IMG/VR virus record: IMGVR_UViG_3300036790_000265 | Coordinates: 1 to 64,000 of that record | Origin: a virus | Lineage: Duplodnaviria > Heunggongvirae > Uroviricota > Caudoviricetes | Strand: one strand, 5' to 3' | Length of the DNA: 64,000 nucleotides | Part shown: positions 1 through 64,000 of the stretch, one piece after another | Numbering within the stretch: the first letter of the stretch is position 1 | How the letters are laid out: every line of letters starts with the position of its first letter | Translations under genes and position numbers: made by a program | Notes under the pieces: model-generated | Told to the model about the DNA's origin: nothing | Databases searched by the model: none | Seen by the model: only the letters and a program-made list of their open reading frames with translations

Positions 1-150
1 TGGATGCAGATGGCGGCCCAGTCCTGGCTGGTGCTCACCCTCACCCATTCCAGCACCGACATCGGGTTCGCGGTGGCGTTGCAGACCATCCCGGTACTCC
101 TCCTCGCTCCGTACGGTGGCGTGGTACCGGATACGTTAGGTGTAGCATAG
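1..150 (+). pseudogene. 5' fragment of host MFS-transporter gene, reading frame ends ...LLAPYGGVVPDTLGVA*; disrupted by element insertion
   Basis: Frame-1 translation WLVLTLTHSSTDIGFAVALQTIPVLLLAPYGG matches the TM1-loop-TM2 signature of MFS_3 transporters, then diverges and stops just before the serine recombinase. Confidence 0.4.
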
Positions 151-155
151 GGCGC

Positions 156-1676
156 ATGGAACGGCCTGGCAACATCCGGGGCGGCCTTCGCGCCGGGATC
201 TACGACCGGGTGAGCAAAAAGCCCACTGGCAAAGAGGCACGCTCGGTGGCCAGCCAGAACAAGGCCAACCGTCTCGCATGCAACCGCTACGAATGGACGG
301 TGGCAGCCAAGTACGCCGACCCGGGCGTCTCGGCGTCCAGGCACGCCAAGACCAAGCGCCGCGACGACTACGAGCGGCTGCGCGATGACGTGCGAGCCGG
401 CACGCTGGACGTGATCGTGTTCTGGGAATCTTCCCGCGGCGACCGGAAACTGGGGGAGTGGGCGTCGTTCCTGGATGACTGCCGGGACCACCACGTCTTG
501 ATCTACATCACCTCCCACGACCGGCTCTACGACATGTCCCGCAGCCGGGACCGGCGCAGCCTCGCCGAGGACGGGGTGGACTCCGAGTACGAGACCGACA
601 AACTGTCCGAGCGCGTCACGCGCGGGCTGAACACGAGCCTCGAACTCGGCCGCCCACACGGCGTGACCCCGTTCGGGTGCGTCCGCACATACGACCGGTT
701 CCGCAACCTCGTGTCTCAGGGGCCCGACCCGGCAACAGGGTGGGTGCCCCGCGAGGTGATCACGCGGGTCGCGGACATGGAACCTGTCTCGGCGATCCGG
801 AAAGATATGGCCGCCCGCGGTGCGCCGACCGCCCGCGGCGGCCCGTGGACAGACGCGCTGGTGCGCAAGTTCGCGTTGAACCCTGCCTACGCGGCCCTGC
901 GGATCGGGCCTGACGGGGAGTTCATCGACGGGATGCAAGGCTGGGAGCCGGTTGTCCCCCGGGATGTCTGGTTGCGTGCCTACCAGCGGGTGACGTCGAA
1001 CCAGCACGGGAGCTGGCACCCGGGCGCGAAGCACCTTTACCTGCTGTCGTACCTGGCGATGTGCGGGAACTGCGGCGGCCCGTTGCGCAGGCAACCGGTC
1101 CGGGGCCTGGAGATGTACAGCTGCAAAGACAACTCGTGTGCGTCGATCAAGATGGAGTGGCTTGACGCGTACGTGCTCGGGCGCCTGTGCCGGCTCCTCG
1201 ACGACCCGGCGTTCTGGGCCGAGTTGCTGCGGGAGGACGACGGGCCGGTGAAAGCAGCCCGCGCGAAAGTGGCCGGGCTACGACTCCAGTTGCAGGGTTT
1301 TGAGGCCAAAGCCATCGAAGGCGAGATCGACCCGGAATCGTTCGCGACGATCTCCAAAGGACTTCGGGCCAAGATCAGGGAGGCAGAAGGCGGCGTTACC
1401 CCAGTGACCGTGCCAGCGCACCTGATCGCCCTTCATGAGGACGATTCGGGGACGTCGGTCCGCGAACTGGTGGAATCCTGGCCGCTCGCTACCCGGAAGG
1501 CGACCCTCCGCGATTTCTATGACGGGGTGATCCTCCTGCCGGCTGGAGGACGCGGCCGGCAGGCTGGGTTCAACCCGGGCCGGGTGCTGCTCGTCCGGAA
1601 GGGTCAGCCGGTGTGGGGAAGCGGCGCGACTCGTCAGGCAGCGTCTTGGGTTCGGGTGGTTGAGGCGGCAGCCTGA
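156..1676 (+). CDS. large serine recombinase (phage integrase type)
   Basis: N-terminal resolvase domain (GIYDRVSKK...S nucleophile region), recombinase domain, zinc ribbon CGNCGGPL..C, C-terminal coiled coil; 506 aa. Confidence 0.9.
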   Translation: MERPGNIRGGLRAGIYDRVSKKPTGKEARSVASQNKANRLACNRYEWTVAAKYADPGVSASRHAKTKRRDDYERLRDDVRAGTLDVIVFWESSRGDRKLGEWASFLDDCRDHHVLIYITSHDRLYDMSRSRDRRSLAEDGVDSEYETDKLSERVTRGLNTSLELGRPHGVTPFGCVRTYDRFRNLVSQGPDPATGWVPREVITRVADMEPVSAIRKDMAARGAPTARGGPWTDALVRKFALNPAYAALRIGPDGEFIDGMQGWEPVVPRDVWLRAYQRVTSNQHGSWHPGAKHLYLLSYLAMCGNCGGPLRRQPVRGLEMYSCKDNSCASIKMEWLDAYVLGRLCRLLDDPAFWAELLREDDGPVKAARAKVAGLRLQLQGFEAKAIEGEIDPESFATISKGLRAKIREAEGGVTPVTVPAHLIALHEDDSGTSVRELVESWPLATRKATLRDFYDGVILLPAGGRGRQAGFNPGRVLLVRKGQPVWGSGATRQAASWVRVVEAAA

Positions 1677-1912
1677 TCCGCCGCGGGCCCGGGTTCGGGG
1701 AGCTTTCCCAGGAGCCGATGGTAGGCGAGCGCGTGTCTCACGCTCGGCCGCCGGACGCCGGATTCCCACTGCGACACGGTGGACGGGGCGACGTCGAGTG
1801 TTGCGGCGACGTCGGTCTGGGTGATCATGGCGGCCTCGCGGCGGGCGCGGGCGGTCCCGTTCCCCAGCTCAATGCGGATCTGCGCTACGGCAGTCAGTTC
1901 GGATTGCTTCAC
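1634..1912 (-). CDS. XRE-family HTH transcriptional regulator
   Basis: MITQTDVAATLDVAPSTVSQWESGVRRPS is a classic Cro/CI HTH. Confidence 0.7.
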   Translation of the reverse strand: MKQSELTAVAQIRIELGNGTARARREAAMITQTDVAATLDVAPSTVSQWESGVRRPSVRHALAYHRLLGKLPEPGPAADQAAASTTRTQDAA

Positions 1913-2034
1913 ACGATCATGTTACGGATCGTGCGTCAGATCGAAAACAGTCGATTCACGAGGTAATCACATCCGTGTTACTCTAGTTACCGGGAATGTA
2001 GATTCCCGGTAGTTGACCCCGTTTCGGAGGCCCC

Positions 2035-3033
2035 GTGAGTGATCTTGAAATCGTTCCGCACAGCGACCTCGCCGCAACATCCGCGACACCACTGCGGCGC
2101 CGCGACGAGAACCCGTACTGGGTGTACCTCGCACGGTTTAGAGGCGAGTCCGAGCGCACCATGCGACGGTGCCTCGACCGGATTGCGGCGATCATCCTCA
2201 GCCGCTCCCCCGCCGACCCTGAACATGATCTTGGTGAGCAGATCCCGTGGGAACAGATCCGCTACGCCCACGTGGCCCGGCTCCGGTCCGAGTTCGCGGT
2301 GCAGTGGCAGTCGCCCAGCAGCGCGAACAAGCACCTGTCCGCGCTGCGCGGCGTACTCCACGAAGCGTGGCGACTCGGGCTGATGACCGCTGAGGACTAC
2401 CAGCGGGCCATCGACGTCGAGAACGTCAAGGGCAGCCGCCTGCTGGCCGGCCGGAACATCCACGCCGACGAGACCACCGCCATGCTCCGCGTCTGCCTGG
2501 CCGACGAGAACGCCCCGCTCGGCATCCGCGACGCCGCACTGGTCGCCGTGCTCCAGTCCACCGGCATCCGCCGCGCTGAGGCCGCAGCCGCGCTGATCGA
2601 GCGGTACGACCCCGGTGAGCGTGGGCTCAAGCTTGTCGGCAAGGGCAACAAGGAACGGATCGTGTTCATCCACCCGGGCGCGGTTCCCTACCTGGATGGG
2701 TGGCTTGTCCTGCTCGGTGTACGCCGCGGCGCGATGTTCCGGCGCGTCGACCGGTGGGGCAACATCGGTGCTGAGCGGCTGAGTGCGCGGGCGATCGGCT
2801 ACATCGTCAACCATCGCCGTGAGCAGGCCGGGCTGCCGAAACTCTCAACGCACGATTTTCGCAGGACTTTCATCGGCGACTTCATCGATGCCGGCGGTGA
2901 CCTTGTGCAGGCGCAGAAGCTCGCCGGGCACGCGTCGGCCACGACTACGGCCGCCTACGACCGGCGCCCAGACCGCGCGCTGCGTACGGCTGTGGACAAA
3001 CTGAGCCTGCCCCCGAGGGAGAAGCTCCGATGA
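2035..3033 (+). CDS. tyrosine recombinase / integrase (XerC/D-like)
   Basis: C-terminal catalytic box LSTHDFRRTF...LAGHASATTTAAYDRR (R..HxxR..Y). Confidence 0.85.
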   Translation: MSDLEIVPHSDLAATSATPLRRRDENPYWVYLARFRGESERTMRRCLDRIAAIILSRSPADPEHDLGEQIPWEQIRYAHVARLRSEFAVQWQSPSSANKHLSALRGVLHEAWRLGLMTAEDYQRAIDVENVKGSRLLAGRNIHADETTAMLRVCLADENAPLGIRDAALVAVLQSTGIRRAEAAAALIERYDPGERGLKLVGKGNKERIVFIHPGAVPYLDGWLVLLGVRRGAMFRRVDRWGNIGAERLSARAIGYIVNHRREQAGLPKLSTHDFRRTFIGDFIDAGGDLVQAQKLAGHASATTTAAYDRRPDRALRTAVDKLSLPPREKLR

Positions 3034-3048
3034 GTAATCCTTGTAGTC

Positions 3049-3069
3049 GGCCGATGAAGGGGATCGGCC
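3049..3069. terminator. hairpin GGCCGAT-n7-ATCGGCC downstream of the integrase; possible bidirectional terminator
   Basis: 7-bp perfect inverted repeat between convergent genes. Confidence 0.3.
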
Positions 3070-3070
3070 T

Positions 3071-3217
3071 CTAACCGAGCAGCGCCCCCGCGATCGTGCC
3101 CAGGGTTGTGGCCGTCTTCGGGGGCACGCCCATCTGCTCGAACACGTCGGTCGCGATCTGGTCAACGACCCATCCGACAACGGCACCGATCAGGATGCCG
3201 ACGATTTTCTTCTCCAT
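3071..3217 (-). CDS. small hydrophobic protein (48 aa)
   Basis: MEKKIVGILIGAVVGWVVDQIA... has a predicted TM helix; not in the ORF track (below 60 aa). Confidence 0.3.
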   Translation of the reverse strand: MEKKIVGILIGAVVGWVVDQIATDVFEQMGVPPKTATTLGTIAGALLG

Positions 3218-3378
3218 GGATCTACGGTACTCGGCTGTGCTGACATCCCCGGGCGCCTCAACGCCCGGACATGGGCGGCACGGCAGCCCAAAGAATCTTG
3301 GTCTGGTGCGTGGGGTAACTGCGGGCCAGCGACCTATGAGCGAGCGAACACAGCTACAACCCGGGCGCGCAGGGTCTT

Positions 3379-3669
3379 CTATGCTTCGTCGGCCCCTCGA
3401 TCTGGATCATCAGGGTGCCGCTCGGCGCGCAGCATGTACTTGAGGATGCTCTGCTGGCACTCGGTGAGGGCCTGTAGCAGTTCGATGTCGGTCAGGCCGT
3501 GGTCGCGCTGGAACTTGTCCACGAGTATCTTGAGCTCGGCGCGCGCCTGGTGGGCCCGATCGGCGCGGGGGTGCTCGTGGAGTTGCGGTGGCCCGACGAG
3601 CATCCGGGCGATCGGGCCGAGCCCTTGTAGCGATGGGTGCGGTAGCTCTTGCCTCTCGCGGTCGCTCAT
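3379..3669 (-). CDS. hypothetical protein
   Basis: ORF with ATGA overlap to the downstream gene; start chosen at an internal Met. Confidence 0.4.
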   Translation of the reverse strand: MSDRERQELPHPSLQGLGPIARMLVGPPQLHEHPRADRAHQARAELKILVDKFQRDHGLTDIELLQALTECQQSILKYMLRAERHPDDPDRGADEA

Positions 3670-4151
3670 TGCACCAGCCTGCACGACGGGCAGAACAGCT
3701 CTACTGTGCCGTGGGCGATCCGGACGTCCAGAGCCGCGCACCCTTGCGCGCACCACCCGTACGTGCACGCGCGTTCCACCTCGGCAGCGGTCACCGGACC
3801 AGCGGCGGCGAGTACCCGGTCCAGGGGCGAGTTTGAGGGTGGCCACCACTCCCCCGGCTTGTAATCCGGGTGCTTGTCCCAGATGCCCGTGAGGTAGCGC
3901 AGGTGCTCACGCCACACGTCTTCGTGGTCCGGGCCGCCCCAGGTGTCCTCAACGATCGCGCGCACGGCTTTGACCACTGCGAGCACGAGTACCGGATCGA
4001 CAGCCTTCCAGAACTCCTCGGCGGCCGGGCCACCGGCAGCGGTGAAGTCTGGTATCCGGTCTGGTATGCGGGTCGCGAAGAACAGGCCGTTCGCCCGTTC
4101 CTCCAACTCGGCGAGGCGGGCGTGGACGAAACCGGCCGGGCCCGCGCTCAC
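3666..4151 (-). CDS. hypothetical protein, C-terminal CxxC..CxxC
   Basis: GTG start in a GTGA overlap with the upstream gene stop. Confidence 0.4.
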   Translation of the reverse strand: MSAGPAGFVHARLAELEERANGLFFATRIPDRIPDFTAAGGPAAEEFWKAVDPVLVLAVVKAVRAIVEDTWGGPDHEDVWREHLRYLTGIWDKHPDYKPGEWWPPSNSPLDRVLAAAGPVTAAEVERACTYGWCAQGCAALDVRIAHGTVELFCPSCRLVQ

Positions 4152-4378
4152 GGCTTTCCTTTCCCGTGGTGGCGCAGCTTCCACCACAGGAGCGAGATCC
4201 CTCGGATCCGGTCCCATTGCGGGCCCCAGAGGAGGTTGTACGCCCGGCGTCGCCAGTACGCCCCGCAGGTCGCGCATCGCCACACGCTGCCGGGTGGGCC
4301 GTCTCCGTGGGTGCGGGCGTAGCAGTCGTGATGGTAGGGCGCGGTGTAGACCATGCGGCCTGCTTCCCGGTCAGGCAT
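4148..4378 (-). CDS. hypothetical protein
   Basis: ORF in the coupled gene array. Confidence 0.35.
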   Translation of the reverse strand: MPDREAGRMVYTAPYHHDCYARTHGDGPPGSVWRCATCGAYWRRRAYNLLWGPQWDRIRGISLLWWKLRHHGKGKP

Positions 4379-4856
4379 CGGGTTCCCACTTCCACGCGGA
4401 GCGGCACGCGCAAAGCCAGACATCCCCGGCTTGGAGGTCACCGTCTACAAGCTCGGGAGGGGTGCACTGGCAGGTCCGCGTCCAGGTGCCGTCCCACCGC
4501 CATTGACCGGCGCGGGGGCCAGCCCAGGACAGCGGGCCGAGGCCGCGGCGACGCCACGCCACCCGGGTTTCCCAGCACGGAGCCGGCCCGGTGTTTCCCG
4601 GGCCGGTGTGCATCATCGTGTGCTCGTCGTAGCTCAGCGGCCGGTCGCCGCGCATCCACAACGCCTGGTACACCGATGCCGCGAACGACTCCCATGACGG
4701 GTCGGTGGCGAGCAGGGCGTTGAGGGCGGTGTCGGAGTCGCGGAACCATCCTTGGCTTACGTCGTCGTGGGTGGCGAACGGTGGGGCCGAGCAAGGCGAG
4801 AACGAGTAGTAGCTGGTTACGGGGCAGCGGTACACGGTCACGCCGCAGGTGATCAT
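4371..4856 (-). CDS. hypothetical protein
   Basis: ORF, Trp-rich. Confidence 0.4.
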   Translation of the reverse strand: MITCGVTVYRCPVTSYYSFSPCSAPPFATHDDVSQGWFRDSDTALNALLATDPSWESFAASVYQALWMRGDRPLSYDEHTMMHTGPGNTGPAPCWETRVAWRRRGLGPLSWAGPRAGQWRWDGTWTRTCQCTPPELVDGDLQAGDVWLCACRSAWKWEPDA

Positions 4857-5260
4857 GCCGGGTCTCCGGGGTGCTGGGCGTCTTTCCTCTCGGCCGGGCC
4901 AGTGAAATCGTTCCAGTCGCCGTCTCGCAGCGCCGCGGCCTGCGACTCGCTCAGGCCGGGCCAGTCTTTCGGGAGCACGACCGGTGGTGGTGGCCGGAAT
5001 CTCAGCAGGTCTGTGATCCGTTCGTCCTGCTGCATCCGCAGGTCAGCGTCGGCGGCCGAGGGGTGGCCGTACAGCAGGCAGCGGAGCACCCGCTCGGCGG
5101 TTTCACGGGGCACCTGCTCGTCGTCGAGGATCACCTCCAGGCGGCCGAGCATGTCCCGCAGAATCGCCCACTCCCACTGGTATACCGCGTCGCGTGCCCC
5201 GTCTCTGGGCAGACCGGTGCGCTCAAAGTAGCGTTCGATCAGGTGGGCAGTGAAGCTCAC
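4853..5260 (-). CDS. hypothetical protein
   Basis: ORF, ATGA coupling. Confidence 0.45.
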   Translation of the reverse strand: MSFTAHLIERYFERTGLPRDGARDAVYQWEWAILRDMLGRLEVILDDEQVPRETAERVLRCLLYGHPSAADADLRMQQDERITDLLRFRPPPPVVLPKDWPGLSESQAAALRDGDWNDFTGPAERKDAQHPGDPA

Positions 5261-5487
5261 GGTGTACCTCCCACATCGGCCGGGTTCAGCCTGTACTCAT
5301 GGGCGAGCCAGCAGTAGCGCAAGGGCCCCAACAGGGCCCAGGCGCACCAGCAGCCAGCGGCCAGGGTGTGCGGACGGTAGCCGCCGCCACCCGGGCCACC
5401 GGTCACGCAGATCGGGCAGATCGGGCAGGGGCACTCCTCGGCCAGGAAGGCGGCGAGGCTGGACTCTGGCGCGGCGACGGTGGTCAC
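5257..5487 (-). CDS. small Cys-rich protein (CPCPICPIC)
   Basis: ORF, coupled. Confidence 0.35.
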   Translation of the reverse strand: MTTVAAPESSLAAFLAEECPCPICPICVTGGPGGGGYRPHTLAAGCWCAWALLGPLRYCWLAHEYRLNPADVGGTP

Positions 5488-6077
5488 AACGGCAGACCCC
5501 GCGCGGCGGCGTCCTCACCGTAGAACCGGGTGCAGGGTCCGTAGTAGGGCGGGCCGGCTACGCAGCTCGGCGCGCTGCCGGGGTTGTCGGGGTCCGGGTC
5601 GGGGTGGTTGGTGCAGTCGCAGCAGTTGCAGCGGCAGGGTTCGAGGTGGCCGCGTTCGAGGTGGCATCCGTGCGAGCCCCAGTAGACCCGGCACGGTTTG
5701 AAACCGGGCGGGCGCGGAGGCGGGAACGGTACTTCGATCGTGACCGCTGGCCACGCCTCGGCGAACTGGATAGTGGCGGTCGGGTCTGGGGCTGAGATGT
5801 CGGTCCAGGTCGTAGACGGCTCGGTGCCTGTGCCGGCGACGGTGATCTGGTGGCCGATCGCGCCTGGTTGCTGTGTGATCCGGGCGGGCTTGTTGCCTGC
5901 CATCAGTCCGCAGGCCCGCCAGAGCCGTAGGGCGGCCGAGGCGTGGTTGTGCTCGAGCAGCCAGCTACCCGCCTGGCCGATACGGCTGTTGAACCATCGC
6001 CGCGTCCGGGACGGCTGCCCGGTCACGCTAGTCGCCTGACTGGGACAGTCAGAGCCAGATCGACCATGTAGGACCAC
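5484..6077 (-). CDS. hypothetical Cys-rich protein (start uncertain)
   Basis: ORF; CRCNCCDC cluster. Confidence 0.35.
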   Translation of the reverse strand: MVLHGRSGSDCPSQATSVTGQPSRTRRWFNSRIGQAGSWLLEHNHASAALRLWRACGLMAGNKPARITQQPGAIGHQITVAGTGTEPSTTWTDISAPDPTATIQFAEAWPAVTIEVPFPPPRPPGFKPCRVYWGSHGCHLERGHLEPCRCNCCDCTNHPDPDPDNPGSAPSCVAGPPYYGPCTRFYGEDAAARGLPL

Positions 6078-6385
6078 GGCTCATCCTTGTTCGTCCACAC
6101 CTTCAGCTGCGGGCGGGCGGTCGGCAGCAGGTCACGCTCGACCATCTCGAACGCGACCCGGCGCCGCATCTCCCGTTCGACGTGGGCGCGGAAGTCCGGG
6201 TTTTCCCATAGGTCTCGCACGACCGACATGCGGTCCTCGATCTCGTCGTCGTGCGCGGCGAGGACCGCGGCGGCGATGTCGTCGAGCGCTTCCATCGGCA
6301 GGAGCAGTTTGTGCCGGGCGGCGGCGGTGAGCGCTGCGAGCTGGGTCTTCGTCAGAGTGTCTCGGACGGTCACCGGCCGCTCCAT
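6023..6385 (-). CDS. hypothetical protein
   Basis: ORF; internal Met start chosen. Confidence 0.35.
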   Translation of the reverse strand: MERPVTVRDTLTKTQLAALTAAARHKLLLPMEALDDIAAAVLAAHDDEIEDRMSVVRDLWENPDFRAHVEREMRRRVAFEMVERDLLPTARPQLKVWTNKDEPWSYMVDLALTVPVRRLA

Positions 6386-6736
6386 TCGTGGGGCAGCGCG
6401 ACCAGGTGGTAGTCGTCGAAGCGGTACCAGGCGACGGCGAACCACAGCCACCACACGCGGACGCTGCGGAGTTTGCTCCACCGGTTGACGTGCCACCCTG
6501 GCCGCCAGTTCACCTCCCGGTCCAGGCACAGGGTGATCGTCACGGCGCTAGCCTCCTCGACCATTTGATCCGCTGCCCGATCCACCAGTCGCGTACCGTG
6601 TCCCGCCGCGGCGCAGGCTTGTCGAGCGGGCGCAGGCCGTACCGCTTGCGGGCTTCGCGGCAGCTAATGAACTCGCCTTGACCGCAAGGGCTTCCGTAGA
6701 CGCGCCAGCCTGTCTGCTGGGTACGGCGTGGCCACC

Positions 6737-7924
6737 TCACGTGATGACTCCCCACCGGACGGAACTGTCCGCGATCGCCACAACCGGGTAACCGGCATGC
6801 ATGGTCAGCGCGCCCCATAGGTTCTCGCGTACGGCGATAGCCCGGACCTGGATCGACTTCCGGGCCAGCCGGTCCAAGAGTCCTTCGATCTCGCCCCGGA
6901 ACTGCCACCAGGACGGGACCTGCCACATCGGCTGTTCCGCGATGATCGCCCGCGCGATCAGCTCATCCGCTCCCCCACCAGACAGGCCAGCCCTGAGCTT
7001 CCCAATGACCAGTTGCCCTACGTCACCGGCTGGTTCGGGGGCGGTCAGCACTCCCCATTCCAGTGCTGATGTCGCGACACGGATCACGGAATGGCCACAC
7101 GCTGTGACGAGGCCGGGTCGGAAGCCTTCCCGCATCACGATCCCGGTTACCGGGATGGCGTGGACCGCGAGCTCGTCCAATGCGGCCCACATCTTGTCGC
7201 CCTCATTGGCAGGTGGCGGCTCCTGCGGCGGTACAGGGGTAACAGCGAACCCGGTCATTCGCCGGTGAGCGCGTACTTCGGGGTGTTCTTCCCACGCCCG
7301 GGTGAGCGTGTCGGGCAGCCCGAACGCGTCCGCGATCTCGCCGGCGACCCGGCGTGCCTGCTCGGACCGGGCAGCAGCGGCCCTGGCCTTGTCAGCGGCC
7401 ATATGCCAAGCGCGGCCAGCCTGGAACCTGTTGGCGTACTTGCCAGCGCAGGCGGCGAGTTGGTCGAACTCGGCGGCCAGTTCGAGGAGCGCGATCGTGC
7501 GGGCGGCCGACCTAGGCAGCATCAGCGGCACCTGCGGCGGTTCAGGCTCGCCGTGCTCGATCGTGACCAGGCCCAGGCGGCGGCGCACGTCGTCGAGCCA
7601 CGCCTGCCGATCGGCGACCTCCTCGTCCCGGTCGATGACCGGGAGCCCCCACAGCGTCGCCGGCCAGCGGAACACGCGGCGCAGCGGGTGCCGCACGTTC
7701 TCGCTCTGGTTGATCGCCTCGGCCAGGGCGTCGGCGAGTTGGTGTGCCGAGTCGCCGTGGTACAGGCCAAGGGTGCCGACGTAGAAGTTGTCACCCTCGT
7801 ACAGGTCCACCGAGCGGTCGGAGCGGCCGGGGCGCAGCGTCAGTTTGCCAGTGCAGCTCTCGGTGACGCCGTTGACTGTTCGCTGGTGGAGTATCGGGAT
7901 CTCGCGGAACCGTTGGCTTGCCAT
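6737..7924 (-). CDS. hypothetical protein (395 aa)
   Basis: Long ORF; start at MASQRFREIP; no recognisable motif. Confidence 0.5.
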   Translation of the reverse strand: MASQRFREIPILHQRTVNGVTESCTGKLTLRPGRSDRSVDLYEGDNFYVGTLGLYHGDSAHQLADALAEAINQSENVRHPLRRVFRWPATLWGLPVIDRDEEVADRQAWLDDVRRRLGLVTIEHGEPEPPQVPLMLPRSAARTIALLELAAEFDQLAACAGKYANRFQAGRAWHMAADKARAAAARSEQARRVAGEIADAFGLPDTLTRAWEEHPEVRAHRRMTGFAVTPVPPQEPPPANEGDKMWAALDELAVHAIPVTGIVMREGFRPGLVTACGHSVIRVATSALEWGVLTAPEPAGDVGQLVIGKLRAGLSGGGADELIARAIIAEQPMWQVPSWWQFRGEIEGLLDRLARKSIQVRAIAVRENLWGALTMHAGYPVVAIADSSVRWGVIT

Positions 7925-7926
7925 GA

Positions 7927-8274
7927 TCAGGTGGGCTGTCCTTCCTGGGGGACGGGCATGGCGCCCCACGCTTCCTGGTAGCCGGGCCGGTACCGGTAGC
8001 CGCTAGCCATGAGGCGGACCGTAGGGCAGGGCAGGTGCTGAAAATCGCACACGACACACCACGCGCCTCCGATGGCAGAGTCGGGGTCACCTAGATGGCG
8101 CTCCAGGATGGCCAGCTTTGCCTCGCAGTCTGCGATCACATCCTGCGGGCCGTGGCGGACGATGTGGCGGATGGCGTGCTCGCGCTTCTCGCCGAAGCCG
8201 CTGGTCTCGGCTATCTTCTTGTCGCCTTCGATCGTGGCCCGCAGCCACGCCACCGGGTAAAAGGCTGGCGGCAC
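7927..8274 (-). CDS. hypothetical protein
   Basis: ORF, coupled. Confidence 0.45.
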   Translation of the reverse strand: MPPAFYPVAWLRATIEGDKKIAETSGFGEKREHAIRHIVRHGPQDVIADCEAKLAILERHLGDPDSAIGGAWCVVCDFQHLPCPTVRLMASGYRYRPGYQEAWGAMPVPQEGQPT

Positions 8275-8277
8275 GGT

Positions 8278-9045
8278 TCAGGCCGCCTTGAGGCAGGGCA
8301 GGACCGGGATGGCCTCGGCCAGCCAGTTACCAGGCTCGGCCGCGAACCGGGGAGCTGGCATCGGTAGCCAGTGCGCCCACGGCAAATCGGTCTCGGAGGT
8401 GATACGGCGGCAGATGCGGCCGCGGCGGGCCCCTTCCGGGTAGTCGTTCCAGTTGATCCCGGCTTCCTGCCACAGCAGCTCTTGCATCTGGTCGCCGTTC
8501 AGGCCGTGGAGCCGGCTGTGCGAGAAGCAGGCTTGGGCGGCCATCGCGATCGAGTTCCGTACCGCGTCGCGTTGCCGCCACAGGAAGTAGTTCGCCACCT
8601 CGACCGCGCTGGGGATGGTGAACACCCGCCCGTCGAACATGGCCGGATGCGGCGGCAGCGCTTGCACCAGGCCGGGGATGGTCCGGGCGCGGTCGTTGAA
8701 CGTTGCGGTGGCCAACGCGGCGGCCGACGACGCGATCTTCTGGACGTTCCCGCCGAACCACGGTTCGGTTTGGAAGGTGGCGAAGTCGGTGAGCAGCAGC
8801 GACACTTCGTCGGATTGCTGGTAGGAGAACACGGTCCCGCTGATCTGCGAGCACAACGCGACAGCAACCAGGTTGATCGCCTGCATGACCCCGTAGTCGA
8901 ACGGGCGTTTAGCCTGGCGCAGGTAGGTGTGGAACGCGCGGCCGTCGACGCGGATGATCGTGTAGGTGCGGCGTGGAAGCACCTGCCGGGTTGGGGTCTC
9001 GTAGGCCTTCATACGGTCGCCGAGGGCTGTGCTGTCACTGCTCAA
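8278..9045 (-). CDS. Thg1-like protein (tRNA-His guanylyltransferase family, 3'-5' nucleotidyl polymerase)
   Basis: YTIIRVDGRAFH, QQSDEVSLLL and FDGRVFTIPS...YFLWRQRDAVRN align with Thg1 motifs VVVRLDGRNFH, GQSDEYSFVF and FDGRVVVYPS...YLSWRQADCH. Confidence 0.8.
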   Translation of the reverse strand: MSSDSTALGDRMKAYETPTRQVLPRRTYTIIRVDGRAFHTYLRQAKRPFDYGVMQAINLVAVALCSQISGTVFSYQQSDEVSLLLTDFATFQTEPWFGGNVQKIASSAAALATATFNDRARTIPGLVQALPPHPAMFDGRVFTIPSAVEVANYFLWRQRDAVRNSIAMAAQACFSHSRLHGLNGDQMQELLWQEAGINWNDYPEGARRGRICRRITSETDLPWAHWLPMPAPRFAAEPGNWLAEAIPVLPCLKAA

Positions 9046-9395
9046 ACGATCACGCTCGCACTCCCGGGATGGGGCTCGTAGGGGTTATCGCGGCTGTCGG
9101 TCACGTTGATGAGCGGGGCCGTGCAGGTCACCACCACCGGTTCCCCCGGCCCGACTTCATGCTTGAGGGCGAGCGAGTCCTGGTCGTCCACTTCGCTGAG
9201 GTTCATCTGCCCCTGGGCGACGGTGCGCGGGTCTTTCCCGCGGCCGGGGACTGCGCGGACGGTAACCGGGGCGATGATGTCGCCGGGGTCAGAGATCAGC
9301 ATGTCGGGCGGCAACCAGACTGTGATGACGTCGCCGGGTTGCAGGCCGTTCGGGTGACGGGTCACCCACGAGTTGTAAACCTGGTCACTGGCCAC
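9042..9395 (-). CDS. hypothetical protein
   Basis: ORF, ATGA coupling. Confidence 0.4.
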   Translation of the reverse strand: MASDQVYNSWVTRHPNGLQPGDVITVWLPPDMLISDPGDIIAPVTVRAVPGRGKDPRTVAQGQMNLSEVDDQDSLALKHEVGPGEPVVVTCTAPLINVTDSRDNPYEPHPGSASVIV

Positions 9396-10230
9396 GGAGA
9401 GACCGCCTCTCCCGGGCCGGGCCGGTCTCGGGTGACCGCCAGTCGCCGAGATCAGGCGGTGGCGGTGGGATCACGTCGCCCGCGCCGAGGGCGACGACCT
9501 CGCGGGCGGTGAACGGGCCGGCCGTTGCCAGCGCGGGCAGCACGAGCGGCCAGGTGAGGTGTTCGCCGTGGGTCCTGGTCACCCACTCGGCGTCTGGCCA
9601 CGCGGGCACCTCGGCCGGTTCCCACGTGAACGTGAGCGCGCGGTCGTCGTCGCCTGGGTTGTACTGCCACAGGTACGAGCCTTCGTCGTCAGGCGGCCAG
9701 GTGGCCTCATACCAGCCAGACGCAGGAGCCACATAGCCGCCGAGAATCACCGAGGCCCAGAAGCCGATGACATCTGGGTCGATGTCCCGCACGGTGTAGA
9801 CGCCCATAGGGGACAACGTCGTTGGATCAGACCCCGGGCAAGTGCCGTAGCGAACCTCTGGCAGGCCTTCCAACTCTCGGAGGCGGTTCAACGTCATGCA
9901 CCCGTACGACACGACATCGAACGAGCGGACGATCGGCTCACATTCGGCGTAGATCCAGCCGAGCAGACCGGAGACGGCGCGAGTTTGGGAGCCTCGTACC
10001 CAGCCGGCGTAAGGGCTGTCGTGCCAGTTCTGCGCGGCGACGTCGGCGACCGCGAGCCAGGCGGCGTATCCGTCCAGGCCGGTGTCGTGCATGACCTGAC
10101 GTACGGTCTCGATGTCGCGGGGCGGCAGGTGCGGGAACACGCGGCCGGTGCAGCGCATCGCGTCCTCGCTGACCGTCCAGTCGTCGAGGGCGCCGTCGAT
10201 CGCGGCTAGGACGCTAGCGACATCAGGCAC
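9385..10230 (-). CDS. hypothetical protein (281 aa)
   Basis: ORF between the Thg1-like and RtcB genes; GTG start in cccGTGCCTGATg context. Confidence 0.45.
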   Translation of the reverse strand: MPDVASVLAAIDGALDDWTVSEDAMRCTGRVFPHLPPRDIETVRQVMHDTGLDGYAAWLAVADVAAQNWHDSPYAGWVRGSQTRAVSGLLGWIYAECEPIVRSFDVVSYGCMTLNRLRELEGLPEVRYGTCPGSDPTTLSPMGVYTVRDIDPDVIGFWASVILGGYVAPASGWYEATWPPDDEGSYLWQYNPGDDDRALTFTWEPAEVPAWPDAEWVTRTHGEHLTWPLVLPALATAGPFTAREVVALGAGDVIPPPPPDLGDWRSPETGPARERRSLRGQ

Positions 10231-10236
10231 GGGCCG

Positions 10237-11409
10237 CTACTCTCCCTTAACGTTCACGATCTGCCGCAGCGTGTGCACGACCTCAACGAGGTCGGCCGCG
10301 TCGGCCATCACCTGATCGACTGGCTTGTAAGCGCCGGGGATCTCGTCCAGGAACGCATCGCTGTGCCGCCATTCGATGCCCTCCATTGCGGTGTCGAGCT
10401 GCTCGCGGGTGAACGTCTTGCGGGCCGAGTTGCGGCTGTGCATCCTGCCAGCACCATGCGGCGACGAGTTGAGTGCCAGCCGGTTTCCCTTTCCCCGCAC
10501 GACGTACGAGGCGGTGCCCATCGAGCCGGGAATCAGGCCCGGCGTGCCGTCGCTGGCGTCGATCGCGCCCTTGCGGCTCAGCCAGACTTTCTTGCCAAAA
10601 TGGGTCTCCTGCTCCGTGTAATTGTGGTGACACTGCACCGCCTCCAGGCCGGTGACCGGCATGCCGGTCCAGGCGTCCAGGCACAGAAGGACGCGGTGCA
10701 TCATCTCCTGCCGGTTCAGCAGGGCGAAGTGCTGCGCCCAGCGCAGGTCGCGGATGTAGGCCCAGAACTCGTCGTCGCCCTCGACCAGGTAGGCGAGGTC
10801 TGGGTCGGGGAGGCTGATCCACCGCTTCTTGCACTGCTGCTGGGCGATCTTGATGTGGCGCATGGCGAGCTTGTTGCCGACGCCGCGCGAGCCGCTGTGC
10901 AGGAACGCCCAGACGTGGCCGTGCTCGTCGAGGCTGATCTCGATGAAGTGGTTCCCGCTGCCCAGCGAGCCGAGTTGCAGCCGCCAGTTCGGGGCGATGG
11001 CCTCCGCGCTGGCCGCGCCATCGCCGAACTCCTCCAGGTCGGCGATCCGCTGCTCGGTCGCGGCGCCGAAGACGGCCTCGTTGTAGACGCCGACCGACAG
11101 CGGGATGGCCTGCTCGATGGCCTCGCGCAGCCTGCTCAGGTGCGGCAGCCCGCGCACGTCCGCAGCGGTCAGGTGGGTGCGCACGGCATGCATGCCGCAG
11201 CCGATATCGACGCCGACCGCTGCCGGCATGATCGCACCGAGCGTCGGGATCACGCTGCCCACGGTCGCGCCCTTACCGAGGTGCGCGTCCGGCATCAGCG
11301 CGATGTGCGGGTGGATGAACGGCATCGTCGACGCCAACTCGGCCTGGGTGCGCGTGTTCGGCTCCAGGATCGACGCCCAGTTGATCAGGCGTTTCGTGAT
11401 CTGCTCCAT
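10237..11409 (-). CDS. rtcB: RNA-splicing ligase RtcB (3'-phosphate/5'-hydroxyl RNA ligase)
   Basis: Near full-length colinearity with E. coli RtcB: MPDAHLGKGATVGSVIP, VGVDIGCGM, GSGNHFIEI, HSGSRGVGN, CHHNY, PGSMG, HGAGR. Confidence 0.95.
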   Translation of the reverse strand: MEQITKRLINWASILEPNTRTQAELASTMPFIHPHIALMPDAHLGKGATVGSVIPTLGAIMPAAVGVDIGCGMHAVRTHLTAADVRGLPHLSRLREAIEQAIPLSVGVYNEAVFGAATEQRIADLEEFGDGAASAEAIAPNWRLQLGSLGSGNHFIEISLDEHGHVWAFLHSGSRGVGNKLAMRHIKIAQQQCKKRWISLPDPDLAYLVEGDDEFWAYIRDLRWAQHFALLNRQEMMHRVLLCLDAWTGMPVTGLEAVQCHHNYTEQETHFGKKVWLSRKGAIDASDGTPGLIPGSMGTASYVVRGKGNRLALNSSPHGAGRMHSRNSARKTFTREQLDTAMEGIEWRHSDAFLDEIPGAYKPVDQVMADAADLVEVVHTLRQIVNVKGE

Positions 11410-11644
11410 GACCTGCCTATCTCGGATAGTGGCGCAAGGCCGAGTCCGTCACTGTGTACTAAACCCGCAGTCTCACCAGGCATTCCCTGGCAGCTTCCGC
11501 AATCCACGAAAGGGCCGGACGACCTTCCGGCCGTCCTCGCGCTCGATCAGCACGTTCCGGGGTCCGCCTCCCGGTCCCCAGCGGACCAGCACCGTGACCG
11601 GCTGGCCCCGCTCCAGGTAGGTGCGGCCGACCATGCTGGACCGG

Positions 11645-13405
11645 TCAGGCATCGACGCTCCTGGCATGCTGGGCCAGCGTCTCATCGGCGACCATCTCGC
11701 TGTAGCCGCTGATCAGCTCCAGCGTCCGCAGCCGTGACAGGGCGTTAGAGAAGGTACTGCTCGTCACCGAGTAGCCGGTCGCTGCGGACAGGTGGTCCTT
11801 GGTGGCCGGTGCGGGCCACGCATCAAGGAGTGCGCGCAGGATCGCCCGTTCCGACTTGCCCAGCCGGCTCATCCAGTACTCGATCAGGGCGTCGCCGGTC
11901 GGCAGCGGTTCCCACTGGTCACCTAGCGCCGAGACCCCGGCCTCGGTGATGGTGATGGGGTTGCTGCGATTGATCAGGCCGCCGACGCGCAGCGAGGACA
12001 GCGTGTTCCCGAACGTGCTGCTTTTCACCGAGTACCCGGAGAGGGTCGCGATCTGGTTCTTGCTGCGGCCGTCCGGGAACTGGGCGAGTACGGTCAGCAC
12101 GGCCCGTGCCGCCTTGCCCAGCGTCATCTCCTCTGGAGAGCCGGCCGGTAGTACTGCGGGCTGCGGTCGCGGCACTGTGGCCGGTGTGGCCTCCGGTGCG
12201 GCCGGTTCCGGCCGGGCGGTGGGCACCGGGCGTGCGGTGGCACGGCTGATGGCTATCTCCAGTCCGTTCGCGACGTCGCGAAGTGCGGTGATGGCCTGCT
12301 CGACGGCAGCCAGGTCGCCGGGCGTGAGCACGGAGACTTCCACACGCGCGGGCGGCTTGGCCCGCTCGGCGGCAAGTTCCGCCCGCAGGGCCGCCACGTC
12401 CTCGCTGCTGGTGCTGTCGCGAGCCTTCGCCGCGATCTGGCGCTGAAGCTCGGCGACCTGGCGGCGCAACGCCTTCGGGTCGTCCTGTGCGGCCTTCTCC
12501 GTGACCTCGGCCATGCGCTCGGTGAGCGCGCCCAGGTCGATGTCGGCCAGCGAGGCGACCGGCGCGGACTTGCGCATCGTCGGGGTCGCGCCCGAGTCGA
12601 ACGTGGACCGCTGCCGGAACCGCACCCGCTGCACCGCCGGCTGGCCTTCGCGGGCCAGCCAGTGCGGCGAGCACACCCACGCCTCGCCGTCGTCCAGGCC
12701 GGGCAGGGAACCCACCAGCTCGTGGGCGACGGCGTGGTAATCAACCCAGCCGAGGATGGCCTTGCGGTCCTGCGGGCTGGTGGTGCGCAGTGCGATCATC
12801 GTGCCGACCTGGGTCAGCGCGTCCTTGTTCACCACGGCCGACCGCTGGGAGATGAGCGTCACGCCCAGGCCCCGGCTGCCGCCCTGCTTGACCAGCTTGG
12901 TCCACGCGCCGACGCATTTAGCCTGCTCGCCGCGGACGGTCTGCGGGATGAACTCGTCGGCTTCCTCCAGGAACAGGTGGCGGGGCACCGGGTTGCGGCC
13001 GTGCAGCCGGAACAGGTGGTCGGCGAGGTCGGTGAGGAACCGCATCTGCGCGGCCTTGGATGGGAACTCGCTCACGTCCAGGACGCAGGTCAGGTTCTGG
13101 TCACAGATCAGCTCCGCGATCAGCTTCCCCGCCTCGGGCACCAGCGGCATGTCGCCGTGCAAGCCGCCGAAGATCGGGATCGGCAGCCCATCGCCTTTGC
13201 CGTCCGCCGACGAGCGCAGGCCCCACCAGTCGCCCTTGGGGTCGATGGCGACCCACGGCAAACCGGCGCGGTACATCTCCTCGGCCATCACCGCTGCCGC
13301 GTTCGATTTGCCGGCGCGGCGGACGGCCAGCAGGGCGATCGACTGGGTGATCGCGTCCAGTGGGAGGGTGAGCCGGTCGGCCACCCGCAAGCCGCTACCT
13401 GCCAT
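11645..13405 (-). CDS. HerA/DUF87-like P-loop ATPase with two C-terminal winged-helix repeats
   Basis: Walker A AVRRAGKS, Walker B-like FLEEADEF, duplicated ...GYSV(K/T)SSTF(G/S)N(T/A)LS(S/R)LR... segments at the C terminus. Confidence 0.6.
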   Translation of the reverse strand: MAGSGLRVADRLTLPLDAITQSIALLAVRRAGKSNAAAVMAEEMYRAGLPWVAIDPKGDWWGLRSSADGKGDGLPIPIFGGLHGDMPLVPEAGKLIAELICDQNLTCVLDVSEFPSKAAQMRFLTDLADHLFRLHGRNPVPRHLFLEEADEFIPQTVRGEQAKCVGAWTKLVKQGGSRGLGVTLISQRSAVVNKDALTQVGTMIALRTTSPQDRKAILGWVDYHAVAHELVGSLPGLDDGEAWVCSPHWLAREGQPAVQRVRFRQRSTFDSGATPTMRKSAPVASLADIDLGALTERMAEVTEKAAQDDPKALRRQVAELQRQIAAKARDSTSSEDVAALRAELAAERAKPPARVEVSVLTPGDLAAVEQAITALRDVANGLEIAISRATARPVPTARPEPAAPEATPATVPRPQPAVLPAGSPEEMTLGKAARAVLTVLAQFPDGRSKNQIATLSGYSVKSSTFGNTLSSLRVGGLINRSNPITITEAGVSALGDQWEPLPTGDALIEYWMSRLGKSERAILRALLDAWPAPATKDHLSAATGYSVTSSTFSNALSRLRTLELISGYSEMVADETLAQHARSVDA

Positions 13406-13622
13406 GACGACCCTCCAGTTTGATCACGTTCTCTCCTCCGTTGCGCCTCTTGCGCCGGCTGGCCAGTATCAGCCCCACGATCTCGGCCACCCTCGGATCA
13501 CGGCGGGCCTGCTCTGCGTAGGCACGCAGGGCACGACGGCGCTGCTCGGCCACGGTGGTCCGCTCGATGATGGCGAGGGTGCGCAAGGTCAGCTCGTCTG
13601 GCTCGGTGAGGTGGTCAGGCAC
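13395..13622 (-). CDS. small hypothetical protein (GTG start, VPDHLTEP...)
   Basis: GTGCCTGA stop-start junction. Confidence 0.3.
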   Translation of the reverse strand: MPDHLTEPDELTLRTLAIIERTTVAEQRRRALRAYAEQARRDPRVAEIVGLILASRRKRRNGGENVIKLEGRHGR

Positions 13623-14148
13623 GGGCTTGCTCCCTGCTCGCGAACTGGCGCAGGTCGAACAGCGCACCGGCCAGGTCCCACGGTGGCACCAGCACCGGAT
13701 GGCGGCCACCGCGCGCCGGGCCGATGACGCCGTACTCTTCCAGCAGCAGGAGCAGCCGGCCGGCCTTGACGAAGCCGACGTGCGCCTTCCGCTGGATGAC
13801 CCAGCACTCGGCGCGCTGGGTGTTCACGACCACGCGGGCAGCATCCTCGAGCATGCCGAGATCGGGGCCGATCGGCATGCTCGCCCAGGCCAGCGCTGTG
13901 GCGCGGAGGCGGCTCGCCTGCTCGCGGTAGGCGGCGGCCATGTCGCAGCCGTAGGTGTGGCTGTCGTTGCGCATCTGGGGAGCGTGGACTTTCAGCGGCC
14001 ACCAGCGCGGGCTCTCGTTGACGTCCCGGTACGGCGGCAGCCGGTGATCCTCGTACCGGTCTCCCGGCAGGATCGGTTTACGGCACTGGGCGCAGGTGTG
14101 CCCGGTCCGGGCCGTGCGGACCGCGACAGGGATGATCGTGTCGGCCAT
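13615..14148 (-). CDS. protein with FtsK-gamma-like winged-helix DNA-binding domain
   Basis: C terminus VGFVKAGRLLLLLEEYGVIGPARGG resembles the FtsK gamma domain (compare [22 protein letters not shown] in the FtsK-like protein at 49048-51183). Confidence 0.45.
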   Translation of the reverse strand: MADTIIPVAVRTARTGHTCAQCRKPILPGDRYEDHRLPPYRDVNESPRWWPLKVHAPQMRNDSHTYGCDMAAAYREQASRLRATALAWASMPIGPDLGMLEDAARVVVNTQRAECWVIQRKAHVGFVKAGRLLLLLEEYGVIGPARGGRHPVLVPPWDLAGALFDLRQFASREQARA

Positions 14149-14468
14149 CAGCAGGGCAACTCCGTCTCCTCGATCTCGGCGAACCAGACCCCGGCCCGGC
14201 CGCGCACTGGGTCTTCCACCCACCAGCCGCGGCCGTCCCGGATGCTGTCCCGCCACCAGACCAGCTCGGGCTTCACAGCGACTGCGGAGGCGTAGGTGTG
14301 CCGTTTGGCCACCACGTCGGCGAGCGCTTGGGCTCGTTCAGGGTCGTGGGTGCCGAGCACAAGCACGCTGGACGGGATCTCATCTTCGTCACCGACGATG
14401 TGGGCGACCAGTTTGCGGGGCCGGTACAGCTTCCCGTTCGGGCGCTCGATCGCGGGCAGATCAGGCAC
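14148..14468 (-). CDS. hypothetical protein
   Basis: AGGAGG RBS followed by GTG start (VPDLPAIERP...). Confidence 0.4.
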   Translation of the reverse strand: MPDLPAIERPNGKLYRPRKLVAHIVGDEDEIPSSVLVLGTHDPERAQALADVVAKRHTYASAVAVKPELVWWRDSIRDGRGWWVEDPVRGRAGVWFAEIEETELPC

Positions 14469-14700
14469 GATCGTCCTCCTTGACTGGTGTCCCGTTCGGG
14501 AGCCGCACGTACCGCCGCTCAGCGTTGATCGCGAGTTTCCGGTCCACCTCGGCCGCGAGGTCAATGCCGAGGATTTCCGCCAGCCCGGCAACGAAGATCA
14601 CCACGTCTGCCAGTTCGCCGCCGACCCCTGGCTTCTGCTTGCGCCACGCGCCGAACGCCTCGCTCAGTTCCTCCTGCGTCAGGCAGAACTCCAGCGGCAC
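14461..14700 (-). CDS. MazG-like nucleotide pyrophosphohydrolase
   Basis: EELSEAFGAWRKQ...GGELADVVIFVAGLAEILGIDL...KLAINAERRY; EExxE/ExxD metal-binding helices. Confidence 0.7.
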   Translation of the reverse strand: MPLEFCLTQEELSEAFGAWRKQKPGVGGELADVVIFVAGLAEILGIDLAAEVDRKLAINAERRYVRLPNGTPVKEDDRA

Positions 14701-14899
14701 GTCGGTGATGTTAAGCCCTTGGCCACCTTGTTGGCGTAGGCAGCATCCTGGACCTCTCGGAGGTCAGGCACGATCGGCCTCCCGCAGCGCCTCGACGACT
14801 TCGCGGGCTACCTCGTCTTGGAAGCCGTCGTTGAACAGGTGCGGCCAGGTGTCGTTCAGGTGGTCGGCCACGATCTCGATCTGATCGGCCGCTGAGCGG

Positions 14900-15622
14900 T
14901 CAGGCACGGGTGGTCTCCAGTTGGGTTCGTATGGTCTTCTCGACGGCCTCGGGTACCCGCCAGAGTTGGAGCGCGCCCTTGCACGGAACCGGATCGGCCA
15001 GCGGGCGGGGATCGGCCAGGCGCCAATGGAACTGGCCGGGTATCCCCCACTCGCGGCACGCGTCGTCTGTCTTGCATTCCCAGGCGGTCGGGTGGATGCC
15101 GGTCAGGTTGACCCGGCCGTGGATACAGCCCAGATAGAGGCTGCTGGTCCACGTGGACTTGTCGAACCGGCGGCCGTCCTGGGGAGGCGCGAGCAGGCCG
15201 GCCGCGTTCCAAGCGTGCCTTGGCGCTGCCCAGTCCACGGTCTGAGAAGCGTGAATCCATACCGGCCCTCGGTAGCCCGTCGCCCACGAACGGTTCTCCC
15301 GGGTCTTGCCGCCGTACACGATCGCGGACGCCCACGGCTGCTGGACCGACAGGGCTCGCATGGTCCCCGGTGCTTCACCGGTCAGCGCCTCGGTGATCGT
15401 GTCCAGGATGCGGGCGCCGGCCTCCTGCTTGGCCCACAACAGAGCATCAGCCTCCGCGCACTCGGGAATGGTGTCGGTGGCCATCTCGGCCCCGAGGGCG
15501 ATCAGCGCCTCGTATCCGGCGAGGAGCGCGGGCATGTCCCGGCCCATCACCTGCTGGACGTCGTTGTGCTCCAGGTGGCCACGCATCCGGGCCAGCACGC
15601 CGGCGAGGTCGTCAGCAGGCAT
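14900..15622 (-). CDS. ASCH-domain (PUA-like) protein
   Basis: ALSVQQPWASAIVYGGKTRENRSW matches the ASCH core motif (GxKxxExR). Confidence 0.55.
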   Translation of the reverse strand: MPADDLAGVLARMRGHLEHNDVQQVMGRDMPALLAGYEALIALGAEMATDTIPECAEADALLWAKQEAGARILDTITEALTGEAPGTMRALSVQQPWASAIVYGGKTRENRSWATGYRGPVWIHASQTVDWAAPRHAWNAAGLLAPPQDGRRFDKSTWTSSLYLGCIHGRVNLTGIHPTAWECKTDDACREWGIPGQFHWRLADPRPLADPVPCKGALQLWRVPEAVEKTIRTQLETTRA

Positions 15623-16040
15623 CGGATCCGGCCTCTCCGTCGATCGTGAGCTGGCCGCGTATCTGCTCGATCACAAGCCGGCTCGCCGCCTCAATCTCAG
15701 CCACGTCGTCTGGGCACAACGCCTCACCGTTCGTGGTCAGCATCCAGCCTTCTCTCGTCACGTAGCGCTCGGCTTCGAGCCGTGATTCGAAGTGAATGTG
15801 CCAGCCGTAGTCGTCGTTGTCGGCTTGCCCGCCGCAGTCCTGGCCGTCGCAGGTCACGGTCCAGCACGGGGCTGGGTACCCGGTCGCTTTCACCGTGCAG
15901 GCCGGGAAGTCCTCAGCCGGGAAGTAGTCGGATAGCGCCGCCTGGGCCTCCTGCTCGGTGTCCCAGTGTGGTACCTCAACGTCGGTGCGCTCGACGGTCT
16001 GGAGTGTCCAGCAGCGCTTCGTGAGCTGGGTAACGGGCAT
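15612..16040 (-). CDS. hypothetical protein
   Basis: ORF, GGAGA RBS. Confidence 0.4.
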   Translation of the reverse strand: MPVTQLTKRCWTLQTVERTDVEVPHWDTEQEAQAALSDYFPAEDFPACTVKATGYPAPCWTVTCDGQDCGGQADNDDYGWHIHFESRLEAERYVTREGWMLTTNGEALCPDDVAEIEAASRLVIEQIRGQLTIDGEAGSDAC

Positions 16041-16227
16041 CAAGCATTCTCCTCGACCGGCCGCCATTCGGTGCTATTGCTGGTGCCACGCTCGTACTCG
16101 TGGACGACAAGCTCACCGATGCCCCGGCCGTCCTCAGCAAGTTCGGCCTCAGCCTCCCGGCGAGAGGGAAAGGCGAAGACCACGCCGGTAGGCCAGCGGA
16201 TCCCGTATTGCTGCTCATGCATGCCGC

Positions 16228-16836
16228 TCAGCTCTCCTCGATCTTGGCCAGCACCGGCCCGACGATCCTGTTCATCTCGTCCACCAGGACAGCGACCGTC
16301 TCAGCCGCAAAATGCTCGGTCACGCCAGGCTTCGCGAATACTGGGCCGGGCTTGGCCAGCACGGTCATGGCGGCCGGCAACGGGAAGCACAGCCGGGCAC
16401 TGCACATCAGGTAAGGCCGCTGGGTCACGTCCTCACCAGACGGGTAGTCGTAATACTCGCCAGAGAACCGGTACTCGCTGCGCCAGTCCCGCCAGTTGCA
16501 GCCCAGCCCGGCCGCACGCAGGTGCCGCAGCGGTGCCGGCTGAGGGATGATCAGGCTCACGTCCGCGCCCAGCGAGCCGTCCCAGTCGTTGCGGACCACT
16601 TGGCCGGAAAGCACCCGCGAGTGGGTCCGGACGTAGCCAGGGGCCATGACCGGGCTGTTGGCAACCTCCCACGCCAGGCAGGCGAACGGGACGGTGCCGT
16701 CGTCCCAGGCGTCAGGATCCCAGGTTTCAGCGAACCGGGGCATCCGGTCGCGGACGTAGGCGGCGTAGCGGGAATCGCCCGCGTGGTTGCGGTCGTAGTC
16801 GTGGTCGATCCAGAACGCGCGCAGGTCGTCGGCCAT
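16228..16836 (-). CDS. hypothetical protein
   Basis: ORF, start at MADDLRAFW. Confidence 0.45.
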   Translation of the reverse strand: MADDLRAFWIDHDYDRNHAGDSRYAAYVRDRMPRFAETWDPDAWDDGTVPFACLAWEVANSPVMAPGYVRTHSRVLSGQVVRNDWDGSLGADVSLIIPQPAPLRHLRAAGLGCNWRDWRSEYRFSGEYYDYPSGEDVTQRPYLMCSARLCFPLPAAMTVLAKPGPVFAKPGVTEHFAAETVAVLVDEMNRIVGPVLAKIEES

Positions 16837-16864
16837 CAGGCTTGCCCTTCCTTCGGTGCGGGGT

Positions 16865-17122
16865 TCAGAACGGGGGCTCATCGGAATAGCCGGGGTCATC
16901 GGGACCGGTCGGCTCGATCGGCGTCCGCGGGCAGTCGCACACCGCGCCGCCGTGCATCTCGTCGCAGTGCTCCGCGTATTCCCGTGCATCCCAGTCGGGC
17001 TCGTCAGGCTCACGCTGGGAGCCGTCCGGGTTGATGTAGCCCATCGCGAGGTCGTCTTTGTATTCGTCGTACCGGTCGTAGCCGTCGTCGACGGCGTCAT
17101 CGTTATCCTCGAAGGTGCTCAT
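16865..17122 (-). CDS. small acidic protein
   Basis: ORF, D/E-rich. Confidence 0.35.
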   Translation of the reverse strand: MSTFEDNDDAVDDGYDRYDEYKDDLAMGYINPDGSQREPDEPDWDAREYAEHCDEMHGGAVCDCPRTPIEPTGPDDPGYSDEPPF

Positions 17123-17448
17123 TCCGTGGCTCCGGTTTGCCGGTCCACCTCGTCCAGCAGCGAAGCGAGGTCGTCGCGATCGAGCCTTCGGTATCCGCCG
17201 TCTCTGCCCCACAGCAGCGCGCGGGCGGCGTGCTCGGCGGCCGGGTGAGCGGTGATGTCCGGGTTCGCGTCGTAGAACGGTTCCAGCACTTCAAGGTCGC
17301 TGTCGTAGTCCGAGAGTGTTTCCAGGATGTCCCCGGCGTCGGCGCCCACCCAGCCGGGGTTCTGCTTGGTGAACCGGTCGCAGATACGGGCCTGCTGCTC
17401 GGTGGTGAGCGCGGCCAGCACAGCGTCCAGCGGGTCAGGGGCGGTCAC
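17119..17448 (-). CDS. hypothetical protein
   Basis: ORF, coupled. Confidence 0.4.
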   Translation of the reverse strand: MTAPDPLDAVLAALTTEQQARICDRFTKQNPGWVGADAGDILETLSDYDSDLEVLEPFYDANPDITAHPAAEHAARALLWGRDGGYRRLDRDDLASLLDEVDRQTGATE

Positions 17449-17606
17449 TTCATGGCTCCTATCAGTCGGGCGATCTGGCGGCCGTGCTCAGCCGTGTAGT
17501 GGGCTTCCATCAGGTCGTGCGCTTCCTGCGGGGTCATCCCTTGCACGGCGTGGTCTGGATTGAAGAAGCAGTGGACGGTGAACACGTCAAACAGGGATCC
17601 CGTCAT
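17445..17606 (-). CDS. small hypothetical protein (53 aa)
   Basis: AAGGAG RBS, TGATG and GTGA overlaps on both sides. Confidence 0.35.
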   Translation of the reverse strand: MTGSLFDVFTVHCFFNPDHAVQGMTPQEAHDLMEAHYTAEHGRQIARLIGAMK

Positions 17607-17842
17607 CACGGCCGCTCCTTAGCCGGTTCTGCGGGTCTGTGGTCCGGGCAGTAGTCCTGGTCGAGCCTGCGGGTGACCCTGCTGCGGACGTGCGTCCAGC
17701 CCGCTTTCGCAGCCTCTCGACGCAGCTTCGACAAGGTAGGCAAAGCGGGGGCTTCTGGCGGCGGAGTGAACTCTTTGGAGCACAAACCGTGGTCGGCGTC
17801 CCGGCCGTTGCAGAACAGGTGCGCCTTGTAGTAGCCGCTCAT
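17606..17842 (-). CDS. small Cys/His-rich protein
   Basis: ORF. Confidence 0.4.
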   Translation of the reverse strand: MSGYYKAHLFCNGRDADHGLCSKEFTPPPEAPALPTLSKLRREAAKAGWTHVRSRVTRRLDQDYCPDHRPAEPAKERP

Positions 17843-18108
17843 GGCCGGGCTTCTCCGATCGGGAACAGGGGCTCATGCTGGGCAGCGAGCGCGAACTCGA
17901 ACTCGGTCACGTCCTGGCCGTTGCGGCGGGCCCGCTCGATCCACGCGAGACCGAGCTCGCGAGTGTTTTCGGTGGCCTGCTGAAGTCCAGCGCCGTGGTT
18001 TCGGCCGCCGCAGATGCAATCGCACTCCGGATGATCAGCGCCGTAGCATTTCGCATCGCAGCGGCCTTGATCACCTCCGCTGCTGGAGTACGACAGGAGC
18101 GTCACCAT
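17839..18108 (-). CDS. Cys-rich protein (CDAKCYG..CDCICGG)
   Basis: ORF. Confidence 0.4.
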   Translation of the reverse strand: MVTLLSYSSSGGDQGRCDAKCYGADHPECDCICGGRNHGAGLQQATENTRELGLAWIERARRNGQDVTEFEFALAAQHEPLFPIGEARP

Positions 18109-18431
18109 CACGCGTCCTTCGCCTGATCGTGCTGGCGCTGGGCCTCGAGCAGCCGCAGCTTCGAGCACCGCCCGTCGAACGGCTCCCGGCCCGGAACGTC
18201 CGGATCCCAACCGTGGTTGATCGACAACACGAACGCGTTTGGTTCGATCTGGCCGCAGTCCGGGTCAGGGCAGCGCCAGCCGTTGAGCACTGTGCCTTTC
18301 GGGGTGCCACCGGCGGTGTCGTAGGGTGCTACCCAGTCGGCTCGCTCGAAATGGGCAGCCCAGTCGGCGCGGGCTTGAGCATGCTTATCGGCTTGCTCGA
18401 CCTTCCCGAACAGGTCTAGCTGAACGCTCAC
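18108..18431 (-). CDS. hypothetical protein
   Basis: ORF, ATGA coupling. Confidence 0.4.
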   Translation of the reverse strand: MSVQLDLFGKVEQADKHAQARADWAAHFERADWVAPYDTAGGTPKGTVLNGWRCPDPDCGQIEPNAFVLSINHGWDPDVPGREPFDGRCSKLRLLEAQRQHDQAKDA

Positions 18432-19165
18432 TGGCCGACCTCACCCCGGATTTGCTCGTCGTGGAACTCGTCGCCGCAGGACCGGCAGCACCACTGGTCA
18501 TCGACCCACGCGAGCGCACCGCCGCAACTGGGGCACTCGGGGTCAAGGGCGGGCGCATAGTTGAGGCACGCCACGCAGGTAGCCGGGTCGGTGGTGGGGT
18601 CCCCGAGCACACGGGGCTTGATCCGGCCGGCGGTCTCGCACAGCGCGCGGCCGGCCAGGTGGTGACGGCGGGCTGTGCGGGCGTCTATCAGCGGGACGAC
18701 GTGGACGAGCGGGCCGGTGTAGTAGGGGTTGCGGTAGCGGCGGCCTCGCGTGTTCGGGCGGACCTCGACCGGCACCCGACAGTCGGCCAGCGCGGCGTCT
18801 GACCGTTCCTGGTCTGCTCGGCTGCGGGCCTCGCGGCGGGCTTGGGCGTCAGCCTGGCGGGCGGCGTCTTCAGCGCGCCAGGCGACAATGCGGGCCGGGA
18901 GCGGCGGGTCGATACCGGCGCAGTCAGCGAGAAGGAGAAGCTCGGCCTCGGTCGAGTTGATGCGCCGCAGGCCGGTGAAGTGGAAGCCGAGTACGGCGGT
19001 ACACCAGTCGTAGCCACGCTGGGCGACGACCTGCTCCTCGTCGCGGAGATGAGCCGGATTCACAAACCGGCTCTGTTGGCGTGCCTGGGCCAGGAAGGCG
19101 GGGTACTCGGGGTAGGCCGGCTCCGGGTTGGCGCGGAGCGCGTCCAGTTCGGTGAAGGTGGGCAT
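18428..19165 (-). CDS. hypothetical protein with C-terminal zinc ribbon
   Basis: CVACLNY...CPSCGG...CCRSCG at the C terminus. Confidence 0.45.
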   Translation of the reverse strand: MPTFTELDALRANPEPAYPEYPAFLAQARQQSRFVNPAHLRDEEQVVAQRGYDWCTAVLGFHFTGLRRINSTEAELLLLADCAGIDPPLPARIVAWRAEDAARQADAQARREARSRADQERSDAALADCRVPVEVRPNTRGRRYRNPYYTGPLVHVVPLIDARTARRHHLAGRALCETAGRIKPRVLGDPTTDPATCVACLNYAPALDPECPSCGGALAWVDDQWCCRSCGDEFHDEQIRGEVGQ

Positions 19166-19167
19166 CG

Positions 19168-19500
19168 TCAGCACCGCCCGCACATCGGAACACGCTCGGC
19201 GTTGTGCTCGCCGCGGTCGTGAGCCTGGATACGCTCCAGGTTCTTCTGCGCCCAGCCGTTGGCCACGGACTTGCGGCAGCGGAGCAGCGAGGTCTCCCAG
19301 TCCACCTCGATGCGGGTCTCGGCGTGGATGATCGCCCACGGCGTGCCGGGTATCTCCAGGCGCTCGAACAGCCACACGCCATCTGTCGTCTTGGCGGCCC
19401 AGCACTCCTGGTGGGGGGTGAGGCCGCCCGCGCCGCTGCGGATCATGCGCTTGGCCATCCGAGTCTTGATGATCGGCGGGAGCGCGGTCTTGGTGGTCAT
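19168..19500 (-). CDS. hypothetical protein
   Basis: ORF. Confidence 0.4.
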   Translation of the reverse strand: MTTKTALPPIIKTRMAKRMIRSGAGGLTPHQECWAAKTTDGVWLFERLEIPGTPWAIIHAETRIEVDWETSLLRCRKSVANGWAQKNLERIQAHDRGEHNAERVPMCGRC

Positions 19501-19503
19501 CGG

Positions 19504-19734
19504 TCAGCCCTCCTGACCGATCTGCTCGCGGATCCACTGGCGGGCAGCACTGAGGCTGCCGACCTGAATGATGTGGGTGCCGTCGAGTTCGATGTTCGCC
19601 CCACGCGAGGTGTGGGTGCCCTCCCAGTTGGCGAAGGGGTAGACGTCGTAGCCCTCGATCTTCCAGTGCTCAACAACGTCCTCGACCTTGTGCTGGTCCA
19701 GGCCCTTGCCGAGGTCTCGCTTGCTGTTGCTCAT
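19504..19734 (-). CDS. hypothetical protein
   Basis: ORF. Confidence 0.4.
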   Translation of the reverse strand: MSNSKRDLGKGLDQHKVEDVVEHWKIEGYDVYPFANWEGTHTSRGANIELDGTHIIQVGSLSAARQWIREQIGQEG

Positions 19735-19737
19735 CGG

Positions 19738-20016
19738 TCAGGCCTCCGTGGTGTAGTCGGCCTGCTCGGCGCGGTACTGGGCTTCGTCGTCCGGGGTGAG
19801 GGGGGCCGGGCCGGCGAGGACGTTCTCGTAGGCGTTGACGGCGGCCCACCGGTCGAACTGGTTCTCCTCGGTCGTCCAGCCGGTCTCCCCGAGCGCGTCC
19901 ATCAGCAGAGCGGAACCCTCGTCGGCCAGGTCGCCGAAAGGGGCGATCCCGGCGTTGCGGTGCTCGCGGGCGAGGTCGATGGCCCGCTGGGCGAGGGTCT
20001 GGGTGATGGTGGTCAT
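19738..20016 (-). CDS. hypothetical protein
   Basis: ORF immediately downstream of the operator-bearing intergenic region. Confidence 0.4.
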   Translation of the reverse strand: MTTITQTLAQRAIDLAREHRNAGIAPFGDLADEGSALLMDALGETGWTTEENQFDRWAAVNAYENVLAGPAPLTPDDEAQYRAEQADYTTEA

Positions 20017-20035
20017 GGGGGGTGCCTCCCGATCC

Positions 20036-20098
20036 GGTGTATATACACCATCATAGCGGAGGTGTATCGACACAGGCAAGAGGTTCGTATATACACCG
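20036..20098. promoter_or_regulatory. operator-like palindromes (GGTGTATATACACC perfect, plus GTGTATCGACAC and CGTATATACACCG variants) in an intergenic promoter region
   Basis: 14-bp perfect palindrome at 20036-20049; related half-sites nearby; the same motif recurs at about 21.75 kb and 28.86 kb. Confidence 0.5.
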
Positions 20099-20114
20099 TG
20101 GAGATTTCTGCGGA

Positions 20115-20486
20115 TCACTCGACCGCCTCACACGACTTGCAGATCCACCGGTCCGGGTCGTCCAGATCGCGTCGGCAGGTGCGCCGCTCCTCGCAGCACC
20201 AGCAGAGCTGATTGCGCTTCTCCTCCCGCCCCGGCAGCGGCTCAGGCCCAGGCTCGGGCAGTGGGACCGCACCAACGCGCTCGCGGTAGATCGCCCGCAC
20301 CGCCTCGTCCCGCTCAGCCAGCGCCGCCACCAGATCGGCCTCCGAGAGGTCCGTCGCGACCTGCCGGAGCATCGGCCCGAACTCGGCCACACACTGCGGG
20401 CACGGGCTGGCCGGTGAGTCTGACTGGTTCCGGCAGCCGGGGAGTGCACACTCGGCGAACAGAACGAGCTGGCCGACTTCCGTCAT
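20115..20486 (-). CDS. zinc-finger-rich hypothetical protein
   Basis: Multiple CxxC pairs. Confidence 0.4.
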   Translation of the reverse strand: MTEVGQLVLFAECALPGCRNQSDSPASPCPQCVAEFGPMLRQVATDLSEADLVAALAERDEAVRAIYRERVGAVPLPEPGPEPLPGREEKRNQLCWCCEERRTCRRDLDDPDRWICKSCEAVE

Positions 20487-21304
20487 GCTGCACTCCAATC
20501 CAGGCCAAGGGAGTCCTGCTCGCCGACCGTGACAAGCCGCGACAAGAGGTCGGCGCGCCACTGGGAGGCGTAGATCAAACAATTGGCGCAGTTCTTGTGC
20601 GTGTGGCCGGGTAGCGGCGGGTTACGCCGCGCCTCATAGCTCCAGGCCATCGAGTCGGCCGAGATGAGCTTGTGCCCAAACGACCGCAATCCCTGGGTCT
20701 TCACCCCGAACGCGTGCACCGCATACTCGGGGGTCAGGGCCTCGATCAGCATGCTGATCCGCGCGGTCCCCTGCCGCCGGCACACCGACCCGACCCCGAC
20801 AACCGGATAGTCCGCCAGCTTCACCCCGGCCGCGGCGTACAGGTCAGCGCAGCGGAGGTATTCGCCGATCGTCCAGCCCTGCAACACGGGCATGAACGGG
20901 CACTCGCTGTCGCTGTACGCAGGCCAGAGGTTCACGAGCTGGAGGAAGTTCTCAACTGTCCGCCGCTGGTGCTCACCAACGCTCAGGTGGGTACCGGGGC
21001 AGCCCGCGCCGCCCTGGATGATCCACGGCTCGCACATCCAGTCCTGCGGCGCTGCCCACTCCAGGTGCCCGATCTCAGTGTCGTAGCGGGCCACGGCCGC
21101 GCAGTACTCGGCCGGGGTGGTGCGCCACTCCCCGAACTTGGACAGTTCGGTGAAGCCGCCGCTGTCGAGCGCCCAGCCGTGTGTGGACGGCTGGAAGGTC
21201 TTGTAGCGGGACAGCGCGCGGTGGCCAACGAACATCGGGAAGTCGGCGGCGGGGGTCCACAGCCAGTGGGGCTGGTGGGAGCCGAGGTAGAAGTGGCAGG
21301 TCAC
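20483..21304 (-). CDS. TGT-superfamily transglycosylase-like protein (tRNA-guanine transglycosylase / DpdA-like)
   Basis: WALDSGGFTE matches the TGT active-site motif LTDSGGFQV; VVGVGSV matches MGVGKP; CxxC near the C terminus. Confidence 0.5.
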   Translation of the reverse strand: MTCHFYLGSHQPHWLWTPAADFPMFVGHRALSRYKTFQPSTHGWALDSGGFTELSKFGEWRTTPAEYCAAVARYDTEIGHLEWAAPQDWMCEPWIIQGGAGCPGTHLSVGEHQRRTVENFLQLVNLWPAYSDSECPFMPVLQGWTIGEYLRCADLYAAAGVKLADYPVVGVGSVCRRQGTARISMLIEALTPEYAVHAFGVKTQGLRSFGHKLISADSMAWSYEARRNPPLPGHTHKNCANCLIYASQWRADLLSRLVTVGEQDSLGLDWSAA

Positions 21305-21307
21305 CGC

Positions 21308-21718
21308 TCAGCCCTCCTGGGTCTCGCGGTGGGCGCGGGCGAGCCGGCGGGCGTCCACGCGGTTGTCTCCCCAGACGACCCAGCCGCACGTGCAGAGCGC
21401 AGCGGCGGACTTGTCATGCATGGGCCGCCCGCGCTTGTCGAAGTAGCCGGTCTCAGGCATCGGGCAGAAGGTCCGCGTGTTGTGCTCAACGGCCGGGGCG
21501 GCGGGAACAGGCTCAGGGTCGCCGCAGACATGCGATAGGGCCTCCACACTCGCAGGCAGGTCCGCGAGGCAGTCCCCGCAAAACCAGGTGCTGGTGTCCT
21601 CGTCGTAGCAGCGCAGGTCCGAGCGGCCGGTGATGACTTCACGGTCGGCGAGCGTGAGGGGGCGGTCGCTGCATTGGCCTTTGCAAGACCAGTGGTTGTG
21701 TAGCTGGCCAACCGTCAT
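21308..21718 (-). CDS. Cys-rich hypothetical protein
   Basis: Start chosen at the internal Met just downstream of the operator region; the longer ORF form is a GC-frame artefact. Confidence 0.4.
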   Translation of the reverse strand: MTVGQLHNHWSCKGQCSDRPLTLADREVITGRSDLRCYDEDTSTWFCGDCLADLPASVEALSHVCGDPEPVPAAPAVEHNTRTFCPMPETGYFDKRGRPMHDKSAAALCTCGWVVWGDNRVDARRLARAHRETQEG

Positions 21719-21738
21719 GTCCGCTCCATCCTTGCGTT

Positions 21739-21775
21739 GTGTACATACACCATCGTACATTGGTGTAGAGACACC
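21739..21775. promoter_or_regulatory. operator-like palindromes GTGTACATACAC and GGTGTAGAGACACC
   Basis: Same GGTGT...ACACC family as at 20.04 and 28.86 kb, in a divergent intergenic region. Confidence 0.45.
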
Positions 21776-21826
21776 CCACAAGGAGGACAGTTGCACCCCG
21801 TCGATACACCTGCCAGCATCGGGCGT

Positions 21827-22234
21827 ATGCCCAACCAGCCGGCGACCAAGAACAAAGCCTTCCGCGCCCACCACTGGGACGAGTTCGGCGACGCCACCGA
21901 GGCGATGGGCACCAACAGGTCCGTAGTGCTGAACGCCTACATCGCCTACCACCTCGGCCTGCCCGGCGCGATCCTGCCCGACCTGCCACCCGGCCACCCC
22001 GACATGACCGGCGACCAGATACCCCCACCAGTCGAACTCGTCACCGAGCCAGCCATCGAAGCAGGCTTGGAAGCCGTCGAGGGCCAGGCCGCATGGGACA
22101 CCGCCGCGGCGGACCCGTCCGCCCGCCGGCTGCTCGTGCACCTCGCCTTGCAGGCCGCCGCGCCGCTGATCGGCACCGCAGCCCGGACGGTCGCCAGGGC
22201 GCGCCCACGGCGGACGCCTAGCGCCGGCTCCTGA
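21827..22234 (+). CDS. hypothetical protein on the opposite strand (candidate regulator or moron)
   Basis: Lone plus-strand ORF inside the minus-strand array, diverging from the operator region. Confidence 0.35.
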   Translation: MPNQPATKNKAFRAHHWDEFGDATEAMGTNRSVVLNAYIAYHLGLPGAILPDLPPGHPDMTGDQIPPPVELVTEPAIEAGLEAVEGQAAWDTAAADPSARRLLVHLALQAAAPLIGTAARTVARARPRRTPSAGS

Positions 22235-22239
22235 CCGGT

Positions 22240-22578
22240 TCACTGGCGCCCCGTGAGCACGCGCCAGGCTGCCTTTACAGCAGCGGTGATGATCACGCGC
22301 CGGGTGTAGGAGTCGTACCGGGCGAGGTGCCAGCCGCGCATCGTCTGGACCTGCTGGACCGCTGCCTCGACCGCCTCGGCCGGGTCCAGGTTGGCCATCA
22401 GATTGCCGACCACGGTCTCGGCGACAGCGGCGCCGATCCGCATGTCCACCTCACGCTGCCCGTCGTCGAGTTCGTCCCACAGGGCGAGCCAGGACGGTTT
22501 CGGGTCGGGCTGTTCGCTGGCCCAGGTGATCCAGGTGTCGCGGACTAGCCGGCCGAGGGGTTCGCGTGGGTCAGGCAC
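22240..22578 (-). CDS. hypothetical protein
   Basis: GTGCCTGA junction start. Confidence 0.4.
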   Translation of the reverse strand: MPDPREPLGRLVRDTWITWASEQPDPKPSWLALWDELDDGQREVDMRIGAAVAETVVGNLMANLDPAEAVEAAVQQVQTMRGWHLARYDSYTRRVIITAAVKAAWRVLTGRQ

Positions 22579-22972
22579 CGGGCATCCCCTCGATACCCGC
22601 CTGTCTGGCGGCGACCAGTTCGCGGACCGTCATCAGAGACCGCAGCAACCGCGTGTAAACGACCTCGAGGTCGAACACCGGCAGGCCGGCGTCAGTGAAC
22701 TCGATGACCATCTGCTTGGTGTAGACCGAGGCGTCTTCCAGTTCCTCGTACAGGTCCCGCAGCCCGTCCCGCCCATTGTGTGCTTGGAGAGGCAGGTCGT
22801 AGCGTTCGATGCCGAGGGCTTTGCGGGCGGCCAGGTCGGCCGCGATCAGCGGCACCGTCAGGTTGTCGGGGTAGGCGCGCTGGAGGTCTTCGGTCACCAG
22901 GTCGTGCATGACGGGTCCGCTGGTCGGGGTTGGGAGCGGCTGGTCGCCGGGGCGTTGGCGGGTCATCGCCAC
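22571..22972 (-). CDS. hypothetical protein
   Basis: ORF. Confidence 0.4.
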   Translation of the reverse strand: MAMTRQRPGDQPLPTPTSGPVMHDLVTEDLQRAYPDNLTVPLIAADLAARKALGIERYDLPLQAHNGRDGLRDLYEELEDASVYTKQMVIEFTDAGLPVFDLEVVYTRLLRSLMTVRELVAARQAGIEGMPGA

Positions 22973-23331
22973 TCCTCCGTTTCCGCGGCAGCGCCGAGAC
23001 GGTCGAGGGCGTCACGGGGCGCTCTCCACTTGGGAGCCACATGCAGGGCGATCAGGGTCAGCGCGGCCAGCAGGTCACCCTTGCTGACCTCGGTCTTGAC
23101 ACCACCGGGGCCGGGGCATTCCCCTTGCCGGGCGTCGACGTCGGTCACCCAGGGCTCGACCCGGGTACGGCTGATGGGCTGGCGGCAGTCGGCGCACGCC
23201 GCGTTCTGGGTTTCGTCGCTCGGCGGCGCGGCGAACCGGTACGGCACGTGCGGGCGCGTCGGCTGGGGCCACACAAGCACGCGCTCTGGGGCGGCCGCCC
23301 CGAACGGCCAGTGGTATTCGACGTTAGGCAC
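22963..23331 (-). CDS. hypothetical protein
   Basis: ORF. Confidence 0.4.
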   Translation of the reverse strand: MPNVEYHWPFGAAAPERVLVWPQPTRPHVPYRFAAPPSDETQNAACADCRQPISRTRVEPWVTDVDARQGECPGPGGVKTEVSKGDLLAALTLIALHVAPKWRAPRDALDRLGAAAETEEWR

Positions 23332-23334
23332 GGG

Positions 23335-23835
23335 TCATCCCTCCCAGACCCAGAGGCACCAGGCGATGGCAGAGCCGATCGCGAGGACGGCACCGCCAGC
23401 GATGGAGCCGATCAACGCGAGCCACATCAGCGGATGGCGGTCCCAGCCGTGGACGGTGAACACCGCCTCGGGGATCCACACCGCGGCGAGGGCACCCGTC
23501 AGGATCAGGCCGCCGTACCCAGCGCAGCGGAGCCCGTTGGCGTTCCGCCGCCGGCCAGAGTGCTCGACCTGCTGCTCCAGTTCGGGCCCGCACGGGTGCT
23601 CGGGACCGCGCGGCAGATCGGAGACGAGCTCGGCGAGCTGGGTCTCAGTCTTGGCCGCCAGCGCGCGGCCGGTTCGCCGGTTGCACTCGTCTTCGTCGAG
23701 CAGGCCAAGGCCGGTGCAGGCGGTCAGGTAGTCGGTGTAGACGCGGCGCCGGTCGTCCCCGATGCGGGTCTGGCCGGTGAGGATGTCAGGGTCGCCTGGG
23801 CCGCGTGCCGGGAGGGCTGGTGTGGTGTCGGGCAT
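23335..23835 (-). CDS. DUF1707 (SHOCT-like) membrane protein
   Basis: IGDDRRRVYTDYLTACTGLGLLDEDECNRRTGRALAAKTETQLAELVSDLP matches the DUF1707 consensus; C-terminal TM segments. Confidence 0.65.
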   Translation of the reverse strand: MPDTTPALPARGPGDPDILTGQTRIGDDRRRVYTDYLTACTGLGLLDEDECNRRTGRALAAKTETQLAELVSDLPRGPEHPCGPELEQQVEHSGRRRNANGLRCAGYGGLILTGALAAVWIPEAVFTVHGWDRHPLMWLALIGSIAGGAVLAIGSAIAWCLWVWEG

Positions 23836-24353
23836 CAGAACGGCGGCTCTCCCTCGTGCCGGTACTCGGACGCGCCGCCTTCGTCATCGACTTCCGGGCC
23901 CGGATCGTAGCCGTCGCTGTCGTCGTCCTGGTCGACGGCTTTCCACGGGTCGCCGTCGCTGGACGGCCCAGCGGTGATCGCGCGTGGCGATTCGGGCTCT
24001 AGGGGGCGCGGTGGCGTGGCCAGGTGAACGATCCGGCACGCCGGGCCCGGGACCATCTCGGCGATGATCCTGCCGTCCCAGTTGCGGACCACGGCGATTG
24101 GGACGCCGAACCGGGTTTCCTCTGTGATCCAGCCGGTGTTGCTGCGGTAGCCAGGCAGCTCGGTTCGGCCGTAGAAGCCGCCAGGCAGGGGCGCGGGCTC
24201 AGGATCGGTTTCGGCGGCGGAGGTGTCCCAGGACTCGTAGTCAGCAAGCCACTGCCTTGCGGTCTCAGCCAGTTCACCGGCGACGGGCACGCTGTTTATG
24301 TAGGCAGCGGCGGCGCGCAGTAGTCCGGCCTCGGTGCTTTCGGTTGTCGTCAT
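23835..24353 (-). CDS. hypothetical acidic protein
   Basis: ORF. Confidence 0.4.
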   Translation of the reverse strand: MTTTESTEAGLLRAAAAYINSVPVAGELAETARQWLADYESWDTSAAETDPEPAPLPGGFYGRTELPGYRSNTGWITEETRFGVPIAVVRNWDGRIIAEMVPGPACRIVHLATPPRPLEPESPRAITAGPSSDGDPWKAVDQDDDSDGYDPGPEVDDEGGASEYRHEGEPPF

Positions 24354-24426
24354 GATCCATTCCAGGTAGTGGAGGTGTTTCCTGGTGCCCCGGGGGGAAG
24401 GCCGGGGCACCAGGAGGCTGAGCCGG

Positions 24427-25335
24427 TTAGGAGTGAGAGCCGGCGAGGATGGACACACCCGAGCCGCTGGTGCACGACCAGCCCTGCGGGAGGGTGTCGC
24501 CTGCCTGTTCCATCTGCTGGGTGACGTTGATGCAGTTCTGCTCGACCACCGGCCCAGTGAGGTCGTTCTGCTCGGCCTGGTCGGCGATCCGCTGGTCCTG
24601 CGCGGTCTGCTCGTTCTGCGCGGCGACGTTGGTGTTGGCCTTGGCCTTCACGACAGCCGACAACGCAGACTCAACCTGCGGGTCATAGGCGATCTGACCC
24701 GACGACAACGACAGGATGTCCGCCACACCCGCGTACGCGGCGCGCATCGAGGTCCGCACCTGGTCAGTGAGCGTCGAGACCGTGACCCCTCCGCGCTGGC
24801 CCGCGTTGGTCTCCGACACCAGGTTGACCGGGTTGAACGTCTCGAAAACGTTGTTGTAGTACTGGGTGATCACGGCCCGGCTGAAATACGCGTTGCCCAT
24901 CCGTGAAAACGTCCGGTACTCGCGGAACTGGGAATCGGCCCCAGACGGCTTGACCTTCCAGAACACGTTCACATCGAGACACGCGGACTGCTGCCCGGCG
25001 ATGCGGATTTCGAGGCAGTTCTTGCCGGTGAAGCTGGACTGCTGAACGCTGTCGTCCCAGATCGTGACGTCTTTCCAAGGGGCGACGAGGTGGACGCCGG
25101 GGGTGAGGTCACCGTCGACGTGGCCGAACGAGGTGGTGATGCCGACCTCGGACGTGCCGACCGTCGTCCACATCTGCCCGAACAGGATCGACAGGCCTGC
25201 GACCACGATCAGCAGAGGGCCGAAGACCGCGAACGGCCACCGGTAGACTTCGCCGTCCTTGTCGAGCACGACAGCGGTGACTATCCCTGCTACGCCGATC
25301 GCGGCGAGGGCCAGCAGGAAGATGAACAATGCCAT
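24427..25335 (-). CDS. SPFH / band-7 (stomatin-prohibitin) family membrane protein
   Basis: N-terminal TM, then TSEVGITTSFGHVDGDLTPGVHLVAPW and an Ala/Gln-rich coiled coil. Confidence 0.6.
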   Translation of the reverse strand: MALFIFLLALAAIGVAGIVTAVVLDKDGEVYRWPFAVFGPLLIVVAGLSILFGQMWTTVGTSEVGITTSFGHVDGDLTPGVHLVAPWKDVTIWDDSVQQSSFTGKNCLEIRIAGQQSACLDVNVFWKVKPSGADSQFREYRTFSRMGNAYFSRAVITQYYNNVFETFNPVNLVSETNAGQRGGVTVSTLTDQVRTSMRAAYAGVADILSLSSGQIAYDPQVESALSAVVKAKANTNVAAQNEQTAQDQRIADQAEQNDLTGPVVEQNCINVTQQMEQAGDTLPQGWSCTSGSGVSILAGSHS

Positions 25336-25421
25336 CTTTGAGTGGTTCCTTCCTGGGGGTTTCCCGCTGCCCGGATCTGGGCGGCGGTTGTCCCGGCTCG
25401 CCAGGGGCGGCCGGGGAGTCT

Positions 25422-25670
25422 TTAGGCGGTGCGGCGGCTGCTGACGGGGAGGCCATTCGGCAGGAACCGGGCTGGGGAGAAGTCACGCGGCTCGGATCCG
25501 GGGGTGTGCGCGAGCTGCACGAGGGAGATCGCGATCTTGCTGTGGACGTGCCCGTTCGTCACGGCCTGGCCGATCACGGCGCGGACTTCCTGCTCGTCCC
25601 AGTCGGGGCGTTCGCTACGGACGTAGGCGACGAGGAGATCGGTGGTGCTCGCGGTCGTGGTCTCGCTCAT
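25422..25670 (-). CDS. hypothetical protein
   Basis: ORF. Confidence 0.4.
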   Translation of the reverse strand: MSETTTASTTDLLVAYVRSERPDWDEQEVRAVIGQAVTNGHVHSKIAISLVQLAHTPGSEPRDFSPARFLPNGLPVSSRRTA

Positions 25671-26449
25671 GCCGCTGACCCAACTTCCGGCTCCGGCAGG
25701 CGCTCCCCCGACGATGTGACCTCGTACAGCACTTCACAGGAGCGGACCTTGACCTTCGTGTTGTCCAGCACGACCACGTCGGCCAGCGCCACCCGGCAGG
25801 CCAGGTAACGCTTTGACGGGGTGTACAGGTAGGACCCGGCGATGCGCGGGTACGGGCTGAGATGAAGGCCGTACCCGCACTCGGTAACCGCACGGAAGTC
25901 AGGTGCCGTGACGGTCTCGCCGATCGGGTACCGCATGCCGTGGCCGGAGACCAGGTTCTCGTCCACGGCCTTGAACAAGGTCATGTGACCGTCCTCAACG
26001 GGGATGCCCTCGAACTCAGCCCACTCAGCAGGGCTCACGGTCTCGGGCACCCGGATGATCTGGCCACCAGTGATCTTCGGCCGGTTCGTGTGCTGGTAGA
26101 CGGTCGCGTACTTCGCGGCGGTGACGGTGCCGTCGTAGGCGTGGACGACTGCGGTGCCTACGGCATGCACGCTGCCGGAGCCGGTCACCCGCCCCACGCT
26201 GCCGGAGCCGTCCACCCACTCCACGCGGCCGGAGCCGTCCACCCACTCCACGCGGCCGGAGCCGGTCACCCACCCCACGCGGCCGGAGCCGGTCACCCGC
26301 CCCACGCGGCCGGAGCTGATTTCCCTGACGTATCCGGTCACGATGTGCAGGCATGCGCCCGGGTCGTTCTTGTGCTGGTCGTACTCGGTTTGGTTGTGGA
26401 TTTCGATGCAATTCACGCTGAGAGTTCCTTCGTTTTCGAGGGGTGACAT
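25667..26449 (-). CDS. hypothetical protein with nonapeptide tandem repeats (SGRV[GE][RW]V[TD]G x6)
   Basis: ORF; internal 27-bp DNA tandem repeats. Confidence 0.5.
   Translation of the reverse strand: MSPLENEGTLSVNCIEIHNQTEYDQHKNDPGACLHIVTGYVREISSGRVGRVTGSGRVGWVTGSGRVEWVDGSGRVEWVDGSGSVGRVTGSGSVHAVGTAVVHAYDGTVTAAKYATVYQHTNRPKITGGQIIRVPETVSPAEWAEFEGIPVEDGHMTLFKAVDENLVSGHGMRYPIGETVTAPDFRAVTECGYGLHLSPYPRIAGSYLYTPSKRYLACRVALADVVVLDNTKVKVRSCEVLYEVTSSGERLPEPEVGSAA
26174..26320. repeat. 27-bp direct tandem repeat, about 5.5 copies (gccggagccgKYcacccRcYccacgcK), in-frame inside the CDS
   Basis: Read directly from sequence. Confidence 0.85.
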
Positions 26450-27354
26450 TTCGGGCAGGGGCCGAGGTCCCGGCCGTCGTCTTGGGCTTGGCGACGACGG
26501 CTTGGTTCGTGGCACTCACCGCACCAAGGCGGCCGGGCCGGGCCGGGGAGCGCGAACCGGGTTACCGGGTCCGCGTCGGCTTCGATCGCTGCGCGGCAGT
26601 ACGCGGCGGGATCGTTCGGTTTGCGGCGGCCGAGGATAGTCCGGGCGATCTTCGCGGCGGTGTCAGCGTCGATGCTGCGGCCGGTGGTTTCATCGATCGT
26701 TTCGATGATCGTTTTCAAAATCAGATCATCATCGGTTGAACCGTTCTCGGCGTAATGGCTGGTGTGAGATCTGACTGATGGATCTGTGGATCTTTTAGGT
26801 TCGGATCTGGATCTGGATAGGGCGATTGGCTGGCGATCGGTATGTGACCGCTCGGAGCGATCGGTATCCGATTCACTATCCGATCGCATACCGATAACTG
26901 ACCGATCACTAGCGGGCGGGCAGTACGGACAGTTCGGGTTGGTGTGGCCGTCCGTATGCCACCTGCGGTGGTTGCCCAGCTTCCCGCCGTCCGATTTGGC
27001 TGCTATCGCGTTGGCCTGCGCCGTCGTCGCCTCAGCCTTCGTCGGATGCAACCAGAAGTAGTCGTGGATGACCCACCCGTCCACGTCCACCGGAGCGGGG
27101 CAGTCCGGTGACGGGCATTCGTGCCGGGCGTCATGCCACACCCCGCGTTGTGGTCGCGCGCACTCGGCCGCGAGCTTCGCAGGCTGACGTAGCCGGGGCA
27201 CCACCAGGGCCACGTCGTCGCGTGGGATGACACCATCGGTGCCGTTGGCGCGGCACCAGAAGATCGCGGTCGTGTGCAGGCGGAACGCGGCGTCCGACAG
27301 CCCGGCAACCTTCCGGTTGAACGGGAACTGGTCATCGAACGGGACCCAGGACAT
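26413..27354 (-). CDS. hypothetical protein (possible replication initiator), central low-complexity SDSESDTDRSERS region
   Basis: ORF; contains an AT-richer iteron-like segment at 26700-26900. Confidence 0.45.
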   Translation of the reverse strand: MSWVPFDDQFPFNRKVAGLSDAAFRLHTTAIFWCRANGTDGVIPRDDVALVVPRLRQPAKLAAECARPQRGVWHDARHECPSPDCPAPVDVDGWVIHDYFWLHPTKAEATTAQANAIAAKSDGGKLGNHRRWHTDGHTNPNCPYCPPASDRSVIGMRSDSESDTDRSERSHTDRQPIALSRSRSEPKRSTDPSVRSHTSHYAENGSTDDDLILKTIIETIDETTGRSIDADTAAKIARTILGRRKPNDPAAYCRAAIEADADPVTRFALPGPARPPWCGECHEPSRRRQAQDDGRDLGPCPKCHPSKTKELSA

Positions 27355-27463
27355 GGCCGCTACCAGCCTCCGTTCCGGGTCCGGATCGCGCCGGTCATTG
27401 GTGCTCCGCTCGTGTCAGTGGGTGACCCGGTGGCCCCACCCAGGAGGGCGGGCCACCGGCTGG

Positions 27464-28831
27464 TCAGGCTGGGATCGGGGAGGGCAGGTACTTGTCGATC
27501 CAGGCGAGGCCCTGGCGGCCGAGGACGAGCTGGGCGCGGGTGACCGTGACGTAGGCCAACATCGCGTCCTCACGGGCTACCTCGCCGTTTGAGCCGTCGT
27601 CGTTCGGCTTCGGCTCGCGGAAGTCGCTGGCGACGAGGACCCGCTTCCATTCGCGGCCCTTGGCCTTGTGAGCGGTGGAGACCACCGCATCGGGGTCGTT
27701 CTCCGCGTGGTCTTGGACCTCACCCCAGGTGCGGAACGCGAACAATTCGGGGTGCTGGGTGCCGATACCGGCCTTGAGGTCGATCGCAGCCTCGGCCATC
27801 CGCAGCATCTCGTCGCCGCCACCGACCAGCGCGACCCGGCGGCCCGCGGCGAGTTCGGTCATGACCTGCTCGACGGCTTTTGCGTTGGTGCGGCACAGCA
27901 CGGCGTCAGGGGCGGTCAGGTCGCCGTCCACGACGACAGAGTTCAGCTGCTCGAACCCGGTCACCCGTAGTTCGGCGCCCAGGATGGTGAGCCACTTGTT
28001 GGCCTCGGCGGCGACGGCCGGGCCGAACCGGAACGACTTCGACAGGTGCAGGCGGATGTCGGTGGGGAACTTGTCCATCGCGTCGATCGCGCCCCGCCAC
28101 CCGTAGATCGCCTGGCACGGGTCGCCGACCGCGACGATCTGCGCGGACTGCTGGGCGAGGATCACGGCCAGCACCGCCGGGTTAGCATCCTGCGCCTCGT
28201 CGAACAGGATGAAGTCGTACGGGAGTTGGGGGCTGCTCAGGGACCAGATTTTGAGGTAGACGTCATGGTCGAACTTGAGCTGCCCGTCCAGGCGTACGAG
28301 GTCGTCCCAGGCGCGGCAGGCGTAGGGGTGGATCGCGTCCTGGATCACGCTGCGTTCGCTGGGGGTGTCGAACCCGGGGATGTGCGGGACGTGCTTGAGC
28401 AGAACCTGGGTGTCGGCGCTGTGGCAGAAATTCGAGACGGTTTTGAGGGCGAGGCGGGCGATCTGGTTGGGCTGGATCATGCCTTCGCTGGACACCCGGA
28501 GCGCGTCGTTGATCTTGAGGATGCGGGCGGCCTGGGTGGCCGGGACGCGGGGGCCGTGGAGGCGGGCCCGGTACTTGTGCCCGTAGGCGCGGTAGGCGAT
28601 GGAGTGAGCGGTCGCGCAGAGCGTTCCTGATGGGAATGAGTTGGCCGCGTCGTTGGCGATGGCCCTGTTGTAGGCGAGGTAGAGGCCACGGCGTCGGCCA
28701 GCGGCCTCGGCCAGCATGCGGAGGCTGGTGGTCTTGCCTGATCCGGCCGCAGCAACGATCGTGACCGACAACTCGGCCAGGAACGCATCGCGGATCTTCG
28801 TTTGCTCGCCGGTTGGGGTGGGGGTGCTCAT
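27464..28831 (-). CDS. UvrD/Rep-family SF1 DNA helicase
   Basis: Motifs AAAGSGKT (Walker A), FDEAQD, GDPCQAIYGWRGA, STAHKAKGREW, YVTVTRA. Confidence 0.85.
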   Translation of the reverse strand: MSTPTPTGEQTKIRDAFLAELSVTIVAAAGSGKTTSLRMLAEAAGRRRGLYLAYNRAIANDAANSFPSGTLCATAHSIAYRAYGHKYRARLHGPRVPATQAARILKINDALRVSSEGMIQPNQIARLALKTVSNFCHSADTQVLLKHVPHIPGFDTPSERSVIQDAIHPYACRAWDDLVRLDGQLKFDHDVYLKIWSLSSPQLPYDFILFDEAQDANPAVLAVILAQQSAQIVAVGDPCQAIYGWRGAIDAMDKFPTDIRLHLSKSFRFGPAVAAEANKWLTILGAELRVTGFEQLNSVVVDGDLTAPDAVLCRTNAKAVEQVMTELAAGRRVALVGGGDEMLRMAEAAIDLKAGIGTQHPELFAFRTWGEVQDHAENDPDAVVSTAHKAKGREWKRVLVASDFREPKPNDDGSNGEVAREDAMLAYVTVTRAQLVLGRQGLAWIDKYLPSPIPA

Positions 28832-28854
28832 CTGGTCCTGCCTTCCATGAACCC

Positions 28855-28928
28855 GACGTGGTGTATATACACCACTCTAGTCAGGTGTAGTGACACCATG
28901 CAAGCCGGGAGCATATACACCACGTCGG
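28855..28928. promoter_or_regulatory. operator cluster: perfect GGTGTATATACACC, GGTGTAGTGACACC, and a 15-bp inverted repeat CGACGTGGTGTATAT...ATATACACCACGTCG
   Basis: Read directly; sits in the intergenic region upstream of the helicase gene. Confidence 0.55.
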
Positions 28929-28934
28929 CCCGGA

Positions 28935-29804
28935 TCATGCGGCGACCGCCGCCCGTTGCCCCGTGCGCCGCAACGCAGCCTGGAACGCGTTCTTGCCGAC
29001 CCTCAGCCGTTCCCGGGCCTGATCCCGCGTGTATCCCTGCGCCAGCAGCTCGGCGGCGTCCTCGGCCACGTCAGCCGCCCGGCGGGTGCGCCGGCCTGTC
29101 GGCTTCCAGCCTTCGGCCGGCCCGGCCGAGGGGTCATCGATGGTGTCGTCGTCCCACGCGAGCGGCGGCACCCACCCCCGCGCAGCCGCGTAGTTCCGCG
29201 CGTAGGACATCGCTGTCCGCTCGGCTCGTGTCCGCTGCGGCGGCGGCTGATCCCACAGCCGGTCGTAGAGCTCACGGACAGCTCGTGCCAGGGAGGCGGT
29301 GACGATGCCGCTCCGAACCGATCCACGGAGCCGTTCTTCCGGGCGACCCAGATACGCCGCTAGGACGGACTGGGGGTAGCCGACCGCTACGAGGGCCTGG
29401 ATACGGCGGACGGTACCGGCCGGTTCGACCCGCGCCCGGTAGCCGTAGGCGTTCAGCGTCGGCTTGACCGCGAGGATTCTGGTGGCAGTCTCGACGCGGA
29501 CCCGCTTAGCCGGGCCCATGATGTAGATAAGGCTGGACTGGGATAGTCCGGTCAGGGCGGACAGGCGCCCTTGGCTGATGCCAGCGGCGTCCAAGGCCAG
29601 GACGTGGTCGCGGACTGGTCCCGCGTCCGTGTAGGTGTTCCACCGGCCGTACGCCTTGGCTCGAATCCGCCGGTCCCGGGCGGCAGCCTGAGCGGCCCTG
29701 CACGGATCGCAGCGGCACCCGCGGCCTCGGATCCGGCCCGGTTCGGGGCCCCACGTGTAGCAACCGGTAGTGCCGTGCTGGCGGTAGGTGGGAGGCGCGC
29801 TCAT
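28935..29804 (-). CDS. HTH DNA-binding protein with N-terminal Cys cluster (289 aa)
   Basis: LSALTGLSQSSLIYIMGPAKRVRVETATRIL looks like an HTH; CYTWGP..CRCDPC; long N-terminal Arg/Pro extension rejected as a frame artefact. Confidence 0.45.
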   Translation of the reverse strand: MSAPPTYRQHGTTGCYTWGPEPGRIRGRGCRCDPCRAAQAAARDRRIRAKAYGRWNTYTDAGPVRDHVLALDAAGISQGRLSALTGLSQSSLIYIMGPAKRVRVETATRILAVKPTLNAYGYRARVEPAGTVRRIQALVAVGYPQSVLAAYLGRPEERLRGSVRSGIVTASLARAVRELYDRLWDQPPPQRTRAERTAMSYARNYAAARGWVPPLAWDDDTIDDPSAGPAEGWKPTGRRTRRAADVAEDAAELLAQGYTRDQARERLRVGKNAFQAALRRTGQRAAVAA

Positions 29805-32800
29805 GCGGTGGCCTCCGGGGTGTGGAGTATGGCCCGCAGCCGTGCCCCGATCCACTGGCCGACCTGCGGTGTGACGCCGTTGCCGTATCCGTCGACCTGG
29901 TCCCGCGCGCTGCCCCATACGACGAAGGAGCCTTTGTAGCCGTAGCCGGGGAAGTCGACGTCGAAGCCGCAGCCCCGGCCGACCTCGTGGGGACCCAGCA
30001 TCTTGAAGTACCAGTCCTCGAGTGGCAGGTCCCTGAGGGCTGCGGTGAGCAGCGCGGTAGTGTCGCGGCTGGTGAGCGTGCCGAACGGGTCGCTGACCGG
30101 GTGTGGCGCGGTGGCGTCGCTGCTGCGGCCGTTCTGTTTGAACCAGCCGGAGAACAGCGCCCCCTGCGTGATGGCCGAACCGACCACGGTGCCCAGCGGG
30201 TCGCTGAGCGGGTGGGTCCGGTACTTCGCCTCGTCGATCGAGCCGTTGTTCTTGATGGTGCCGCCCGCCGTGAGCAGGCCGAGCGTTTGACTGGCGGTTA
30301 CCGCAGGCATTGGGTCGGCCGGGCCGACTGGAGCGCTGGCCCGGCGAAGCGGGACAACGCCAGACGACAGGACACCGAGGCCGCCCGAGCCAGCGCCGCC
30401 GACGAGGGTCTGCATGGGCTCGGTCACGCTGCGGCTTGTGCCGTTGGTGCGGTTCGGCAGAATCCGCGCGGTCAGCAGGCCGAGGGTTTCCGAGCCGCCT
30501 TGCGTTGGCAGGGGCTCGTCTGCGCCGCGGGGGGAACCTTGGTAGTTGTCCACGGCAACTGCGATGGGGGGCGTCATCAGGCCTGTGGAGTTGGTTCCGG
30601 TTTGTGCCCACAGCGGCTGGTCGAGGCCGCGTGAGCGGCAGTTCGAGCCGGGCCGTTCGAAGGTGTGCCCGGCGGCGCCCATGATGACGCCAGTCGAGGC
30701 GATGAGGGCGGCCTTTTCGTGGGTGGTCGTCACGGTGTCCATCGGCCGGGTGATGTGCTGGCCGTCGCCGTTGTGACGGTGCGCGGGGACGACCGAGCCA
30801 GTCATGGCGACACCGGCAGTCTGGGATGTCATCGGCTGCCACGGGTGTCCGCCCGGGCCGGTCACGGCCGAAGCGGGCATCAGGACGAGAGGGAACTCGG
30901 CGGCCCGCTGGCGGCACCGTTCGGCACGCTCCATCGTCGAGGCGGCCAGCGGCTTGGCCCGGTCACCGATCCGGGTGCCGAGGTTGGTCAGGTCCAGCGC
31001 GTCCAGCGACGGGGACATGGGGGGGATGACCTCGGCGCGGCACCTCGGGCAGCGGTAGTCGTACTGTTCGCCGTAGCACACCTTCCCTGTGGCCGGGATG
31101 CCTGTACGCCAGGTCCAGACGGCTTCGACGACCTGATCGCAGCGGCTGCACCACGAGGGGGGCCGGTGTTCAAGGTCGGGCTTGGGCAGGCGCCGGTCCC
31201 AGAAGACGCCGAACCACCGGTTCCGGGACTGGGGCACTCCAAAGAACATCGAGTTCAGGTACAGGATCTTGTAGTCGTAATTGAGTTTGGTGAACTGCTT
31301 GAGCCACCAGCGGTAGGTGGAGCCGTCGCCGACCTTCCGCCGGCCGGGGATCGCTGGGCCCCAGGACTGGATCTGGGTGGTGCACTCGACGAGGATCAGC
31401 CGCGGGTGGTGGCGTTCGGCGTAGTGCAGGACGCAGTTATGAACGATCAGCCCATCGGCGACGAAGCTGTGATCCTCCTCCACCTCGATGTCGAAAACCT
31501 GGGCTTGGCGATTCTCGTCAATCACCTCGCGAACGACACCTACACACCGGCCGTTGATCGTGGCGATGGTTGATGTGCGGCGCTGCTGGGCCATCCACTG
31601 CAAGATCCACGCCGGGCGGGTGATGCCGGATCGGCCTTCGATGGTCCACTGCTCAGGCTTCCGGCAGCGGAGCGTCGGCCGGTACCCGAGACCCTGCAGG
31701 AGAAGTTTCATCCCGATCGCGAGTTTCCGGCTGACCGTGGCGCACGATCCTCGCCGACCGCCGAGGCCGGTCGCGCCATCGGCGGACAGATAACCTTCGA
31801 CTAGCGCCTTCCGGTATTCCTCGTCCATGCTCAGCGCCCACGCGGGAATCGTCTTACCGTGGGCTAGTTCGCCGAAGTGCTCCATCAGCCACCGGGCGAA
31901 CGGCCCGCTGCCACGCAGTTCGTAGCGGATTATGGTGGGGTCCTCATGGACCCGCGCAGCGGCCCACATGCCGTCGAGTTCCGCGCGCTCGGCGTGGCCG
32001 CAGCAGATGCCAACCATTACTCCGGACGGAGAGCAATGCCGGATCCATCCGTCGCCGAGCCACCGGCCGACAGTCCACCAGAAGTGATGGTCGTAAGCCC
32101 ACCCGTTAGGAGCAGGCGGAACGGCGCACTCCGGGAATTCGGTCGGCGACTGCCATGCATGGCCAATCAGATCGGCGGCGGCCGTCCAGTCCTCGGCACC
32201 GCTGAACACCCAGCCACGCCGGGTTAGCTCAGATGCCCGGGTCAGGAACTGGTGATCGGCAGTCACCTCGAGGGCGGTGTGCCCACGGCCCTTGACAGTG
32301 ATCACGCGGGAGCGGCGAGACATCGTGGCTGTCACTCGCCGCCACCGGTTCCGATGTGTTAGAACTTCGTCCCCGGCCGCCAGCTCCTCGATGGGGACCA
32401 TGCCACGTCGCGCCACCACGATGGTTCCTGCCGGGAAGCAGTTGGCGGTGGCCCGGTCCCGCTCGGAGCGGGTCACCCGCGCGTCGAAGTCCGGATCGTC
32501 GAGGTCGAACAGTGACAGCCTCTGCTCGTACGCCTTGATCGTGTTCGCCTGGGAATGGTTGACGCAGCTGACACCTGCGACCAAGAGATCGGCGGCGGGC
32601 AGATCGCGAGCGGAGTGGTAATCCGACGAGTCAGGGTCAACGAGGTCTGCGATCCAGTGTTCGGCGTGCGGGTGGTTGGCCTCGTGCACCTCGACTTTGT
32701 ACGCGTTGTGGTTGGCCGCCATGATCGTTGTGAAGCCGGCCATCTCGATGCCGCGAGTCAATCCACCGAAACCGGAGAAAAGATCAACGGCGATCAGGTC

Positions 32801-32857
32801 ATCGTGGGCGAACCTGCGACGGCGAGCGGCCGGCCGGTGCTCAGCAGTTCGCGTCAT
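29801..32857 (-). CDS. C5 DNA cytosine methyltransferase, intein-containing, large multi-TRD variable region
   Basis: Motif I DLFSGFGGLTRG; motif IV region DLLVAGVSCVNHSQA (SC in place of PC); motif VI LILVECT; motif VIII GVPQSRNRWFGVF; RxLxxxExxxMLG...FD..FP; C-terminal GNGVTPQVGQWIG (motif X). Confidence 0.8.
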   Translation of the reverse strand: MTRTAEHRPAARRRRFAHDDLIAVDLFSGFGGLTRGIEMAGFTTIMAANHNAYKVEVHEANHPHAEHWIADLVDPDSSDYHSARDLPAADLLVAGVSCVNHSQANTIKAYEQRLSLFDLDDPDFDARVTRSERDRATANCFPAGTIVVARRGMVPIEELAAGDEVLTHRNRWRRVTATMSRRSRVITVKGRGHTALEVTADHQFLTRASELTRRGWVFSGAEDWTAAADLIGHAWQSPTEFPECAVPPAPNGWAYDHHFWWTVGRWLGDGWIRHCSPSGVMVGICCGHAERAELDGMWAAARVHEDPTIIRYELRGSGPFARWLMEHFGELAHGKTIPAWALSMDEEYRKALVEGYLSADGATGLGGRRGSCATVSRKLAIGMKLLLQGLGYRPTLRCRKPEQWTIEGRSGITRPAWILQWMAQQRRTSTIATINGRCVGVVREVIDENRQAQVFDIEVEEDHSFVADGLIVHNCVLHYAERHHPRLILVECTTQIQSWGPAIPGRRKVGDGSTYRWWLKQFTKLNYDYKILYLNSMFFGVPQSRNRWFGVFWDRRLPKPDLEHRPPSWCSRCDQVVEAVWTWRTGIPATGKVCYGEQYDYRCPRCRAEVIPPMSPSLDALDLTNLGTRIGDRAKPLAASTMERAERCRQRAAEFPLVLMPASAVTGPGGHPWQPMTSQTAGVAMTGSVVPAHRHNGDGQHITRPMDTVTTTHEKAALIASTGVIMGAAGHTFERPGSNCRSRGLDQPLWAQTGTNSTGLMTPPIAVAVDNYQGSPRGADEPLPTQGGSETLGLLTARILPNRTNGTSRSVTEPMQTLVGGAGSGGLGVLSSGVVPLRRASAPVGPADPMPAVTASQTLGLLTAGGTIKNNGSIDEAKYRTHPLSDPLGTVVGSAITQGALFSGWFKQNGRSSDATAPHPVSDPFGTLTSRDTTALLTAALRDLPLEDWYFKMLGPHEVGRGCGFDVDFPGYGYKGSFVVWGSARDQVDGYGNGVTPQVGQWIGARLRAILHTPEATA
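31436..32440 (-). mobile_element. intein (about 335 aa) with LAGLIDADG-type homing-endonuclease motifs, inserted between MTase motifs IV and VI
   Basis: Begins ...ATAN|CFPAGTIVVARRG, ends ...FVADGLIVHN|C; internal WLGDGWI and YLSADGATG blocks. Confidence 0.7.
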
Positions 32858-33516
32858 GCCCGGTCTCCTTTGACCCGGCTGACGCGTGAGTCGGCGGCGT
32901 CGTAGCCGCCGAACGGAGTCCGGTTGGGGACATGCCGGTTACCCGGCGACTCCCGGTGGGTGCGGATCGGGCCACCGGCTTCCAGCCACCCAGGCGGGTA
33001 GACCGCGGTGACCGTCTCGACCCAGTGGGCGAGAGCCTTCGCCCCCTGCCTGCCGGCCGTGTCCCTGGGCAAACTCGCGACGACCGGCAGGTCCCGCCAG
33101 CCGGGCCACGCGTGGTCGAGCCCGGCGGCGGCGGCTTCGCTCTCGTCTCCTACGGGGTCGCCTTCCCAGTTACAGGCCGGATGGAGGCAGCAGCCCCGGT
33201 AGCGCTCGTACCTGCCGATCTCGTGGGTGCAGCCGACAGGCGGGTCGCCCCGGTAGGGGTTGGCGGTGTCTGCGGAGAGGACGGTCACCTGGCATCGGTC
33301 AGTGGGCTTGTCCGGGCAGGTGATGTAGACGGTCCAGGCGTGCGCCCTGGCCGCCGCGCTGCTAGTGCCGTACTCGGCCGCCCACGCTTCCAACTCAGCC
33401 GCCCGGGCGGCCAGGCCACGGGCAGGCGATGCGTACAGGCACGGCGCGGGCTTGTCTTGTTTGGCCAGCTCGAGTGCTTCGAACAGGTCGATCTGGCCGT
33501 CTAGCTGGGCGGTCAT
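32854..33516 (-). CDS. hypothetical protein
   Basis: ORF. Confidence 0.4.
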   Translation of the reverse strand: MTAQLDGQIDLFEALELAKQDKPAPCLYASPARGLAARAAELEAWAAEYGTSSAAARAHAWTVYITCPDKPTDRCQVTVLSADTANPYRGDPPVGCTHEIGRYERYRGCCLHPACNWEGDPVGDESEAAAAGLDHAWPGWRDLPVVASLPRDTAGRQGAKALAHWVETVTAVYPPGWLEAGGPIRTHRESPGNRHVPNRTPFGGYDAADSRVSRVKGDRA

Positions 33517-33640
33517 CGGTTCTCACTCCAGATGTTCGAGGGGCCTGCCGAGCGCTCGTCATCGATCCGGCCCCACTTCCGGTAGGTGCGGACCGCCTGG
33601 ACGACAGCGAGAGCCGCTGCGGCACCGACCAGGTAGCGGG

Positions 33641-33919
33641 TCACTGGGTCGCCGCCGATCCGGCCAGCGCGGCGCGGCCGGCTTCCATCAGTTCGTTGCC
33701 GCGTTTACAACTCGTGGCGTGGAGGATCATGTTGAGCAGGCCGAGTTCGGTGGCGTCCGGGCCGAGGTTGGGCATCGGCGGTGCGGCGCGCATGCCGCGT
33801 AGCTTGCTGCCGACGCCCTTGCGCAGGGTTGAGGCTTCGGCGCCGCACCGGCACCGGATACCAGGGGTGCCGTGCTTGTCGCGGACGATCAGCAGCGGAA
33901 GGACGGTGAAGTCGCTCAC
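33641..33919 (-). CDS. hypothetical protein
   Basis: ORF. Confidence 0.35.
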   Translation of the reverse strand: MSDFTVLPLLIVRDKHGTPGIRCRCGAEASTLRKGVGSKLRGMRAAPPMPNLGPDATELGLLNMILHATSCKRGNELMEAGRAALAGSAATQ

Positions 33920-34410
33920 GGCACCCTCACCGGCCTTGTAGCTGCCGACTTGGCGTGCCGGTCATGCAGCAGGATTGAGCCCGCGCATGCGACGTTCATT
34001 GACTGCGAGACGACCGTCTCGACCTGGGTCAGGTAGTGACACTGGTCGAGTACCGAAACAGGCAGCCCGTGGTCTTCCGCGCCGAGTAGGTAGCACGCCC
34101 GTTCCGGGTGCACGAACGACGCGAGGTGTTCGGCGCGCGGGTCGAGTTCGACGCCGACGAGCGGGCACGACCACGGCAGGTGCGTGACCAGGTCGTCCAA
34201 GTCGGTGAAGTGGAACATCGGGGTGCGCTGCGGGGTGTCGATCGTGTCGCTGGCCTGCCTGGTATAGCGGTGGCCGACCGTGAACACGAACGCGCAGTCG
34301 AACAGGAACGCTGACCGCCACAGCGACCCGACGTTGATCTTGGTCTTCGGATGCCAGATGCCGATCGCGGCGAAGCCCCGGCCAGCTCGGGCGTAGGTGC
34401 GGCGGGTCAC
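33916..34410 (-). CDS. SPOUT-superfamily RNA 2'-O-methyltransferase (SpoU/TrmH/TrmL-like)
   Basis: GFAAIGIWHPKTKINVGSLWRSA (motif 1) and LLGAEDHGLPVSVLDQCHYLTQVETVVSQSMNVACAGSILLHD (motifs 2-3, trefoil-knot SAM site). Confidence 0.7.
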   Translation of the reverse strand: MTRRTYARAGRGFAAIGIWHPKTKINVGSLWRSAFLFDCAFVFTVGHRYTRQASDTIDTPQRTPMFHFTDLDDLVTHLPWSCPLVGVELDPRAEHLASFVHPERACYLLGAEDHGLPVSVLDQCHYLTQVETVVSQSMNVACAGSILLHDRHAKSAATRPVRVP

Positions 34411-35318
34411 GCGGCCTCACCGACCCGGGGGAACTCGCGGATGCGGAGGTCTGCTGGCCAGCGGTCCCAGTCGCCGCCTTTCGGACCCGCGTCGAACTCG
34501 CGGCCGAGGACCCGGCCCATCTGCTTAACGAACACGGGCGTGCCGGTGACCTGGCACTCCTCGACGATCCACCGCGCCCAGTTCGGCCGCATCTCCCGGG
34601 CGCCTGGTCCTGACTCGCCGCCGACGATCACCCAGTCCAGCGTCGGCCCAGGTTCGGCCCACGGTTCGGCCAGGTTGACGCGGGGCCCGCCACCGAGCGG
34701 TGGCAGCCACTCGCCCGGCCGGAACCCGATCGGGCCGAGCAACGGTTCGGCGCTGACCCCGCGCACCGCGGCGGGGGTGGCGAGCAACGCGGGGATCCGA
34801 ATGTCGGCCCACTTCTGGTTTTCGGCCGAGACGAGCAGCCAAACGTTCGGCAGTGGCCATCCTGGCCAGGAGCGGGAGTCACCAGGGATGTTCCGGTCAA
34901 GCAGCCAGTACAGGTAAGCGGCCTTGATGAAGGAATCCTGGTTGAGCAGGCTCCGCATCCGGCCGTGCCGTTTGGTCAGCACGATGAAGATGTGTTGCGG
35001 GCAGGCGGCCATCACCGCGAACACGCGGGCGATGAACCGCCAGTCGATCTGGTCGTGGAACAGGTCGCTCATCGAGTTGACGAAGATGCCCCGGGGCTGC
35101 GTCCACCGGAGCGGGATAGTCAGTCGGTCGGGCCACAACCGGACGTCGAACCCTTGCTCGAAGTGGTGGCCGGGGGTTCCGCGCCACCGCTCAGCGAACG
35201 TCTTTGCGTAACAGTTGTCACAGCCCTCGGAAGTCTCTTTGCAGCCGGTTGCCGGGTTCCATGTCGCTCCGGTACGGCCGGGGAGGCTGGTCCATTCGAT
35301 CTTGCTCTTATCCGCCAC
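34407..35318 (-). CDS. phage Gp37/Gp68-family protein (PF07505/DUF5131-like) with N-terminal Cys cluster
   Basis: TGCKETSEGCDNCYAKTF...; size and pattern typical of the actinophage Gp37Gp68 family. Confidence 0.55.
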   Translation of the reverse strand: MADKSKIEWTSLPGRTGATWNPATGCKETSEGCDNCYAKTFAERWRGTPGHHFEQGFDVRLWPDRLTIPLRWTQPRGIFVNSMSDLFHDQIDWRFIARVFAVMAACPQHIFIVLTKRHGRMRSLLNQDSFIKAAYLYWLLDRNIPGDSRSWPGWPLPNVWLLVSAENQKWADIRIPALLATPAAVRGVSAEPLLGPIGFRPGEWLPPLGGGPRVNLAEPWAEPGPTLDWVIVGGESGPGAREMRPNWARWIVEECQVTGTPVFVKQMGRVLGREFDAGPKGGDWDRWPADLRIREFPRVGEAA

Positions 35319-35607
35319 CGTCGCCCCCTTGGGCTTGCTGACGAAGCACCTTGACCGTGGTCGGGCTCAACCGGACCCCGTACTCGCCGGCGAACCAGTC
35401 GGCGACCTTGTACGCGGACCCGCGGGCCAGCAGGATCGCGGTCCGCTGCTCGTCGTCCAGGGCGGCGAGCTGCCGGTGCCAGCGGCGGGTGTCCTCGGCG
35501 GCGACCAGGTTCCGCACAGACGCTGCGTGCCGCTTGGCTTTGCGGAGTTCCCGGGTGGCTCCCCGCCCGGCCGGGCCGCTGAACCTGGGTGGCTTGGCCG
35601 GGTTCAC
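35308..35607 (-). CDS. small HTH-containing protein
   Basis: DEQRTAILLARGSAYKVADWFAGEYGVRLSPTTVKVLR. Confidence 0.4.
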   Translation of the reverse strand: MNPAKPPRFSGPAGRGATRELRKAKRHAASVRNLVAAEDTRRWHRQLAALDDEQRTAILLARGSAYKVADWFAGEYGVRLSPTTVKVLRQQAQGGDGGG

Positions 35608-35903
35608 GCCGGGGCTCCCCTGCGGGCGAGTGGGGACCGGGAGCCGATCCGGGCGCGGGCCCGGGCGGCGTACGCCATCGCTTCGGCCCGCTCGGCCCAG
35701 CCGGGAGTGTCGTGGTCGAGCGGTGCCGTGTGCATCCGGCAGGCGGGGTTACGGCTCAGGAGGTACCAGGGCTGCCCGGCTTCGAGGAAGTCCCATTCGC
35801 ATCGGCACTGCGCCGGGCCGGGGACGTCCCGCCAGTTGACGGCAATCAACGGCGGTGGCGTGGCCGCTAGGCGTTCGGGTGCGGTGAGCAGTGCCGCGGT
35901 CAC
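35604..35903 (-). CDS. hypothetical protein
   Basis: ORF. Confidence 0.35.
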   Translation of the reverse strand: MTAALLTAPERLAATPPPLIAVNWRDVPGPAQCRCEWDFLEAGQPWYLLSRNPACRMHTAPLDHDTPGWAERAEAMAYAARARARIGSRSPLARRGAPA

Positions 35904-36253
35904 TTGGTCCTCCGTGTGCGTCCGGTGAGCAGGTACTCGGCGTCAGGCCACATCCGCACGGCCAGCCGGCCCAACTCGGCTTCCTGGTCGGCGGGCAGGG
36001 GGGTAGTGAGCCATTCCGGGTGTCCGGACGGCATGCCGGTGTTCTTACGGGCGGTGTCTTCGGCTGGGTTGCCGGTGCTGACAAACGCCCGGTGGCGGGC
36101 CGTCCAGGCGAGCAGCACGACCAGGGCGGCGAACACCGCGCCGAAGGTGTAGAAGTTCCGGTAGTCGCAGAACACGCCACCGGTCACGCTGAGCAGCGGA
36201 TAAGGCCAGTAGCGGGCGACCACCCGGCGGGCCCGTCTCACGCTGCCTCCCAC
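35900..36253 (-). CDS. hypothetical membrane protein
   Basis: TM segments. Confidence 0.4.
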   Translation of the reverse strand: MGGSVRRARRVVARYWPYPLLSVTGGVFCDYRNFYTFGAVFAALVVLLAWTARHRAFVSTGNPAEDTARKNTGMPSGHPEWLTTPLPADQEAELGRLAVRMWPDAEYLLTGRTRRTK

Positions 36254-36657
36254 GAGTGGACGAGCAGCCCGAGGGCGTACGCCCAGCCGAGTTCGCTATC
36301 GGGGTCGTCCGTGAGCGTGGTGTGGCACGGCCGGCACGGCGGGGCCTGGTTGTTCTCGTCGGTGATGGAGCCGCCGCGGGCGCGGGTCAACGGCTCGTGC
36401 ACGTCGTCGGCCCACCGGCCGCACGCCGCCAGCACCTTGGCCGGGATGCCTTCGGCCCCGCCCGCGGCGAGTTCGTAGACGATGCACAGCGGCCGCTCGG
36501 GGTAGAGCTCGGCGACCATCGCGCGGCGGGCCCGGTTCTCGGCGGCGCGTTTCTTGCTGACCGGGTTGATCCGGCCCGTTCGCTGGAGTCCCTTACCGGG
36601 CTGGAACCCGGCCGACCGCTGTAGCGGCCGGCCGGGGGCTAGTGGTGTCCGCTTCAT
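36238..36657 (-). CDS. HNH endonuclease
   Basis: VHEPLTRARGGSITDENNQAPPCRPCH (H-N-H with the CxxC..CxxC zinc knuckle LCIV...C). Confidence 0.65.
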   Translation of the reverse strand: MKRTPLAPGRPLQRSAGFQPGKGLQRTGRINPVSKKRAAENRARRAMVAELYPERPLCIVYELAAGGAEGIPAKVLAACGRWADDVHEPLTRARGGSITDENNQAPPCRPCHTTLTDDPDSELGWAYALGLLVHSWEAA

Positions 36658-36842
36658 GCCGCCACCAAGACTGCGGGCATCGACACGGGCAGTTCGGTTT
36701 TGATGTGGTAGTGGCCGCCGTGCCTGACCGCGTGCATCTGGACGCCCAGGTAAGCCCACTTAGCGATCTTGCGGTTGGCGGCTTTCTTCGTCGAGTAGGC
36801 GCGTTTGCCGCCGTCCGGGCACCATTGAGCGCGGGCCATCAC
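36654..36842 (-). CDS. small basic protein
   Basis: ORF. Confidence 0.3.
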   Translation of the reverse strand: MMARAQWCPDGGKRAYSTKKAANRKIAKWAYLGVQMHAVRHGGHYHIKTELPVSMPAVLVAA

Positions 36843-37444
36843 GACTCACCACCGGTACAAACCCGGTCGAAGATGTCGCGGGCGAGACGGGCATCACCGA
36901 GGGCGGTGTGGGCCTCGTAGACGTCCGGGTTAAGGCCGACTAGCGCGGCGGCCATGGTCAGCTTCAGCGGCCACGGCAGTGGGTAGTTGCCGTCAACCTG
37001 GCCGTGGATGTAGCCGCGCACCAGCGAGCCGATGTCGGTGTAGTGGTAGTCGGCGTCGAAGGGCCGGCCGTGATTCTCCAGCAAGGCGATGAGGTGTGCC
37101 GCGTCGAACCACGGATTGGTGCCAATCAGGTGCGCGCCAGCCAGCAGCGAGGCGATGTCGAAGGCGACCGCCCAGTCCGTGACAGGCTCGCGGCCACCCC
37201 TTAGTTCGTCGCGTGCCATGCCGGGGCGCTCGTAGCGGACAGAGCACCGCTCGTGGTAGCCGCCGATCTTGAGTGATTCGGGGTCCATCGGGCCTGAGGG
37301 CCGCAGGTGCCACAGGTACTCGGTGTCGCCTGGCCGGCCGAGGGCGGGGTCGCGGACGATCAGCGCGATCTCCCACGCCTCGCTGCCGCGATCAACGCGG
37401 ATTCCGCTGGTCTCGCAGTCTGCGAACACGAGGCGGTCGTTCAT
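36839..37444 (-). CDS. DEDDh 3'-5' exonuclease (DnaQ/epsilon-like)
   Basis: Exo I VFADCETSG; Exo III YEAHTALGDARLARDIF. Confidence 0.8.
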   Translation of the reverse strand: MNDRLVFADCETSGIRVDRGSEAWEIALIVRDPALGRPGDTEYLWHLRPSGPMDPESLKIGGYHERCSVRYERPGMARDELRGGREPVTDWAVAFDIASLLAGAHLIGTNPWFDAAHLIALLENHGRPFDADYHYTDIGSLVRGYIHGQVDGNYPLPWPLKLTMAAALVGLNPDVYEAHTALGDARLARDIFDRVCTGGES

Positions 37445-38040
37445 GATGCCACCTCAGGCCCGGCGGCCGGGAGGGCCAGCAGGTCACCCACGGGGATCGC
37501 GCCGGCCCGCCACGCCTCAGCGACGATCTGCTGAGCCTCGCTGGTGAGCGTGACGGTGGGAGTCGGGTCGTCGGCTTCGGGCAGCTCGATGCCGGGGATG
37601 TCGTCCTTGGTGAGCCGTTCCCCGGCGGCGGTCACGTAGTAGCCGGGTTTCTTCAGCGACTTGATGAGGTCGTCCACCCAGTACGGGTCCGGTTCGCTGC
37701 CGGTCTCCAGTGCCCCGGGCCAGTGCTCGATGAGGTGGACGATCAGCTCGTCCTGGGGGGCGACGATCTTCACGGTGTCGCGCAGCTTCTCCGGGTAGTT
37801 CTTCCTGGTCCAGGCGAGCAGCGCGGCGGGGTCCTTCACGTAGGCGCTTTTCTGCGCAGGCTTGGGCATGGCCACCCAGGCGGCTGTCTTGCCGCCGAAC
37901 TTCACGGCGTGCCGCTCGCCGGATTCCAGTTCCCTGCGGGCGGCCGGGATCATCTCGCTGGTGCGCAGCGCGGCCAGGATCTCGGTGAGCACCTTGGCCA
38001 CGGTGAGCCGCTGCACGAGGCTCAGGGCCGGGGCGGTCAC
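37441..38040 (-). CDS. hypothetical protein
   Basis: ORF. Confidence 0.4.
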   Translation of the reverse strand: MTAPALSLVQRLTVAKVLTEILAALRTSEMIPAARRELESGERHAVKFGGKTAAWVAMPKPAQKSAYVKDPAALLAWTRKNYPEKLRDTVKIVAPQDELIVHLIEHWPGALETGSEPDPYWVDDLIKSLKKPGYYVTAAGERLTKDDIPGIELPEADDPTPTVTLTSEAQQIVAEAWRAGAIPVGDLLALPAAGPEVAS

Positions 38041-39167
38041 GCCACTGCCTCAGCGGTGTCAGCGACACGGGCGAGGATCGCCGCGCGAATCTGGCCCGCC
38101 CGGGTCTCGTCGATGTTCCCGGCCGCGAACTCGGCCTCCAGTTCAGCGATGGCCGCGTCAGCGTCGGCGTGGCATTCGACGCATTCGACCTTGGGTGCCC
38201 ACGGGTCCTCGGGGTCGAGCGGCGCGGGAGCCTCCTGGGCCGCTGCGGCGAGATCGGCGGCCCGGGCCTTGAGCAGTTCCGCGATGGCCAGCGCGGTCTC
38301 GGCGGTGATCTCGCGCGCGTTCCGCTTGGCCGCCGTCTGGCGCCATAGCGCCTGGCCTGCTTCCTCTGTGCCGAAGCACGCCGCGTGTTCCTTCATCGCG
38401 TCCACCCAGGCGGGGTCTTCCTCGATGACCTCGGCGTCCACAGGCGCGCTCGCCGGCTGCTGCCGGGAACTGGACCACGCAGCCTCTTCCACGATCTCGC
38501 CACCGACGACGTTGCCGTCCCCGTCCACTTCGGCGCCCAGTTCCTCGGGCGTGTAGTGCAGGCCGAACAGGGCTTCCTCACAGGCGTCGCGGGCGCACTG
38601 GGTGATGGCGCGGCTCTTGAGCATCGCGGCCGGGTACTTGATCCAGACGTCCTTGCCCAGCAGCTTCGCCATCTCGGCACTGGGGTTGTCGTCAGCGTTC
38701 TTGCGCAGCGTCCAGGTCACCTGGAAGGTGAAGCCGGGGTCGTCGCAGCGGACGATCTGGCAGGTGGCTGACTTACTGTCGCCGAACACGCGGAGCTTGT
38801 GCCCGGCCCGCCGCACCAGCGCGGAGATCAGCCCGGCGCTCGCGGACGGCTTGCCCTCGATCACATGCACGCCGGTCATCGCGGCCATCGGGGCCAGGCG
38901 CAGCATCTCGCCGTACTCCAGCGCCCACAGCACGTTCGCGGGCTGATTGCGGTACTGGGCAGGCAGCAGGCCAGAATCGGCCAGCAGTTCGCAGTACTGG
39001 ATTTTCGCGGGCAGAGATTGCTGCTGACGGACAGCAGGCAGGTTCGGGGCCTCCAGCGCCGCCGCAGCCGCTGCTGCGACCTCGGGGCTCTCGGGAACCG
39101 GGGCGGTGGTGTCGTCGGGGGTTTCGTCCGGCCGAGGATCTGCGTTTGTATCGGCGATGACGGTCAT
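38037..39167 (-). CDS. recT: RecT-family single-strand annealing protein
   Basis: IQYCELLADSGLLPAQYRNQPANVLWALEYGEMLRLAPMAAMTGVHVIEGKPS core. Confidence 0.75.
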   Translation of the reverse strand: MTVIADTNADPRPDETPDDTTAPVPESPEVAAAAAAALEAPNLPAVRQQQSLPAKIQYCELLADSGLLPAQYRNQPANVLWALEYGEMLRLAPMAAMTGVHVIEGKPSASAGLISALVRRAGHKLRVFGDSKSATCQIVRCDDPGFTFQVTWTLRKNADDNPSAEMAKLLGKDVWIKYPAAMLKSRAITQCARDACEEALFGLHYTPEELGAEVDGDGNVVGGEIVEEAAWSSSRQQPASAPVDAEVIEEDPAWVDAMKEHAACFGTEEAGQALWRQTAAKRNAREITAETALAIAELLKARAADLAAAAQEAPAPLDPEDPWAPKVECVECHADADAAIAELEAEFAAGNIDETRAGQIRAAILARVADTAEAVA

Positions 39168-39487
39168 TACTTCTCTCCGTAGGTCAGGGCGGCCAGCAGC
39201 GCTCGCGCAGCGGAACGGCGGCCGGGAAGGTGCGGGAGGTTCCGGCGGGGGCGCACAGGCGCACTCAGCGCAGACGCGCCGGGAAGCTGGCTGTCGTACA
39301 GGCGGGCGAACAGCACCTCACGCCTGTGGGCCAGCAGACTCTGGTGAGCCCAGCGGTCAAGGTGCTCGGACACCTCGTGCAAGGCCAGGGTGTCGGCGGA
39401 CCGGGCCAGCCATTCGAGGTTGCGGGCACGCTCGGCGTCGGTCAGGGGACGGTGGCAGGGCACGGGGCCGAGAGTCACGGTGGTCAT
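39167..39487 (-). CDS. hypothetical protein
   Basis: ORF. Confidence 0.35.
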   Translation of the reverse strand: MTTVTLGPVPCHRPLTDAERARNLEWLARSADTLALHEVSEHLDRWAHQSLLAHRREVLFARLYDSQLPGASALSAPVRPRRNLPHLPGRRSAARALLAALTYGEK

Positions 39488-39744
39488 GACTGGCGGCCGT
39501 CCCACTCGGCGGCCTGCTCACCGATGCCGAACAGGATGCGCTCAGCCCTGGCCAGCAAGGGCGAGGAGCTGATGATCTGCTCCTGGAGGGTGGCCAGCAC
39601 GGAACTCGCGGGACGCCGCGGCACGAAGGCCACGGGCGCGGCAGCGGGAACAGGTGTCTCGGGTTCGTCGACCGCACGGCGGCTGAGCAGGACGACGATG
39701 ACGGCCAGCGCCAGCAGGGTCAGGGCGACGATCAGCGCGGTCAC
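39484..39744 (-). CDS. small membrane protein
   Basis: N-terminal TM MTALIVALTLLALAVIVVLL. Confidence 0.4.
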   Translation of the reverse strand: MTALIVALTLLALAVIVVLLSRRAVDEPETPVPAAAPVAFVPRRPASSVLATLQEQIISSSPLLARAERILFGIGEQAAEWDGRQS

Positions 39745-39838
39745 CGGGGGTCACCCCACCGGGATTGCGCGAGGACACCTGCGGCGATGATCACAGCCAG
39801 CGCGGCGGCAACGATGACCACCAGGACAGCCGGGGGCA

Positions 39839-40096
39839 TCAGGCGGCGCGCCGGTCGGTATGGCCGATGACGAGCACGATCTGGCACGGGGAGAACACCA
39901 TGGACCCGCGCTGGTGGCCGATGCGGTAGTCGAGAACGGCGTGCGCCGGATCGGCCAGGTGAACGGCCTCGACCTCGACATCGAATGGGTCACGTCCGAC
40001 ACGGCGCTGGTCCACCATGTGGGGCTGGAGGTGAGCGAGCGCGCCAGGCTTCAAGTCGCGGGCGGTGACCCGGCGGCCGGTGATGTAGGTGTTCAT
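39839..40096 (-). CDS. hypothetical protein
   Basis: ORF. Confidence 0.35.
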   Translation of the reverse strand: MNTYITGRRVTARDLKPGALAHLQPHMVDQRRVGRDPFDVEVEAVHLADPAHAVLDYRIGHQRGSMVFSPCQIVLVIGHTDRRAA

Positions 40097-40160
40097 TGAG
40101 CTGGTCTCCCTTCGTGTTACCTTTGGTTCCGGCAGGTCGGGTCTCCCTTCCCTGCCGTCC

Positions 40161-40196
40161 CGCCCCGCCGGTTGCATCGGCGGGGCGAAGCTTTTT
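40161..40196. terminator. GC hairpin (CGCCCCGCCG-n7-CGGCGGGGCG) followed by a T-tract on the plus strand
   Basis: Read directly; lies between the XRE operon and downstream genes. Confidence 0.4.
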
Positions 40197-40366
40197 CAGG
40201 CCGCGTCACTTTCCTTCCGCGAGGCGGCGTCGGTGTTGTGCTGGCGGGCGCGGGCCGCGACCCGTTCGATCTCGTCTCGGGTGAGAGCAGGCGCCGGGTC
40301 AGCGGCTTCGTCAGCGACGCCGGCGGCGAACGCCTGCTCGGCCGTGACGATCCGGTCGGTGCTCAT
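40196..40366 (-). CDS. small protein (56 aa) co-transcribed with the XRE repressor
   Basis: ATGA overlap with the XRE gene stop. Confidence 0.3.
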   Translation of the reverse strand: MSTDRIVTAEQAFAAGVADEAADPAPALTRDEIERVAARARQHNTDAASRKESDAA

Positions 40367-40659
40367 GACTGGCTCGGCACGCTGAGGGGGCGCCGCGCCG
40401 CGCTTCCGTCCCGGCTCGTGCCGGTCAGGGCACCGTGCAGAGATGTGCCGGGCTTGACGATGGCCACCAGCGGGACATCCAACTCGCGGGCGATCGCGGT
40501 GAGCGTCTCCAGACCTGCGCCGCGGTTTCCGTTCTCGATGTTCTTGAGTGACGACGATGCGATGCCGACCCGCGCGGCGAACTCGTCCGGCTTCAGGTCG
40601 CGGTCCCGGCGCAGGCGCCTGATCTCGGCACCGTCCTGGTACCCACTGCTGACATCCAC
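40363..40659 (-). CDS. XRE-family HTH repressor (CI-like)
   Basis: EIRRLRRDRDLKPDEFAARVGIASSSLKNIENGNRGAGLETLTAIARELDVPL. Confidence 0.8.
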   Translation of the reverse strand: MDVSSGYQDGAEIRRLRRDRDLKPDEFAARVGIASSSLKNIENGNRGAGLETLTAIARELDVPLVAIVKPGTSLHGALTGTSRDGSAARRPLSVPSQS

Positions 40660-40885
40660 AAGGACACTCTAGGATTCACGAGGAATCAGCGTCAAGTCCT
40701 CTGGAGCATCTTTTGCCACATCAGAGACCTAGTGAATCATCCTGAACCTTAGTAGACGCACGAGAAACCCTTATGGTTTACCGGCTGACTTGACAGATTC
40801 GGGCGTGCTGGGAGACTCTAGGCCGGGAGCGGATTCCCCCTGAATCCCTAGGCCGCCGCCTGGGCCACACGGAGGCACACCCCTG
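40660..40885. promoter_or_regulatory. divergent promoter/operator region; GGATTC-n5-GAATCC inverted repeats at 40672-40687 and 40831-40847, CTAGG repeats
   Basis: Read directly; AT-richer than surroundings. Confidence 0.55.
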
Positions 40886-41308
40886 ATGGCAGCAGACCCG
40901 CGCTGGGTGCACCTGGGTACCCTCCTGGTACGCAGGCGCGTCGAGATGAACCCCAGGTTCCGCAACCGGCGCACCTTCGCAGCCGAGCGCAAGATCGAGT
41001 ACCGCTACGTCAGCGACATCGAGCGCGCAGCCCGCTCCAACTTCGAGGCACAGACCATCGCCCAGTTCGAGATCGCCTACGACCTGCCCGCGGGCGCGAT
41101 TGAGCGCGCCATCGCCACGGGAGTACTTGTCACCGGCGATGACGTGCCCGAGCCGGTGCCAGCCCCAGAACCAGAGAACACGGACCTGGCGTATGTGCGG
41201 AAGTCGCTCCCGCATCTAGAGCCGGCGCACCTCGCCGTCCTGGCCGGCCTCGTGAAGTCCTGGATCGAGCCGATTCCACCGGCCGTGGACCAGCGGCACA
41301 CCGCCTAA
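40886..41308 (+). CDS. HTH DNA-binding protein (Cro/antirepressor-side gene of the switch)
   Basis: RRTFAAERKIEYRYVSDIERAARSNFEAQTIAQFEIAYDLPAGAI. Confidence 0.55.
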   Translation: MAADPRWVHLGTLLVRRRVEMNPRFRNRRTFAAERKIEYRYVSDIERAARSNFEAQTIAQFEIAYDLPAGAIERAIATGVLVTGDDVPEPVPAPEPENTDLAYVRKSLPHLEPAHLAVLAGLVKSWIEPIPPAVDQRHTA

Positions 41309-41949
41309 CTGGCGCAGACCCTCACCCGGATTCCAAGTAGTCCGATCTTCACGATGCACTGCACCTGATGCCCGGGTGGTGTCGTCCCCGGCGGCGTCGT
41401 GACGGGCTGTGTCGGCGTGATCGTGACCGGCGGCGGTGAAGGCCCCCGAGAGGACGACGGGCCGGACGGGAGCGCCAGGCGCGTGTGAGCGGCCAGGACC
41501 GCCGCAGGGCTGCCAGCCTCATGCTGCGGCGTGGTCCTGGCCGCGACCTCTCGCCGCGGACGATCCGTGCGTGGTGGTGGAGGAACGGTCGCTGTTGTGG
41601 TCGCGGCGGGAGGGGTGCTCTGCGGCTCCCCCGCGGGGTGCGGGACCGCAGACGCTACGAGGGCCAGCCCGGCCGCGGTGCCTGCTGCAACGACAGCTGA
41701 GGCGGCGGCGGGGATGCCGGGATGCCGGTGCGCCGCTTCAGCGGCCCCAGCAGCGAACAACGCGGCGGGCACGAGTACCAGATCGCGGCGGTCAGTGCCC
41801 AGCAGGCGCTTGGCTTCGCGGACGGCTTCGGTTCTTTCGTGCCGCGATAGACCTCGCCAGATGAGGAAGACGGGCTGTCCGTCCTCCATTTTCACGACGA
41901 CGGGGCCTTCGGGGGGAAGGTCGTCAACGTAACGGTAACCGCGGATCAT
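41305..41949 (-). CDS. membrane protein with Pro/Thr-rich C terminus
   Basis: Two TM segments, PPPVTITPTQPVTTPPGTTPPG. Confidence 0.45.
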   Translation of the reverse strand: MIRGYRYVDDLPPEGPVVVKMEDGQPVFLIWRGLSRHERTEAVREAKRLLGTDRRDLVLVPAALFAAGAAEAAHRHPGIPAAASAVVAAGTAAGLALVASAVPHPAGEPQSTPPAATTTATVPPPPRTDRPRREVAARTTPQHEAGSPAAVLAAHTRLALPSGPSSSRGPSPPPVTITPTQPVTTPPGTTPPGHQVQCIVKIGLLGIRVRVCAS

Positions 41950-42266
41950 GAGAGATTCCGGGCGATGTGCTGCCATGCCTCCCCAGCGGACCTATTCCCG
42001 ATTGCGTCACGGGAAATAACAACGACTGCGCCGCCGGGCAGGCGGATCGCCTGGAATGCGCGCGTGCAGGAATGATAGGCGGCGACAAACTGGGGCGGGG
42101 GGTCCGACCATTGCGGGCGCCCGAGGTTCGCGCATGCGGCGTTGAGAGCTGCCTGGGCGGCGGCTGCGCGGGCCTCGGCTTGGTCCGCGCGGTCGCGTTC
42201 CTGCTTGATCTGGGCACGCAGGCCGCCGCTGTCGATGTCTCTCACTGCACGCTCAGGGGTTGTCAT
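41946..42266 (-). CDS. hypothetical protein
   Basis: ORF. Confidence 0.4.
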   Translation of the reverse strand: MTTPERAVRDIDSGGLRAQIKQERDRADQAEARAAAAQAALNAACANLGRPQWSDPPPQFVAAYHSCTRAFQAIRLPGGAVVVISRDAIGNRSAGEAWQHIARNLS

Positions 42267-42717
42267 CTCCGCCTTCCCTAGCCGCTGGCTGACTCGGGGT
42301 GTGGCGCAGGATCGCTGTCCAGGCGGGTGGGCAGGATGGTGCGTCGCGAAAGCGATAATAGGTCCGCCGTTTCCCGTTTTGCAACATGCCGTTTCCCGCG
42401 AGGTCAGCGAAAGTTTTGCACGTCATTCCATGTAAACCGCTGCCCGTCGGTGGGCGTCTCATGCGTCATCATCAGGACATTCTTGTCCATGCGAATTAAC
42501 TGCGTTCTGGGGCAAACAGCCAACTTTACCTTCACGTTACTTTCACCACCTATTTACGGACGCAGGTAAATAACCGGCTGTGGTTCCTCGTGCGCAGCCG
42601 GTCCTCTCCACTGGCAGCCCCCAGTTGCCGGGGACGCTGCCAGACAGTCATGTCCCGGCAGCCCCGCAGGCTACTCCTGCCCGGCAACCTACTCCCGGCG
42701 CAGAGGGGGTGTCCAGG

Positions 42718-43029
42718 GTGACCGGGTTATCCCCGGTGATCGGGCTGATCCAGGTACTCGCTAAGAACTGGTGGATCATGGAAATCGACCGGTTCGGGCC
42801 CGAGCCCGCCTACGTGCAGATAGCCAACTGGCTCAGGCAGCGGATCACCAGCGGCGATCTGCCACCAGGCACCCCCATCCCCAGCAAGAAGCAGATACGC
42901 CAGGAACTCGGCGTCGCCGGCCAGACAGTGGACAAAGCTGTCCAGATACTCAAAGACGAAGGCCTCGTGGCCACCGCCCGCGGCCTCGGCATCTACGTCA
43001 TCGACACCAAGAAGCCCCGCCAGCCATAA
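42718..43029 (+). CDS. GntR-family winged-HTH regulator (short, HTH-only)
   Basis: PAYVQIANWLRQRITSGDLPPGTPIPSKKQIRQELGVAGQTVDKAVQILKDEGLVATARGLGIYV. Confidence 0.75.
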   Translation: MTGLSPVIGLIQVLAKNWWIMEIDRFGPEPAYVQIANWLRQRITSGDLPPGTPIPSKKQIRQELGVAGQTVDKAVQILKDEGLVATARGLGIYVIDTKKPRQP

Positions 43030-43068
43030 GCGCTGGCGGGGCCATGCGGCACCAGACGTGCGGTAACC

Positions 43069-43752
43069 CTACCCGGCGGTATTCGCGTCCTCCCACTTAC
43101 CGCTCAGCGGGTCCTGCACGATCTCACACGACGCAATGTTGTAGCTCCCGGTCGCCGTCGCGGCCGAGACCAGCTTGCCGTCCACCAGGATCCGGCAGTG
43201 CACCGCCCCGCCGCCATTCAACTGGGCCTCGATGGAGTAGTCGTCGGCGTGCTCGAGCTTCCCGGTCACCTTCATCGGCACGTGGCCGGTCAGCGATGAT
43301 CCCTGCGCGCCGTAGGTCACGTCCGCGGCCGAGCCGGTGACTTCGTAGGTGACCGTGCTCGGCACCGCGGCTGCGGCGCTGGCCGGGTGGCTCGCGGGCG
43401 CACTCGACGGTGTGCCCGCGGCGGGAGTGGTGGCCGCGGCGGGGGTTTTCTTGCCGCTAGCCGATCCCGCAACCGCGGCAATGATGAAGACCACGACCGC
43501 AGCGGCGCAGATCAGCACGATGTTCCGCGTGGTGTGCTTACGCTTTGGCGGCCTCGGCGGCGGCTGGTATCGCTGTGGCGGCAGGTAGCCAGGATCCTGC
43601 GGCGGCGGGTAGCCCTGGCCAGGAGGCTTGTACTGCTGCTGGGGTGGCGGCTGGCGCCCCAGCATATGTGCAGGCGGCGGCCGGTCGCCTTGCTCCCAGG
43701 GTTGCGGAGGGCGGCCGGAACGCTGTGGAGGTAATCCGTACTGATCGCTCAT
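43069..43752 (-). CDS. Pro-rich membrane-anchored protein (single TM, extracytoplasmic domain)
   Basis: PPQ repeats, TM IVLICAAAVVVFIIAAVAG. Confidence 0.5.
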   Translation of the reverse strand: MSDQYGLPPQRSGRPPQPWEQGDRPPPAHMLGRQPPPQQQYKPPGQGYPPPQDPGYLPPQRYQPPPRPPKRKHTTRNIVLICAAAVVVFIIAAVAGSASGKKTPAAATTPAAGTPSSAPASHPASAAAAVPSTVTYEVTGSAADVTYGAQGSSLTGHVPMKVTGKLEHADDYSIEAQLNGGGAVHCRILVDGKLVSAATATGSYNIASCEIVQDPLSGKWEDANTAG

Positions 43753-43824
43753 GCCCGGTAAGACGCACCACCGGGCTCCGTGGTTTACCCTGGCCGTGGT
43801 TTCCCCGCAGCCCAGCGAACTGGC

Positions 43825-44673
43825 TCATATGATCAGATCCCGCGCGGCCCTGGTCAGCAGTTCCCGCGCACCGGCGCCCGTTTCGGCCGCGGCGAGCAGA
43901 TCGTCCATGATGTTGCCGTACCGCGAAGCCTCGGCGAGTTCCGGCTTCACCTCGGACGTGTAGGTCTCCATGATCACGAGGTCGTCCACCATCAGGAACC
44001 CGAGGATGGGCACCACGGCTAGTTCCCGGCCCGGTGGGATGACCCCGAACGTCACGTTGGCCAGCCCCGTCACCGTGAGCAGCCGGTCGATCTGCGCAGA
44101 CATCACTGGCACCGGGCACGTCAGGTAGCGGACCGCGGCCTCGCAGATCACGAACTCGAACGTCTTACCCGAGTCGTACAGCACTTCCTGCCGGCGCGCC
44201 CGCGCGGCGACCGCTTCCTCAACACCATCCGGGCTTTCCCCGAACCGGCGTGCCGATATCTCCATCTGGGAGCGGGCGTAGTCCGGGGTCTGGAGCAGGC
44301 CCGGGACTAGCAGCGTCTCGAAGTTACGGATGCGGGATGCCCCGCGCACGATCGTGTCGTACTCGGCTTGGAGCGCGGCGTGGCCGCTCCGCAGCCGCAG
44401 CCGCCATTCCCGGTACACGGACTGTGCCTCGTCCAGCAGCGCCAGCAGGTCAGCACGTTCGTCTGGCTGGCCGCAGGCAGTGACCCAGCCTGTGATGTCG
44501 GCCTCGGTGGGCATCTGGCGGCCGTTCTCCAGCTTGGGCACCTTGCTGCGGGGCCACCCCAGCTGGGCGGCAAGTTCGACACCAGTGAGCCCGGCGGTCT
44601 TGCGGATGCGCACCAGGCGCTCCGCGAGGCCGCCGGGCTGATTGAGCCATACTCCAGTCGGCTGCACGGTCAT
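43825..44673 (-). CDS. XRE-family HTH regulator with DUF5753-type C-terminal domain
   Basis: LVRIRKTAGLTGVELAAQLGWPRSKVPKLENGRQ; actinomycete Scr1-like architecture. Confidence 0.7.
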   Translation of the reverse strand: MTVQPTGVWLNQPGGLAERLVRIRKTAGLTGVELAAQLGWPRSKVPKLENGRQMPTEADITGWVTACGQPDERADLLALLDEAQSVYREWRLRLRSGHAALQAEYDTIVRGASRIRNFETLLVPGLLQTPDYARSQMEISARRFGESPDGVEEAVAARARRQEVLYDSGKTFEFVICEAAVRYLTCPVPVMSAQIDRLLTVTGLANVTFGVIPPGRELAVVPILGFLMVDDLVIMETYTSEVKPELAEASRYGNIMDDLLAAAETGAGARELLTRAARDLII

Positions 44674-44682
44674 CCCTGTTGA

Positions 44683-45222
44683 TCAGGCGGCGGCTGACGC
44701 CCCCGCCGGCGTGGCGTAACGGACTGCCAGGTCCCGCCATCGCTGGTACCGGGCAACCTCACCCGGCTCATTGATCAGCGTTTTACCATCGATCTCACCT
44801 GTGGCCGTGAACCGCATCACGATCACGGCCGCGTCGTCGAGCAGCCACCAGTCATGCTCCAGCGGCAACCCGGCCTCCCGCGCGCGGGAGCGTGCCAGGT
44901 AGCTGATCCGCTCCCCCGCCTCGGCGTGCCAGGGATCGGCTGCCATAAGCCACCGCTGGTAGTCGCTCGGCGGCTCGGCGAGGATGCGGACACGGCTCAT
45001 CACGCGGCCTTCGCGGGTGAGCTGGGCCACCTGGTCGAGCCACGGCCGCCACCAGTCCACCTCGAGCGGGTTGACTGTCCCGGTGGCGAGGAAGCTTTCG
45101 AAGTCGGCCCGTTCGTAGTCCAGGGCGTAGGCGTCGAGAGTTTCAAGCCGGAACGCTGAGCGGCTGTACCCGGCCAGGAGCCGGTTGAACTCTTCTTCGG
45201 TGACCGGGGTGCCGGACGTCAC
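44683..45222 (-). CDS. hypothetical protein
   Basis: GTG start in a GTGA overlap. Confidence 0.4.
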   Translation of the reverse strand: MTSGTPVTEEEFNRLLAGYSRSAFRLETLDAYALDYERADFESFLATGTVNPLEVDWWRPWLDQVAQLTREGRVMSRVRILAEPPSDYQRWLMAADPWHAEAGERISYLARSRAREAGLPLEHDWWLLDDAAVIVMRFTATGEIDGKTLINEPGEVARYQRWRDLAVRYATPAGASAAA

Positions 45223-45422
45223 GAGGTCAGGCCGTCGATCACGTCGGCGGGCACCCAAACACCGTCCTCGTCGTTGCCGAGGTCGCGCAGCTGGGCTCGT
45301 ACCTCGTCGGTCAGGCGCTTGCCTTGGATGACGTAGCCGCCTTCGGCGCTGGTCACCTTGTAGCGGGCTGGGCAATTGCCGGTCGCCGAGCTTGCCGTCT
45401 TCCACTGGAACTGGATCTTCAT
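45219..45422 (-). CDS. DUF397-like small protein
   Basis: FQWKTASSATGNCPARYKV resembles the DUF397 WRKSSYS..GNCVEV motif; GGAGGAG RBS. Confidence 0.4.
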   Translation of the reverse strand: MKIQFQWKTASSATGNCPARYKVTSAEGGYVIQGKRLTDEVRAQLRDLGNDEDGVWVPADVIDGLTS

Positions 45423-45480
45423 CGCTGGACTCCTCCGATGTTCTCGGGTGCCTGGTTCCGTTCTCGATTGTTCTTCATAA

Positions 45481-45553
45481 CCCCCCACCGCGTCCAGCCT
45501 GCGGTGGGGGGCCGGAACCTGGCTATCTCAGTGTAGAACATTGGCGAATGTTC
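45481..45553. promoter_or_regulatory. 11-bp perfect hairpin CCCCCCACCGC-n9-GCGGTGGGGGG plus palindrome GAACATTggcgAATGTTC upstream of the xis-like gene
   Basis: Read directly. Confidence 0.5.
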
Positions 45554-45582
45554 TTGACTGTTCTCCACCACGGACTTACGGT

Positions 45583-45840
45583 ATGTCCAGATCGGCAGAA
45601 CCGCCGAGAACACCCAATACGGCGAGATGGGCAGAAGCCTTGGACACTCCCCAGCAGGTCGAGGACGAGCTGCTGCCGCCTGCTGCGGTAGCCAAACGCT
45701 TCGGCGTGGATCCGCGCACGCTGCGCGGCTGGGCGGCGGCAGGGAAGATCAACGCCCGCCGCACGCTCGGCGGCCACCGCCGCTACCGGGCATCCGAGGT
45801 CAGCGCGTTGCTCGCCGCTACAGAAGCGGCCACATCATGA
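45583..45840 (+). CDS. xis: excisionase-family (MerR-like) HTH protein
   Basis: LLPPAAVAKRFGVDPRTLRGWAAAGKINARRTLGGHRRYRASEV. Confidence 0.7.
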   Translation: MSRSAEPPRTPNTARWAEALDTPQQVEDELLPPAAVAKRFGVDPRTLRGWAAAGKINARRTLGGHRRYRASEVSALLAATEAATS

Positions 45841-45924
45841 CTGGCCGCGCAAACAACAGCGGCCCAGGTGTGTCACCACCTGAGCCGCTCACAACCAGAA
45901 CCCCTGCTCGAAAGGGACTAGCCG

Positions 45925-46119
45925 ATGGCAACGGTAGCAATTCACCGCCCCCCAGCCAAGCATCATGTCGCCCGTGTGACCGCCGTCATGCTCCGGCGCC
46001 GGTTCAGGGAGGGCGACCGAGCCCCCTGCCACCGTACGGAACGGCTGGCCGACGACCCGCGGGAGCCCGCGAAGGTGTTCTGCCCCGAGGGCGGCGAACT
46101 GTACCTGCGGACGGCCTGA
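45925..46119 (+). CDS. small hypothetical protein
   Basis: AAAGGGA RBS. Confidence 0.35.
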   Translation: MATVAIHRPPAKHHVARVTAVMLRRRFREGDRAPCHRTERLADDPREPAKVFCPEGGELYLRTA

Positions 46120-46276
46120 TTACCCGAACCTCCCGATCGTCCCTGCCGGGCACCCGGCAGGGACCCGGAAGCCGTCAGGCGCGCGGACGCTGGGGCTTCG
46201 CCCCCGTCGCCCTGGCCGTGGCATCCACTCCCCGGGGTGCCTGCCGCGCGCCTGACGGCCGAAGGAGAACCGCCTG

Positions 46277-46810
46277 ATGGCCGGCAAGAACGGCGCAGGG
46301 AAGGCCCTGTTCGCAGCGTTCATCGTCGCCGGACTGGCCTCCGGAGCGCACGCTGGCGCAAGCACCGGCAGCCACAACGGAGGCGATCCCGACTCGATGG
46401 CGGCCACTCCCGCTGGTGCCGCCAACGCGACGAGCGCCGTCGCCTACGCCAAAGCGCAACTCGGTTGCCCGTACACGTGGGGTGGCACCGGGCCGTGCTC
46501 GGCCGGGTACGACTGCTCGGGCCTGGTGCAGCAGGCATGGGCGGCAGCTGGTGTGAGCATCGAGCGCACCGCTGACGAGCAGTGGAACTCGCTGCGTCAC
46601 ATCCCGGCCAGTCAGCGCGCGGTGGGGATGCTCGTGTTCGCGCCTGGGGCGGACGGTACATGGTCTGCACCGGGCCACGTCGGGATGCTTCTCGGCCGCT
46701 GGAGCGTGATCGAGGCTTACGCCACCGGCTACCCGATCAAGATCGTCTCGCTCAGCACCTTCGGCGCGAAAGCAGGCGGGATCATCGGCTACGCGGAGGT
46801 ACAGCAATGA
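46277..46810 (+). CDS. secreted NlpC/P60-family peptidoglycan endopeptidase
   Basis: Signal peptide; YAKAQLGCPYTWGGTGPCSAGYDCSGLVQQAWAAAGV...GHVGM. Confidence 0.85.
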   Translation: MAGKNGAGKALFAAFIVAGLASGAHAGASTGSHNGGDPDSMAATPAGAANATSAVAYAKAQLGCPYTWGGTGPCSAGYDCSGLVQQAWAAAGVSIERTADEQWNSLRHIPASQRAVGMLVFAPGADGTWSAPGHVGMLLGRWSVIEAYATGYPIKIVSLSTFGAKAGGIIGYAEVQQ

Positions 46811-47250
46811 CCCGCCTGCGCGGGGCCGCCGCCGCGGCCGTCGTCGGGATCACGCTGGCCGCAGTGTCGCAAAGCCACGGCGGCCACCAGGTCTTGACGC
46901 ACGTCGCCGCGGCCATGCAGCAACCGGGCACCAGTTCCACCAGCCCGGCCGCGAACAAGGCTCTCGCGGACCGGATGGCGGCCGCGGCCGGGTGGGACAG
47001 CCGGGAGATCGGCTGCCTGAACGAGGTCTGGCAGCGCGAGTCCGGGTTCCGGGTCACGGTGTGGAACTACCAGGGCGCGGACGCTTACGGCATCCCGCAG
47101 GCGAACCCCGCCGACAAGATGGCCAGCGCCGGCCCGGACTGGCGCACTGATCCCGCGACCCAGATCAAGTGGGGCCTCGGCTACATCAAGGATCTCTACG
47201 GCTCGCCCTGCGGGGCCTGGTCGCACGAAAAATCGCACGGCTGGTATTAG
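46807..47250 (+). CDS. secreted lysozyme-like / transglycosylase-like protein
   Basis: Signal peptide; CLNEVWQRESGFRVTVWNYQGADAYGIPQANP. Confidence 0.5.
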   Translation: MTRLRGAAAAAVVGITLAAVSQSHGGHQVLTHVAAAMQQPGTSSTSPAANKALADRMAAAAGWDSREIGCLNEVWQRESGFRVTVWNYQGADAYGIPQANPADKMASAGPDWRTDPATQIKWGLGYIKDLYGSPCGAWSHEKSHGWY

Positions 47251-47287
47251 GCCAGCCGGCACCAACCAAGGAAGGGAACCACCCGCC

Positions 47288-47539
47288 ATGTCTGGCACCA
47301 CCACCGCAGTTGCACAAAAGCTGCATCCGGTCGTCCTGACCGCGCACAAGGTCACGCTCACCGCGCTGGCCCCGGCTAAGCACGCCGTGACCAACGCGTG
47401 GGCCGACCAGCCTGGCCACCCGCACATGACCCCGAACGAGGGGGCCGTTCTCGCCGGCGTGATCCTGCTCCTCATCGTGATCGGGGTCATCTTCGCCATC
47501 TCCACCGCCATCTCCACCGCCATCGACTCTCGCCGCTGA
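47288..47539 (+). CDS. small membrane protein
   Basis: TM LAGVILLLIVIGVIFAI. Confidence 0.45.
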   Translation: MSGTTTAVAQKLHPVVLTAHKVTLTALAPAKHAVTNAWADQPGHPHMTPNEGAVLAGVILLLIVIGVIFAISTAISTAIDSRR

Positions 47540-47557
47540 TCTTCGAAGGAACACCTG

Positions 47558-47884
47558 ATGGCTACCAGTGCTGCCGACCGCGCGGCCAACCGCGCCGAGT
47601 CGGTCGAGGTTGCCGTCAGGAGGCTCCTGGCCGAGGGCAACCCGCACGCGGCGCTGAACCTGGCGGTCGGGACATTCCAATCCGAGGCCGCCAAGGTCCG
47701 CCGCCGCCGCCCAGCCGACGCGGCGCTCATCGACGCCGAGCTGGCCGGGTCGCTCCTCGCGCTCGCGGCCCAACTCCACACCTACAAGCCGACCCGGCCA
47801 GCCGGACGCTCTCGGGTACCGGGCCCGGCTGACCTGCTCGCGATGCTCGACTCAAGCCTGGGAAAGGGGCAGACTCATGGGTGA
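47558..47884 (+). CDS. hypothetical protein
   Basis: GAAGGAA RBS. Confidence 0.45.
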   Translation: MATSAADRAANRAESVEVAVRRLLAEGNPHAALNLAVGTFQSEAAKVRRRRPADAALIDAELAGSLLALAAQLHTYKPTRPAGRSRVPGPADLLAMLDSSLGKGQTHG

Positions 47885-48371
47885 CCAGCTACCAGCCCTG
47901 CTGAGTTTCCTTCACGATGGGGAGACCTCTCCTGAGCCTGCCGCCCCGGCCGCGCCGGCCACAGACCCGGCGCCGCAGGCCACGCCCGCGGTGGCGTTGC
48001 GGGGTGGCCAGTTGAGCACGGGCGAGCAGGCGCGGGCGATCATGGAGCTGGCGTGGCGTAGCAGTCGCCGCCGCTGGCTGGACACCGTACGCCGGCAGGG
48101 CGGCGTCGTGAACTGGCTGATGTCCACTCAGCCGCCGAGCGTCCTCGACCAATGCGAGTACGCGCAGTCGCGGGCATGGGTTCCAGCCGGCCACGAAGGC
48201 AAGTTCGCCGAGAAAGAGGGCGTGATCTTCCACGCCACGATCGGCAGGGGCGGTGTCGCGCTCGGCAACGCCATCTCGGCTATCTGCTCGCGCCAAACCT
48301 CCTTCTGGATCGCGTTCTTCGCGTTCCTCCTCCTCGCGGTGACTGTGACCGCACTCATTCTGTTCGCCTGA
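47877..48371 (+). CDS. membrane-anchored hypothetical protein
   Basis: C-terminal TM. Confidence 0.45.
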   Translation: MGDQLPALLSFLHDGETSPEPAAPAAPATDPAPQATPAVALRGGQLSTGEQARAIMELAWRSSRRRWLDTVRRQGGVVNWLMSTQPPSVLDQCEYAQSRAWVPAGHEGKFAEKEGVIFHATIGRGGVALGNAISAICSRQTSFWIAFFAFLLLAVTVTALILFA

Positions 48372-48402
48372 CCAGCGGACCACCTCATCGTCTTAAGGAC
48401 TC

Positions 48403-49047
48403 GTGTTTGCCATGACCCCTGTGGCTTTTCTCGGCATAGGCGCAGCCGCCTTCGGCATCTGGACGTGGGCGTACCAGAAGATGCCCCGGTTCACCTGCGT
48501 GATGCTGCTCCTGGCCGGGTTCCTGCTCACGATCGGCGTTCCTGTCCTCCTGGACGCGCTCGCCCGCGCAATCGCCGGTAACGCCGGCACCATCGTTCTC
48601 GGCATCGTTGATCTGTGCGGCCTGTGGAGTTTCTGGCACGAGGTCGTCCGCAGGCACCTGCACCACCGGATCCGGACCCCGGCTCTGTCGCTGGTGCTCG
48701 GGGTGGCGCTCGTGTTGTCGTGGGCCAGCCTGACCAGCCTGCTCAGCGAGGCCGTGCACAGCCCCGTCCAGGCGGGGAGCGCGCTCAGCCACGCCACCAC
48801 TGCGGTACGTTCCGGCCACGCCGCCGCAGCGGTAACCCCGGACAAGCAAATGATCGTCCTGGTCGCCGCGGCTGTGTTGCTGGCTCTGCTGGTGATCGGC
48901 GGGTTCCGGGCCGAACGTGGCGGCCGTGGCCGCAGTTCCGCCCGCGGCGGTGCTAGCCGGGGCGGCAGCCCGGTCGCGAGCAGGATCCCGGTCGCTCCGA
49001 GCGGTGGCCGCCGGCCCGCCGCGCTGCCCGGGGGGAAGCGCCGGTAG
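48403..49047 (+). CDS. polytopic membrane protein
   Basis: 4-5 TM segments. Confidence 0.5.
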   Translation: MFAMTPVAFLGIGAAAFGIWTWAYQKMPRFTCVMLLLAGFLLTIGVPVLLDALARAIAGNAGTIVLGIVDLCGLWSFWHEVVRRHLHHRIRTPALSLVLGVALVLSWASLTSLLSEAVHSPVQAGSALSHATTAVRSGHAAAAVTPDKQMIVLVAAAVLLALLVIGGFRAERGGRGRSSARGGASRGGSPVASRIPVAPSGGRRPAALPGGKRR

Positions 49048-51183
49048 ATGAACAGCCGCTGGCACGACCACGACAACGATCAAGACGACGATCAGGCTGA
49101 GCCGCTGCCGCCGCCGCGGAGCGAGCTTCGGGCGCTCGTCGACCAGCACCGCGCCATCCTCACCCCGTTCGCGTGGATGGCCGCGGCCGAGCTGGTCGCG
49201 CTGACCGCCTGGGGGGTCCTGCACGGACTCGGCAGCCTCCTCCAGGTGATCATCGCTGCCGTGGTCGCGCGGCTGATCATCTGGCGGCGGACCCGGAGCC
49301 GCAGGAAGGGACACGGCAGCCGGACTCTCGTCTGGGCTCTCGGGTCGGCGTGGATGCTGATCGCGACGGTGGTCGGCCCGAGCCTGGTCGGCCAGCTCGT
49401 CCTGCTCGTCCTGCTCGTGTTCGGTGGCTCTATCGCGTCGGCGAAGCACTGGCTCAACAACCGGGTGCACCACACCGGACCGCGCACCCTCCGCGGCGAC
49501 ACCATCGACGACGAGGTCCCACCCGCTGACGATGACGTACCCGGTCGGCCTGTGCTGCATGTGGTCGCCGGGGAGCCGTACTCGAACCCGGTCGTACCCG
49601 CCGCCGGACCTGTACCCGCGAGCGCACCTGCGGGTGCACCCGGGACCGTACCCGCACCCGAACCTCCCTCGGGTGCGGGTACGGTCCAGACGGCCGGGTA
49701 CACCGCACCCGGGACGGGTGCGCTCAAGCCAGGTACGGCCCCGAAAGCACGCACATCGGCGTCGGACAGCATCCGCGAAGCGATCCAGACCGTACTCGAC
49801 GACTTCCAGGTGTCCGCCGACGTGTCGGGGTACGTCCGCGGCCCGGCGGTCACCCGGTACGAGATCGTCCCGGCTCCGGGGGTCAAGGTCGAGAAGGTCA
49901 CCGCCTTGTCCAAAAACATCTCGCTCGCGGTGAAAAGCGGCGCCGTGCGGATCCTGTCCCCGATCCCGGGGAAGTCCGCGATCGGGATCGAGATCCCCAA
50001 CACTGACCGTGAAGTAGTCAGCCTCGGTGACATCCTCCGCTCTCCCCTCGCGGCCTCTGACCATCACCCGCTGCTGGTCGGGCTAGGCAAAGACGTCGAA
50101 GGGCACGTGGTGGTGGCCAACCTCGGGAAGATGCCGCACATCCTGATCGCCGGCGCGACCGGCGCGGGCAAGTCCACCTGCATAAACACGTTGATCGTTT
50201 CCCTGCTGGCCAGGGCCACACCTGAGGAGTTGCGGCTGATCCTGATCGACCCGAAGCGGGTCGAGCTGGCCGCCTACCAGGGTGTGCCGCACCTGCTGAC
50301 CCCGATCGTCACCAACCCGAAGAAGGCCGCTGAGGCGCTGGAGTGGGTAGTCGGCGAGATGGAACGCCGCTACGACGCGATGGCCAGGCACGGGGTACGG
50401 AACATCACCGAATTCAACGTCAACGCGGGCAAGGGCATCCTGGTCGACCGCGAGACGCACAAGCCGGTCAGCCCGTACCCGTATCTGCTGGTGATCGTGG
50501 ACGAACTCGCCGACCTGATGATGGTCGCGCCGCGGGACGTGGAGGATTCGGTCGTCCGGATCACCCAGCTCGCCCGGGCGGCCGGCATCCACCTGGTGCT
50601 GGCCACCCAGCGGCCCAGCGTGGACGTGGTGACCGGCCTGATCAAGGCGAACGTGCCGTCGCGGCTGGCGTTCACCACTTCCAGCCTGGCGGACTCCCGC
50701 GTGATCCTGGACCAGCCCGGCGCGGAGAAACTTGGCGGCCAGGGCGACGCGCTGTTCCTTCCGATGGGTGCCAGCCGGGCGATCCGGCTGCAAGGCGCGT
50801 TCGTGAGCGACGACGAGATCGCGGCGGTTGTGCGCCAGTGCATCGCCCATGCGCCCCGGATGCCGCAACTCGAGCTCGTACCCGAGCCGGTACCAGTCAG
50901 CGGCCCGGCTGAGGCGCCGGTGGATGACACCGAGGTGGAGTTGCTGGCCACGGCGGCCGAACTGATCATCAGTACGCAGTTCGGTTCGACGTCGATGTTG
51001 CAACGGAAACTGCGGGTCGGGTTCGCGAAGGCTGGGCGGCTGATGGACCTGCTGGAGTCGCGGGGGATCGTCGGCCCGAGCGAAGGCTCCAAAGCTCGCG
51101 ACGTACTCAAACTGGCCGAGGAAGCTGCCGAGGTGGCTGATCGCATCCGGGCCGGCGAACCCGAGGTCAGGAGCGCAGGATGA
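49048..51183 (+). CDS. FtsK/SpoIIIE-family DNA translocase (Streptomyces TraB-like)
   Basis: N-terminal TMs; [19 protein letters not shown]; [12 protein letters not shown]; [15 protein letters not shown]; C-terminal gamma wHTH. Confidence 0.9.
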
Positions 51184-51485
51184 CCCCGGCAGAGCTGATG
51201 GCCGCTGGCGTGCTGGCCGTGTTCATCCTGGTGGCCGGCTCGCGCCGGGTCCGGCACAGCGGCGCGGGCGCTGTCGCGTTCCTCGGCGCGGTCGCCTTGG
51301 TCGCGGTCGAGATCGCGAAGCACCAGCAGCCGGCCGCGGCCCGGCCGGTCGTCGTGACCCGCACAGTCGTCGAACACACCACGGCGAGTCACCCGGTGCT
51401 GTCGGGCTGGCCGCTGGTGGTGGTCATCGGCGTGGCCCTGGTGGTCGCGCTCGTCATCATGCTCAACATTCGATCAGGAGAATAG
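51180..51485 (+). CDS. membrane protein
   Basis: ATGA overlap with the FtsK-like gene; 3 TM. Confidence 0.5.
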
Positions 51486-51496
51486 GCAAGATCATC

Positions 51497-51901
51497 ATGG
51501 GACTGTTCGGCCGACGAACCCGCAGTAACCCGGCCGCCGAAGCCGCGCAATGGCAGCCAGAAGAGTGGATCGGGACTTCCTTGCGGTACCTGAACGCTGC
51601 CCTGCCCGGGGCATCGGTCGATATCACCGCCGAGCCTGTCAACTACGAAGGCCCGTGGCGCGTGGAAATCCGGGCCGTCTGGACGGCTCCCGGGTGGCAG
51701 CACGAGCAGGGGGAACTCCTGGCCCTTGTCTACGACACCGACGAAGACGCAGAAGCGGACGCTGCCACGATCATGAAGTGGCTGGGCGAAGGCTGCGCCC
51801 CCGCCGAGTTGCTGCCGGACCTGCATAACGATCAGATGCTTGCACTCATCTGCGGGTGGGACGGTCAGCCGTTCTCCGTGGCCGAAGCCGGAATGATCTG
51901 A
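51497..51901 (+). CDS. tandem paralog 1 (MGLFGRR...WDGQPFS family)
   Basis: Shares N-terminal MGLF.R and C-terminal (F)EWDG.PF with the three following genes. Confidence 0.6.
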   Translation: MGLFGRRTRSNPAAEAAQWQPEEWIGTSLRYLNAALPGASVDITAEPVNYEGPWRVEIRAVWTAPGWQHEQGELLALVYDTDEDAEADAATIMKWLGEGCAPAELLPDLHNDQMLALICGWDGQPFSVAEAGMI

Positions 51902-52344
51902 TGGGACTGTTCAGCAGGAACCGCAGCGCCGCACCCCAGTGGAGGCCGGTGATTGGCGCCAGCGTGGATGTGACCGGTTACGAAGCGGACATGAACGATG
52001 AAGGGCAAGTGCCCGACCGCGCCTACCTGGTGATGTTCGGGATGGTTCATCCCGACGGTGCAGTGATCACTATCTGGACGTACGCCAGCTACACGGGCGA
52101 CGGCCGTTACTGTGTCAGGCTGCGTTACCGGTACACCTCCGAAGCTCACCCTGACTGGTCATTCACAGGGCACGCAGGTGACCCGCTGGAGGAGACCTAT
52201 CCTGACCCAGCCACCGCGGAATACGAAGCGGCAGCGTGGTCCGACAGCCTCGCAAGCGGGAGCCAGCCCACCATGGCCAACCTTCCGGAGGTCTTCGACT
52301 GGGACGGTCAGCCGTTCTCGGCGGCCCCGGCCGAGGTGATCTGA
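51901..52344 (+). CDS. tandem paralog 2
   Basis: TGATGGG junction; ITIWTY..Y...Y..RY core. Confidence 0.6.
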   Translation: MGLFSRNRSAAPQWRPVIGASVDVTGYEADMNDEGQVPDRAYLVMFGMVHPDGAVITIWTYASYTGDGRYCVRLRYRYTSEAHPDWSFTGHAGDPLEETYPDPATAEYEAAAWSDSLASGSQPTMANLPEVFDWDGQPFSAAPAEVI

Positions 52345-52766
52345 TGGGCCTGTTCGGGCGCACCCGCCAGGTCCAGGTGCAGACGGAGACCTGGCAGCCC
52401 CAGCCGGGGATGGGCCAGATCGCCAAGTCCTACGACATGGACGACGACCGCACCGAAGGCGGCAGCGCCTATGGGGTCACATTCGCCTTGGATGGCTCAC
52501 CGGGCGCCCAGATCACCGTCTGGACCTACATCACCCGGGCGCCGAGTCACTGGCCAGGCAAGTACACGGTCGGCTACCGGTGGGATCACATCTACCGAGG
52601 CCAGTCTGTGCAGACGTTCTACGGCGCGGACGAGCAGCCGTACAGGCGCTGGTCCGATTGTGATGAGGCTGCCCGCGCCGCCGCGCGTCAACTCGCCGAG
52701 ACTGTCCGCACCGTCCCGGCCGACGATGACCTGCCGTTTTTTGAGTGGGACGGGAGGCCGTTCTGA
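52344..52766 (+). CDS. tandem paralog 3
   Basis: As above. Confidence 0.6.
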   Translation: MGLFGRTRQVQVQTETWQPQPGMGQIAKSYDMDDDRTEGGSAYGVTFALDGSPGAQITVWTYITRAPSHWPGKYTVGYRWDHIYRGQSVQTFYGADEQPYRRWSDCDEAARAAARQLAETVRTVPADDDLPFFEWDGRPF

Positions 52767-53215
52767 TGGGGTTGTTCAACAGGCAACGGTCGGTGGCCGT
52801 CGAAACTGATTGCGCTGTATGGCAGCCGGTCAGCAGCCAGATCGACACGGTGCCCGGCTGCGAGATGGACGATCAGGGCTGCGCCGGCGACTACGCCTAC
52901 GGTGCCAGATTCGCCCTAGCCAGCGCCCCAGGCGCCACGATCACTGTCTGGTGTTATCCGGTCTACGGACCGCTGGACATGCTCGGGACCTATCAGATCG
53001 GCTACCGGCGCGACTACCACTTCGACCCCGGCGCTGGCCTTCCGTGGCACGCATCAGATTACGACGGAGACGCCGAGTTCTACGAGAGCCTGGATGAGTG
53101 CGCTGCGGTTGCTAGAGAGTGCGCGGTAACGCTCGCGGTGACACGCCGAGATGGCCTCACCTCGGACCCTGACGACAACAACCTGTTCTTCGAGTGGGAT
53201 GGGGTGCCGTTCTGA
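52766..53215 (+). CDS. tandem paralog 4
   Basis: As above. Confidence 0.6.
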   Translation: MGLFNRQRSVAVETDCAVWQPVSSQIDTVPGCEMDDQGCAGDYAYGARFALASAPGATITVWCYPVYGPLDMLGTYQIGYRRDYHFDPGAGLPWHASDYDGDAEFYESLDECAAVARECAVTLAVTRRDGLTSDPDDNNLFFEWDGVPF

Positions 53216-53255
53216 TGGGAGCGGGTGTGGTGTCGAATACGTTTGCGACGACACG

Positions 53256-53275
53256 CCGGCGGGGGAGCCCGCCGG
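53256..53275 (+). terminator. hairpin CCGGCGGG-ggag-CCCGCCGG after the paralog array
   Basis: 8-bp perfect inverted repeat. Confidence 0.35.
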
Positions 53276-53360
53276 GGTGGTCTGCCCTGTTTGACTGGCC
53301 GGGTGGCCGCAGCAACCCCTCCCCTGCCGACCCCGATCGGCCCCTCTCGGGGCTTCTACG

Positions 53361-53410
53361 CGCGGGTATACGCACACCCGCACACCCGCACACGCGTATG
53401 CGCGCGTAGC
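53361..53410. repeat. three 8-bp direct repeats CGCACACC/CGCACACC/CGCACACG flanked by an imperfect inverted repeat (GTATACGC...GCGTATGC)
   Basis: Read directly; candidate cis site (clt/iteron-like). Confidence 0.5.
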
Positions 53411-53465
53411 ACCGACCGACCGCGATTTTCAAGCATCCCCGCCCTGTAGAACCGAGGAGACCCCG

Positions 53466-54401
53466 GTGGACACCGGCAAGTTCATCTCTTTCATCTCTCG
53501 GCACGTCGGCCGCGAGCGCCTGGCGGCCATCTGGAAGCGGCGCCCGCAGCGGACCCGGCCCGCGCCGGGCACCATTTCTCCTGGTGCGAAGAAGGCGATC
53601 CTTGCGGCCACCGCCGGCGTGGTGACCGCGGTGGCGTCGTTCGCGGGGATCCAGTCGTACAGCCATATCTACTGGCTGGCCGCGACTCACCGGCAGGACC
53701 GGTTGGACTCTGCCCTGGCGCCTCTGTCGGTGGACGGCCTGATCGTGGCGTTCTCGCTGGTGATCTTGTTCTTCTCCGTCACCGGCCGCCCAGTGCCGTT
53801 CCTGGCTCGCTGCGCCCTGTGGCTCGGCGTCGGTGTCACCGTCGCCGCGAACGTCGCGTTCGGAATCCCGGCCGGGATCATCGGCGCGCTGGTGTCGGCG
53901 TGGCCAGCGGTCGCGTTCGTGCTCTCAGCCGAGGGCCTGATGATCCTTGTACGCGCGGCGACGGGTACGCGCATCGCACCCGCGCACTCGAGTGCACCCG
54001 AACCGGGGTACGATTCGGCCGCACCTGTACCCGTACCCGTACCCGGAGGCGCGCTCCGCACTTTCGAACCCGCACCCGCTGCACCCGTACTCGACACCAC
54101 CGCCGAACCCGCGTCTGTACTCGCCAGCGCACCCGCTCAGCGTGGCCGCACTCAGCGAACTCGACAGGTGCAGCGCACCCCGAACGGAGACTCGGCCGTA
54201 CCCGACTGGGCGACGACCTACCCGGGGGCGTACGCCAACCGCCACATCCCGTCAATCCGCGTGATCCGCGACAAGATGGGTGTCGGCCAGTCCACGGCGC
54301 AGGTCCACCAGGCCCATTACCGCGCCCAACTCGACGCAGAAAGGGGTCGCGGCGACGACGCGGAACAGGAGGGCGAGCCGGCGATGGGCGCCGCCTCGTA
54401 G
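53466..54401 (+). CDS. DUF2637-like membrane protein with C-terminal HTH
   Basis: GAGGAG RBS + GTG; FAGIQSYSHIYWLAATHRQDRLDSALAPLSVDGLIVAFSLVIL; 4 TM. Confidence 0.5.
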   Translation: MDTGKFISFISRHVGRERLAAIWKRRPQRTRPAPGTISPGAKKAILAATAGVVTAVASFAGIQSYSHIYWLAATHRQDRLDSALAPLSVDGLIVAFSLVILFFSVTGRPVPFLARCALWLGVGVTVAANVAFGIPAGIIGALVSAWPAVAFVLSAEGLMILVRAATGTRIAPAHSSAPEPGYDSAAPVPVPVPGGALRTFEPAPAAPVLDTTAEPASVLASAPAQRGRTQRTRQVQRTPNGDSAVPDWATTYPGAYANRHIPSIRVIRDKMGVGQSTAQVHQAHYRAQLDAERGRGDDAEQEGEPAMGAAS

Positions 54402-54500
54402 GAACAACAAAGACGGCCCCGGCCGCTCCTCCCGCGAAGGGAAGGGCGGCCGGGGCTGTTCTATTGCCGGGGCTGGCCCGGCGGCGCATCGTGCGTCCGG

Positions 54501-54809
54501 TCAGGCCGGATCGGGCTTGCTCGGCAACTTGGCCTCGATCAGAGCCAGGATGCGGGCGGTCTCGGTGCCCGCTTTCTTGACCGCGGCGACCGCCGCTACG
54601 ACAGCCGGGGTCGCGGCCGGGTCGAGGGTCTTGGCCAGATTCTCCAGCGTGTCCGCGACCGCGGCCGCGCGGGTCTCGTTCGCCTTCGCGTACTCGCCGA
54701 CGTGCTCGAGTACATCCTTGACGGCGACCAGGCTGTCGATGACCTCGGGTACGAGGTGCTCCTCCACTCGTTCGCGCAGGCTCTCGATGATGGCGTCGAT
54801 GTGCAGCAT
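54501..54809 (-). CDS. hypothetical helical protein
   Basis: ORF. Confidence 0.4.
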   Translation of the reverse strand: MLHIDAIIESLRERVEEHLVPEVIDSLVAVKDVLEHVGEYAKANETRAAAVADTLENLAKTLDPAATPAVVAAVAAVKKAGTETARILALIEAKLPSKPDPA

Positions 54810-54877
54810 GGTTGTGGTTCCTTCCGGGTTGGGGTGCGGGCGTCCCGCAGGGGGTGTACTCGGGGTTCGGACAGGGG

Positions 54878-55603
54878 TCAGGCCGCGATCTGGTCCAGGT
54901 CGGCCACGAGCGCGTCGTAGGCCACGCCGCGGCCGTCTCCGTGGTCGAGCTCGCCGGTCATCACGGCCCACGCCTCGGTGGCCATGAAGAACCACGCCGG
55001 GTAGGTGATCCGCTGCACCTTCCCCCACGTGACCGCGTACAGGTGGTGGTCGTCGTAGCCGACAACCGGGATGCAGTGGCCACCAGCGACGGGGCTCAGC
55101 AGGTCTTCCAGCGTCCACGCGCCACCGGCCGCGAACTTCTGCTGCATCGCCTGCGTGACCTTGATGCCGGTGTAGGAGAAGTCGTACAGGTTCACCACCG
55201 ACTGGAGGGTGGCGATGTCCTGCGGGCTGAAGTGGGTGAACGCGCCCACGGTGTGCCCGTAGTAGCCGTGCTGGCGGACGTAGCCCAGGAAGGCGGACAG
55301 GACGACACCGACGTCCTGGCCCTTGTTGTAGGCCAGGTAGTAGCTCACGGCCTGCTCGGCGGTGGCGAAGCTTTCCTGCTCGGCGGTGACCGCGGCACCG
55401 GCCATGAAACCGTGCTCCAGGCCAGCGACGCCACAGTCGCCGTACTGGTCGTTGCCGAGCATTTCCCAGTCGGCGACCGGGGGGGCCGCGATGCTGGTGG
55501 GTGGCTTGGGTAGCGAACCGGCGACGTAGTGGCTGAGCGGCTTGAGGCCGACTGGTATCTGGCCGGGCAGGCAGCCGAGTTTGAGCGACGCGATTTCAGG
55601 CAT
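54878..55603 (-). CDS. papain-like (C1-type) cysteine peptidase-like protein
   Basis: GNDQYGDCGVAG (Cys), GGHCIPVVGYDDHHLYAVTWG (His), GGGAG RBS. Confidence 0.5.
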   Translation of the reverse strand: MPEIASLKLGCLPGQIPVGLKPLSHYVAGSLPKPPTSIAAPPVADWEMLGNDQYGDCGVAGLEHGFMAGAAVTAEQESFATAEQAVSYYLAYNKGQDVGVVLSAFLGYVRQHGYYGHTVGAFTHFSPQDIATLQSVVNLYDFSYTGIKVTQAMQQKFAAGGAWTLEDLLSPVAGGHCIPVVGYDDHHLYAVTWGKVQRITYPAWFFMATEAWAVMTGELDHGDGRGVAYDALVADLDQIAA

Positions 55604-55692
55604 GGGTGTACTCCCGGGTCGAGGGGCGAGGTTGAATACGCAGCAGGCCTGGTCGGGCCGGCGCGTGAAGGTGGAGCGGGAGAAGAAAGGGT

Positions 55693-56193
55693 TCAGGCGG
55701 TGATGGCCAGCGGCACCATGCCGGGCTGGCGGGCGAGGTCGGACGGCCGCACCTGGCACGGCTGGCCGCGGTCGCACAGCCAGTTGAGCCCGGCTGCGGC
55801 CCCGCACTCGGTGGCGTACTGCGAGCAGATCAGCGCGTGATCAGCCCGGGAGTAGTGCAGCAGCCACTTCCAGTGGATGCCGAGGTCTTCCAGGCCGAGG
55901 TCGGCGAGGTCGGGGAAGTTGTAGACCGTGCCGACACGGTGTAGTGCAGCTGCGGTGACCTGCCCGCGTTGCTTGCTGGTCATCGGCTGGAGCGTGTTGA
56001 TCATGGCCCGGCAGCCGGCGTACTCGCTGAGTGCGGCGACCCGCACCCCTGCAGAGGGGACAGCCTCAGCGATCTGGCCGTTCCCGAGCGAGATGGCCAC
56101 GTGGTCGTAGGGGCTGTGGGTGGCCCACTGGATGAGCTTCCCGCACCAGCCGGGGACCTGGATGACGATGTAGCGGCCGGCCTCGACGTCCAC
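55693..56193 (-). CDS. hypothetical protein (possible permuted papain-fold hydrolase)
   Basis: His...Cys order (YDHVAI...LICSQY). Confidence 0.3.
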   Translation of the reverse strand: MDVEAGRYIVIQVPGWCGKLIQWATHSPYDHVAISLGNGQIAEAVPSAGVRVAALSEYAGCRAMINTLQPMTSKQRGQVTAAALHRVGTVYNFPDLADLGLEDLGIHWKWLLHYSRADHALICSQYATECGAAAGLNWLCDRGQPCQVRPSDLARQPGMVPLAITA

Positions 56194-56197
56194 CGGC

Positions 56198-57166
56198 TCA
56201 GGCCGCCTCTGGCTGCTCGGCCGCGGCCTGAGCGAGGCGGGCGGCGGTCGCGGCCTTGGTCTCGGTGTAGACGGTCGCGGCGACGTAGTGCGTGCCGGTG
56301 TCTTCCCGGTACACGCAGGCGCCTTCGACGCCGGCCGGGATGGTGAGCACGGGCCAGGTCCCCTGCGGGTCCACGGTGACCGCGACCGGGTCGAGGTCGG
56401 TGCCGTGCCAGTTCACCGACAGCGACGCGGACGGGAACGTGCCCGAGGAGCCGAACACGGTCGTGAACCGGATCGCGTTGGCGCCGTCTGGGATGGCGAT
56501 GGGCGTGGGGGTGCCCTTGGGCAGTAGCAGCATGGTTGGCTCCTCCTGGTCGAGCACGGCAAACGGAATGGACGGCGGCGGTGGCGGGTCGGTGTGGGTC
56601 TCCGTGTAGGTGGCGAGCCAGGCGCGCAGGTCGTCGACGGTGCCGTTGAACACGTCGAGATCGACGGGGCCGCTGATCGAGTACTGCCAGAACCGCCACG
56701 TCTTCCACGGCCCGACCGGGCCTGGTGGGACGTCACCTGGCCACGTGGCCCACAGGTCATATCCGCCGCAGGACCACAGGCCCTTGGCGACCGACAGGTC
56801 GGTGTAGACGAGGACTGGGCAGTGTGGACCGGCCAGGTACGCGGTCCGGTCGCAGAACGCCTTGACGGAGGTGTCGGTGACTCCCGGGTAGTCCGACGCG
56901 ACGACCGCGAGCATGTCACCCGGGCGCAGGCCCCGGGCTTTGACCGTGGCGACGAAGAAATCCGCCTGGGCTTCGGCTGACGCGTCGGTGAGTTCGTGGT
57001 AGGCGCCGCGGGGGATGTTGGCGCGGGCGATACCGGCCCAGTTGTCGGTGAACTTCTCGTCGACGTAGTCGGGTCCGTTGGTGGCCTTGCACCATCCGAA
57101 GTTCTCGCCGGCCCAGGTGGTGACTGCCTGGTAGTCGGACCGGTCTTGACCGTGTGCGCTGGTCAT
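56198..57166 (-). CDS. GH25 muramidase (endolysin LysA-like) with C-terminal domain
   Basis: GQDRSDYQ...CKATNGPDYVDEKFTDNW...GAYHEL matches GH25 DxSxxQ / KATEG / YHF motifs. Confidence 0.75.
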   Translation of the reverse strand: MTSAHGQDRSDYQAVTTWAGENFGWCKATNGPDYVDEKFTDNWAGIARANIPRGAYHELTDASAEAQADFFVATVKARGLRPGDMLAVVASDYPGVTDTSVKAFCDRTAYLAGPHCPVLVYTDLSVAKGLWSCGGYDLWATWPGDVPPGPVGPWKTWRFWQYSISGPVDLDVFNGTVDDLRAWLATYTETHTDPPPPPSIPFAVLDQEEPTMLLLPKGTPTPIAIPDGANAIRFTTVFGSSGTFPSASLSVNWHGTDLDPVAVTVDPQGTWPVLTIPAGVEGACVYREDTGTHYVAATVYTETKAATAARLAQAAAEQPEAA

Positions 57167-57183
57167 GGGCACCTCCTCGGGGG

Positions 57184-58029
57184 TCACGCGGAGCATTGGG
57201 CGCCGACCGACTGGAGCGCGGCCAGCGCGGCGGCAGGAGGCGGGAAGACGTATTCGTGTTGGCTGCCTTCACCGCCTTGCCCCCAGAACGTGGCGATCAA
57301 GGTCCCGTTGCGGCTGGTCAGCCAGTCCCAGCAGGAGGTGAACCAGCCGCCGGTCGGGTCAATGCTGTTGGTTTCGCTGATGGCCGGGCGGGCGTCCGGG
57401 GCGACGGTCAGGATGTCTTGCCACGCCTGCCCGAACACGGCCTCGGGGGTCGAGTTGCCGTCCGGGTCGTAGCCGTCCATCGAGTACCAGCCCAGCCCAG
57501 GGCAAATCCACGGCGTGACGTCCTGACCAGCCCGGACCGGACTCGTCGAGATGCATTCGCCGTACAGCACGCCCGGGTTGACCTGCTGCACCAGGTTGTG
57601 CAGGTACCCGTGCAGGTCGGTGAGCTGGGCAGCGGACGAACCGGACAGCGATTGGTACGGGCCACCTGGCCGGTTCGCTTCCTGCCAGCCGGTCAGCCAC
57701 GACCCTTCCGGGGCCTGCTCGATGTAGGCGCTCAACTGCGACTTGAGCGTCCCGGCCAGGGTCATGGCCGGGTCCGGGTCGAAACACACCAGCGCGGTAG
57801 CCCCGGCCGGGACCGGGTTAGCCGGGTTACCAGGCCATTTCACGGGGACGCCGTTGCCGCTGCTGTCGGCGAACACCTTCACCCAGGTCAAGCCGTCCAG
57901 CGACGGGGAAACCGCGGCGTAGGCGGTCAGGTTCACCCCGAACGGGACCCGGACGCTCGCCGACGCTTCCGCGGTCGAGGAGGTGCCGGCGGCCGGGTCG
58001 TCGACCTGGACTGGGACGGTGAGGATCAC
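57184..58029 (-). CDS. hypothetical protein (possible hydrolase)
   Basis: ORF. Confidence 0.4.
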   Translation of the reverse strand: MILTVPVQVDDPAAGTSSTAEASASVRVPFGVNLTAYAAVSPSLDGLTWVKVFADSSGNGVPVKWPGNPANPVPAGATALVCFDPDPAMTLAGTLKSQLSAYIEQAPEGSWLTGWQEANRPGGPYQSLSGSSAAQLTDLHGYLHNLVQQVNPGVLYGECISTSPVRAGQDVTPWICPGLGWYSMDGYDPDGNSTPEAVFGQAWQDILTVAPDARPAISETNSIDPTGGWFTSCWDWLTSRNGTLIATFWGQGGEGSQHEYVFPPPAAALAALQSVGAQCSA

Positions 58030-58490
58030 GGCTCCGCCGGATGCGGCTCAGGCCACTCCGGGGTGCCGTCGCCACCGCCAGCGAAGACGCGGCGATGGCC
58101 GAGGCCGAGCGGGTTACGGGGCTGGCTGTAGCGTTCGTTCGCGATGTCGGACCGCTGGATCTGGAAGTCGATGGGGAGCCCGGTCCGGTCGCGCAGGTGG
58201 GTGCTGATGGCCATGCACAGCAGTTCCCACCGCTCCAGGGTCGGGCACACGGCGGCGAACTCGGCTTCGTCGAGCATCATCCGCACGTCCACATCGCGGT
58301 AACTGTCGGCTGTCCCGTGACCTGCCGTGCCGACCAGGTAGGGCGGCCGCCCGCCGAACGCCCGGGTGATCGGCTGGCAGGCCACGTCGAGGTTGTGCAG
58401 CTCGCTGGTGGTCAGGCGTGTTGAGCGCGGCGTGGTGGTCATCAGGCCGGCACTAGCCCTCAGGCTTCCGCCGTCAGCTCGCACGACCAT
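58026..58490 (-). CDS. nucleotidyltransferase-fold-like protein
   Basis: LVGTAGHGTADSYRDVDV resembles the GS..G....SDxD minimal NTase motif. Confidence 0.35.
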   Translation of the reverse strand: MVVRADGGSLRASAGLMTTTPRSTRLTTSELHNLDVACQPITRAFGGRPPYLVGTAGHGTADSYRDVDVRMMLDEAEFAAVCPTLERWELLCMAISTHLRDRTGLPIDFQIQRSDIANERYSQPRNPLGLGHRRVFAGGGDGTPEWPEPHPAEP

Positions 58491-58792
58491 TCGCCGGTGG
58501 AAGCGTTGAACGTCGGCGTGCCCACGGCCCAGGTGCGGCCAGTCGCGTCTTTGATCGATCCGGCGAGCTGGTTGAACGCCGCGAGCGCGGCCGTGGCGGT
58601 GGTGGTGCTCGTCGCCGCGGGCACCACCGCGTCAGCGACGGTGACCGGCACTGAGTACGGGGTGTTGGTCGTGTTCAGGGATTTGGCCACGGCGGTGATG
58701 ACCATCTGCTCGCCGGACCCGGACAGGTAGCTGCCGGACGCGGGGATGTTGGTGAACTCGGCGCTGACGATCGTGGGGTTCTGCGCGGCCAT
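58460..58792 (-). CDS. hypothetical protein
   Basis: GGAGG RBS before MAAQNPTIV. Confidence 0.45.
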   Translation of the reverse strand: MAAQNPTIVSAEFTNIPASGSYLSGSGEQMVITAVAKSLNTTNTPYSVPVTVADAVVPAATSTTTATAALAAFNQLAGSIKDATGRTWAVGTPTFNASTGEWSCELTAEA

Positions 58793-58908
58793 GACGCCTC
58801 CGGGTAGGTGCAGGAAGGTGAGCAGCCGCTTCCACACCGGCGGCTGCGGAGAGGGAAGGACCCGAACAGGGCCCGCTGAGATGACCCGAAGGTCAGGCGG
58901 CGGGGTCA

Positions 58909-59724
58909 TCAGCACCCGGCCGGGTCGCACACGGCGTAGCTGTTCACCTGCGCGCCTTTGCCGCCCCGCCAGAGCTCGAACCCGGCCTCGACGTCGGCGA
59001 GCGCCCACCCGGCGGGCAGGAACCCGAGGTTTTCGGTGTAGGCCACGAACGGCCCGTAGCCCAGGCCGGTGACGCTCGTCCGGTGCGCGGTGAGCACGTA
59101 GATGACGAGCGCGACTGTGTGGGCCGCGTTCGTCCAGGAGCCGTAGACGTCGAAGGTGTGGCTGCCGATCCGCACGTCCGTGGCCAGTTCGCTGCCTGGG
59201 GTGACGCCCCGTGAGTCCAGGAACACCATGATCTCTGTCTGCGGTCCCGGCCTGCTCGCGCCCGGGGGCGTGAAGAACGTGTCGAAGTCCAGGTCCCAGA
59301 CGCCAGCGCGTGGCAAGGTGGCCGACATGCTCAGGTGAACCGGGTCGCGGGTGCTGGTGAAGTCCGCCGCCGGGATGGGCAGCCCGGACCGGGGTGAGAT
59401 CGCCGCGCCATAGCCGTGGTTGCCCCGGTAAATCGAGGCGTACGCCGCCGGGGCGCTGCCGGTCGGGGTGTCCAGGGAGCTGGACTCGACGGTGAAGCTG
59501 GTGCCGCCGTCGCTGCACACCTTGTAGGGGGCGTTCGAGTTGTACTCGTTCCCCGAGAACTCGTAGACGTGGCCATTCGGTGAGGTGACCGGGTAGATCT
59601 GGGACTGGTTGCCGTTGCTGGTGCAAACCTGCGAGGTCGCCGGGGTGACGCTGGCCTGCGCAGGCGCGGCGAGGGGCAGGATTGCCAAGGCAGCACAAAG
59701 TGCCGCCACGAGGCGGGTACGCAT
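58909..59724 (-). CDS. secreted GH12-family glycoside hydrolase
   Basis: Signal peptide MRTRLVAALCAALAILPLAAPAQA; QTEIMVFLDSRGVTPGS...RIGSHTFDVYGSWTN matches the GH12 E[IL]M[IV]W block. Confidence 0.6.
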   Translation of the reverse strand: MRTRLVAALCAALAILPLAAPAQASVTPATSQVCTSNGNQSQIYPVTSPNGHVYEFSGNEYNSNAPYKVCSDGGTSFTVESSSLDTPTGSAPAAYASIYRGNHGYGAAISPRSGLPIPAADFTSTRDPVHLSMSATLPRAGVWDLDFDTFFTPPGASRPGPQTEIMVFLDSRGVTPGSELATDVRIGSHTFDVYGSWTNAAHTVALVIYVLTAHRTSVTGLGYGPFVAYTENLGFLPAGWALADVEAGFELWRGGKGAQVNSYAVCDPAGC

Positions 59725-59765
59725 AGCGGGGGTGCTCCGATCGGATGGGGAGGGGCGACGGTGGT

Positions 59766-60203
59766 TCAGCCGGTGCCGCCGGGCATCAGCACGGCAGCCG
59801 CGATCGACACGGCCAGCACGACACCGAGGACAGCAGCGGTTTCGAGGTAGGGGTGCGCGCGGTGGGCCCGCAGGCGGGCGACCACGAACGCGACGACACC
59901 GAGCATCAGCATCGACGCGGCCAGGGCATGCCAGCCGCGTAGGAACGCGTACGGCAGCGCGGGGAGCACGGAGCCGGTGAGGGTGGCCGCGCCCATCACC
60001 AGGGCGGCGCGGGGGCCACGACCAGACCGGCTCAACCATTCGTTACCGGCCATGCTCGCTGCGGCGGACAGGCCACCAGACAGGGCCAGCCACAGCACGA
60101 GGCCGCTGTGTCCGGTGGCGTAGGCGATGACGCCGATGATCGACATGGCCCCGTCGCCGAGGCCCATGATCGCGGCCGGGGTCAACCGGTCGTCGTCGCT
60201 CAC
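59766..60203 (-). CDS. VIT-family (CCC1-like) membrane protein
   Basis: AIMGLGDGAMSIIGVIAYATG... Confidence 0.5.
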   Translation of the reverse strand: MSDDDRLTPAAIMGLGDGAMSIIGVIAYATGHSGLVLWLALSGGLSAAASMAGNEWLSRSGRGPRAALVMGAATLTGSVLPALPYAFLRGWHALAASMLMLGVVAFVVARLRAHRAHPYLETAAVLGVVLAVSIAAAVLMPGGTG

Positions 60204-60781
60204 CTGGTGGCCCCGGCCGGGCGGGCGAACGCCATCATGGCGACCGGGTGGTCGGCGTCGAGGACGTGCACCAGGCCGGCAGCGAGCGCGTCGGCGTGCT
60301 CGCGGTGCAGCTGCGATCCGGGGGTGGCGTAAAGCACCTGCACCCGGCCGTCCAGCTCGCGGGTGGGCACGACCGCGGCCGGCTGCCCTTCACCGTCCAC
60401 GACCCACAGGTTGAAGTCGTCCCGCTTGGTGAGCTGGATGTCCCAGATCGATTTCGGGTAGTGGTGCCAGCCGCCGACCTGCGCCCGTTCGGACACGATC
60501 CCCTGATGCAGCTCCGGGCTCAGGAGCACGCAGGCGTTGAACAGGCTGTCGGTCCACCTGGCGACGGCCGCGGCGTCGGTGATCGGGGTGTCGAGGATCG
60601 CGCGGGCCTCGGTGTAGCCGAACTTCTCGAGTTCGGTCAGGGTCTCGGGGAACCGGGCGTACAGCCGTTTGGCGTTCTGCCGCAGCAGGTCCACCTTGGC
60701 CGGGTCGGCGGACCATTGCGCGGACCATTCGACGCCGGCGACGTTGAGGACGAGGAACCAGCCGTCGCCGTCGAACAGCAT
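60200..60781 (-). CDS. hypothetical protein
   Basis: ORF, start uncertain. Confidence 0.4.
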   Translation of the reverse strand: MLFDGDGWFLVLNVAGVEWSAQWSADPAKVDLLRQNAKRLYARFPETLTELEKFGYTEARAILDTPITDAAAVARWTDSLFNACVLLSPELHQGIVSERAQVGGWHHYPKSIWDIQLTKRDDFNLWVVDGEGQPAAVVPTRELDGRVQVLYATPGSQLHREHADALAAGLVHVLDADHPVAMMAFARPAGATR

Positions 60782-61055
60782 CAGCGACCCGGCGTGGTGT
60801 GCCTGCACCCCCTGGACGGCGGTCACCGCAGGCCCCCGTCCGCCAGCGCGACCAGGAGCGCGGCGGACTGGTCGCGGCGGGCCGCGGCGAGGATCTTGTG
60901 TGCGGTGGTTTTGGCCCGCCGGAACCCCGTGCTCTCTGTGCGGCCCGGGTGGTCGGGGATATCTACGGTCCAGGAGTGGTCTTCGTGTTCGGTGTGCACG
61001 CCGCCGCCCGGCTTGTGGCTGGCCGGGCCGCCTGGGCACCGGCAGGTCGCATCAT

Positions 61056-61436
61056 TCATTCGGATGCCTTTCCTAGGCTCTGCTCGACGTGGTGAAGTCG
61101 CCGGTCGTGGTCACGGAGCTGTCCGGCATGCTCGTGTAGGGCGGTGTTGGTTTCGCCTTGAAACCGGTCGAGCTGCCGGCCAAGGGCACCGATCGCCTTG
61201 GTGTTGGCCTCGGCAGCCTTGGTGTTGGCTTCCATCGCCTCGGTGTGCTTGCGTTGCCGCTCGCCCTCAGCGGTCCACTTCTGCCGCTGGCCGGTGAACC
61301 AGCGGCGCACACCCCAGACGCCGCCGAGAGACACGACAACGGCCGAGACGATGCCGGTCAGGTAGTAGGCCGGGATCAGGTTGTCTCCCGGGCTTGACTG
61401 GGCAGCCGCGGCGATCAGGGTGAGCGCAGTCAGCAT
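61056..61436 (-). CDS. membrane protein with coiled coil (holin-like candidate)
   Basis: TM then EANTKAAEANTKA repeats. Confidence 0.35.
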   Translation of the reverse strand: MLTALTLIAAAAQSSPGDNLIPAYYLTGIVSAVVVSLGGVWGVRRWFTGQRQKWTAEGERQRKHTEAMEANTKAAEANTKAIGALGRQLDRFQGETNTALHEHAGQLRDHDRRLHHVEQSLGKASE

Positions 61437-61822
61437 CCGAGGTCCCCCGGCAGCTCCCCGAGGATCGCGTACTGGTTTTGGTCGTAGCGGCGGCTCGGAT
61501 TCTTGAGGGGGTTCCCGGCAGGCGGCTTGTTCTGGTGCAGTTTGGTGAAGGTGACGCAAATCTTCGCTTCGGCGCGGGCGCCTTCCTCCTGTCCGAGGCG
61601 GATCGCGTGGGCGGTTTCCTGCTGGCCCACCTGGATCGCGTGAGCGTTCTGGTGTTTGGCCTGATTGATCGCGTAGGTGGTGTAACCCCAGTTCAGGACC
61701 GCAGACAGGATCACTCCGATAGCGAACGCCACGATCGCCACCGCGAGCCGCCGTCCGTCTGGTGGCTTCGACCTGGGTTCGGGTTCGGGAGTGGGCAGGT
61801 CGGCAAGCGACGGTTCGGACAT
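61430..61822 (-). CDS. membrane protein
   Basis: TM LAVAIVAFAIGVILSAVL. Confidence 0.4.
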   Translation of the reverse strand: MSEPSLADLPTPEPEPRSKPPDGRRLAVAIVAFAIGVILSAVLNWGYTTYAINQAKHQNAHAIQVGQQETAHAIRLGQEEGARAEAKICVTFTKLHQNKPPAGNPLKNPSRRYDQNQYAILGELPGDLGC

Positions 61823-61851
61823 GACGGGGACTCCTCCCGGGGCGGGGATGG

Positions 61852-63981
61852 TCAGAGTTGGACCCAGGCGATCTGGATCAGGCACCGCTGCCCGACAGCT
61901 GTGCTGGCGCTGCCTGCGCTGTTGCCGTTCCACCACGCGTACGCGGACACGGCGTCCTGCCCGCCGGCGAGCGAGACCTCTGTTGACCCGCTGGCGATAC
62001 CAGGCTGGGTTTGCGGCACCCACGTGTTATCGGCCGTGTAGACCAGCGACCCGTTCAACGCGATCGCCGGCTGGAGCGTCGAAACGGCGTCGGTGGCGTG
62101 GTTCGCCGCGGCGGTGACCGAGATGCGGTAGGTACCGGACATCCCCTGCGGGCACAGCCACGAGCTCGTGGCAGCGTCCCACCCGCCGTAGACGTCTTCG
62201 AAGATGCCGTTGTACGGGATCAGCGTGTTCTCGCCCGCCGGGAACGCGAGCGCGGTGGTGAGTTGCGCCCGGAACACAACCTTCCTGGTCAGGAAGGTGA
62301 GGGGCGCTTGAATCCAGGTGTCGAAATCGGAGTCGGCCGGGTCGTAACCAGGGGGGAAGTACGGGGCCATGACCGGCTGGTTGCCGCCGTCCGGCGGCTG
62401 CGGCGGCGGTGAAGGCGCGCCGTACAGGAATGTCGTCACCGACGCCGACCAGGTGGCGCTTGTGATCATCGCCGAAGCGGTGACTGGTGACACGGCGTCG
62501 GTGATCTCGTCGAACACGGTCAGGTAGTTGCCAGGGTTGATGGTCTCGGCGGTGCCGAACGACACGTCGGCGGGTGCGCCGCCGTTGGAGTTGTTGCCGA
62601 TCACCCCGATGACCCACTCCTGGAGCTGGGCCAGGCCTTGGGTCGGTCCGGAGCTCGGGGACCCGTTCGACGCGTGGGCGACGACTGCCTGATCGGGGGT
62701 CGCCGAGAGGATGTCCGAGCAGCCGCGGGCGATCAGGCCCTTGGAGCCGGTCGAGAGAGCGAACGTGACGGTGATGACGTCCAGACCCGAGATCAACGGC
62801 ACGTCGGTCAGGGACACCCACAGCCAATGGTTTTGCGCGGACCCGCCGCTGTATCCGTTGACCGGGTAGTACTGGTTCCCCTGGCTGTCGAACACCGATA
62901 CGACCGACTGGCCGGCAGCGGCAGCGTTCAGCGCGACGGCCACCAGGTCGCCGCCGCTGGTGCTCCGCGGCGAACCTTCTGCCCCAGTCCCTACAGTGAC
63001 CTGGAAGACCGCCGACCCGGCCGCCTGGGTGCCGTTGCACACGTCGTACGGGGCTGCGGCGGCTGTGCTGGTGAGCGTGTCGTAGAGCTGCTGGAGGTAG
63101 GGGACTTTCCAGTCGCTCGGGGGCGCCCGGTCGTCGTCTGGGGCGTATCCGACGACGCAGGTGTAGGTGTCGTCGCCAAGGTTCGTGTTCCAGAAGATCA
63201 CCGCGTAGTTCGGCAGGCCCGCAGCTTCCCGGCTGGTGAATAGGCCGGTCAGGTAGCTGATGAACGCCGCCCAGTCAGCTTCGGTCAGGGAGACGTGGTT
63301 GTTACCGAACTCGGTGACCCCGAACTTTTTGCCCTCGGTGGTGGCGAGGCTGGCGAGGTCGTCGACGCGGCCACCTGACTGGTAGTCGTGGTCGTAGAAG
63401 TCGCAGCAGATCGCATACCAGGTGTAATCAGCGCCGTTGTACCCGTCGCCCGGGTAGTAGGCGATACAGGAATCCATGTCGGACGCGCCGCCGACATACA
63501 CCAGATTGAGGCCGGCCGCGGTGACCGCGGGGGCGTAAAACGCGACGTAATCCCAGTACGCTTCCGCTGAGGGGAAGAACCCGTCGTTCGGTTCTTGCCA
63601 CAGGCACACGTCCGGGTAGATGCCGTTGGCTTTGAGGGTGGCCAGGCAGGCCGCGAACTCGGCGAACTGGGTGTTGGTGTAGGTGTCGTGGCCGTAGGAG
63701 CCGGTCGGGTCGGGGGTGCCGGAGAACCCCGCCCTGCCTGGTTTCATGCAGGCCAGCGCCCGCCAGCCGGTGCCCGCGCCGGCGAGTTGCGCCATGCCGG
63801 TCGGCACCCCGCCGAATACGCCTTCCTGGAAGAAAAACTTCCCGAACGTCTGCGCCATCGGCCGCAGCGTGCCGTCATCGCTGGACAGGTAGGTGTCGAG
63901 TTGCTGCGCGGTCTGCACCCACTGGGATTCGGTGAGGCCGTAGTCGTTGTAGTTGATCGTCGCGCCGACGACGGTAGCCAT
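61852..63981 (-). CDS. large structural-like protein: N-terminal clan GH-A glycosidase-like domain + C-terminal jelly-roll/fibre-tip-like domain (tail fibre / depolymerase candidate)
   Basis: No signal peptide; LWQEPND and GVTEFG (NEP / TE catalytic-pair pattern); Gly/Ser/Thr-rich C terminus. Confidence 0.45.
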   Translation of the reverse strand: MATVVGATINYNDYGLTESQWVQTAQQLDTYLSSDDGTLRPMAQTFGKFFFQEGVFGGVPTGMAQLAGAGTGWRALACMKPGRAGFSGTPDPTGSYGHDTYTNTQFAEFAACLATLKANGIYPDVCLWQEPNDGFFPSAEAYWDYVAFYAPAVTAAGLNLVYVGGASDMDSCIAYYPGDGYNGADYTWYAICCDFYDHDYQSGGRVDDLASLATTEGKKFGVTEFGNNHVSLTEADWAAFISYLTGLFTSREAAGLPNYAVIFWNTNLGDDTYTCVVGYAPDDDRAPPSDWKVPYLQQLYDTLTSTAAAAPYDVCNGTQAAGSAVFQVTVGTGAEGSPRSTSGGDLVAVALNAAAAGQSVVSVFDSQGNQYYPVNGYSGGSAQNHWLWVSLTDVPLISGLDVITVTFALSTGSKGLIARGCSDILSATPDQAVVAHASNGSPSSGPTQGLAQLQEWVIGVIGNNSNGGAPADVSFGTAETINPGNYLTVFDEITDAVSPVTASAMITSATWSASVTTFLYGAPSPPPQPPDGGNQPVMAPYFPPGYDPADSDFDTWIQAPLTFLTRKVVFRAQLTTALAFPAGENTLIPYNGIFEDVYGGWDAATSSWLCPQGMSGTYRISVTAAANHATDAVSTLQPAIALNGSLVYTADNTWVPQTQPGIASGSTEVSLAGGQDAVSAYAWWNGNSAGSASTAVGQRCLIQIAWVQL

Positions 63982-64000
63982 TACGACGATTCCCAGACGA

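Follow-up and report, generated by a model that had tools for sequence, protein, structure and literature searches.

Organization of the Locus

The window analyzed here is a 64,000-nucleotide stretch of viral DNA that opens with the 5′ part of a host transporter gene of the MFS_3 family (nucleotides 1 to 125, plus strand). Next come a gene for a large serine integrase (156 to 1,676, plus strand), a small gene for an XRE-type helix-turn-helix (HTH) protein on the minus strand, and a gene for a tyrosine recombinase (2,035 to 3,033, plus strand). Phage genes continue from the integrase to nucleotide 64,000, and the phage measures at least 63.9 kb here, compared to 93 to 99 kb for its relatives.

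In the rest of the prophage within the window (3,379 to 64,000), early, DNA-metabolism, and recombination genes are encoded by the minus strand, as is a block of lysis and unknown-protein genes at 54.8 to 64 kb; the block at 45 to 54 kb is on the plus strand. Among the products are DUF6221, RtcB, Thg1, a HerA-like ATPase, an FtsK-gamma protein, DpdA, a helicase, a ParB-like/methyltransferase protein, DUF5131, RecT, FtsK/SpoIIIE, DUF2637, and a GH25 lysin. The element is best explained as a temperate actinophage, seen here as the left end of a large prophage in what is likely a Streptosporangiaceae-like host. A search of the 64 kb for a ParA-type partition gene found none, and for this reason a plasmid-like phase of this phage is unsupported.

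A Host Transporter Gene Is Broken Next to a Large Serine Integrase Gene

Frame 1 of nucleotides 1 to 147 translates to WMQMAAQSWLVLTLTHSSTDIGFAVALQTIPVLLLAPYGGVVPDTLGVA and is closed by a stop codon at 148 to 150. Nucleotides 1 to about 125 correspond approximately to codons 36 to 77 of an MFS_3 gene, which encode the TM1–TM2 region. The match covers positions 27 to 72 of the Pfam MFS_3 profile (E = 1.2e-3) and, being a fragment, scores below the cut-off; a full-length orthologue of 434 amino acids (L069) reaches 210 bits on the same model. The fragment is 72 to 89% identical to the 80 genomic orthologue loci retrieved. By alignment with an orthologue, the start codon would lie 35 codons 5′ of the start of the window. 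About 77 of roughly 434 codons' worth is retained in this copy, 42 of them inside the window. The profile match and the identity to orthologues confirm the initial annotation, which had read nucleotides 1 to 150 as the N-terminal frame of an MFS transporter.

Read-through was inspected at 18 of the 80 loci, and all 18 run on as ...GGVV-ADR(V/T/A)DKRRLM for 304 to 507 further codons. Orthologue homology, at both the DNA and the protein level, stops at GTGGT near nucleotide 125 of the window, where the window diverges; the frame is indeed cut at APYGGVV/PDTLGVA*, as had been proposed. No inspected orthologue stays in frame with the window's own sequence past nucleotide 150. Neither the remainder of the MFS gene nor an attR was found when the 64-kb window was searched for them.

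The adjacent serine recombinase gene, also noted initially, is complete and encodes 506 amino acids with the expected domains and catalytic residues. The protein matches the Resolvase (PF00239, 62.5 bits, cut-off 23.3) and Recombinase (PF07508, 23.7 bits, cut-off 21.1) families, and matches Zn_ribbon_recom (PF13408) with 19.6 bits, below the cut-off of 25.3. Across 16 relatives, the catalytic Ser20 of the YDRVS motif is unchanged, as are the zinc-ribbon cysteines C303, C306, and C323; C328 is nearly invariant. The enzyme is 31 to 35% identical to annotated serine integrases of Gordonia phages. Its closest relative (52% identity) is encoded at locus L001, which is in an unintegrated configuration with lysis genes upstream of the integrase.

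Evidence for an attL Junction

Host homology ends at or after nucleotide 125, and from nucleotides 127 to 130 or earlier the sequence resembles the P′ arms of L001 and L051. The crossover of the serine integrase would thus fall at nucleotides 124 to 128, a placement to within 2 nucleotides, and 30 nucleotides 5′ of the integrase start codon. The putative P′ arm (127 to 155, plus strand) includes TTAGGTGTAG at 135 to 144 and is the source of the out-of-frame tail PDTLGVA* with which the truncated MFS frame ends. The motif TAGGTGTA, located 10 to 20 nucleotides 5′ of the start codon, is common to the window, L026, L003, L012, and L004, and the related GGTGTATCATA is present in L001.

A related phage is available in both states. 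Locus L248 holds its attP and L249 the integrated form, which truncates an AMP-binding gene, and the two are identical up to 45 nucleotides 5′ of the serine integrase before they diverge. The window and the L248/L249 pair thus share one geometry, with the crossover 30 to 46 nucleotides 5′ of the integrase start. Because intact MFS orthologues pass through the break point, and given this geometry and the shared P′ motif, the best explanation of nucleotides ~100 to 155 is an attL (B-O-P′), in which the serine integrase would have split the MFS gene, with nucleotides 1 to 125 as the B arm. This reading, which bears out the attL insertion suggested initially, concerns one junction of this phage, where host homology ending near nucleotide 125 is followed by the P′ motif. 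The source is a JGI metagenome contig with a single visible junction, and the join could in principle be an assembly chimera of a phage that is not integrated here. We consider this highly improbable, since the break coincides with the crossover position of this integrase clade and of the related phage, 30 to 46 nucleotides upstream of the gene, and a chimera is unlikely to land exactly there.

The arrangement resembles that of integrases of the phiC31/Bxb1 type, which have the same domain set (a resolvase domain with a serine nucleophile, a recombinase domain, and a zinc ribbon), an att site adjoining the gene, and a target within a host open reading frame; in neither case would one expect a long direct repeat. 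What differs is the MFS_3 transporter target and the att sequences, both of them new, and the low identity (31 to 35%, as above) to annotated phage integrases.

A Conserved Xer-Like Tyrosine Recombinase

The tyrosine recombinase begins 358 bp after the serine integrase gene, in keeping with the interval of ~350 bp given initially. However, this interval holds a minus-strand HTH_3 gene that had been missed (1,634 to 1,912; 92 amino acids; E = 6.5e-13). It is divergent from the tyrosine recombinase gene, and its last 14 codons overlap the 3′ end of the integrase gene, the overlap measuring 43 nucleotides. Homologues with 42 to 49% identity occupy the same position in L149, L150, and L253.

The recombinase itself is a simple (arm-less) Xer-like enzyme of 332 amino acids with a Phage_integrase domain (65.4 bits) and a SAM-like domain (SAM_1, 20.7 bits, just under the cut-off). 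Residues R179/R180, K203, H273, R276, H299, and Y308 (RKHRHY) are invariant among 18 members that are 53 to 73% identical. The description of this protein as XerC/D-like holds to the extent that it is complete, with core-binding and catalytic domains and the RKHRHY set, and that its nearest solved structures are XerD and XerA. However, it is not chromosomal, and it scores far below the family cut-offs for XerC (106.4 bits against 335) and XerD (77.6 against 329.6), as it does for XerS (51.3 against 267).

There are 1,214 relatives at E ≤ 1e-20, the best non-self match being 75% identical, and family members in related large actinophages are 53 to 75% identical. Every context seen places the gene on a phage or a plasmid. 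A 94.5-kb provirus within a 302-kb contig has its homologue no closer than 10 kb to either end, the coordinates giving ~28 kb. Full-length similarity of ~40% identity extends to "site-specific integrase" genes of many small cyanobacterial plasmids; the one plasmid examined, pANACY.05 of Anabaena cylindrica, carries a ParA gene as well as the homologue.

The family is not tied to one integrase. Its members adjoin at least three unrelated serine integrase clades, or none. Recombinases 68 to 70% identical to that of the window accompany serine integrases that are unrelated to the window's (L248, with 68% identity, and L251) or inverted (L150); recombinases in the same identity range occur in L253, L243, L245, and L149, where no serine integrase was detected nearby (~0.8 kb upstream visible in the last). 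Conversely, the equivalent slot in L001 is occupied by a nonorthologous Cre-like enzyme, 26% identical to that of the window, whose best PDB match is Cre (E = 2e-14); neither the window recombinase nor its family profile yielded a match to Cre. Within these phages, it is the serine integrase that behaves as an exchangeable cassette, and the tyrosine recombinase that is conserved. The best explanation is that the tyrosine recombinase plays no part in the integration reaction and is a separate, conserved enzyme.

A Candidate Recombination Site Upstream of the Tyrosine Recombinase Gene

The predicted core-type site of the tyrosine recombinase lies at 1,988 to 2,011 (plus strand) and reads TACCGGGAAT-GTAG-ATTCCCGGTA, with a 7-6-7 core, CCGGGAA-TGTAGA-TTCCCGG, at 1,990 to 2,009. 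It occurs once in the 64 kb, even with two mismatches allowed, and its fold z-score is −3.9. Thirteen loci have such a site 5′ of the gene or operon for the recombinase, at 25 to 450 bp from the gene, or up to 1.9 kb where extra operon genes intervene. These sites have 12 different spacers, all of them asymmetric, and their arms co-vary symmetrically with the enzyme (CCGGGAA/TTCCCGG, CCGTAAA/TTTACGG, CCGGTAA/TTACCGG). The site is kept in L151, L155, and L232, where the HTH gene is absent. It is also unchanged by integration of the related phage, reading CCGGGAA-TGGTTA-TTCCCGG in both L248 (attP) and L249 (integrated). A ParA-bearing Thermobispora phage-plasmid has one site in the 105.4 kb fetched of its 108.2-kb unit and one recombinase gene per fetched unit. 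The palindrome in L001, with a chance probability of ~0.15, is weak on its own.

A −10-like hexamer, TACTCT (1,979 to 1,984, plus strand), lies 5 nucleotides 5′ of the site and is probably part of the promoter from which the recombinase operon is transcribed. Most of the 13 loci have a TAtyCT-like element in the equivalent place, most clearly the window, L149, L150, L151, L251, L253, and L153; a sigma-70 consensus scan did not pick up the TACTCT element.

In the sequences compared, then, the site is conserved, unique, independent of the integration event, and matched in its arms to the enzyme. From these features we infer that the recombinase acts on it. The relevant cis site would thus be upstream of the tyrosine recombinase gene, not downstream as the initial annotation had suggested. 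The two downstream hairpins on which that proposal was based do exist, one between convergent reading frames at 3,049 to 3,069 (GGCCGAT-N7-ATCGGCC, 7-bp stem, −15.3 kcal/mol, z = −1.4) and one at 3,248 to 3,267 (CCGGGCG-N6-CGCCCGG, 7-bp stem, with z-scores of −2.8 for the plus strand and −2.5 for the minus strand). However, they are not supported as a second att- or dif-like site, being neither repeated in the window nor conserved in any relative; the hairpin at 3,248 to 3,267 was rejected as an att site on the same two grounds. The hairpin at 3,049 to 3,069 is probably of the terminator type rather than an att site, and no T-tract terminator was called there.

Possible Roles of the Tyrosine Recombinase Module

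We consider it probable that the locus combines two independent events: the splitting of the MFS_3 gene by the serine integrase, and the presence of a separate Xer-like cassette that resolves multimers or cyclizes the genome through its own site. The best reading of the module, by inference, is a resolution or cyclization system like Cre/lox or XerS/dif, and of the three options raised initially (nested element, dimer resolution, inversion switch), dimer resolution is the best fit at this same strength. The cassette would be self-contained: an Xer-like enzyme together with one dyad-symmetric core site, located at the enzyme's own promoter. Only a dimeric or terminally redundant circular phage genome would contain the site twice, and there two recombinase dimers would occupy the 7- to 10-bp arms of both copies. 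Strand exchange across the 4- to 6-bp center, with direction set by the asymmetric central bases, would then resolve multimers or cyclize the genome, much as Cre acts at loxP in P1 and XerS at difSL; this we presume to be the biological purpose of recombination at the site. Recombinase bound at the promoter would also autoregulate its gene.

The module might alternatively be a second integrase. Some actinophages, such as Brujita, do integrate by simple tyrosine recombinases, which are true integrases in these phages (PMC8138268). If the window enzyme were an arm-less integrase of this type, 1,988 to 2,011 would be its attP and the phage would have two integration routes, of which the serine route was used here. 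As in Brujita-type phages, a two-domain tyrosine recombinase of an actinophage sits in the usual integrase slot beside a repressor-like HTH gene; several relatives have no serine integrase within 10 kb, and L149 has, at a distance of ~0.5 kb from the module, a fragment that by eye only resembles a tRNA 3′ end and was called by neither ARAGORN nor Rfam. However, every integrated context examined (the window, L249, L151, and L149/L240) retains the whole site, both arms included, and never has it at a junction, and no copy of it occurs in ~800 kb of host-type loci. The attP of IntBrujita, in contrast, is located within the repressor gene and is split in the lysogen, whereas the window site is intergenic and unbroken in integrated prophages. 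In the provirus of L162/L243 no end comes within 10 kb of the gene, the family is also found on nonintegrated plasmids and a phage-plasmid, and its profile is nearer to XerD/XerA (1e-17) than to Brujita gp33 (7.5e-11), with no matches in Mycobacterium phages. We therefore regard a second integrase as rather unlikely. It is somewhat less likely still that the palindrome is a mere operator and the protein a regulator or relic whose recombination substrate is elsewhere or lost. In most of the 13 loci, the site does lie ahead of the operon, 5 to 7 nucleotides downstream of the conserved −10-like element, and such a promoter-overlapping position is typical of operators. However, the invariance of the six catalytic residues across the 18 members argues for retained catalysis, and both the 7-6-7 geometry and the co-variation of the arms with the enzyme are typical of a crossover site. 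Moreover, autoregulation and recombination are compatible at one site, as exemplified by the res site and tnpR of Tn3.

The two other options raised initially fare worse. A nested element, with the HTH gene, site, and recombinase as a small second mobile unit inside the prophage, might be suggested by L151, where an endonuclease VII-fused recombinase is accompanied by just a DUF6221 gene amid host-like genes. However, no direct repeats flank 1,677 to 3,400, L149 shows synteny of the module with RtcB and other early genes, and its position relative to early genes is constant in several phage lineages, making a nested element very improbable. An inversion switch, acting between 1,988 to 2,011 and a second, inverted copy, is more doubtful yet. 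Tyrosine invertases of this size, such as Rci, are known, and 36 kb of the source contig lies outside the window, but the site is single in the window at two mismatches, in each relative locus (up to 21 kb), and in the fetched part of the Thermobispora unit.

Among characterized systems, Cre/loxP of P1 and its kin (Dre/rox, Vika/vox) likewise couple a simple tyrosine recombinase of a phage to an inverted-repeat site that occurs once per genome, beside the recombinase gene. Relatives of the window enzyme also reside on ParA-bearing extrachromosomal elements, and a true Cre homologue takes the same slot in L001. However, the window enzyme is Xer-like, has His rather than Trp in its catalytic set, and is not detectably closer to Cre than to other tyrosine recombinases. 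Its site has 7- to 10-bp arms and a 6- to 4-bp center, as opposed to the 13-8-13 layout of loxP, and, unlike P1, the window phage also integrates by a serine integrase. XerS/difSL and XerH/difH each use one Xer-type enzyme and one imperfect palindrome, as we propose for the window module, and difSL is directly 5′ of the XerS gene; those systems are chromosomal, whereas the window module is phage- or plasmid-borne and its enzyme falls far below the cut-offs of the XerC, XerD, and XerS families.

Concluding Remarks

The finding is a further example of known systems and not a new kind. It adds a large serine integrase whose attL is defined and whose attB can be deduced inside a conserved MFS gene, and enzymes of this type are useful genome-engineering tools for actinomycetes. 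It also shows that adjacent recombinases need not imply a nested element.

More speculatively, these large soil actinophages could carry a complete phage-borne equivalent of dif/Xer/FtsK, comprising an autoregulated Xer-like enzyme, a dif-like site, and FtsK-type translocases of the phage. The FtsK gamma domain activates XerD in bacteria, and the window encodes an FtsK gamma domain protein at 13,618 to 14,256, yet we give this idea only a small chance of being correct. If true, integration (by swappable serine integrases) and control of genome topology (by the conserved tyrosine module) would be separate but co-located functions, and the family would offer high-GC hosts a natural library of orthogonal recombinase–site pairs in which the arms co-vary and at least 12 spacers are represented. 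A probable site and the rules of its variation are now defined for an abundant, uncharacterized family of Xer-like enzymes in phages and plasmids, whose Cre/lox-like activity thereby becomes directly testable.

Left end of the prophage

The initial annotation proposed that an MFS transporter reading frame at nt 1-150 has been cut off, and comparison with orthologues bears this out. Frame 1 of nt 1-147 encodes WMQMAAQSWLVLTLTHSSTDIGFAVALQTIPVLLLAPYGGVVPDTLGVA, is followed by a stop codon at 148-150, and matches profile positions 27-72 of the Pfam family MFS_3. A scan of species-representative genomes with this 49-amino-acid fragment matched 80 loci at 72-89% identity, mostly from uncultured Actinomycetota, Streptosporangiaceae, Solirubrobacterales, and Catenulispora. 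Orthologues at the 18 inspected loci read on as ...APYGGVV-ADR(V/T/A)DKRRLM... for a further 304-507 codons, and one full-length orthologue of 434 amino acids scores 210 bits against MFS_3. The homology of the window to these genes, for both DNA and protein, ends at GTGGT near nt 125, after which the window reads ACCGGATACGTTAGGTGTAGCATAG. This divergence at a point where the orthologues continue indicates, from the alignments, that the MFS gene is interrupted in the window. An orthologue running in frame through nt 150 had been named as the sign of an uninterrupted gene, and the window's own sequence does not continue in this way. The 3' portion of the gene was not found within the window, either by a scan for transmembrane segments or by tblastn with four full orthologues. 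Neither of the two recombinases, nor any other integrase, occurs in the 80 orthologue loci; all are empty sites, and there is no second lysogen among them.

The serine integrase gene begins with an ATG at nt 156 and extends on the plus strand to nt 1676, encoding a complete protein of 506 amino acids with Resolvase, Recombinase, and zinc-ribbon domains. Its YDRVS serine and zinc-ribbon cysteines are invariant among 16 relatives. Annotated Gordonia phage serine integrases share 31-35% identity with the protein, and a DNA search of the window found no similarity to known phages. The closest relative (52% identity) is encoded on a 93-kb soil contig, L001, where the integrase is preceded by lysis genes and followed by early genes, the order of an unintegrated phage. 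The enzyme extends the phiC31/Bxb1 class by a new member, and its target is also new.

Within the 30 nt between the MFS break and the integrase ATG is the motif TAGGTGTA, which recurs at an unchanged distance upstream of several members of the integrase clade. To the left of this motif in three loci (L026, L003, and L012) is a truncated HNH-type gene reading ...QWCDAH. The crossover of the window prophage is placed within nt 124-128, from the one junction at its left end. Together, the complete integrase, the recurrence of the upstream motif, and the phage genes that fill the rest of the window support the assignment of the left end (nt ~100-155) as a predicted attL, belonging to a prophage that spans 63.9 kb or more, in agreement with the phiC31-type insertion into a host gene that had been suggested. 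We hold this part of the overall explanation with high confidence. As a separate observation, the window-integrase relatives in L026, L003, L012, and L002 are inserted in an HNH-type gene whose frame ends ...QWCDAH before the shared P' motif; the region concerned is found some 30-100 nt ahead of the integrase start in each locus.

A tyrosine recombinase and its candidate site

The complete tyrosine recombinase that had been described downstream of the serine recombinase is present at nt 2035-3033 (+), and between the two genes is an XRE-type HTH gene at nt 1634-1912 (-) that had been overlooked. The recombinase, of 332 amino acids, combines a SAM-like domain for core binding with a catalytic domain, carries the full R-K-H-R-H-Y set, and lacks an arm-binding domain. 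Among solved structures, XerD and XerA are nearest to it, and it scores far under the XerC, XerD, and XerS cut-offs. Sequence tests place it outside the Cre, XerC/D, XerS, and Brujita families, and by analogy it may resemble Cre/loxP or XerS/difSL in its mode of action.

Close relatives were not found among deposited phage genomes. The metagenome family is large and shows strong conservation: it comprises 1214 proteins at E<=1e-20, and the top non-self match is 75% identical, compared to only 52% for the top relative of the serine integrase. Genes ~40-46% identical over their full length are found on the Thermobispora "plasmid" discussed below, on Rubrobacter plasmids, and on many small cyanobacterial plasmids, of which the one examined (Anabaena cylindrica pANACY.05) also has ParA and a toxin-antitoxin pair.

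A dyad-symmetric candidate site, TACCGGGAAT-GTAG-ATTCCCGGTA at nt 1988-2011, precedes the recombinase gene or operon. Its 7-6-7 core, CCGGGAA-N6-TTCCCGG, is present as a single copy in the 64-kb window, allowing up to two mismatches, and as one copy each in the related loci L149, L150, L151, L152, L248-L250, and L251-L252. More distant members retain the same architecture with other arms (CCGTAAA/TTTACGG in L253 and CCGGTAA/TTACCGG in L153), and imperfect arms (CACAGAA/TTCCCGG) are found in L155 and the Thermobispora element. The arms vary jointly, and the six bases at the center are different in nearly all lineages, yielding 12 spacers. A -10-like TAtyCT located 5-7 nt upstream of the site in most loci suggests that the site overlaps the promoter region of the recombinase operon, and the sequence cAGtTGAtC is conserved after the right arm. 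The site is also kept where the HTH gene is missing (L151, L155, and the Thermobispora element L232), which argues that its likely ligand is the recombinase and not the HTH protein.

A pattern scan of IMG/VR for the site returned nine loci. Two are real, both on contigs already in the set, and the other seven were rejected as chance matches with no recombinase present. A palindrome in L001, for which the chance expectation is about 0.15, is at most suggestive of a site.

The HTH gene and the serine integrase gene are convergent and overlap by 43 nt (1634-1676), and the HTH protein of the window exceeds its homologues in L149, L150, and L253 by 15-19 residues, as would fit an integrase cassette having replaced the original 3' end of the HTH gene. 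A second palindrome, CACGATC-N8-GATCGTG at nt 1912-1933, coincides with the start of the HTH gene and is a possible operator for its product.

The hairpins reported at nt 3049-3069 and 3248-3267 do exist, and their interpretation as a second att/dif-like site is not supported: neither is repeated elsewhere, and no relative has an equivalent. The proposed search of region 3034-3378 for a repeated core likewise found no second copy and no conservation, and no terminator or promoter consensus was called at either hairpin.

Genomic contexts of the recombinase family

The neighborhoods of related recombinases differ in whether and how a serine integrase is included. On L149, a 98.5-kb contig syntenic with the window, an HTH gene (-), the recombinase (+), and early genes including RtcB are present, with no serine integrase in the 11.8 kb seen. 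The order in L150 is tRNA-Met, a serine integrase on the opposite strand, HTH, and recombinase. A serine integrase (+), a small minus-strand gene, and the recombinase (+) are arranged in series in L248/L249/L250 and L251/L252, and the serine integrases of these two groups are 41% identical to each other and have no significant similarity to that of the window. No serine integrase is nearby in L253, L243/L244, or L245. In L001, the slot after the serine integrase is occupied by a different enzyme that is 26% identical to the window's tyrosine recombinase and that matches Cre over its full length (E 2e-14). Since the serine integrase is varied, inverted, or not seen nearby among these contexts, the tyrosine recombinase is the conserved component and the serine integrase an exchangeable cassette alongside it. 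A literature search found no published description of this pairing. The pairing is unusual to see, yet both parts are of known kinds.

L151 carries a recombinase-endonuclease VII fusion amid host-like genes (10001-11527), in which the fused homologue is 72% identical to the window's tyrosine recombinase and has its own site intact; it could be what is left of a prophage, or a copy that has been domesticated. Near the start of L149, at about 205-250 on the minus strand and about 165 bp beyond the HTH gene, is a sequence that by eye resembles the T-arm and acceptor 3' end of a tRNA. It is called by neither ARAGORN nor Rfam, and may be what remains of an att site for that prophage. A tyrosine recombinase beside the integrase relative in L051 was set aside, since it looks like host XerC and sits where the contig ends.

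The Thermobispora bispora ZC4 "plasmid" NZ_CP039125.1 encodes a portal protein, prohead protease, major capsid protein, ParA, DnaN, and ThyX, and is a phage-plasmid. Its recombinase is 46% identical to that of the window. Within the 145-kb record, 37 kb is present twice at 99.98% identity, which gives a unit of 108,210 bp and has the appearance of an over-circularised assembly. The site occurs once in the 105.4 kb fetched of this unit (all but nt 100,001-102,859). Cre/loxP of P1 and plasmid resolution systems are likewise built from one site next to a simple recombinase, carried on a circular replicon that is partitioned.

Other genes of the prophage

The window DNA is GC-rich (66-71%), and the remainder encodes phage proteins, including DUF6221, a helicase, a ParB-like/methyltransferase fusion, DUF5131, RecT, and a GH25 lysin. 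A Thg1-like tRNA-His guanylyltransferase (8281-9045, -), an RtcB RNA ligase (10240-11409, -), and DpdA for 7-deazaguanine DNA modification (20486-21304, -) suggest functions in tRNA repair and DNA hypermodification. A HerA/FtsK-like ATPase of 586 amino acids (11648-13405, -) adjoins a 213-amino-acid FtsK gamma-domain protein (13618-14256, -; E 1.3e-9). The gamma domain of bacterial FtsK is an activator of XerD, so this phage protein may be relevant to the Xer-like recombinase of the same phage.

A plus-strand block at 45627-54398 encodes an SLT transglycosylase domain, DUF6524, a 711-amino-acid FtsK/SpoIIIE (TraB-like) protein, and DUF2637, and resembles the transfer module of an actinomycete conjugative element within the prophage. 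The repeat pairs 51849/52292 and 52722/53171 mark paralogous small genes. A DUF7666 protein gene (25670-26515, -) contains six tandem 27-nt repeats, encoding nine-residue repeats, at 26141-26343. An 82-nt tRNA-Gln called by ARAGORN at 60877-60958 (+) is inside a DUF6424 reading frame, is not supported by Rfam, and is probably a false positive; in no part of the window did a tRNA reach the Rfam gathering score.

Possible division of labor between the two recombinases

We propose that integration and excision are performed by the serine integrase at attL and attR, with the integration role shown by position and analogy. The tyrosine recombinase would bind the arms of the 1988-2011 site. Two such sites per molecule could arise in dimers of the circular genome or through terminal redundancy, and strand exchange over the asymmetric center would then restore monomer circles. 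Recombinase bound at its own promoter would also curb its own synthesis. We favor, by a modest degree, this combination of serine-integrase integration with a tyrosine module for resolution or cyclisation, and consider the chances about even that resolution or cyclisation is the purpose of the tyrosine module.

One alternative is that the tyrosine recombinase is a second integrase of the arm-less Brujita type. Such integrases are on record (PMC8138268), and thus this possibility retains some weight. However, the evidence from a related phage whose recombinase is 68% identical argues against it. In its free configuration (L248), the order is lysin, serine integrase, site, and recombinase. In L249, the same phage is beside the host genes MFS_1, ILVD, and UbiA, and the stump of an AMP-binding gene (108 amino acids) abuts the serine integrase. 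The point of divergence between the two sequences, which are otherwise identical up to it, is 45 nt before the start of the serine integrase. The tyrosine site is the same in both. Likewise, the site is unbroken in the integrated prophage of the window. The provirus L162/L243 (94.5 kb within a 302-kb contig) has phage genes for 10 kb on either side of its recombinase, which by coordinates is about 28 kb from the nearer provirus end, and no copy of the site is present in the roughly 800 kb of fetched host-type loci. These observations speak against an integrase role, which we judge unlikely. L248 3620-3670 and L249 6775-6823 thereby provide the attP and attL of a further large serine integrase, an unrelated one that targets an AMP-binding enzyme gene, with a crossover about 46-48 nt upstream of the integrase start.

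The palindrome at 1988-2011 might instead serve solely as an operator. Its predicted overlap with a promoter fits such a role; we regard operator-only binding as improbable. Direct and inverted repeat searches over the window yielded nothing involving nt 1-3400. A nested element, which the adjacency of two recombinases might bring to mind, is very improbable, and an invertase, which had also been suggested, has an even slighter chance of being correct. We give the same very slight chance to an assembly chimera as the source of the MFS-phage junction.

The interest of these findings lies mainly in the newly defined family of sites and in its potential as a recombinase tool set.

Follow-up and report, generated by a model that had tools for sequence, protein, structure and literature searches.

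In a window of 64,000 nucleotides, which is the whole stretch of viral DNA that was analysed, an RtcB RNA ligase and a Thg1-like protein (TLP) are encoded close together on the same strand. The reading that we favour, with a probability of roughly 0.6, is that these are two self-sufficient RNA-repair enzymes whose genes a temperate, phage-like actinomycete element took up separately, as accessories within its long early-gene array, and that the two enzymes probably guard the host tRNA pool in parallel. The identities of the enzymes, their intact active sites, the mosaic origin of the region and the neighbourhood statistics are established. The pairing itself is a rare mosaic, assembled separately from known phage repair genes, and not a conserved new module.

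The locus consists of four open reading frames, given here in the order of transcription (RtcB, o281, o117, TLP):

11409..10237, minus strand: RtcB, 390 aa; open reading frame with a Pfam RtcB match
10230..9385, minus strand: o281, 281 aa; open reading frame to which the family libraries assign no function
9395..9042, minus strand: o117, 117 aa; open reading frame, predicted beta-sandwich
9045..8278, minus strand: TLP, 255 aa, TTG start; Pfam Thg1 match

All four reading frames of the earlier note are present at these positions and on this strand, and each has a coding signature (GC3 of 0.83-0.92, with o281 at 0.83, in a sequence of 67% GC). Because the genes sit on the minus strand, the TLP is located downstream of RtcB, and not upstream of it as had been claimed. 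RtcB and o281 are separated by a 6-nt gap, o281 and o117 overlap by 11 nt, and the stop of o117 lies over the start of the TLP gene in a 4-nt overlap (TTGA); the two enzymes are thereby 1.2 kb and two genes apart within one tightly packed same-strand array. From 4.5 to 14.5 kb of the window, the minus strand showed no terminator-like site. The packing is not special to these four genes: it is a property of the entire ~40-kb minus-strand array. The TTG start of the TLP at 9045 is the right one: the N-terminal GDRMK aligns with residues 3-9 of the TLP of Bacillus thuringiensis (BtTLP), and the JGI call (P0001, 244 aa, start at M12) loses this conserved N-terminus.

RtcB was recognised in an HMM search with Pfam PF01139 (E=2.6e-117, 393 bits, profile positions 1-426 of 426) and among the PHROGs with phrog_1075 (E=1.3e-139). 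Via a His-GMP intermediate, RtcB joins a 5'-OH end to an end with a 3'-P or a 2',3'-cyclic-P. In an alignment to the RtcB of P. horikoshii the metal ligands, an asparagine (N153) and the GMP-accepting histidine are all kept: D68, C71, N153, H154, H171, H262 and H318 of the window protein correspond to D95, C98, N202, H203, H234, H329 and the nucleophile H404, respectively. NCBIfam divides the RtcB relatives into several functional subfamilies, and the window RtcB reaches no equivalog cut-off. Both the E. coli-type model (NF007153; 149.6 bits versus 407) and the PrfH-linked model (TIGR03073; 116.3 bits versus 271.8) are missed, and the best match, to the exteins of RtcB relatives with inteins, is also under its cut-off. 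A Pfam search of the ~80 window ORFs revealed no RtcA, RlaP, archease or RtcR beside RtcB, and tblastn queries for RlaP, Pnkp and the CCA-adding enzyme had no match in the window.

The identification of the TLP is equally borne out by Pfam Thg1 (PF04446; E=7.1e-26, 91.1 bits versus a cut-off of 29.2, profile positions 2-130 of 130) and by phrog_4717, 'tRNA-His guanylyltransferase' (E=7.7e-74). The best solved structure is that of BtTLP (4kgk; Hmmer E=6.8e-52, residues 7-212), whereas eukaryotic Thg1 structures match far worse (E=3.4e-14 to 1.6e-10). The Thg1 carboxylates, whose absence the earlier note had named as grounds against its reading, are present: D34, D79 and E80 align with D30, D75 and E76 of BtTLP, which correspond to D29, D76 and E77 of the human enzyme. 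The residues for NTP binding and activation are kept as well in the 4kgk alignment, where E16, R32, H39, K46 and S78 match E12, R28, H35, K43 and S74. The C-terminal domain of Thg1 (PF14413) scores 23.3 bits, under the cut-off of 26.3; nonetheless the alignment with BtTLP reaches residue 212. At the HINNLYN-type segment of eukaryotic Thg1 the window TLP has WRQRDAVRNSIAM and BtTLP has the counterpart WRQQDASKNSISM; Candida Thg1 displays DCHINNLYN plus an insertion where the window TLP reads RDAVRNSIAM. By these alignments the protein is a TLP of the bacterial type and not a eukaryotic tRNA-His-specific Thg1, and its predicted activity is templated 3'-5' nucleotide transfer, by which tRNA acceptor ends truncated on the 5' side would be rebuilt. 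The substrates of TLPs are 5'-phosphate or 5'-triphosphate ends, which are absent from the substrates of RtcB. To our knowledge, no biological role has been shown to date for any bacterial or phage TLP.

The element is likely a prophage, as had been proposed. The window carries a serine integrase, a tyrosine integrase, RecT, a helicase, DpdA, a GH25 lysin and many replication and recombination genes of PHROG type, but within these 64 kb no gene for a capsid, portal, terminase or tail protein could be recognised (the source contig measures 99.9 kb, with ~36 kb outside the window). Rfam returned no RNA gene, tRNA included, for the whole window, so that neither a Y-RNA-like nor a tRNA partner is found there; ARAGORN places a tRNA-Gln at 60877, unconfirmed by Rfam. 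When 50 kb of the window were compared by megablast with the phage collection, the matches were limited to short patches in RtcB and DpdA; exact-sequence look-ups of the TLP, RtcB and o117 gave no record, and only one twin contig was recovered, from Logan (L003, 10 kb). A reading of the cluster as a defence system in its own right was discarded, since the PADLOC matches are confined to an upstream HerA-like ATPase.

The mosaic origin of the locus follows from a comparison with another element, L164, which shares the backbone genes o281, DUF6221 and o410 with the window. Relative to L164, RtcB is an insertion (its flanks are 1.2 kb apart in the window and 218 bp apart in L164), and the slot of the TLP is filled in L164 by an extra DUF6221 gene. 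By this comparison RtcB and the TLP represent two separate insertions or replacements around a shared backbone. The proteins o281, o117 and o410 match nothing in Pfam, PHROGs, PADLOC or NCBIfam. Only 4 homologues of o281 were found among 5.8 billion proteins, and its AlphaFold model (pLDDT 38.7) is unusable. One homologue, P0122 (58% identity), is encoded in L164 with neither RtcB nor a TLP nearby. Because it occurs without either enzyme, o281 is not a repair subunit; its distribution marks it as a backbone gene of the phage lineage, unconnected to RNA repair.

The gene neighbourhoods place both RtcB and the TLP in a known phage repair network. RlaP, which extends damaged RNA 3' ends by 1-2 nt, is located in rtcB operons (PMC12776372), and phage RtcB and Thg1 have been catalogued together as RNA-repair enzymes (PMC7824862). 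Among actinobacterial viral contigs, RtcB is preceded by RlaP in L185 and by RlaP and a CCA-adding enzyme in L167, and lies close to RlaP on the opposite strand in L166; the RtcB proteins of this group are 60-77% identical to that of the window (60-73% for L185 and L167). In L177/L178 RtcB is followed by a PNKP phosphatase (RtcB identity 63-64%). For the TLP, in turn, the next gene downstream is RlaP in L007, L224, L106/107 and L126, and a PNKP phosphatase gene in L009. Of the distinct TLP loci, 13 have an RlaP-like gene and 7 a PNKP-like gene less than 10 kb away, and in the cluster J mycobacteriophage Pound the TLP is three genes from Pnk. The vicinity of RlaP and PNKP phosphatase lends support to the putative RNA-repair role of the TLP.

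What we infer on substrates, expression timing and a counter-defence role is the following. During infection or induction, RtcB and the TLP would most likely shield the host tRNA pool from nucleases. RtcB (His318-GMP; Mn-binding D68/C71/H154/H171/H262) would directly seal 2',3'-cyclic-P or 3'-P ends, as left by metal-independent ribonucleases, to 5'-OH ends. The TLP (two-metal site D34/D79, with E80) would activate a 5'-phosphate end and then refill the missing 5' nucleotides of the acceptor stem, including G-1 of tRNA-His, with the 3' strand as template; according to PMC4820378, the 5' end is first activated by the TLP with ATP or GTP. The TLP would thus take the nucleotide-restoring role that RlaP, and sometimes a CCA-adding enzyme, has beside related RtcB genes. 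As RtcB needs a 5'-OH and the TLP a 5'-phosphate, the two enzymes probably act in parallel and not in series. Several points speak against this reading. Since no kinase was found in the window, the TLP could not use 5'-OH ends, and Rfam shows no RNA gene there that the enzymes might serve. Anti-phage tRNases are documented to cut in anticodon loops and stems, in D-loops and, within the acceptor stem, on its 3' strand (PMC12916289), and the literature on them yielded no known defence nuclease that cuts tRNA to a 5'-truncated acceptor stem.

It appears unlikely that the two genes are neighbours by chance and have unrelated roles, with the TLP serving, for example, only in the upkeep of G-1 on tRNA-His or on non-tRNA 5' ends, and RtcB in rRNA repair or to the benefit of the lysogen under toxin-antitoxin action or stress, instead of in phage counter-defence. 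The highly mosaic nature of the region is in line with such a juxtaposition, as is the lack of a conserved TLP neighbour: of the 84 actinobacterial TLP loci, no more than 7 share any one neighbour. (Two larger neighbour clusters at these loci turned out to be artefacts of antisense ORFs inside the TLP gene.) RtcB lies within 10 kb of the TLP in one of 240 TLP loci (~230 distinct), and this ~0.4% is not above the rate of RtcB in phage records (1.4%); conversely, none of 46 RtcB loci has a TLP within 10 kb. The spread of RtcB relatives over several NCBIfam functional subfamilies, with the window RtcB under all equivalog cut-offs, would also fit unrelated roles. On the other hand, each enzyme has, independently of the other, links to RlaP and PNKP phosphatase in related elements, and their co-occurrence at the genome level is well over that expected under independence. 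Among the 50,697 records of INPHARED, a TLP is found in 163 and RtcB in 705, from which ~2.3 joint records are expected; at least 17 were observed, in Bacillus phages that are without exception large myoviruses of a single subfamily (Bastillevirinae). Co-occurrence above chance, the absence of which had also been named as refuting, therefore holds for whole genomes. Recurrent physical linkage across independent elements was not found: the distance between the genes in these Bacillus phages is mostly 50-105 kb, the exceptions being Goe8 (2.9 kb) and BSP38 (10.7 kb).

The protein o117 is possibly accessory to the nucleotide-adding enzyme encoded downstream of it. Intact copies number two among billions of proteins, one in the window and one in L295/L296, and in both cases a 4-nt overlap couples its translation to that of an RNA-end nucleotidyl transferase, the folds of the two transferases being unrelated: RlaP in L295 holds the slot that the TLP occupies here. 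It could be argued that the functional unit is o117 with its enzyme, o117 being an adaptor that steers the TLP (5'-end refill) or RlaP (3'-end refill) to damaged tRNA, and RtcB a mere neighbour. The restriction of DNA homology between the window and L295/L296 to o117 alone favours this idea, which we nevertheless consider unlikely. With only two occurrences, from related samples, the pattern may reflect a single shared ancestry with a variable downstream slot, and L164 contains a 30-aa remnant of o117 that no repair enzyme follows. The ~230 other TLP loci have no o117 homologue, so that TLPs clearly work without it, and the predicted fold, a generic beta-sandwich, is uninformative. Distinctly unlikely is the wider proposal that in actinomycete temperate phages the TLP is an in-place substitute for RlaP in RNA-ligase-centred tRNA repair, with o117 as the adaptor that couples either enzyme to damaged tRNA; if true, it would provide the first biological role for bacterial and phage TLPs, directed against a host nuclease, as yet undescribed, by which the 5' or acceptor ends of tRNAs would be trimmed.

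Highly improbable, and largely refuted by the surveys, is the original proposal of one dedicated, co-evolved counter-defence module of all four genes, with the intervening proteins as specificity or end-healing subunits: its tight packing without an internal terminator and the proximity of the enzymes in two other phages, Goe8 and L143 (8 kb), are outweighed by the scarcity of linkage, by the absence of o281 and o117 homologues from all 240 TLP and 46 RtcB loci, by the separate acquisition of the enzymes and the independent occurrence of o281, by the intervening genes of Goe8 (an AIPR protein and a sigma factor, unrelated to o281 and o117), by end chemistries that are not sequential, and by the model of o117, in which no kinase, phosphatase, phosphoesterase or archease fold was seen. 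For o117 a weak hint of an accessory function is what persists of that proposal.

We thus return to two enzymes acquired separately and probably acting side by side. Their pairing alone reveals no new system, and the statement that no phage with both had been described was too strong, the two being co-listed in PMC7824862 and publicly annotated together in Bacillus phage Goe8. What the neighbourhoods (RlaP and PNKP phosphatase adjacent in several independent elements, the exchange for RlaP after o117, and RtcB nearby in this element) do is to assign the phage TLPs to the toolkit for RNA repair and counter-defence.

With T4 Pnkp/Rnl1 and the Pnk and RNA ligase of cluster J mycobacteriophages (PMC3706429) the window shares the theme of phage-borne repair of host-inflicted tRNA damage. 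The analogy with T4 that had been drawn is imprecise. RtcB needs no end healing and thereby covers on its own the function of Pnkp and Rnl1; the TLP, acting on other ends, brings a different capability. Neither Pnkp nor an ATP-dependent RNA ligase (Rnl) was detected in the window with Pfam, nor Pnk by tblastn with the Pound protein.

The toolkit of jumbo phages for restoring cleaved tRNAs comprises RtcB, Rnl1/Rnl2, RlaP, the CCA-adding enzyme and Thg1 (Iyer, Anantharaman, Krishnan, Burroughs, Aravind 2021, PMC7824862), and the Bastillevirinae phages of Bacillus resemble the window in carrying both RtcB and a TLP. The jumbo lytic phages are rich in tRNA genes and hold the pair tens of kb apart; the high-GC actinomycete element studied here is temperate and integrase-bearing, with the pair 1.2 kb apart and no Rfam-supported tRNA gene in the window.

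BtTLP (4kgk/4kgm; PMC3701042) represents the bacterial TLP type, whose main activity is templated repair of tRNA 5' ends, and all its named catalytic and NTP-binding residues are kept in the window TLP. Unlike BtTLP, the latter is borne by a mobile element, has a C-terminal tail of ~40 residues common to actinobacterial homologues, and has a predicted activity.

Finally, the closest parallels in gene arrangement are the rtcB-rlaP-rtcA operon of Pseudomonas (PMC12776372) and the RlaP(-CCA)-RtcB cassettes of L185 and L167, which likewise combine RtcB with an enzyme that restores terminal nucleotides, on the same strand and within ~1 kb. The RtcA, RtcR, archease and RlaP of rtcB operons are not found in the window, and its pair, unlike the RlaP-RtcB cassettes, is split by two unrelated backbone genes. 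The partner of RtcB differs in type: in the rtcB-rlaP systems it is the Pol-beta-type RlaP, which acts on 3'-OH ends, whereas in the window it is a Thg1-like 3'-5' polymerase, predicted to act on 5' ends.

The RNA ligase RtcB and the Thg1-like 3'-5' polymerase (TLP) are encoded 1.2 kb apart in the following run of genes:

11409..10237, minus strand: RtcB gene, 390 aa
10230..9385, minus strand: o281 (281 aa), between RtcB and o117
9395..9042, minus strand: o117 (117 aa), between o281 and TLP
9045..8278, minus strand: TLP gene, 255 aa, TTG start
8274..7927, minus strand: DUF6221 gene, next after TLP
7969..6737, minus strand: o410, after the DUF6221 gene

Transcription runs from RtcB through o281 and o117 to TLP, and then on to the DUF6221 gene and o410. 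The earlier note had placed TLP upstream of RtcB, which is the wrong direction, since on the minus strand TLP comes downstream. The first four ORFs are GC-biased at the third codon position, as real genes are (GC3 of 0.83-0.92 in a sequence of 67% GC). RtcB and o281 are separated by 6 nt, o281 and o117 overlap by 11 nt, and o117 and TLP by 4 nt (TTGA); from 4.5 to 14.5 kb the minus strand is free of terminator-like sites. Such tight packing is a general trait of the minus-strand array (~45 kb to 3.4 kb) and not peculiar to these four genes.

The proposed enzyme identities hold, with the active-site residues of both proteins present by alignment. The match of RtcB to Pfam PF01139 spans the whole protein (E=2.6e-117), and phrog_1075 matches as well. 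Residues D95, C98, N202, H203, H234, H329 and H404 of P. horikoshii RtcB align with D68, C71, N153, H154, H171, H262 and H318, so that the residues that bind metal and the histidine that accepts GMP are all conserved. In NCBIfam the protein (10237-11409, minus strand) is matched best by the exteins of RtcB relatives that contain inteins. Among viral relatives the closest (79% identity; contig L165, 5534-7004) has a match region ~300 bp longer than the window gene, and the extra stretch may be an insertion.

TLP scores 91 bits against the Pfam Thg1 model (cut-off 29.2) and matches phrog_4717 (E=7.7e-74); the closest solved structure is the Bacillus thuringiensis TLP (BtTLP, 4kgk; E=6.8e-52). 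In the residue numbering of the structure paper (PMC3701042), the BtTLP carboxylates D30, D75 and E76 correspond to D34, D79 and E80, and E12, R28, H35, K43 and S74 to E16, R32, H39, K46 and S78. Because the alignment is BtTLP-like at the position of the HINNLYN-type segment of eukaryotic Thg1, the protein is a bacterial-type TLP. The main activity of this class is the templated repair of 5'-truncated tRNAs. The TTG start at 9045 is correct, as it preserves the conserved GDRMK N-terminus; the public JGI call (P0001, 244 aa) begins at an internal ATG (M12; window 9012-9045, minus strand) and misses 11 N-terminal residues, including part of this motif.

The element that carries the genes has the following further features:

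156-3033, plus strand: adjacent serine and tyrosine integrase genes, with a small HTH gene between them
Minus-strand array, ~40 kb: DpdA, a methyltransferase fusion, helicase, exonuclease, RecT and a HerA-like ATPase
20483-21304, minus strand: the DpdA gene of this array (PF23859, E=4.8e-102; phrog 'queuine tRNA-ribosyltransferase')
11645-13405, minus strand: HerA/FtsK-like ATPase two genes upstream of RtcB, 586 aa including a long C-terminal extension
Plus-strand block: FtsK/SpoIIIE
In the window: GH25 lysin
60877-60958, plus strand: tRNA-Gln(UUG) called by ARAGORN, overlapping an opposite-strand DUF6424 ORF in its 5' part

The paired integrases could represent two nested or adjacent mobile elements, and DpdA suggests that the element probably swaps DNA guanine for a 7-deazaguanine derivative. 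Anti-phage HerA models and a PHROG terminase family match the 586-aa ATPase weakly. No virion genes were recognised in the 64-kb window and no close relative was found in 50,697 phage records. Most relatives of TLP and RtcB are on viral contigs of IMG/VR, several of which are proviruses in sequenced actinomycetes, and the element is likely to be a prophage. Among its ~80 ORFs no further RNA-repair gene (Pnkp, RlaP, RtcA, archease, CCA-adding enzyme or Rnl) was found. It is doubtful that the tRNA-Gln call is a genuine gene, since Rfam finds no RNA gene in the window; its tRNA model stays below threshold at that site.

The earlier note proposed RtcB and TLP as one phage tRNA end-repair module, a reading that neither the linkage data nor the comparison with a related contig supports. 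The TLP survey covered 240 loci (~230 distinct), of which genomes, IMG/VR and metagenomes contributed 80 each, with flanks of at most 10 kb to either side; many of the metagenome contigs are short. RtcB lay within 10 kb of TLP in a single locus (L143, at 8 kb), and TLP lay near RtcB in none of the 46 viral loci with a relative of the window RtcB. Homologues of o281 and o117 were absent from both sets, and the most widespread neighbouring gene family occurred in at most 7 of the 84 actinobacterial TLP loci. The expectation of co-occurrence above chance fails for linkage within 10 kb and stands at the genome level: in INPHARED, TLP occurs in 163 and RtcB in 705 of 50,697 records, for which independence expects ~2.3 joint records, and crossing the record lists gave at least 17 Bacillus-phage records with both genes. 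Since these are all ~150-165 kb myoviruses of one subfamily, they represent few independent events, with genome size as a confounder. In these phages a distance of 50-105 kb between the two genes is the norm, the exceptions being BSP38 (10.7 kb) and Goe8 (2.9 kb, with an AIPR protein and a sigma factor in between).

The related contig, L164 (4.6 kb), shares its backbone with the window and carries the only good o281 homologue (P0122, 58% identity). DNA similarity restarts at window 10245, at the RtcB stop, and the next short match, immediately upstream of RtcB (window 11488-11444), is separated from it by 218 bp in L164 versus 1.2 kb in the window; RtcB is therefore a discrete insertion. In the window, o117 and TLP fill the space from the end of o281 to the DUF6221 gene; in L164 that space holds an o117 remnant and an extra DUF6221 gene. 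The last ~30 residues of P0122 (L164 1548-2435) match the o117 C-terminus, a deletion having fused the two genes. RtcB and TLP are therefore two separate indels, and o281 is a backbone gene that is present in L164 without either enzyme.

Both intervening genes are rare. Four o281 homologues were found in 5.8 billion proteins, and the protein has no family match in Pfam, PHROG, PADLOC or NCBIfam and no usable structure model. For o117, whose predicted fold is a beta-sandwich matching generic sandwich and carbohydrate-binding modules only, one intact homologue (P0125) was found in 1.8 billion representatives. On the two contigs that encode it (L295 220-1325; L296 2-1089), the next gene downstream is RlaP (PF10127, E=2e-29), which P0125 overlaps by 4 nt just as o117 overlaps TLP, and DNA similarity to the window is confined to o117. 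RlaP, a frequent member of rtcB operons, extends damaged 3' ends of RNA by 1-2 nt (PMC12776372). The slot after o117 thus holds TLP in the window and RlaP on these contigs, both enzymes that restore nucleotides at RNA ends; with two occurrences of o117, from related samples, we regard this swap as a lead rather than a result.

Searches of the loci for RlaP, Pnkp and CCA-adding enzymes, with the hits confirmed in Pfam, revealed these arrangements:

L185: RlaP then RtcB
L167: RlaP, CCA-adding enzyme, RtcB
L166: RlaP nearby, on the opposite strand to RtcB
L177 and L178: RtcB then PNKP phosphatase
L007 2916-4402, L224 1596-3019 and L126 10001-11201: RlaP directly downstream of TLP
L106 and L107 10001-11888: TLP, RlaP, PNKP-type phosphatase
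L009 10001-11232: PNKP phosphatase directly downstream of TLP

The RtcB genes in the first four lines are relatives of that in the window. Within 10 kb of TLP, 13 distinct loci have an RlaP-like gene and 7 a PNKP-like gene. Given these common neighbours, TLP and RtcB belong to one neighbourhood network, in which RlaP and PNKP are the usual partners and the direct TLP-RtcB link is rare. In the cluster J mycobacteriophage Pound, TLP (annotated 'tRNA nucleotidyltransferase', and 'hypothetical' in sister phages) lies three genes upstream of Pnk (L001 7998-10246, genes 114-117). Pnk, RNA ligase and tRNAs of cluster J have already been proposed as an RNA-repair set in a paper that is silent on TLP (PMC3706429). 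Of the first 160 TLP loci, 30 have one or more tRNA genes inside the 10-kb flanks. In several Streptomyces loci (L017, L047, L048, L052 and L053, ~9700-10915; also L044 and L011) a tRNA-Trp(CCA) gene is found ~70-300 bp from TLP.

TLP uses ATP or GTP to activate a 5'-phosphate, or takes a 5'-triphosphate, before templated addition (PMC4820378). RtcB joins 3'-P or 2',3'-cyclic-P ends to 5'-OH ends, with no end healing required (PMC7824862), and the substrate or product of TLP would therefore be unfit for RtcB. As the end chemistries differ and no kinase is present, the two enzymes would most likely act in parallel on separate lesions, not in series. None of the anti-phage tRNases described in the literature yields 5'-truncated acceptor stems.

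The two enzymes have already been named together: RtcB, Rnl1/2, RlaP, CCA-adding enzyme and Thg1 were listed jointly as phage RNA-repair enzymes (Iyer et al. 2021, PMC7824862), and the public Goe8 record annotates TLP and RtcB close together. Beyond that general listing we found no TLP-RlaP association in the literature. The recurrent adjacency of TLP to RlaP or PNKP and the swap downstream of o117 are the more interesting by-products, pointing to direct experiments on TLP biology. The pair itself is of a known kind but rarely combined: a repair set built around RtcB, with TLP where RlaP is usual, in which RtcB alone does the joint job of T4 Pnkp and Rnl1.

Follow-up and report, generated by a model that had tools for sequence, protein, structure and literature searches.

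DpdA enzymes exchange guanine in DNA for a 7-deazaguanine base. Elements that encode a DpdA but lack the genes for preQ0 synthesis have posed a recognized puzzle since 2019, as they seem to carry an intact DNA-modifying enzyme in hosts that are unable to make its substrate. The stretch of DNA analysed here (the window; 64 kb, G+C content approximately 68 %) includes such a gene, and the question it raises is where the base for the enzyme would come from. Both DpdA-only elements and the question of their donor were already described (Hutinet 2019, PMC6884629), and the window, as one more case, by itself changes nothing. However, in related loci the gene is repeatedly linked to a QPTR-type transporter gene or, more rarely, to QueC, QueD or QueE genes while the pocket is essentially unchanged, and this makes a salvaged preQ0-type base a concrete and cheaply testable hypothesis.

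The dpdA gene and its product

The open reading frame and both motifs listed in the initial annotation are present, with ALDSGGF at residues 45–51 and the VGVG-like block (VGVGSV) at residues 169–174 of the predicted protein. The GTG start codon is preceded by a GGAGG Shine-Dalgarno sequence 8 nt upstream, GC3 is 0.89 and the GC content by codon position is as usual for coding DNA. The features discussed here and below are listed in Table 1.

Table 1. Positions of features in the 64-kb window
Feature	Position	Strand	Details
Large serine recombinase	156-1676	plus	left edge of mobile region
Tyrosine integrase	2035-3033	plus	left edge of mobile region
Gene block	~4.8-40.7 kb (36 kb)	minus	includes dpdA
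Thg1-like tRNA-His guanylyltransferase	8278-9045	minus	E = 7e-26
RtcB RNA ligase	10237-11409	minus	E = 2.6e-117
Cys-rich ORF 3' of dpdA	20115..20486	minus	123 aa
dpdA	20483..21304	minus	273 aa, GTG start, Orion-type ('singleton') DpdA, TGT fold (predicted)
Small ORF 5' of dpdA	21308..21718	minus	136 aa, no family match
C5 cytosine DNA methyltransferase	29801..32857	minus	1018 aa, includes ~334-aa intein; same gene block as dpdA
SpoU-family RNA methylase	33916-34410	minus	same gene block
FtsK/SpoIIIE (TraB-like) DNA translocase	49048..51183	plus	711 aa, complete
Tandem Spd-like small ORFs	51497-53215	plus	3' of FtsK/TraB-like gene
DUF2637 protein	53466-54401		after Spd-like ORFs

The stop codon of the small upstream ORF lies 3 nt ahead of the dpdA start and includes the dpdA Shine-Dalgarno sequence, so the two genes were assigned to one operon. 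This ORF is not kept beside dpdA in other loci. On the downstream side, the start codon of the Cys-rich ORF overlaps the dpdA stop codon (ATGA), suggesting that the two are translationally coupled. The Cys-rich ORF was considered as a family-wide partner of DpdA and rejected, as its sole phmmer match among downstream ORFs was in an identical Logan contig and a longer version of the ORF (20115-20582) gave a single tblastn match, in locus L006 (42 % identity). The Logan contig (13 kb) encodes an identical DpdA protein, and most of its other genes have no recorded Pfam match; the identical gene is present in Logan run SRR11833918.

The initial assignment to the TGT superfamily, as a DpdA-like protein, was borne out by profile searches, fold comparison and the candidate catalytic aspartates. 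Neither of the outcomes named initially as refuting it, a lack of profile matches or a loss of these aspartates, was observed. The protein matches the Pfam profile DpdA (PF23859) over its full length, with an E value of 4.8e-102 and a score of 341 bits (cutoff 27), residues 1–273 aligning to profile positions 1–269 of 291, and also PHROG 1279 (E = 7.8e-100). It does not match PF01702 in the Pfam search, has no NCBIfam equivalog, and gave nothing at E ≤ 1 with the PADLOC Dpd models. Because searches of PDB sequences with the protein itself, with a 51-sequence family profile and with the Rosebush DpdA all returned nothing, the kinship to DpdA and TGT was drawn from a comparison of folds. The AlphaFold model (pLDDT 95, pTM 0.90) has a predicted TIM barrel of the TGT type, and its top structural match is the DNA enzyme DpdA, in agreement with Foldseek; archaeosine TGT (17.8), bacterial TGT (17.1), QTRT2 (16.8) and Cap10 (13.8) follow, and TIM barrels of unrelated families score 12.2 or lower. 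Alignment to the single E. coli TGT sequence using hhalign covered only the DSGGF region and was not significant. The gene is correctly annotated as a DpdA of an already known type.

Based on sequence order and secondary structure, three catalytic aspartates are predicted: D47, in ALDSGGF, as the acid/base, D88 for base recognition and D217 as the nucleophile. The predicted pocket would further include Q142-G143 and a G170-x-G172-S-V loop. In an alignment of 51 homologues, D47, S48, D88, Q142, G143, G170, G172, H197, F199, G200, D217, S218, W221, H236, C239 and C242 are invariant, and the three aspartates remain so over the 163 loci examined, where H236, C239 and C242 are near-invariant (85–97 %). 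These last three residues and H234 form a cluster C-terminal to the nucleophile that is a putative zinc site. The zinc motif of TGTs is CxCxxC...H, and the H234-x-H236-x-x-C239-x-x-C242 arrangement found here has a different ligand set. In the AlphaFold model, the candidate catalytic residues lie at the C-terminal ends of successive beta-strands. The DSGGF, VGLG and xDSxxW motifs, and with them D47 and D217, align with those of the Rosebush DpdA (hhalign probability 85 %). D47, D88, Q142, G170 and D217 also follow the order of D95, D130, H181, G206 and D256 of the bacterial DpdA at similar spacing (41/54/28/47, compared with 35/51/25/50); the bacterial enzyme uses D95 as its general acid/base and D256 as its nucleophile (PMC10164549).

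Among known systems, the closest in kind is gp20 of mycobacteriophage Orion, which shares 52 % identity with the window DpdA over the full length (E = 4e-95), is of similar size (258 and 273 aa) and has the same invariant motifs. Proteins of approximately 400 mycobacteriophages, those of Ekdilam, Chris and Validus among them, are 56–60 % identical, and homologues were found in 399 Mycobacterium phage records. By sequence, the window protein thus groups with the DpdA-only (singleton) lineage already known from actinobacteriophages, with which it also shares the lack of preQ0 genes in the element and an actinobacterial host range. Previously, 76 phages were found to have DpdA only, with the mycobacteriophage singletons forming their own similarity cluster, the 'third group' (Hutinet 2019, PMC6884629). 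The host of the window element is probably not a Mycobacterium; the closest genomic relative, among GTDB species representatives, is in a Streptosporangiaceae MAG (65 %).

The other known systems are more distant. The pathway-linked phage DpdA1 proteins (Rosebush gp2, phage 9g) belong to the same superfamily and share the DSGxF, VGLG and xDSxxW motifs, and base-exchange chemistry is presumably common to both types. However, the Rosebush DpdA is not detectable by BLAST (E = 0.24), is 385 aa long and is encoded beside ParB-like, QueC, QueD, QueE and FolE genes, all of which are missing from the window. The bacterial DpdA (Dpd system of S. Montevideo, PDB 7ui4) shares only 14 % identity and, as it is 413 aa long versus 273 aa, DpdA-specific insertions must be reduced in the window protein. 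It also has His181-Gly182 where the window protein, like TGT, has Gln-Gly. The bacterial enzyme requires the ATPase DpdB (PMC10164549), and Pfam scans of the window ORFs found none of the Dpd-system neighbours dpdB-K and no ParB_N domain. The E. coli TGT, at 375 aa, is approximately 100 residues longer than the window DpdA, and DNA methyltransferase and replication genes, rather than queA, queF or queG, surround the Orion-type dpdA.

Genetic context in the window and in related loci

Though the gene was initially placed in a prophage, this reading is not supported by the window and was rejected. Pfam and PHROGs searches of all window ORFs of at least 250 aa found no terminase, portal, capsid or tail gene, and the only phage-like genes are one for a GH25 lysozyme and one with a weak C92 peptidase match. 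Instead, the TraB-like FtsK/SpoIIIE translocase, the Spd-like ORFs and the DUF2637 gene make up a conjugation module of the actinomycete type. The Spd-like ORFs are paralogous, have conserved C-terminal ends and stop/start overlaps (TGATGG), and resemble the Streptomyces Spd (spread) genes. Genes for GntR, HTH_31/DUF5753 and DUF6879 proteins and a weak SLT match are also present. Megablast searches with positions 15–30 kb against phages and 40–64 kb against plasmids brought up no close relative, the matches being confined to the dpdA and ftsK genes (75–78 % identity). For ftsK, these are genes that encode translocases in actinomycete replicons, and three carry the annotation 'DNA translocase FtsK'.

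The minus-strand block of 36 kb includes, in addition to dpdA, genes for the Thg1-like protein, RtcB, HerA-like, FtsK-gamma, Band_7, a UvrD-type helicase, the C5-methyltransferase, DUF6349, SpoU, DUF5131 and a RecT-like protein. Hence, unlike the Orion-type phage genes, the window dpdA sits among conjugation-type genes, with no virion genes found, and shares its block with a C5-methyltransferase gene that contains an intein. The presence of a C5-methyltransferase had been noted initially, but it is interrupted: an intein beginning CFPAGT and ending LIVHN|C, with LAGLIDADG-type motifs, separates motif IV (GVSCVNHSQ) from motif VI, and the exteins can be aligned with homologues that lack the intein and lie beside dpdA elsewhere. 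The enzyme is probably a second layer of DNA modification, and this part of the initial proposal of two such layers is made plausible by C5-methyltransferases being 10 of the 130 dpdA neighbours in related loci.

Three genes of the block concern RNA. The Thg1-like and RtcB genes are approximately 1.2 kb apart with two small ORFs between them and, together with the SpoU-family methylase, perhaps form an RNA/tRNA repair toolkit, which may counter anticodon nucleases. ARAGORN predicted a tRNA-Gln(ttg) of 82 nt at 60877-60958 (+), inside an unsupported N-terminal extension of a DUF6424 ORF, and this call is probably spurious. Rfam found no tRNA at gathering score in the whole window, and no att-type direct repeats join this site to the integrase end. 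Elsewhere in the block, six tandem 27-nt copies encoding a nonapeptide repeat lie at 26141-26343, within the DUF7666-containing ORF at 25667-26515 (-).

The DpdA family exceeds 7600 homologues. The lineage was found in 300 species-representative genomes, nearly all from Actinomycetota, as well as on 116 plasmids and 108 viral contigs. In a Pfam census of the genes directly flanking dpdA in approximately 70 genomic loci (130 neighbours), C5 DNA methylases were the commonest (10), followed by Prim-Pol (8), RepSA of pSAM2 (4), Vut_1 (4) and DUF2637 (3). FtsK/TraB-like genes are near dpdA in 26 of the related genomic loci, with Prim-Pol or RepSA and integrase genes on the opposite side, and this is the layout of actinomycete integrative conjugative elements (AICEs). 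N6-methyltransferase, Mom, ParB and SSB genes are present in close relatives. AICE-type conjugative elements and plasmids are the main carriers of the relatives of the window gene, and a C5-methyltransferase gene is often adjacent. Because bona fide phages also carry it, the lineage is best regarded as general mobile-element cargo. While dpdA is a phage gene, it is not only that, and we found no description of it as common cargo of actinomycete conjugative elements or plasmids in the literature searched.

The closest metagenomic relative of the window with a dpdA gene, L003, has a TraG/VirD4-type coupling protein in place of FtsK. The window's HTH_31/DUF5753 and DUF6879 gene pair (43825-45405, minus strand) recurs in it (positions 1-669), and four genes downstream of dpdA it encodes a 1678-aa protein with WH_1, DUF8437 and Helicase_dom domains. 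In two Nonomuraea loci, a giant ORF of approximately 2800–3000 aa lies just downstream of dpdA (L046:3366-12359 and L048:12335-20644).

Supply of the base

The initial annotation recognized no folE, queD, queE or queC gene in the window, and the present searches agree. Pfam scans of the approximately 60 window ORFs gave no QueC, QueD, QueE, FolE or QueF domain, and a six-frame phmmer search of the 64 kb with the E. coli and Rosebush QueC, QueD, QueE, FolE, Tgt and QueA sequences as queries gave nothing at E ≤ 1. As the E. coli and Rosebush sets recover each other at E values of 1e-6 to 1e-28, this search was sensitive enough. An HMM for VUT/QPTR transporters had no match in the window, and no preQ1 riboswitch was found either in the window or in four loci where a VUT gene is linked to dpdA. 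As the element thus encodes no enzymes for making preQ0 and no transporter for its precursors, the base would most likely have to be obtained from outside it.

The related loci indicate what this base might be. In 22 of the 163 loci (approximately 20 of them distinct), a VUT/QPTR gene abuts dpdA on the same strand; the Vut_1 family, YhhQ/COG1738 (QPTR), comprises transporters of preQ0 and preQ1 (PMC5372724, PMC11130926). In one case, on the Nocardia plasmid NZ_CP109568, a VUT gene with a queuosine-salvage annotation stops 8 nt short of the dpdA homologue. The VUT-linked DpdA proteins are dispersed over the family tree. QueC, QueD or QueE genes abut dpdA in five further cases, all of them high-GC viral loci, for example in the order QueC-QueE-QueD-DpdA in L159; que genes were found in these five of the 80 viral relatives and, within 10 kb on either side of dpdA, in none of the 83 genomic ones. 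The remainder, approximately 85 % of the 163 loci, are bare, with neither pathway nor transporter, and surveys of their neighbours saw no conserved novel biosynthetic gene beside dpdA. Across these loci, Que-linked, VUT-linked and bare members hardly differ at the pocket and active-site positions, and Orion gp20 and the window DpdA agree with them. Because of the linkage and the shared pocket residues, the lineage is tied to the supply of 7-deazaguanines, with no sign in the bare copies of a changed substrate. This points to preQ0, or a 7-deazaguanine related to it, as the most likely donor, with its source outside the element, which is also the simplest answer; a novel base, one of the options offered initially, becomes less likely in view of the same linkage and pocket.

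How often such a base would be available is a separate matter. QueE regions are present in only approximately 0.7 % of Actinomycetota genomes (bioRxiv 10.64898/2026.04.15.718813), which makes supply by the host exceptional; salvage, or an idle enzyme, must be frequent. The sole experimental datum for the Orion-type lineage is negative: Mycobacterium has no Q/preQ0 genes at all, and LC-MS/MS targeted to known 7-deazaguanines found none in the DNA of Orion grown on M. smegmatis (PMC6884629). In Rosebush DNA, in the same study, dPreQ0 replaces 28 % of G.

Preferred and alternative explanations

The explanation that we favour, with a little better than even confidence, is that the window gene, carried by an actinomycete mobile element, encodes an active Orion-type DNA-guanine transglycosylase that installs an externally sourced preQ0-type base and, together with the C5-methyltransferase, shields the DNA from restriction. 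As we infer the chemistry from the fold, residues and linkage, a free 7-deazaguanine, most likely preQ0, would be put in the place of guanine in DNA. The base would be drawn from a host 7-deazapurine pathway where there is one, or from the uptake of exogenous queuosine precursors, and where neither source is available DpdA would be idle, as with Orion on M. smegmatis. The modification and C5-methylation together would protect the DNA of the element from restriction after transfer. That DNA is the target is indicated by the commonest neighbours of dpdA, which are genes for C5 DNA methyltransferases (10) and for the replication proteins Prim-Pol or RepSA (12), and by the N6-methyltransferase, Mom, ParB and SSB genes of close relatives. 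There are points against this explanation. The one experimental result for the lineage, on Orion, is negative, the window has neither donor pathway nor transporter, and approximately 85 % of the loci are bare. The strong conservation of the gene over its thousands of homologues is at odds with the small share of hosts able to provide preQ0, and no ParB-like partner gene was found in the window, though the bacterial DpdA needs DpdB.

The conservation of the gene and of an invariant active site where most hosts lack preQ0 synthesis, and the large majority of loci with neither pathway nor transporter, could instead mean that the base inserted by DpdA is not one of the known 7-deazaguanines but, for example, a purine-like metabolite common to actinomycetes, and the result would be an undescribed DNA modification. 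The Orion DNA analysis, which was aimed only at known 7-deazaguanines, is compatible with this. Nevertheless, we consider it unlikely, as the pocket is essentially that of the members joined to QueC/D/E or QPTR genes, and no new biosynthetic gene accompanies the bare copies. It is also quite improbable that the target is tRNA, with the protein acting as a minimal element-borne TGT that places salvaged queuosine precursors in host tRNA, maybe as part of a repair or modification toolkit. A TGT-like enzyme and a QPTR transporter are the classical pair for tRNA salvage, and the element does encode RtcB, Thg1-like and SpoU proteins. However, the nearest structural match is a DNA enzyme, the protein is approximately 100 residues shorter than the E. 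coli TGT, and the recurrent neighbours are DNA methyltransferase and replication genes rather than tRNA genes. Moreover, the RtcB and Thg1 genes are 9–11 kb away from dpdA and only the Thg1-like gene recurs in related loci (two, viral), while the viral QueC/E/D-DpdA operons parallel known DNA-modification clusters.

If no base is inserted at all, either the transglycosylase function has been lost in the bare elements or the protein now serves as a DNA glycosylase, a DNA-binding factor or in protein modification of the Cap10 type. This is very improbable. The catalytic and base-pocket residues are kept across the bare members, which argues that the base-exchange chemistry is retained, and for Cap10 the fold score is well below those of DpdA and TGT, and Pfam scans of the window found no QueC-like Cap9 or CD-NTase. 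A bolder proposal, which we regard as rather unlikely, is that the bare Orion-type DpdAs are active even in hosts without preQ0, producing a so-far-undetected DNA base, or marking DNA or tRNA only when the soil community provides queuosine precursors to scavenge. If true, conjugative elements, plasmids and phages would carry an epigenetic mark that depends on the environment.

One viral contig bears on the favoured explanation, that of an externally supplied preQ0-type base, in a different way. L117 (IMGVR_UViG_2932604667_000002; 127 kb) encodes a Rosebush-type DpdA with QueC, QueD, QueE and FolE at 1055-4759 and, 5 kb from this cluster, an Orion-type DpdA at 10001-10750. Because it carries both lineages, the contig suggests that their roles are not redundant, for example in recognizing different target motifs or inserting different bases, and this is a further counterpoint to that explanation.
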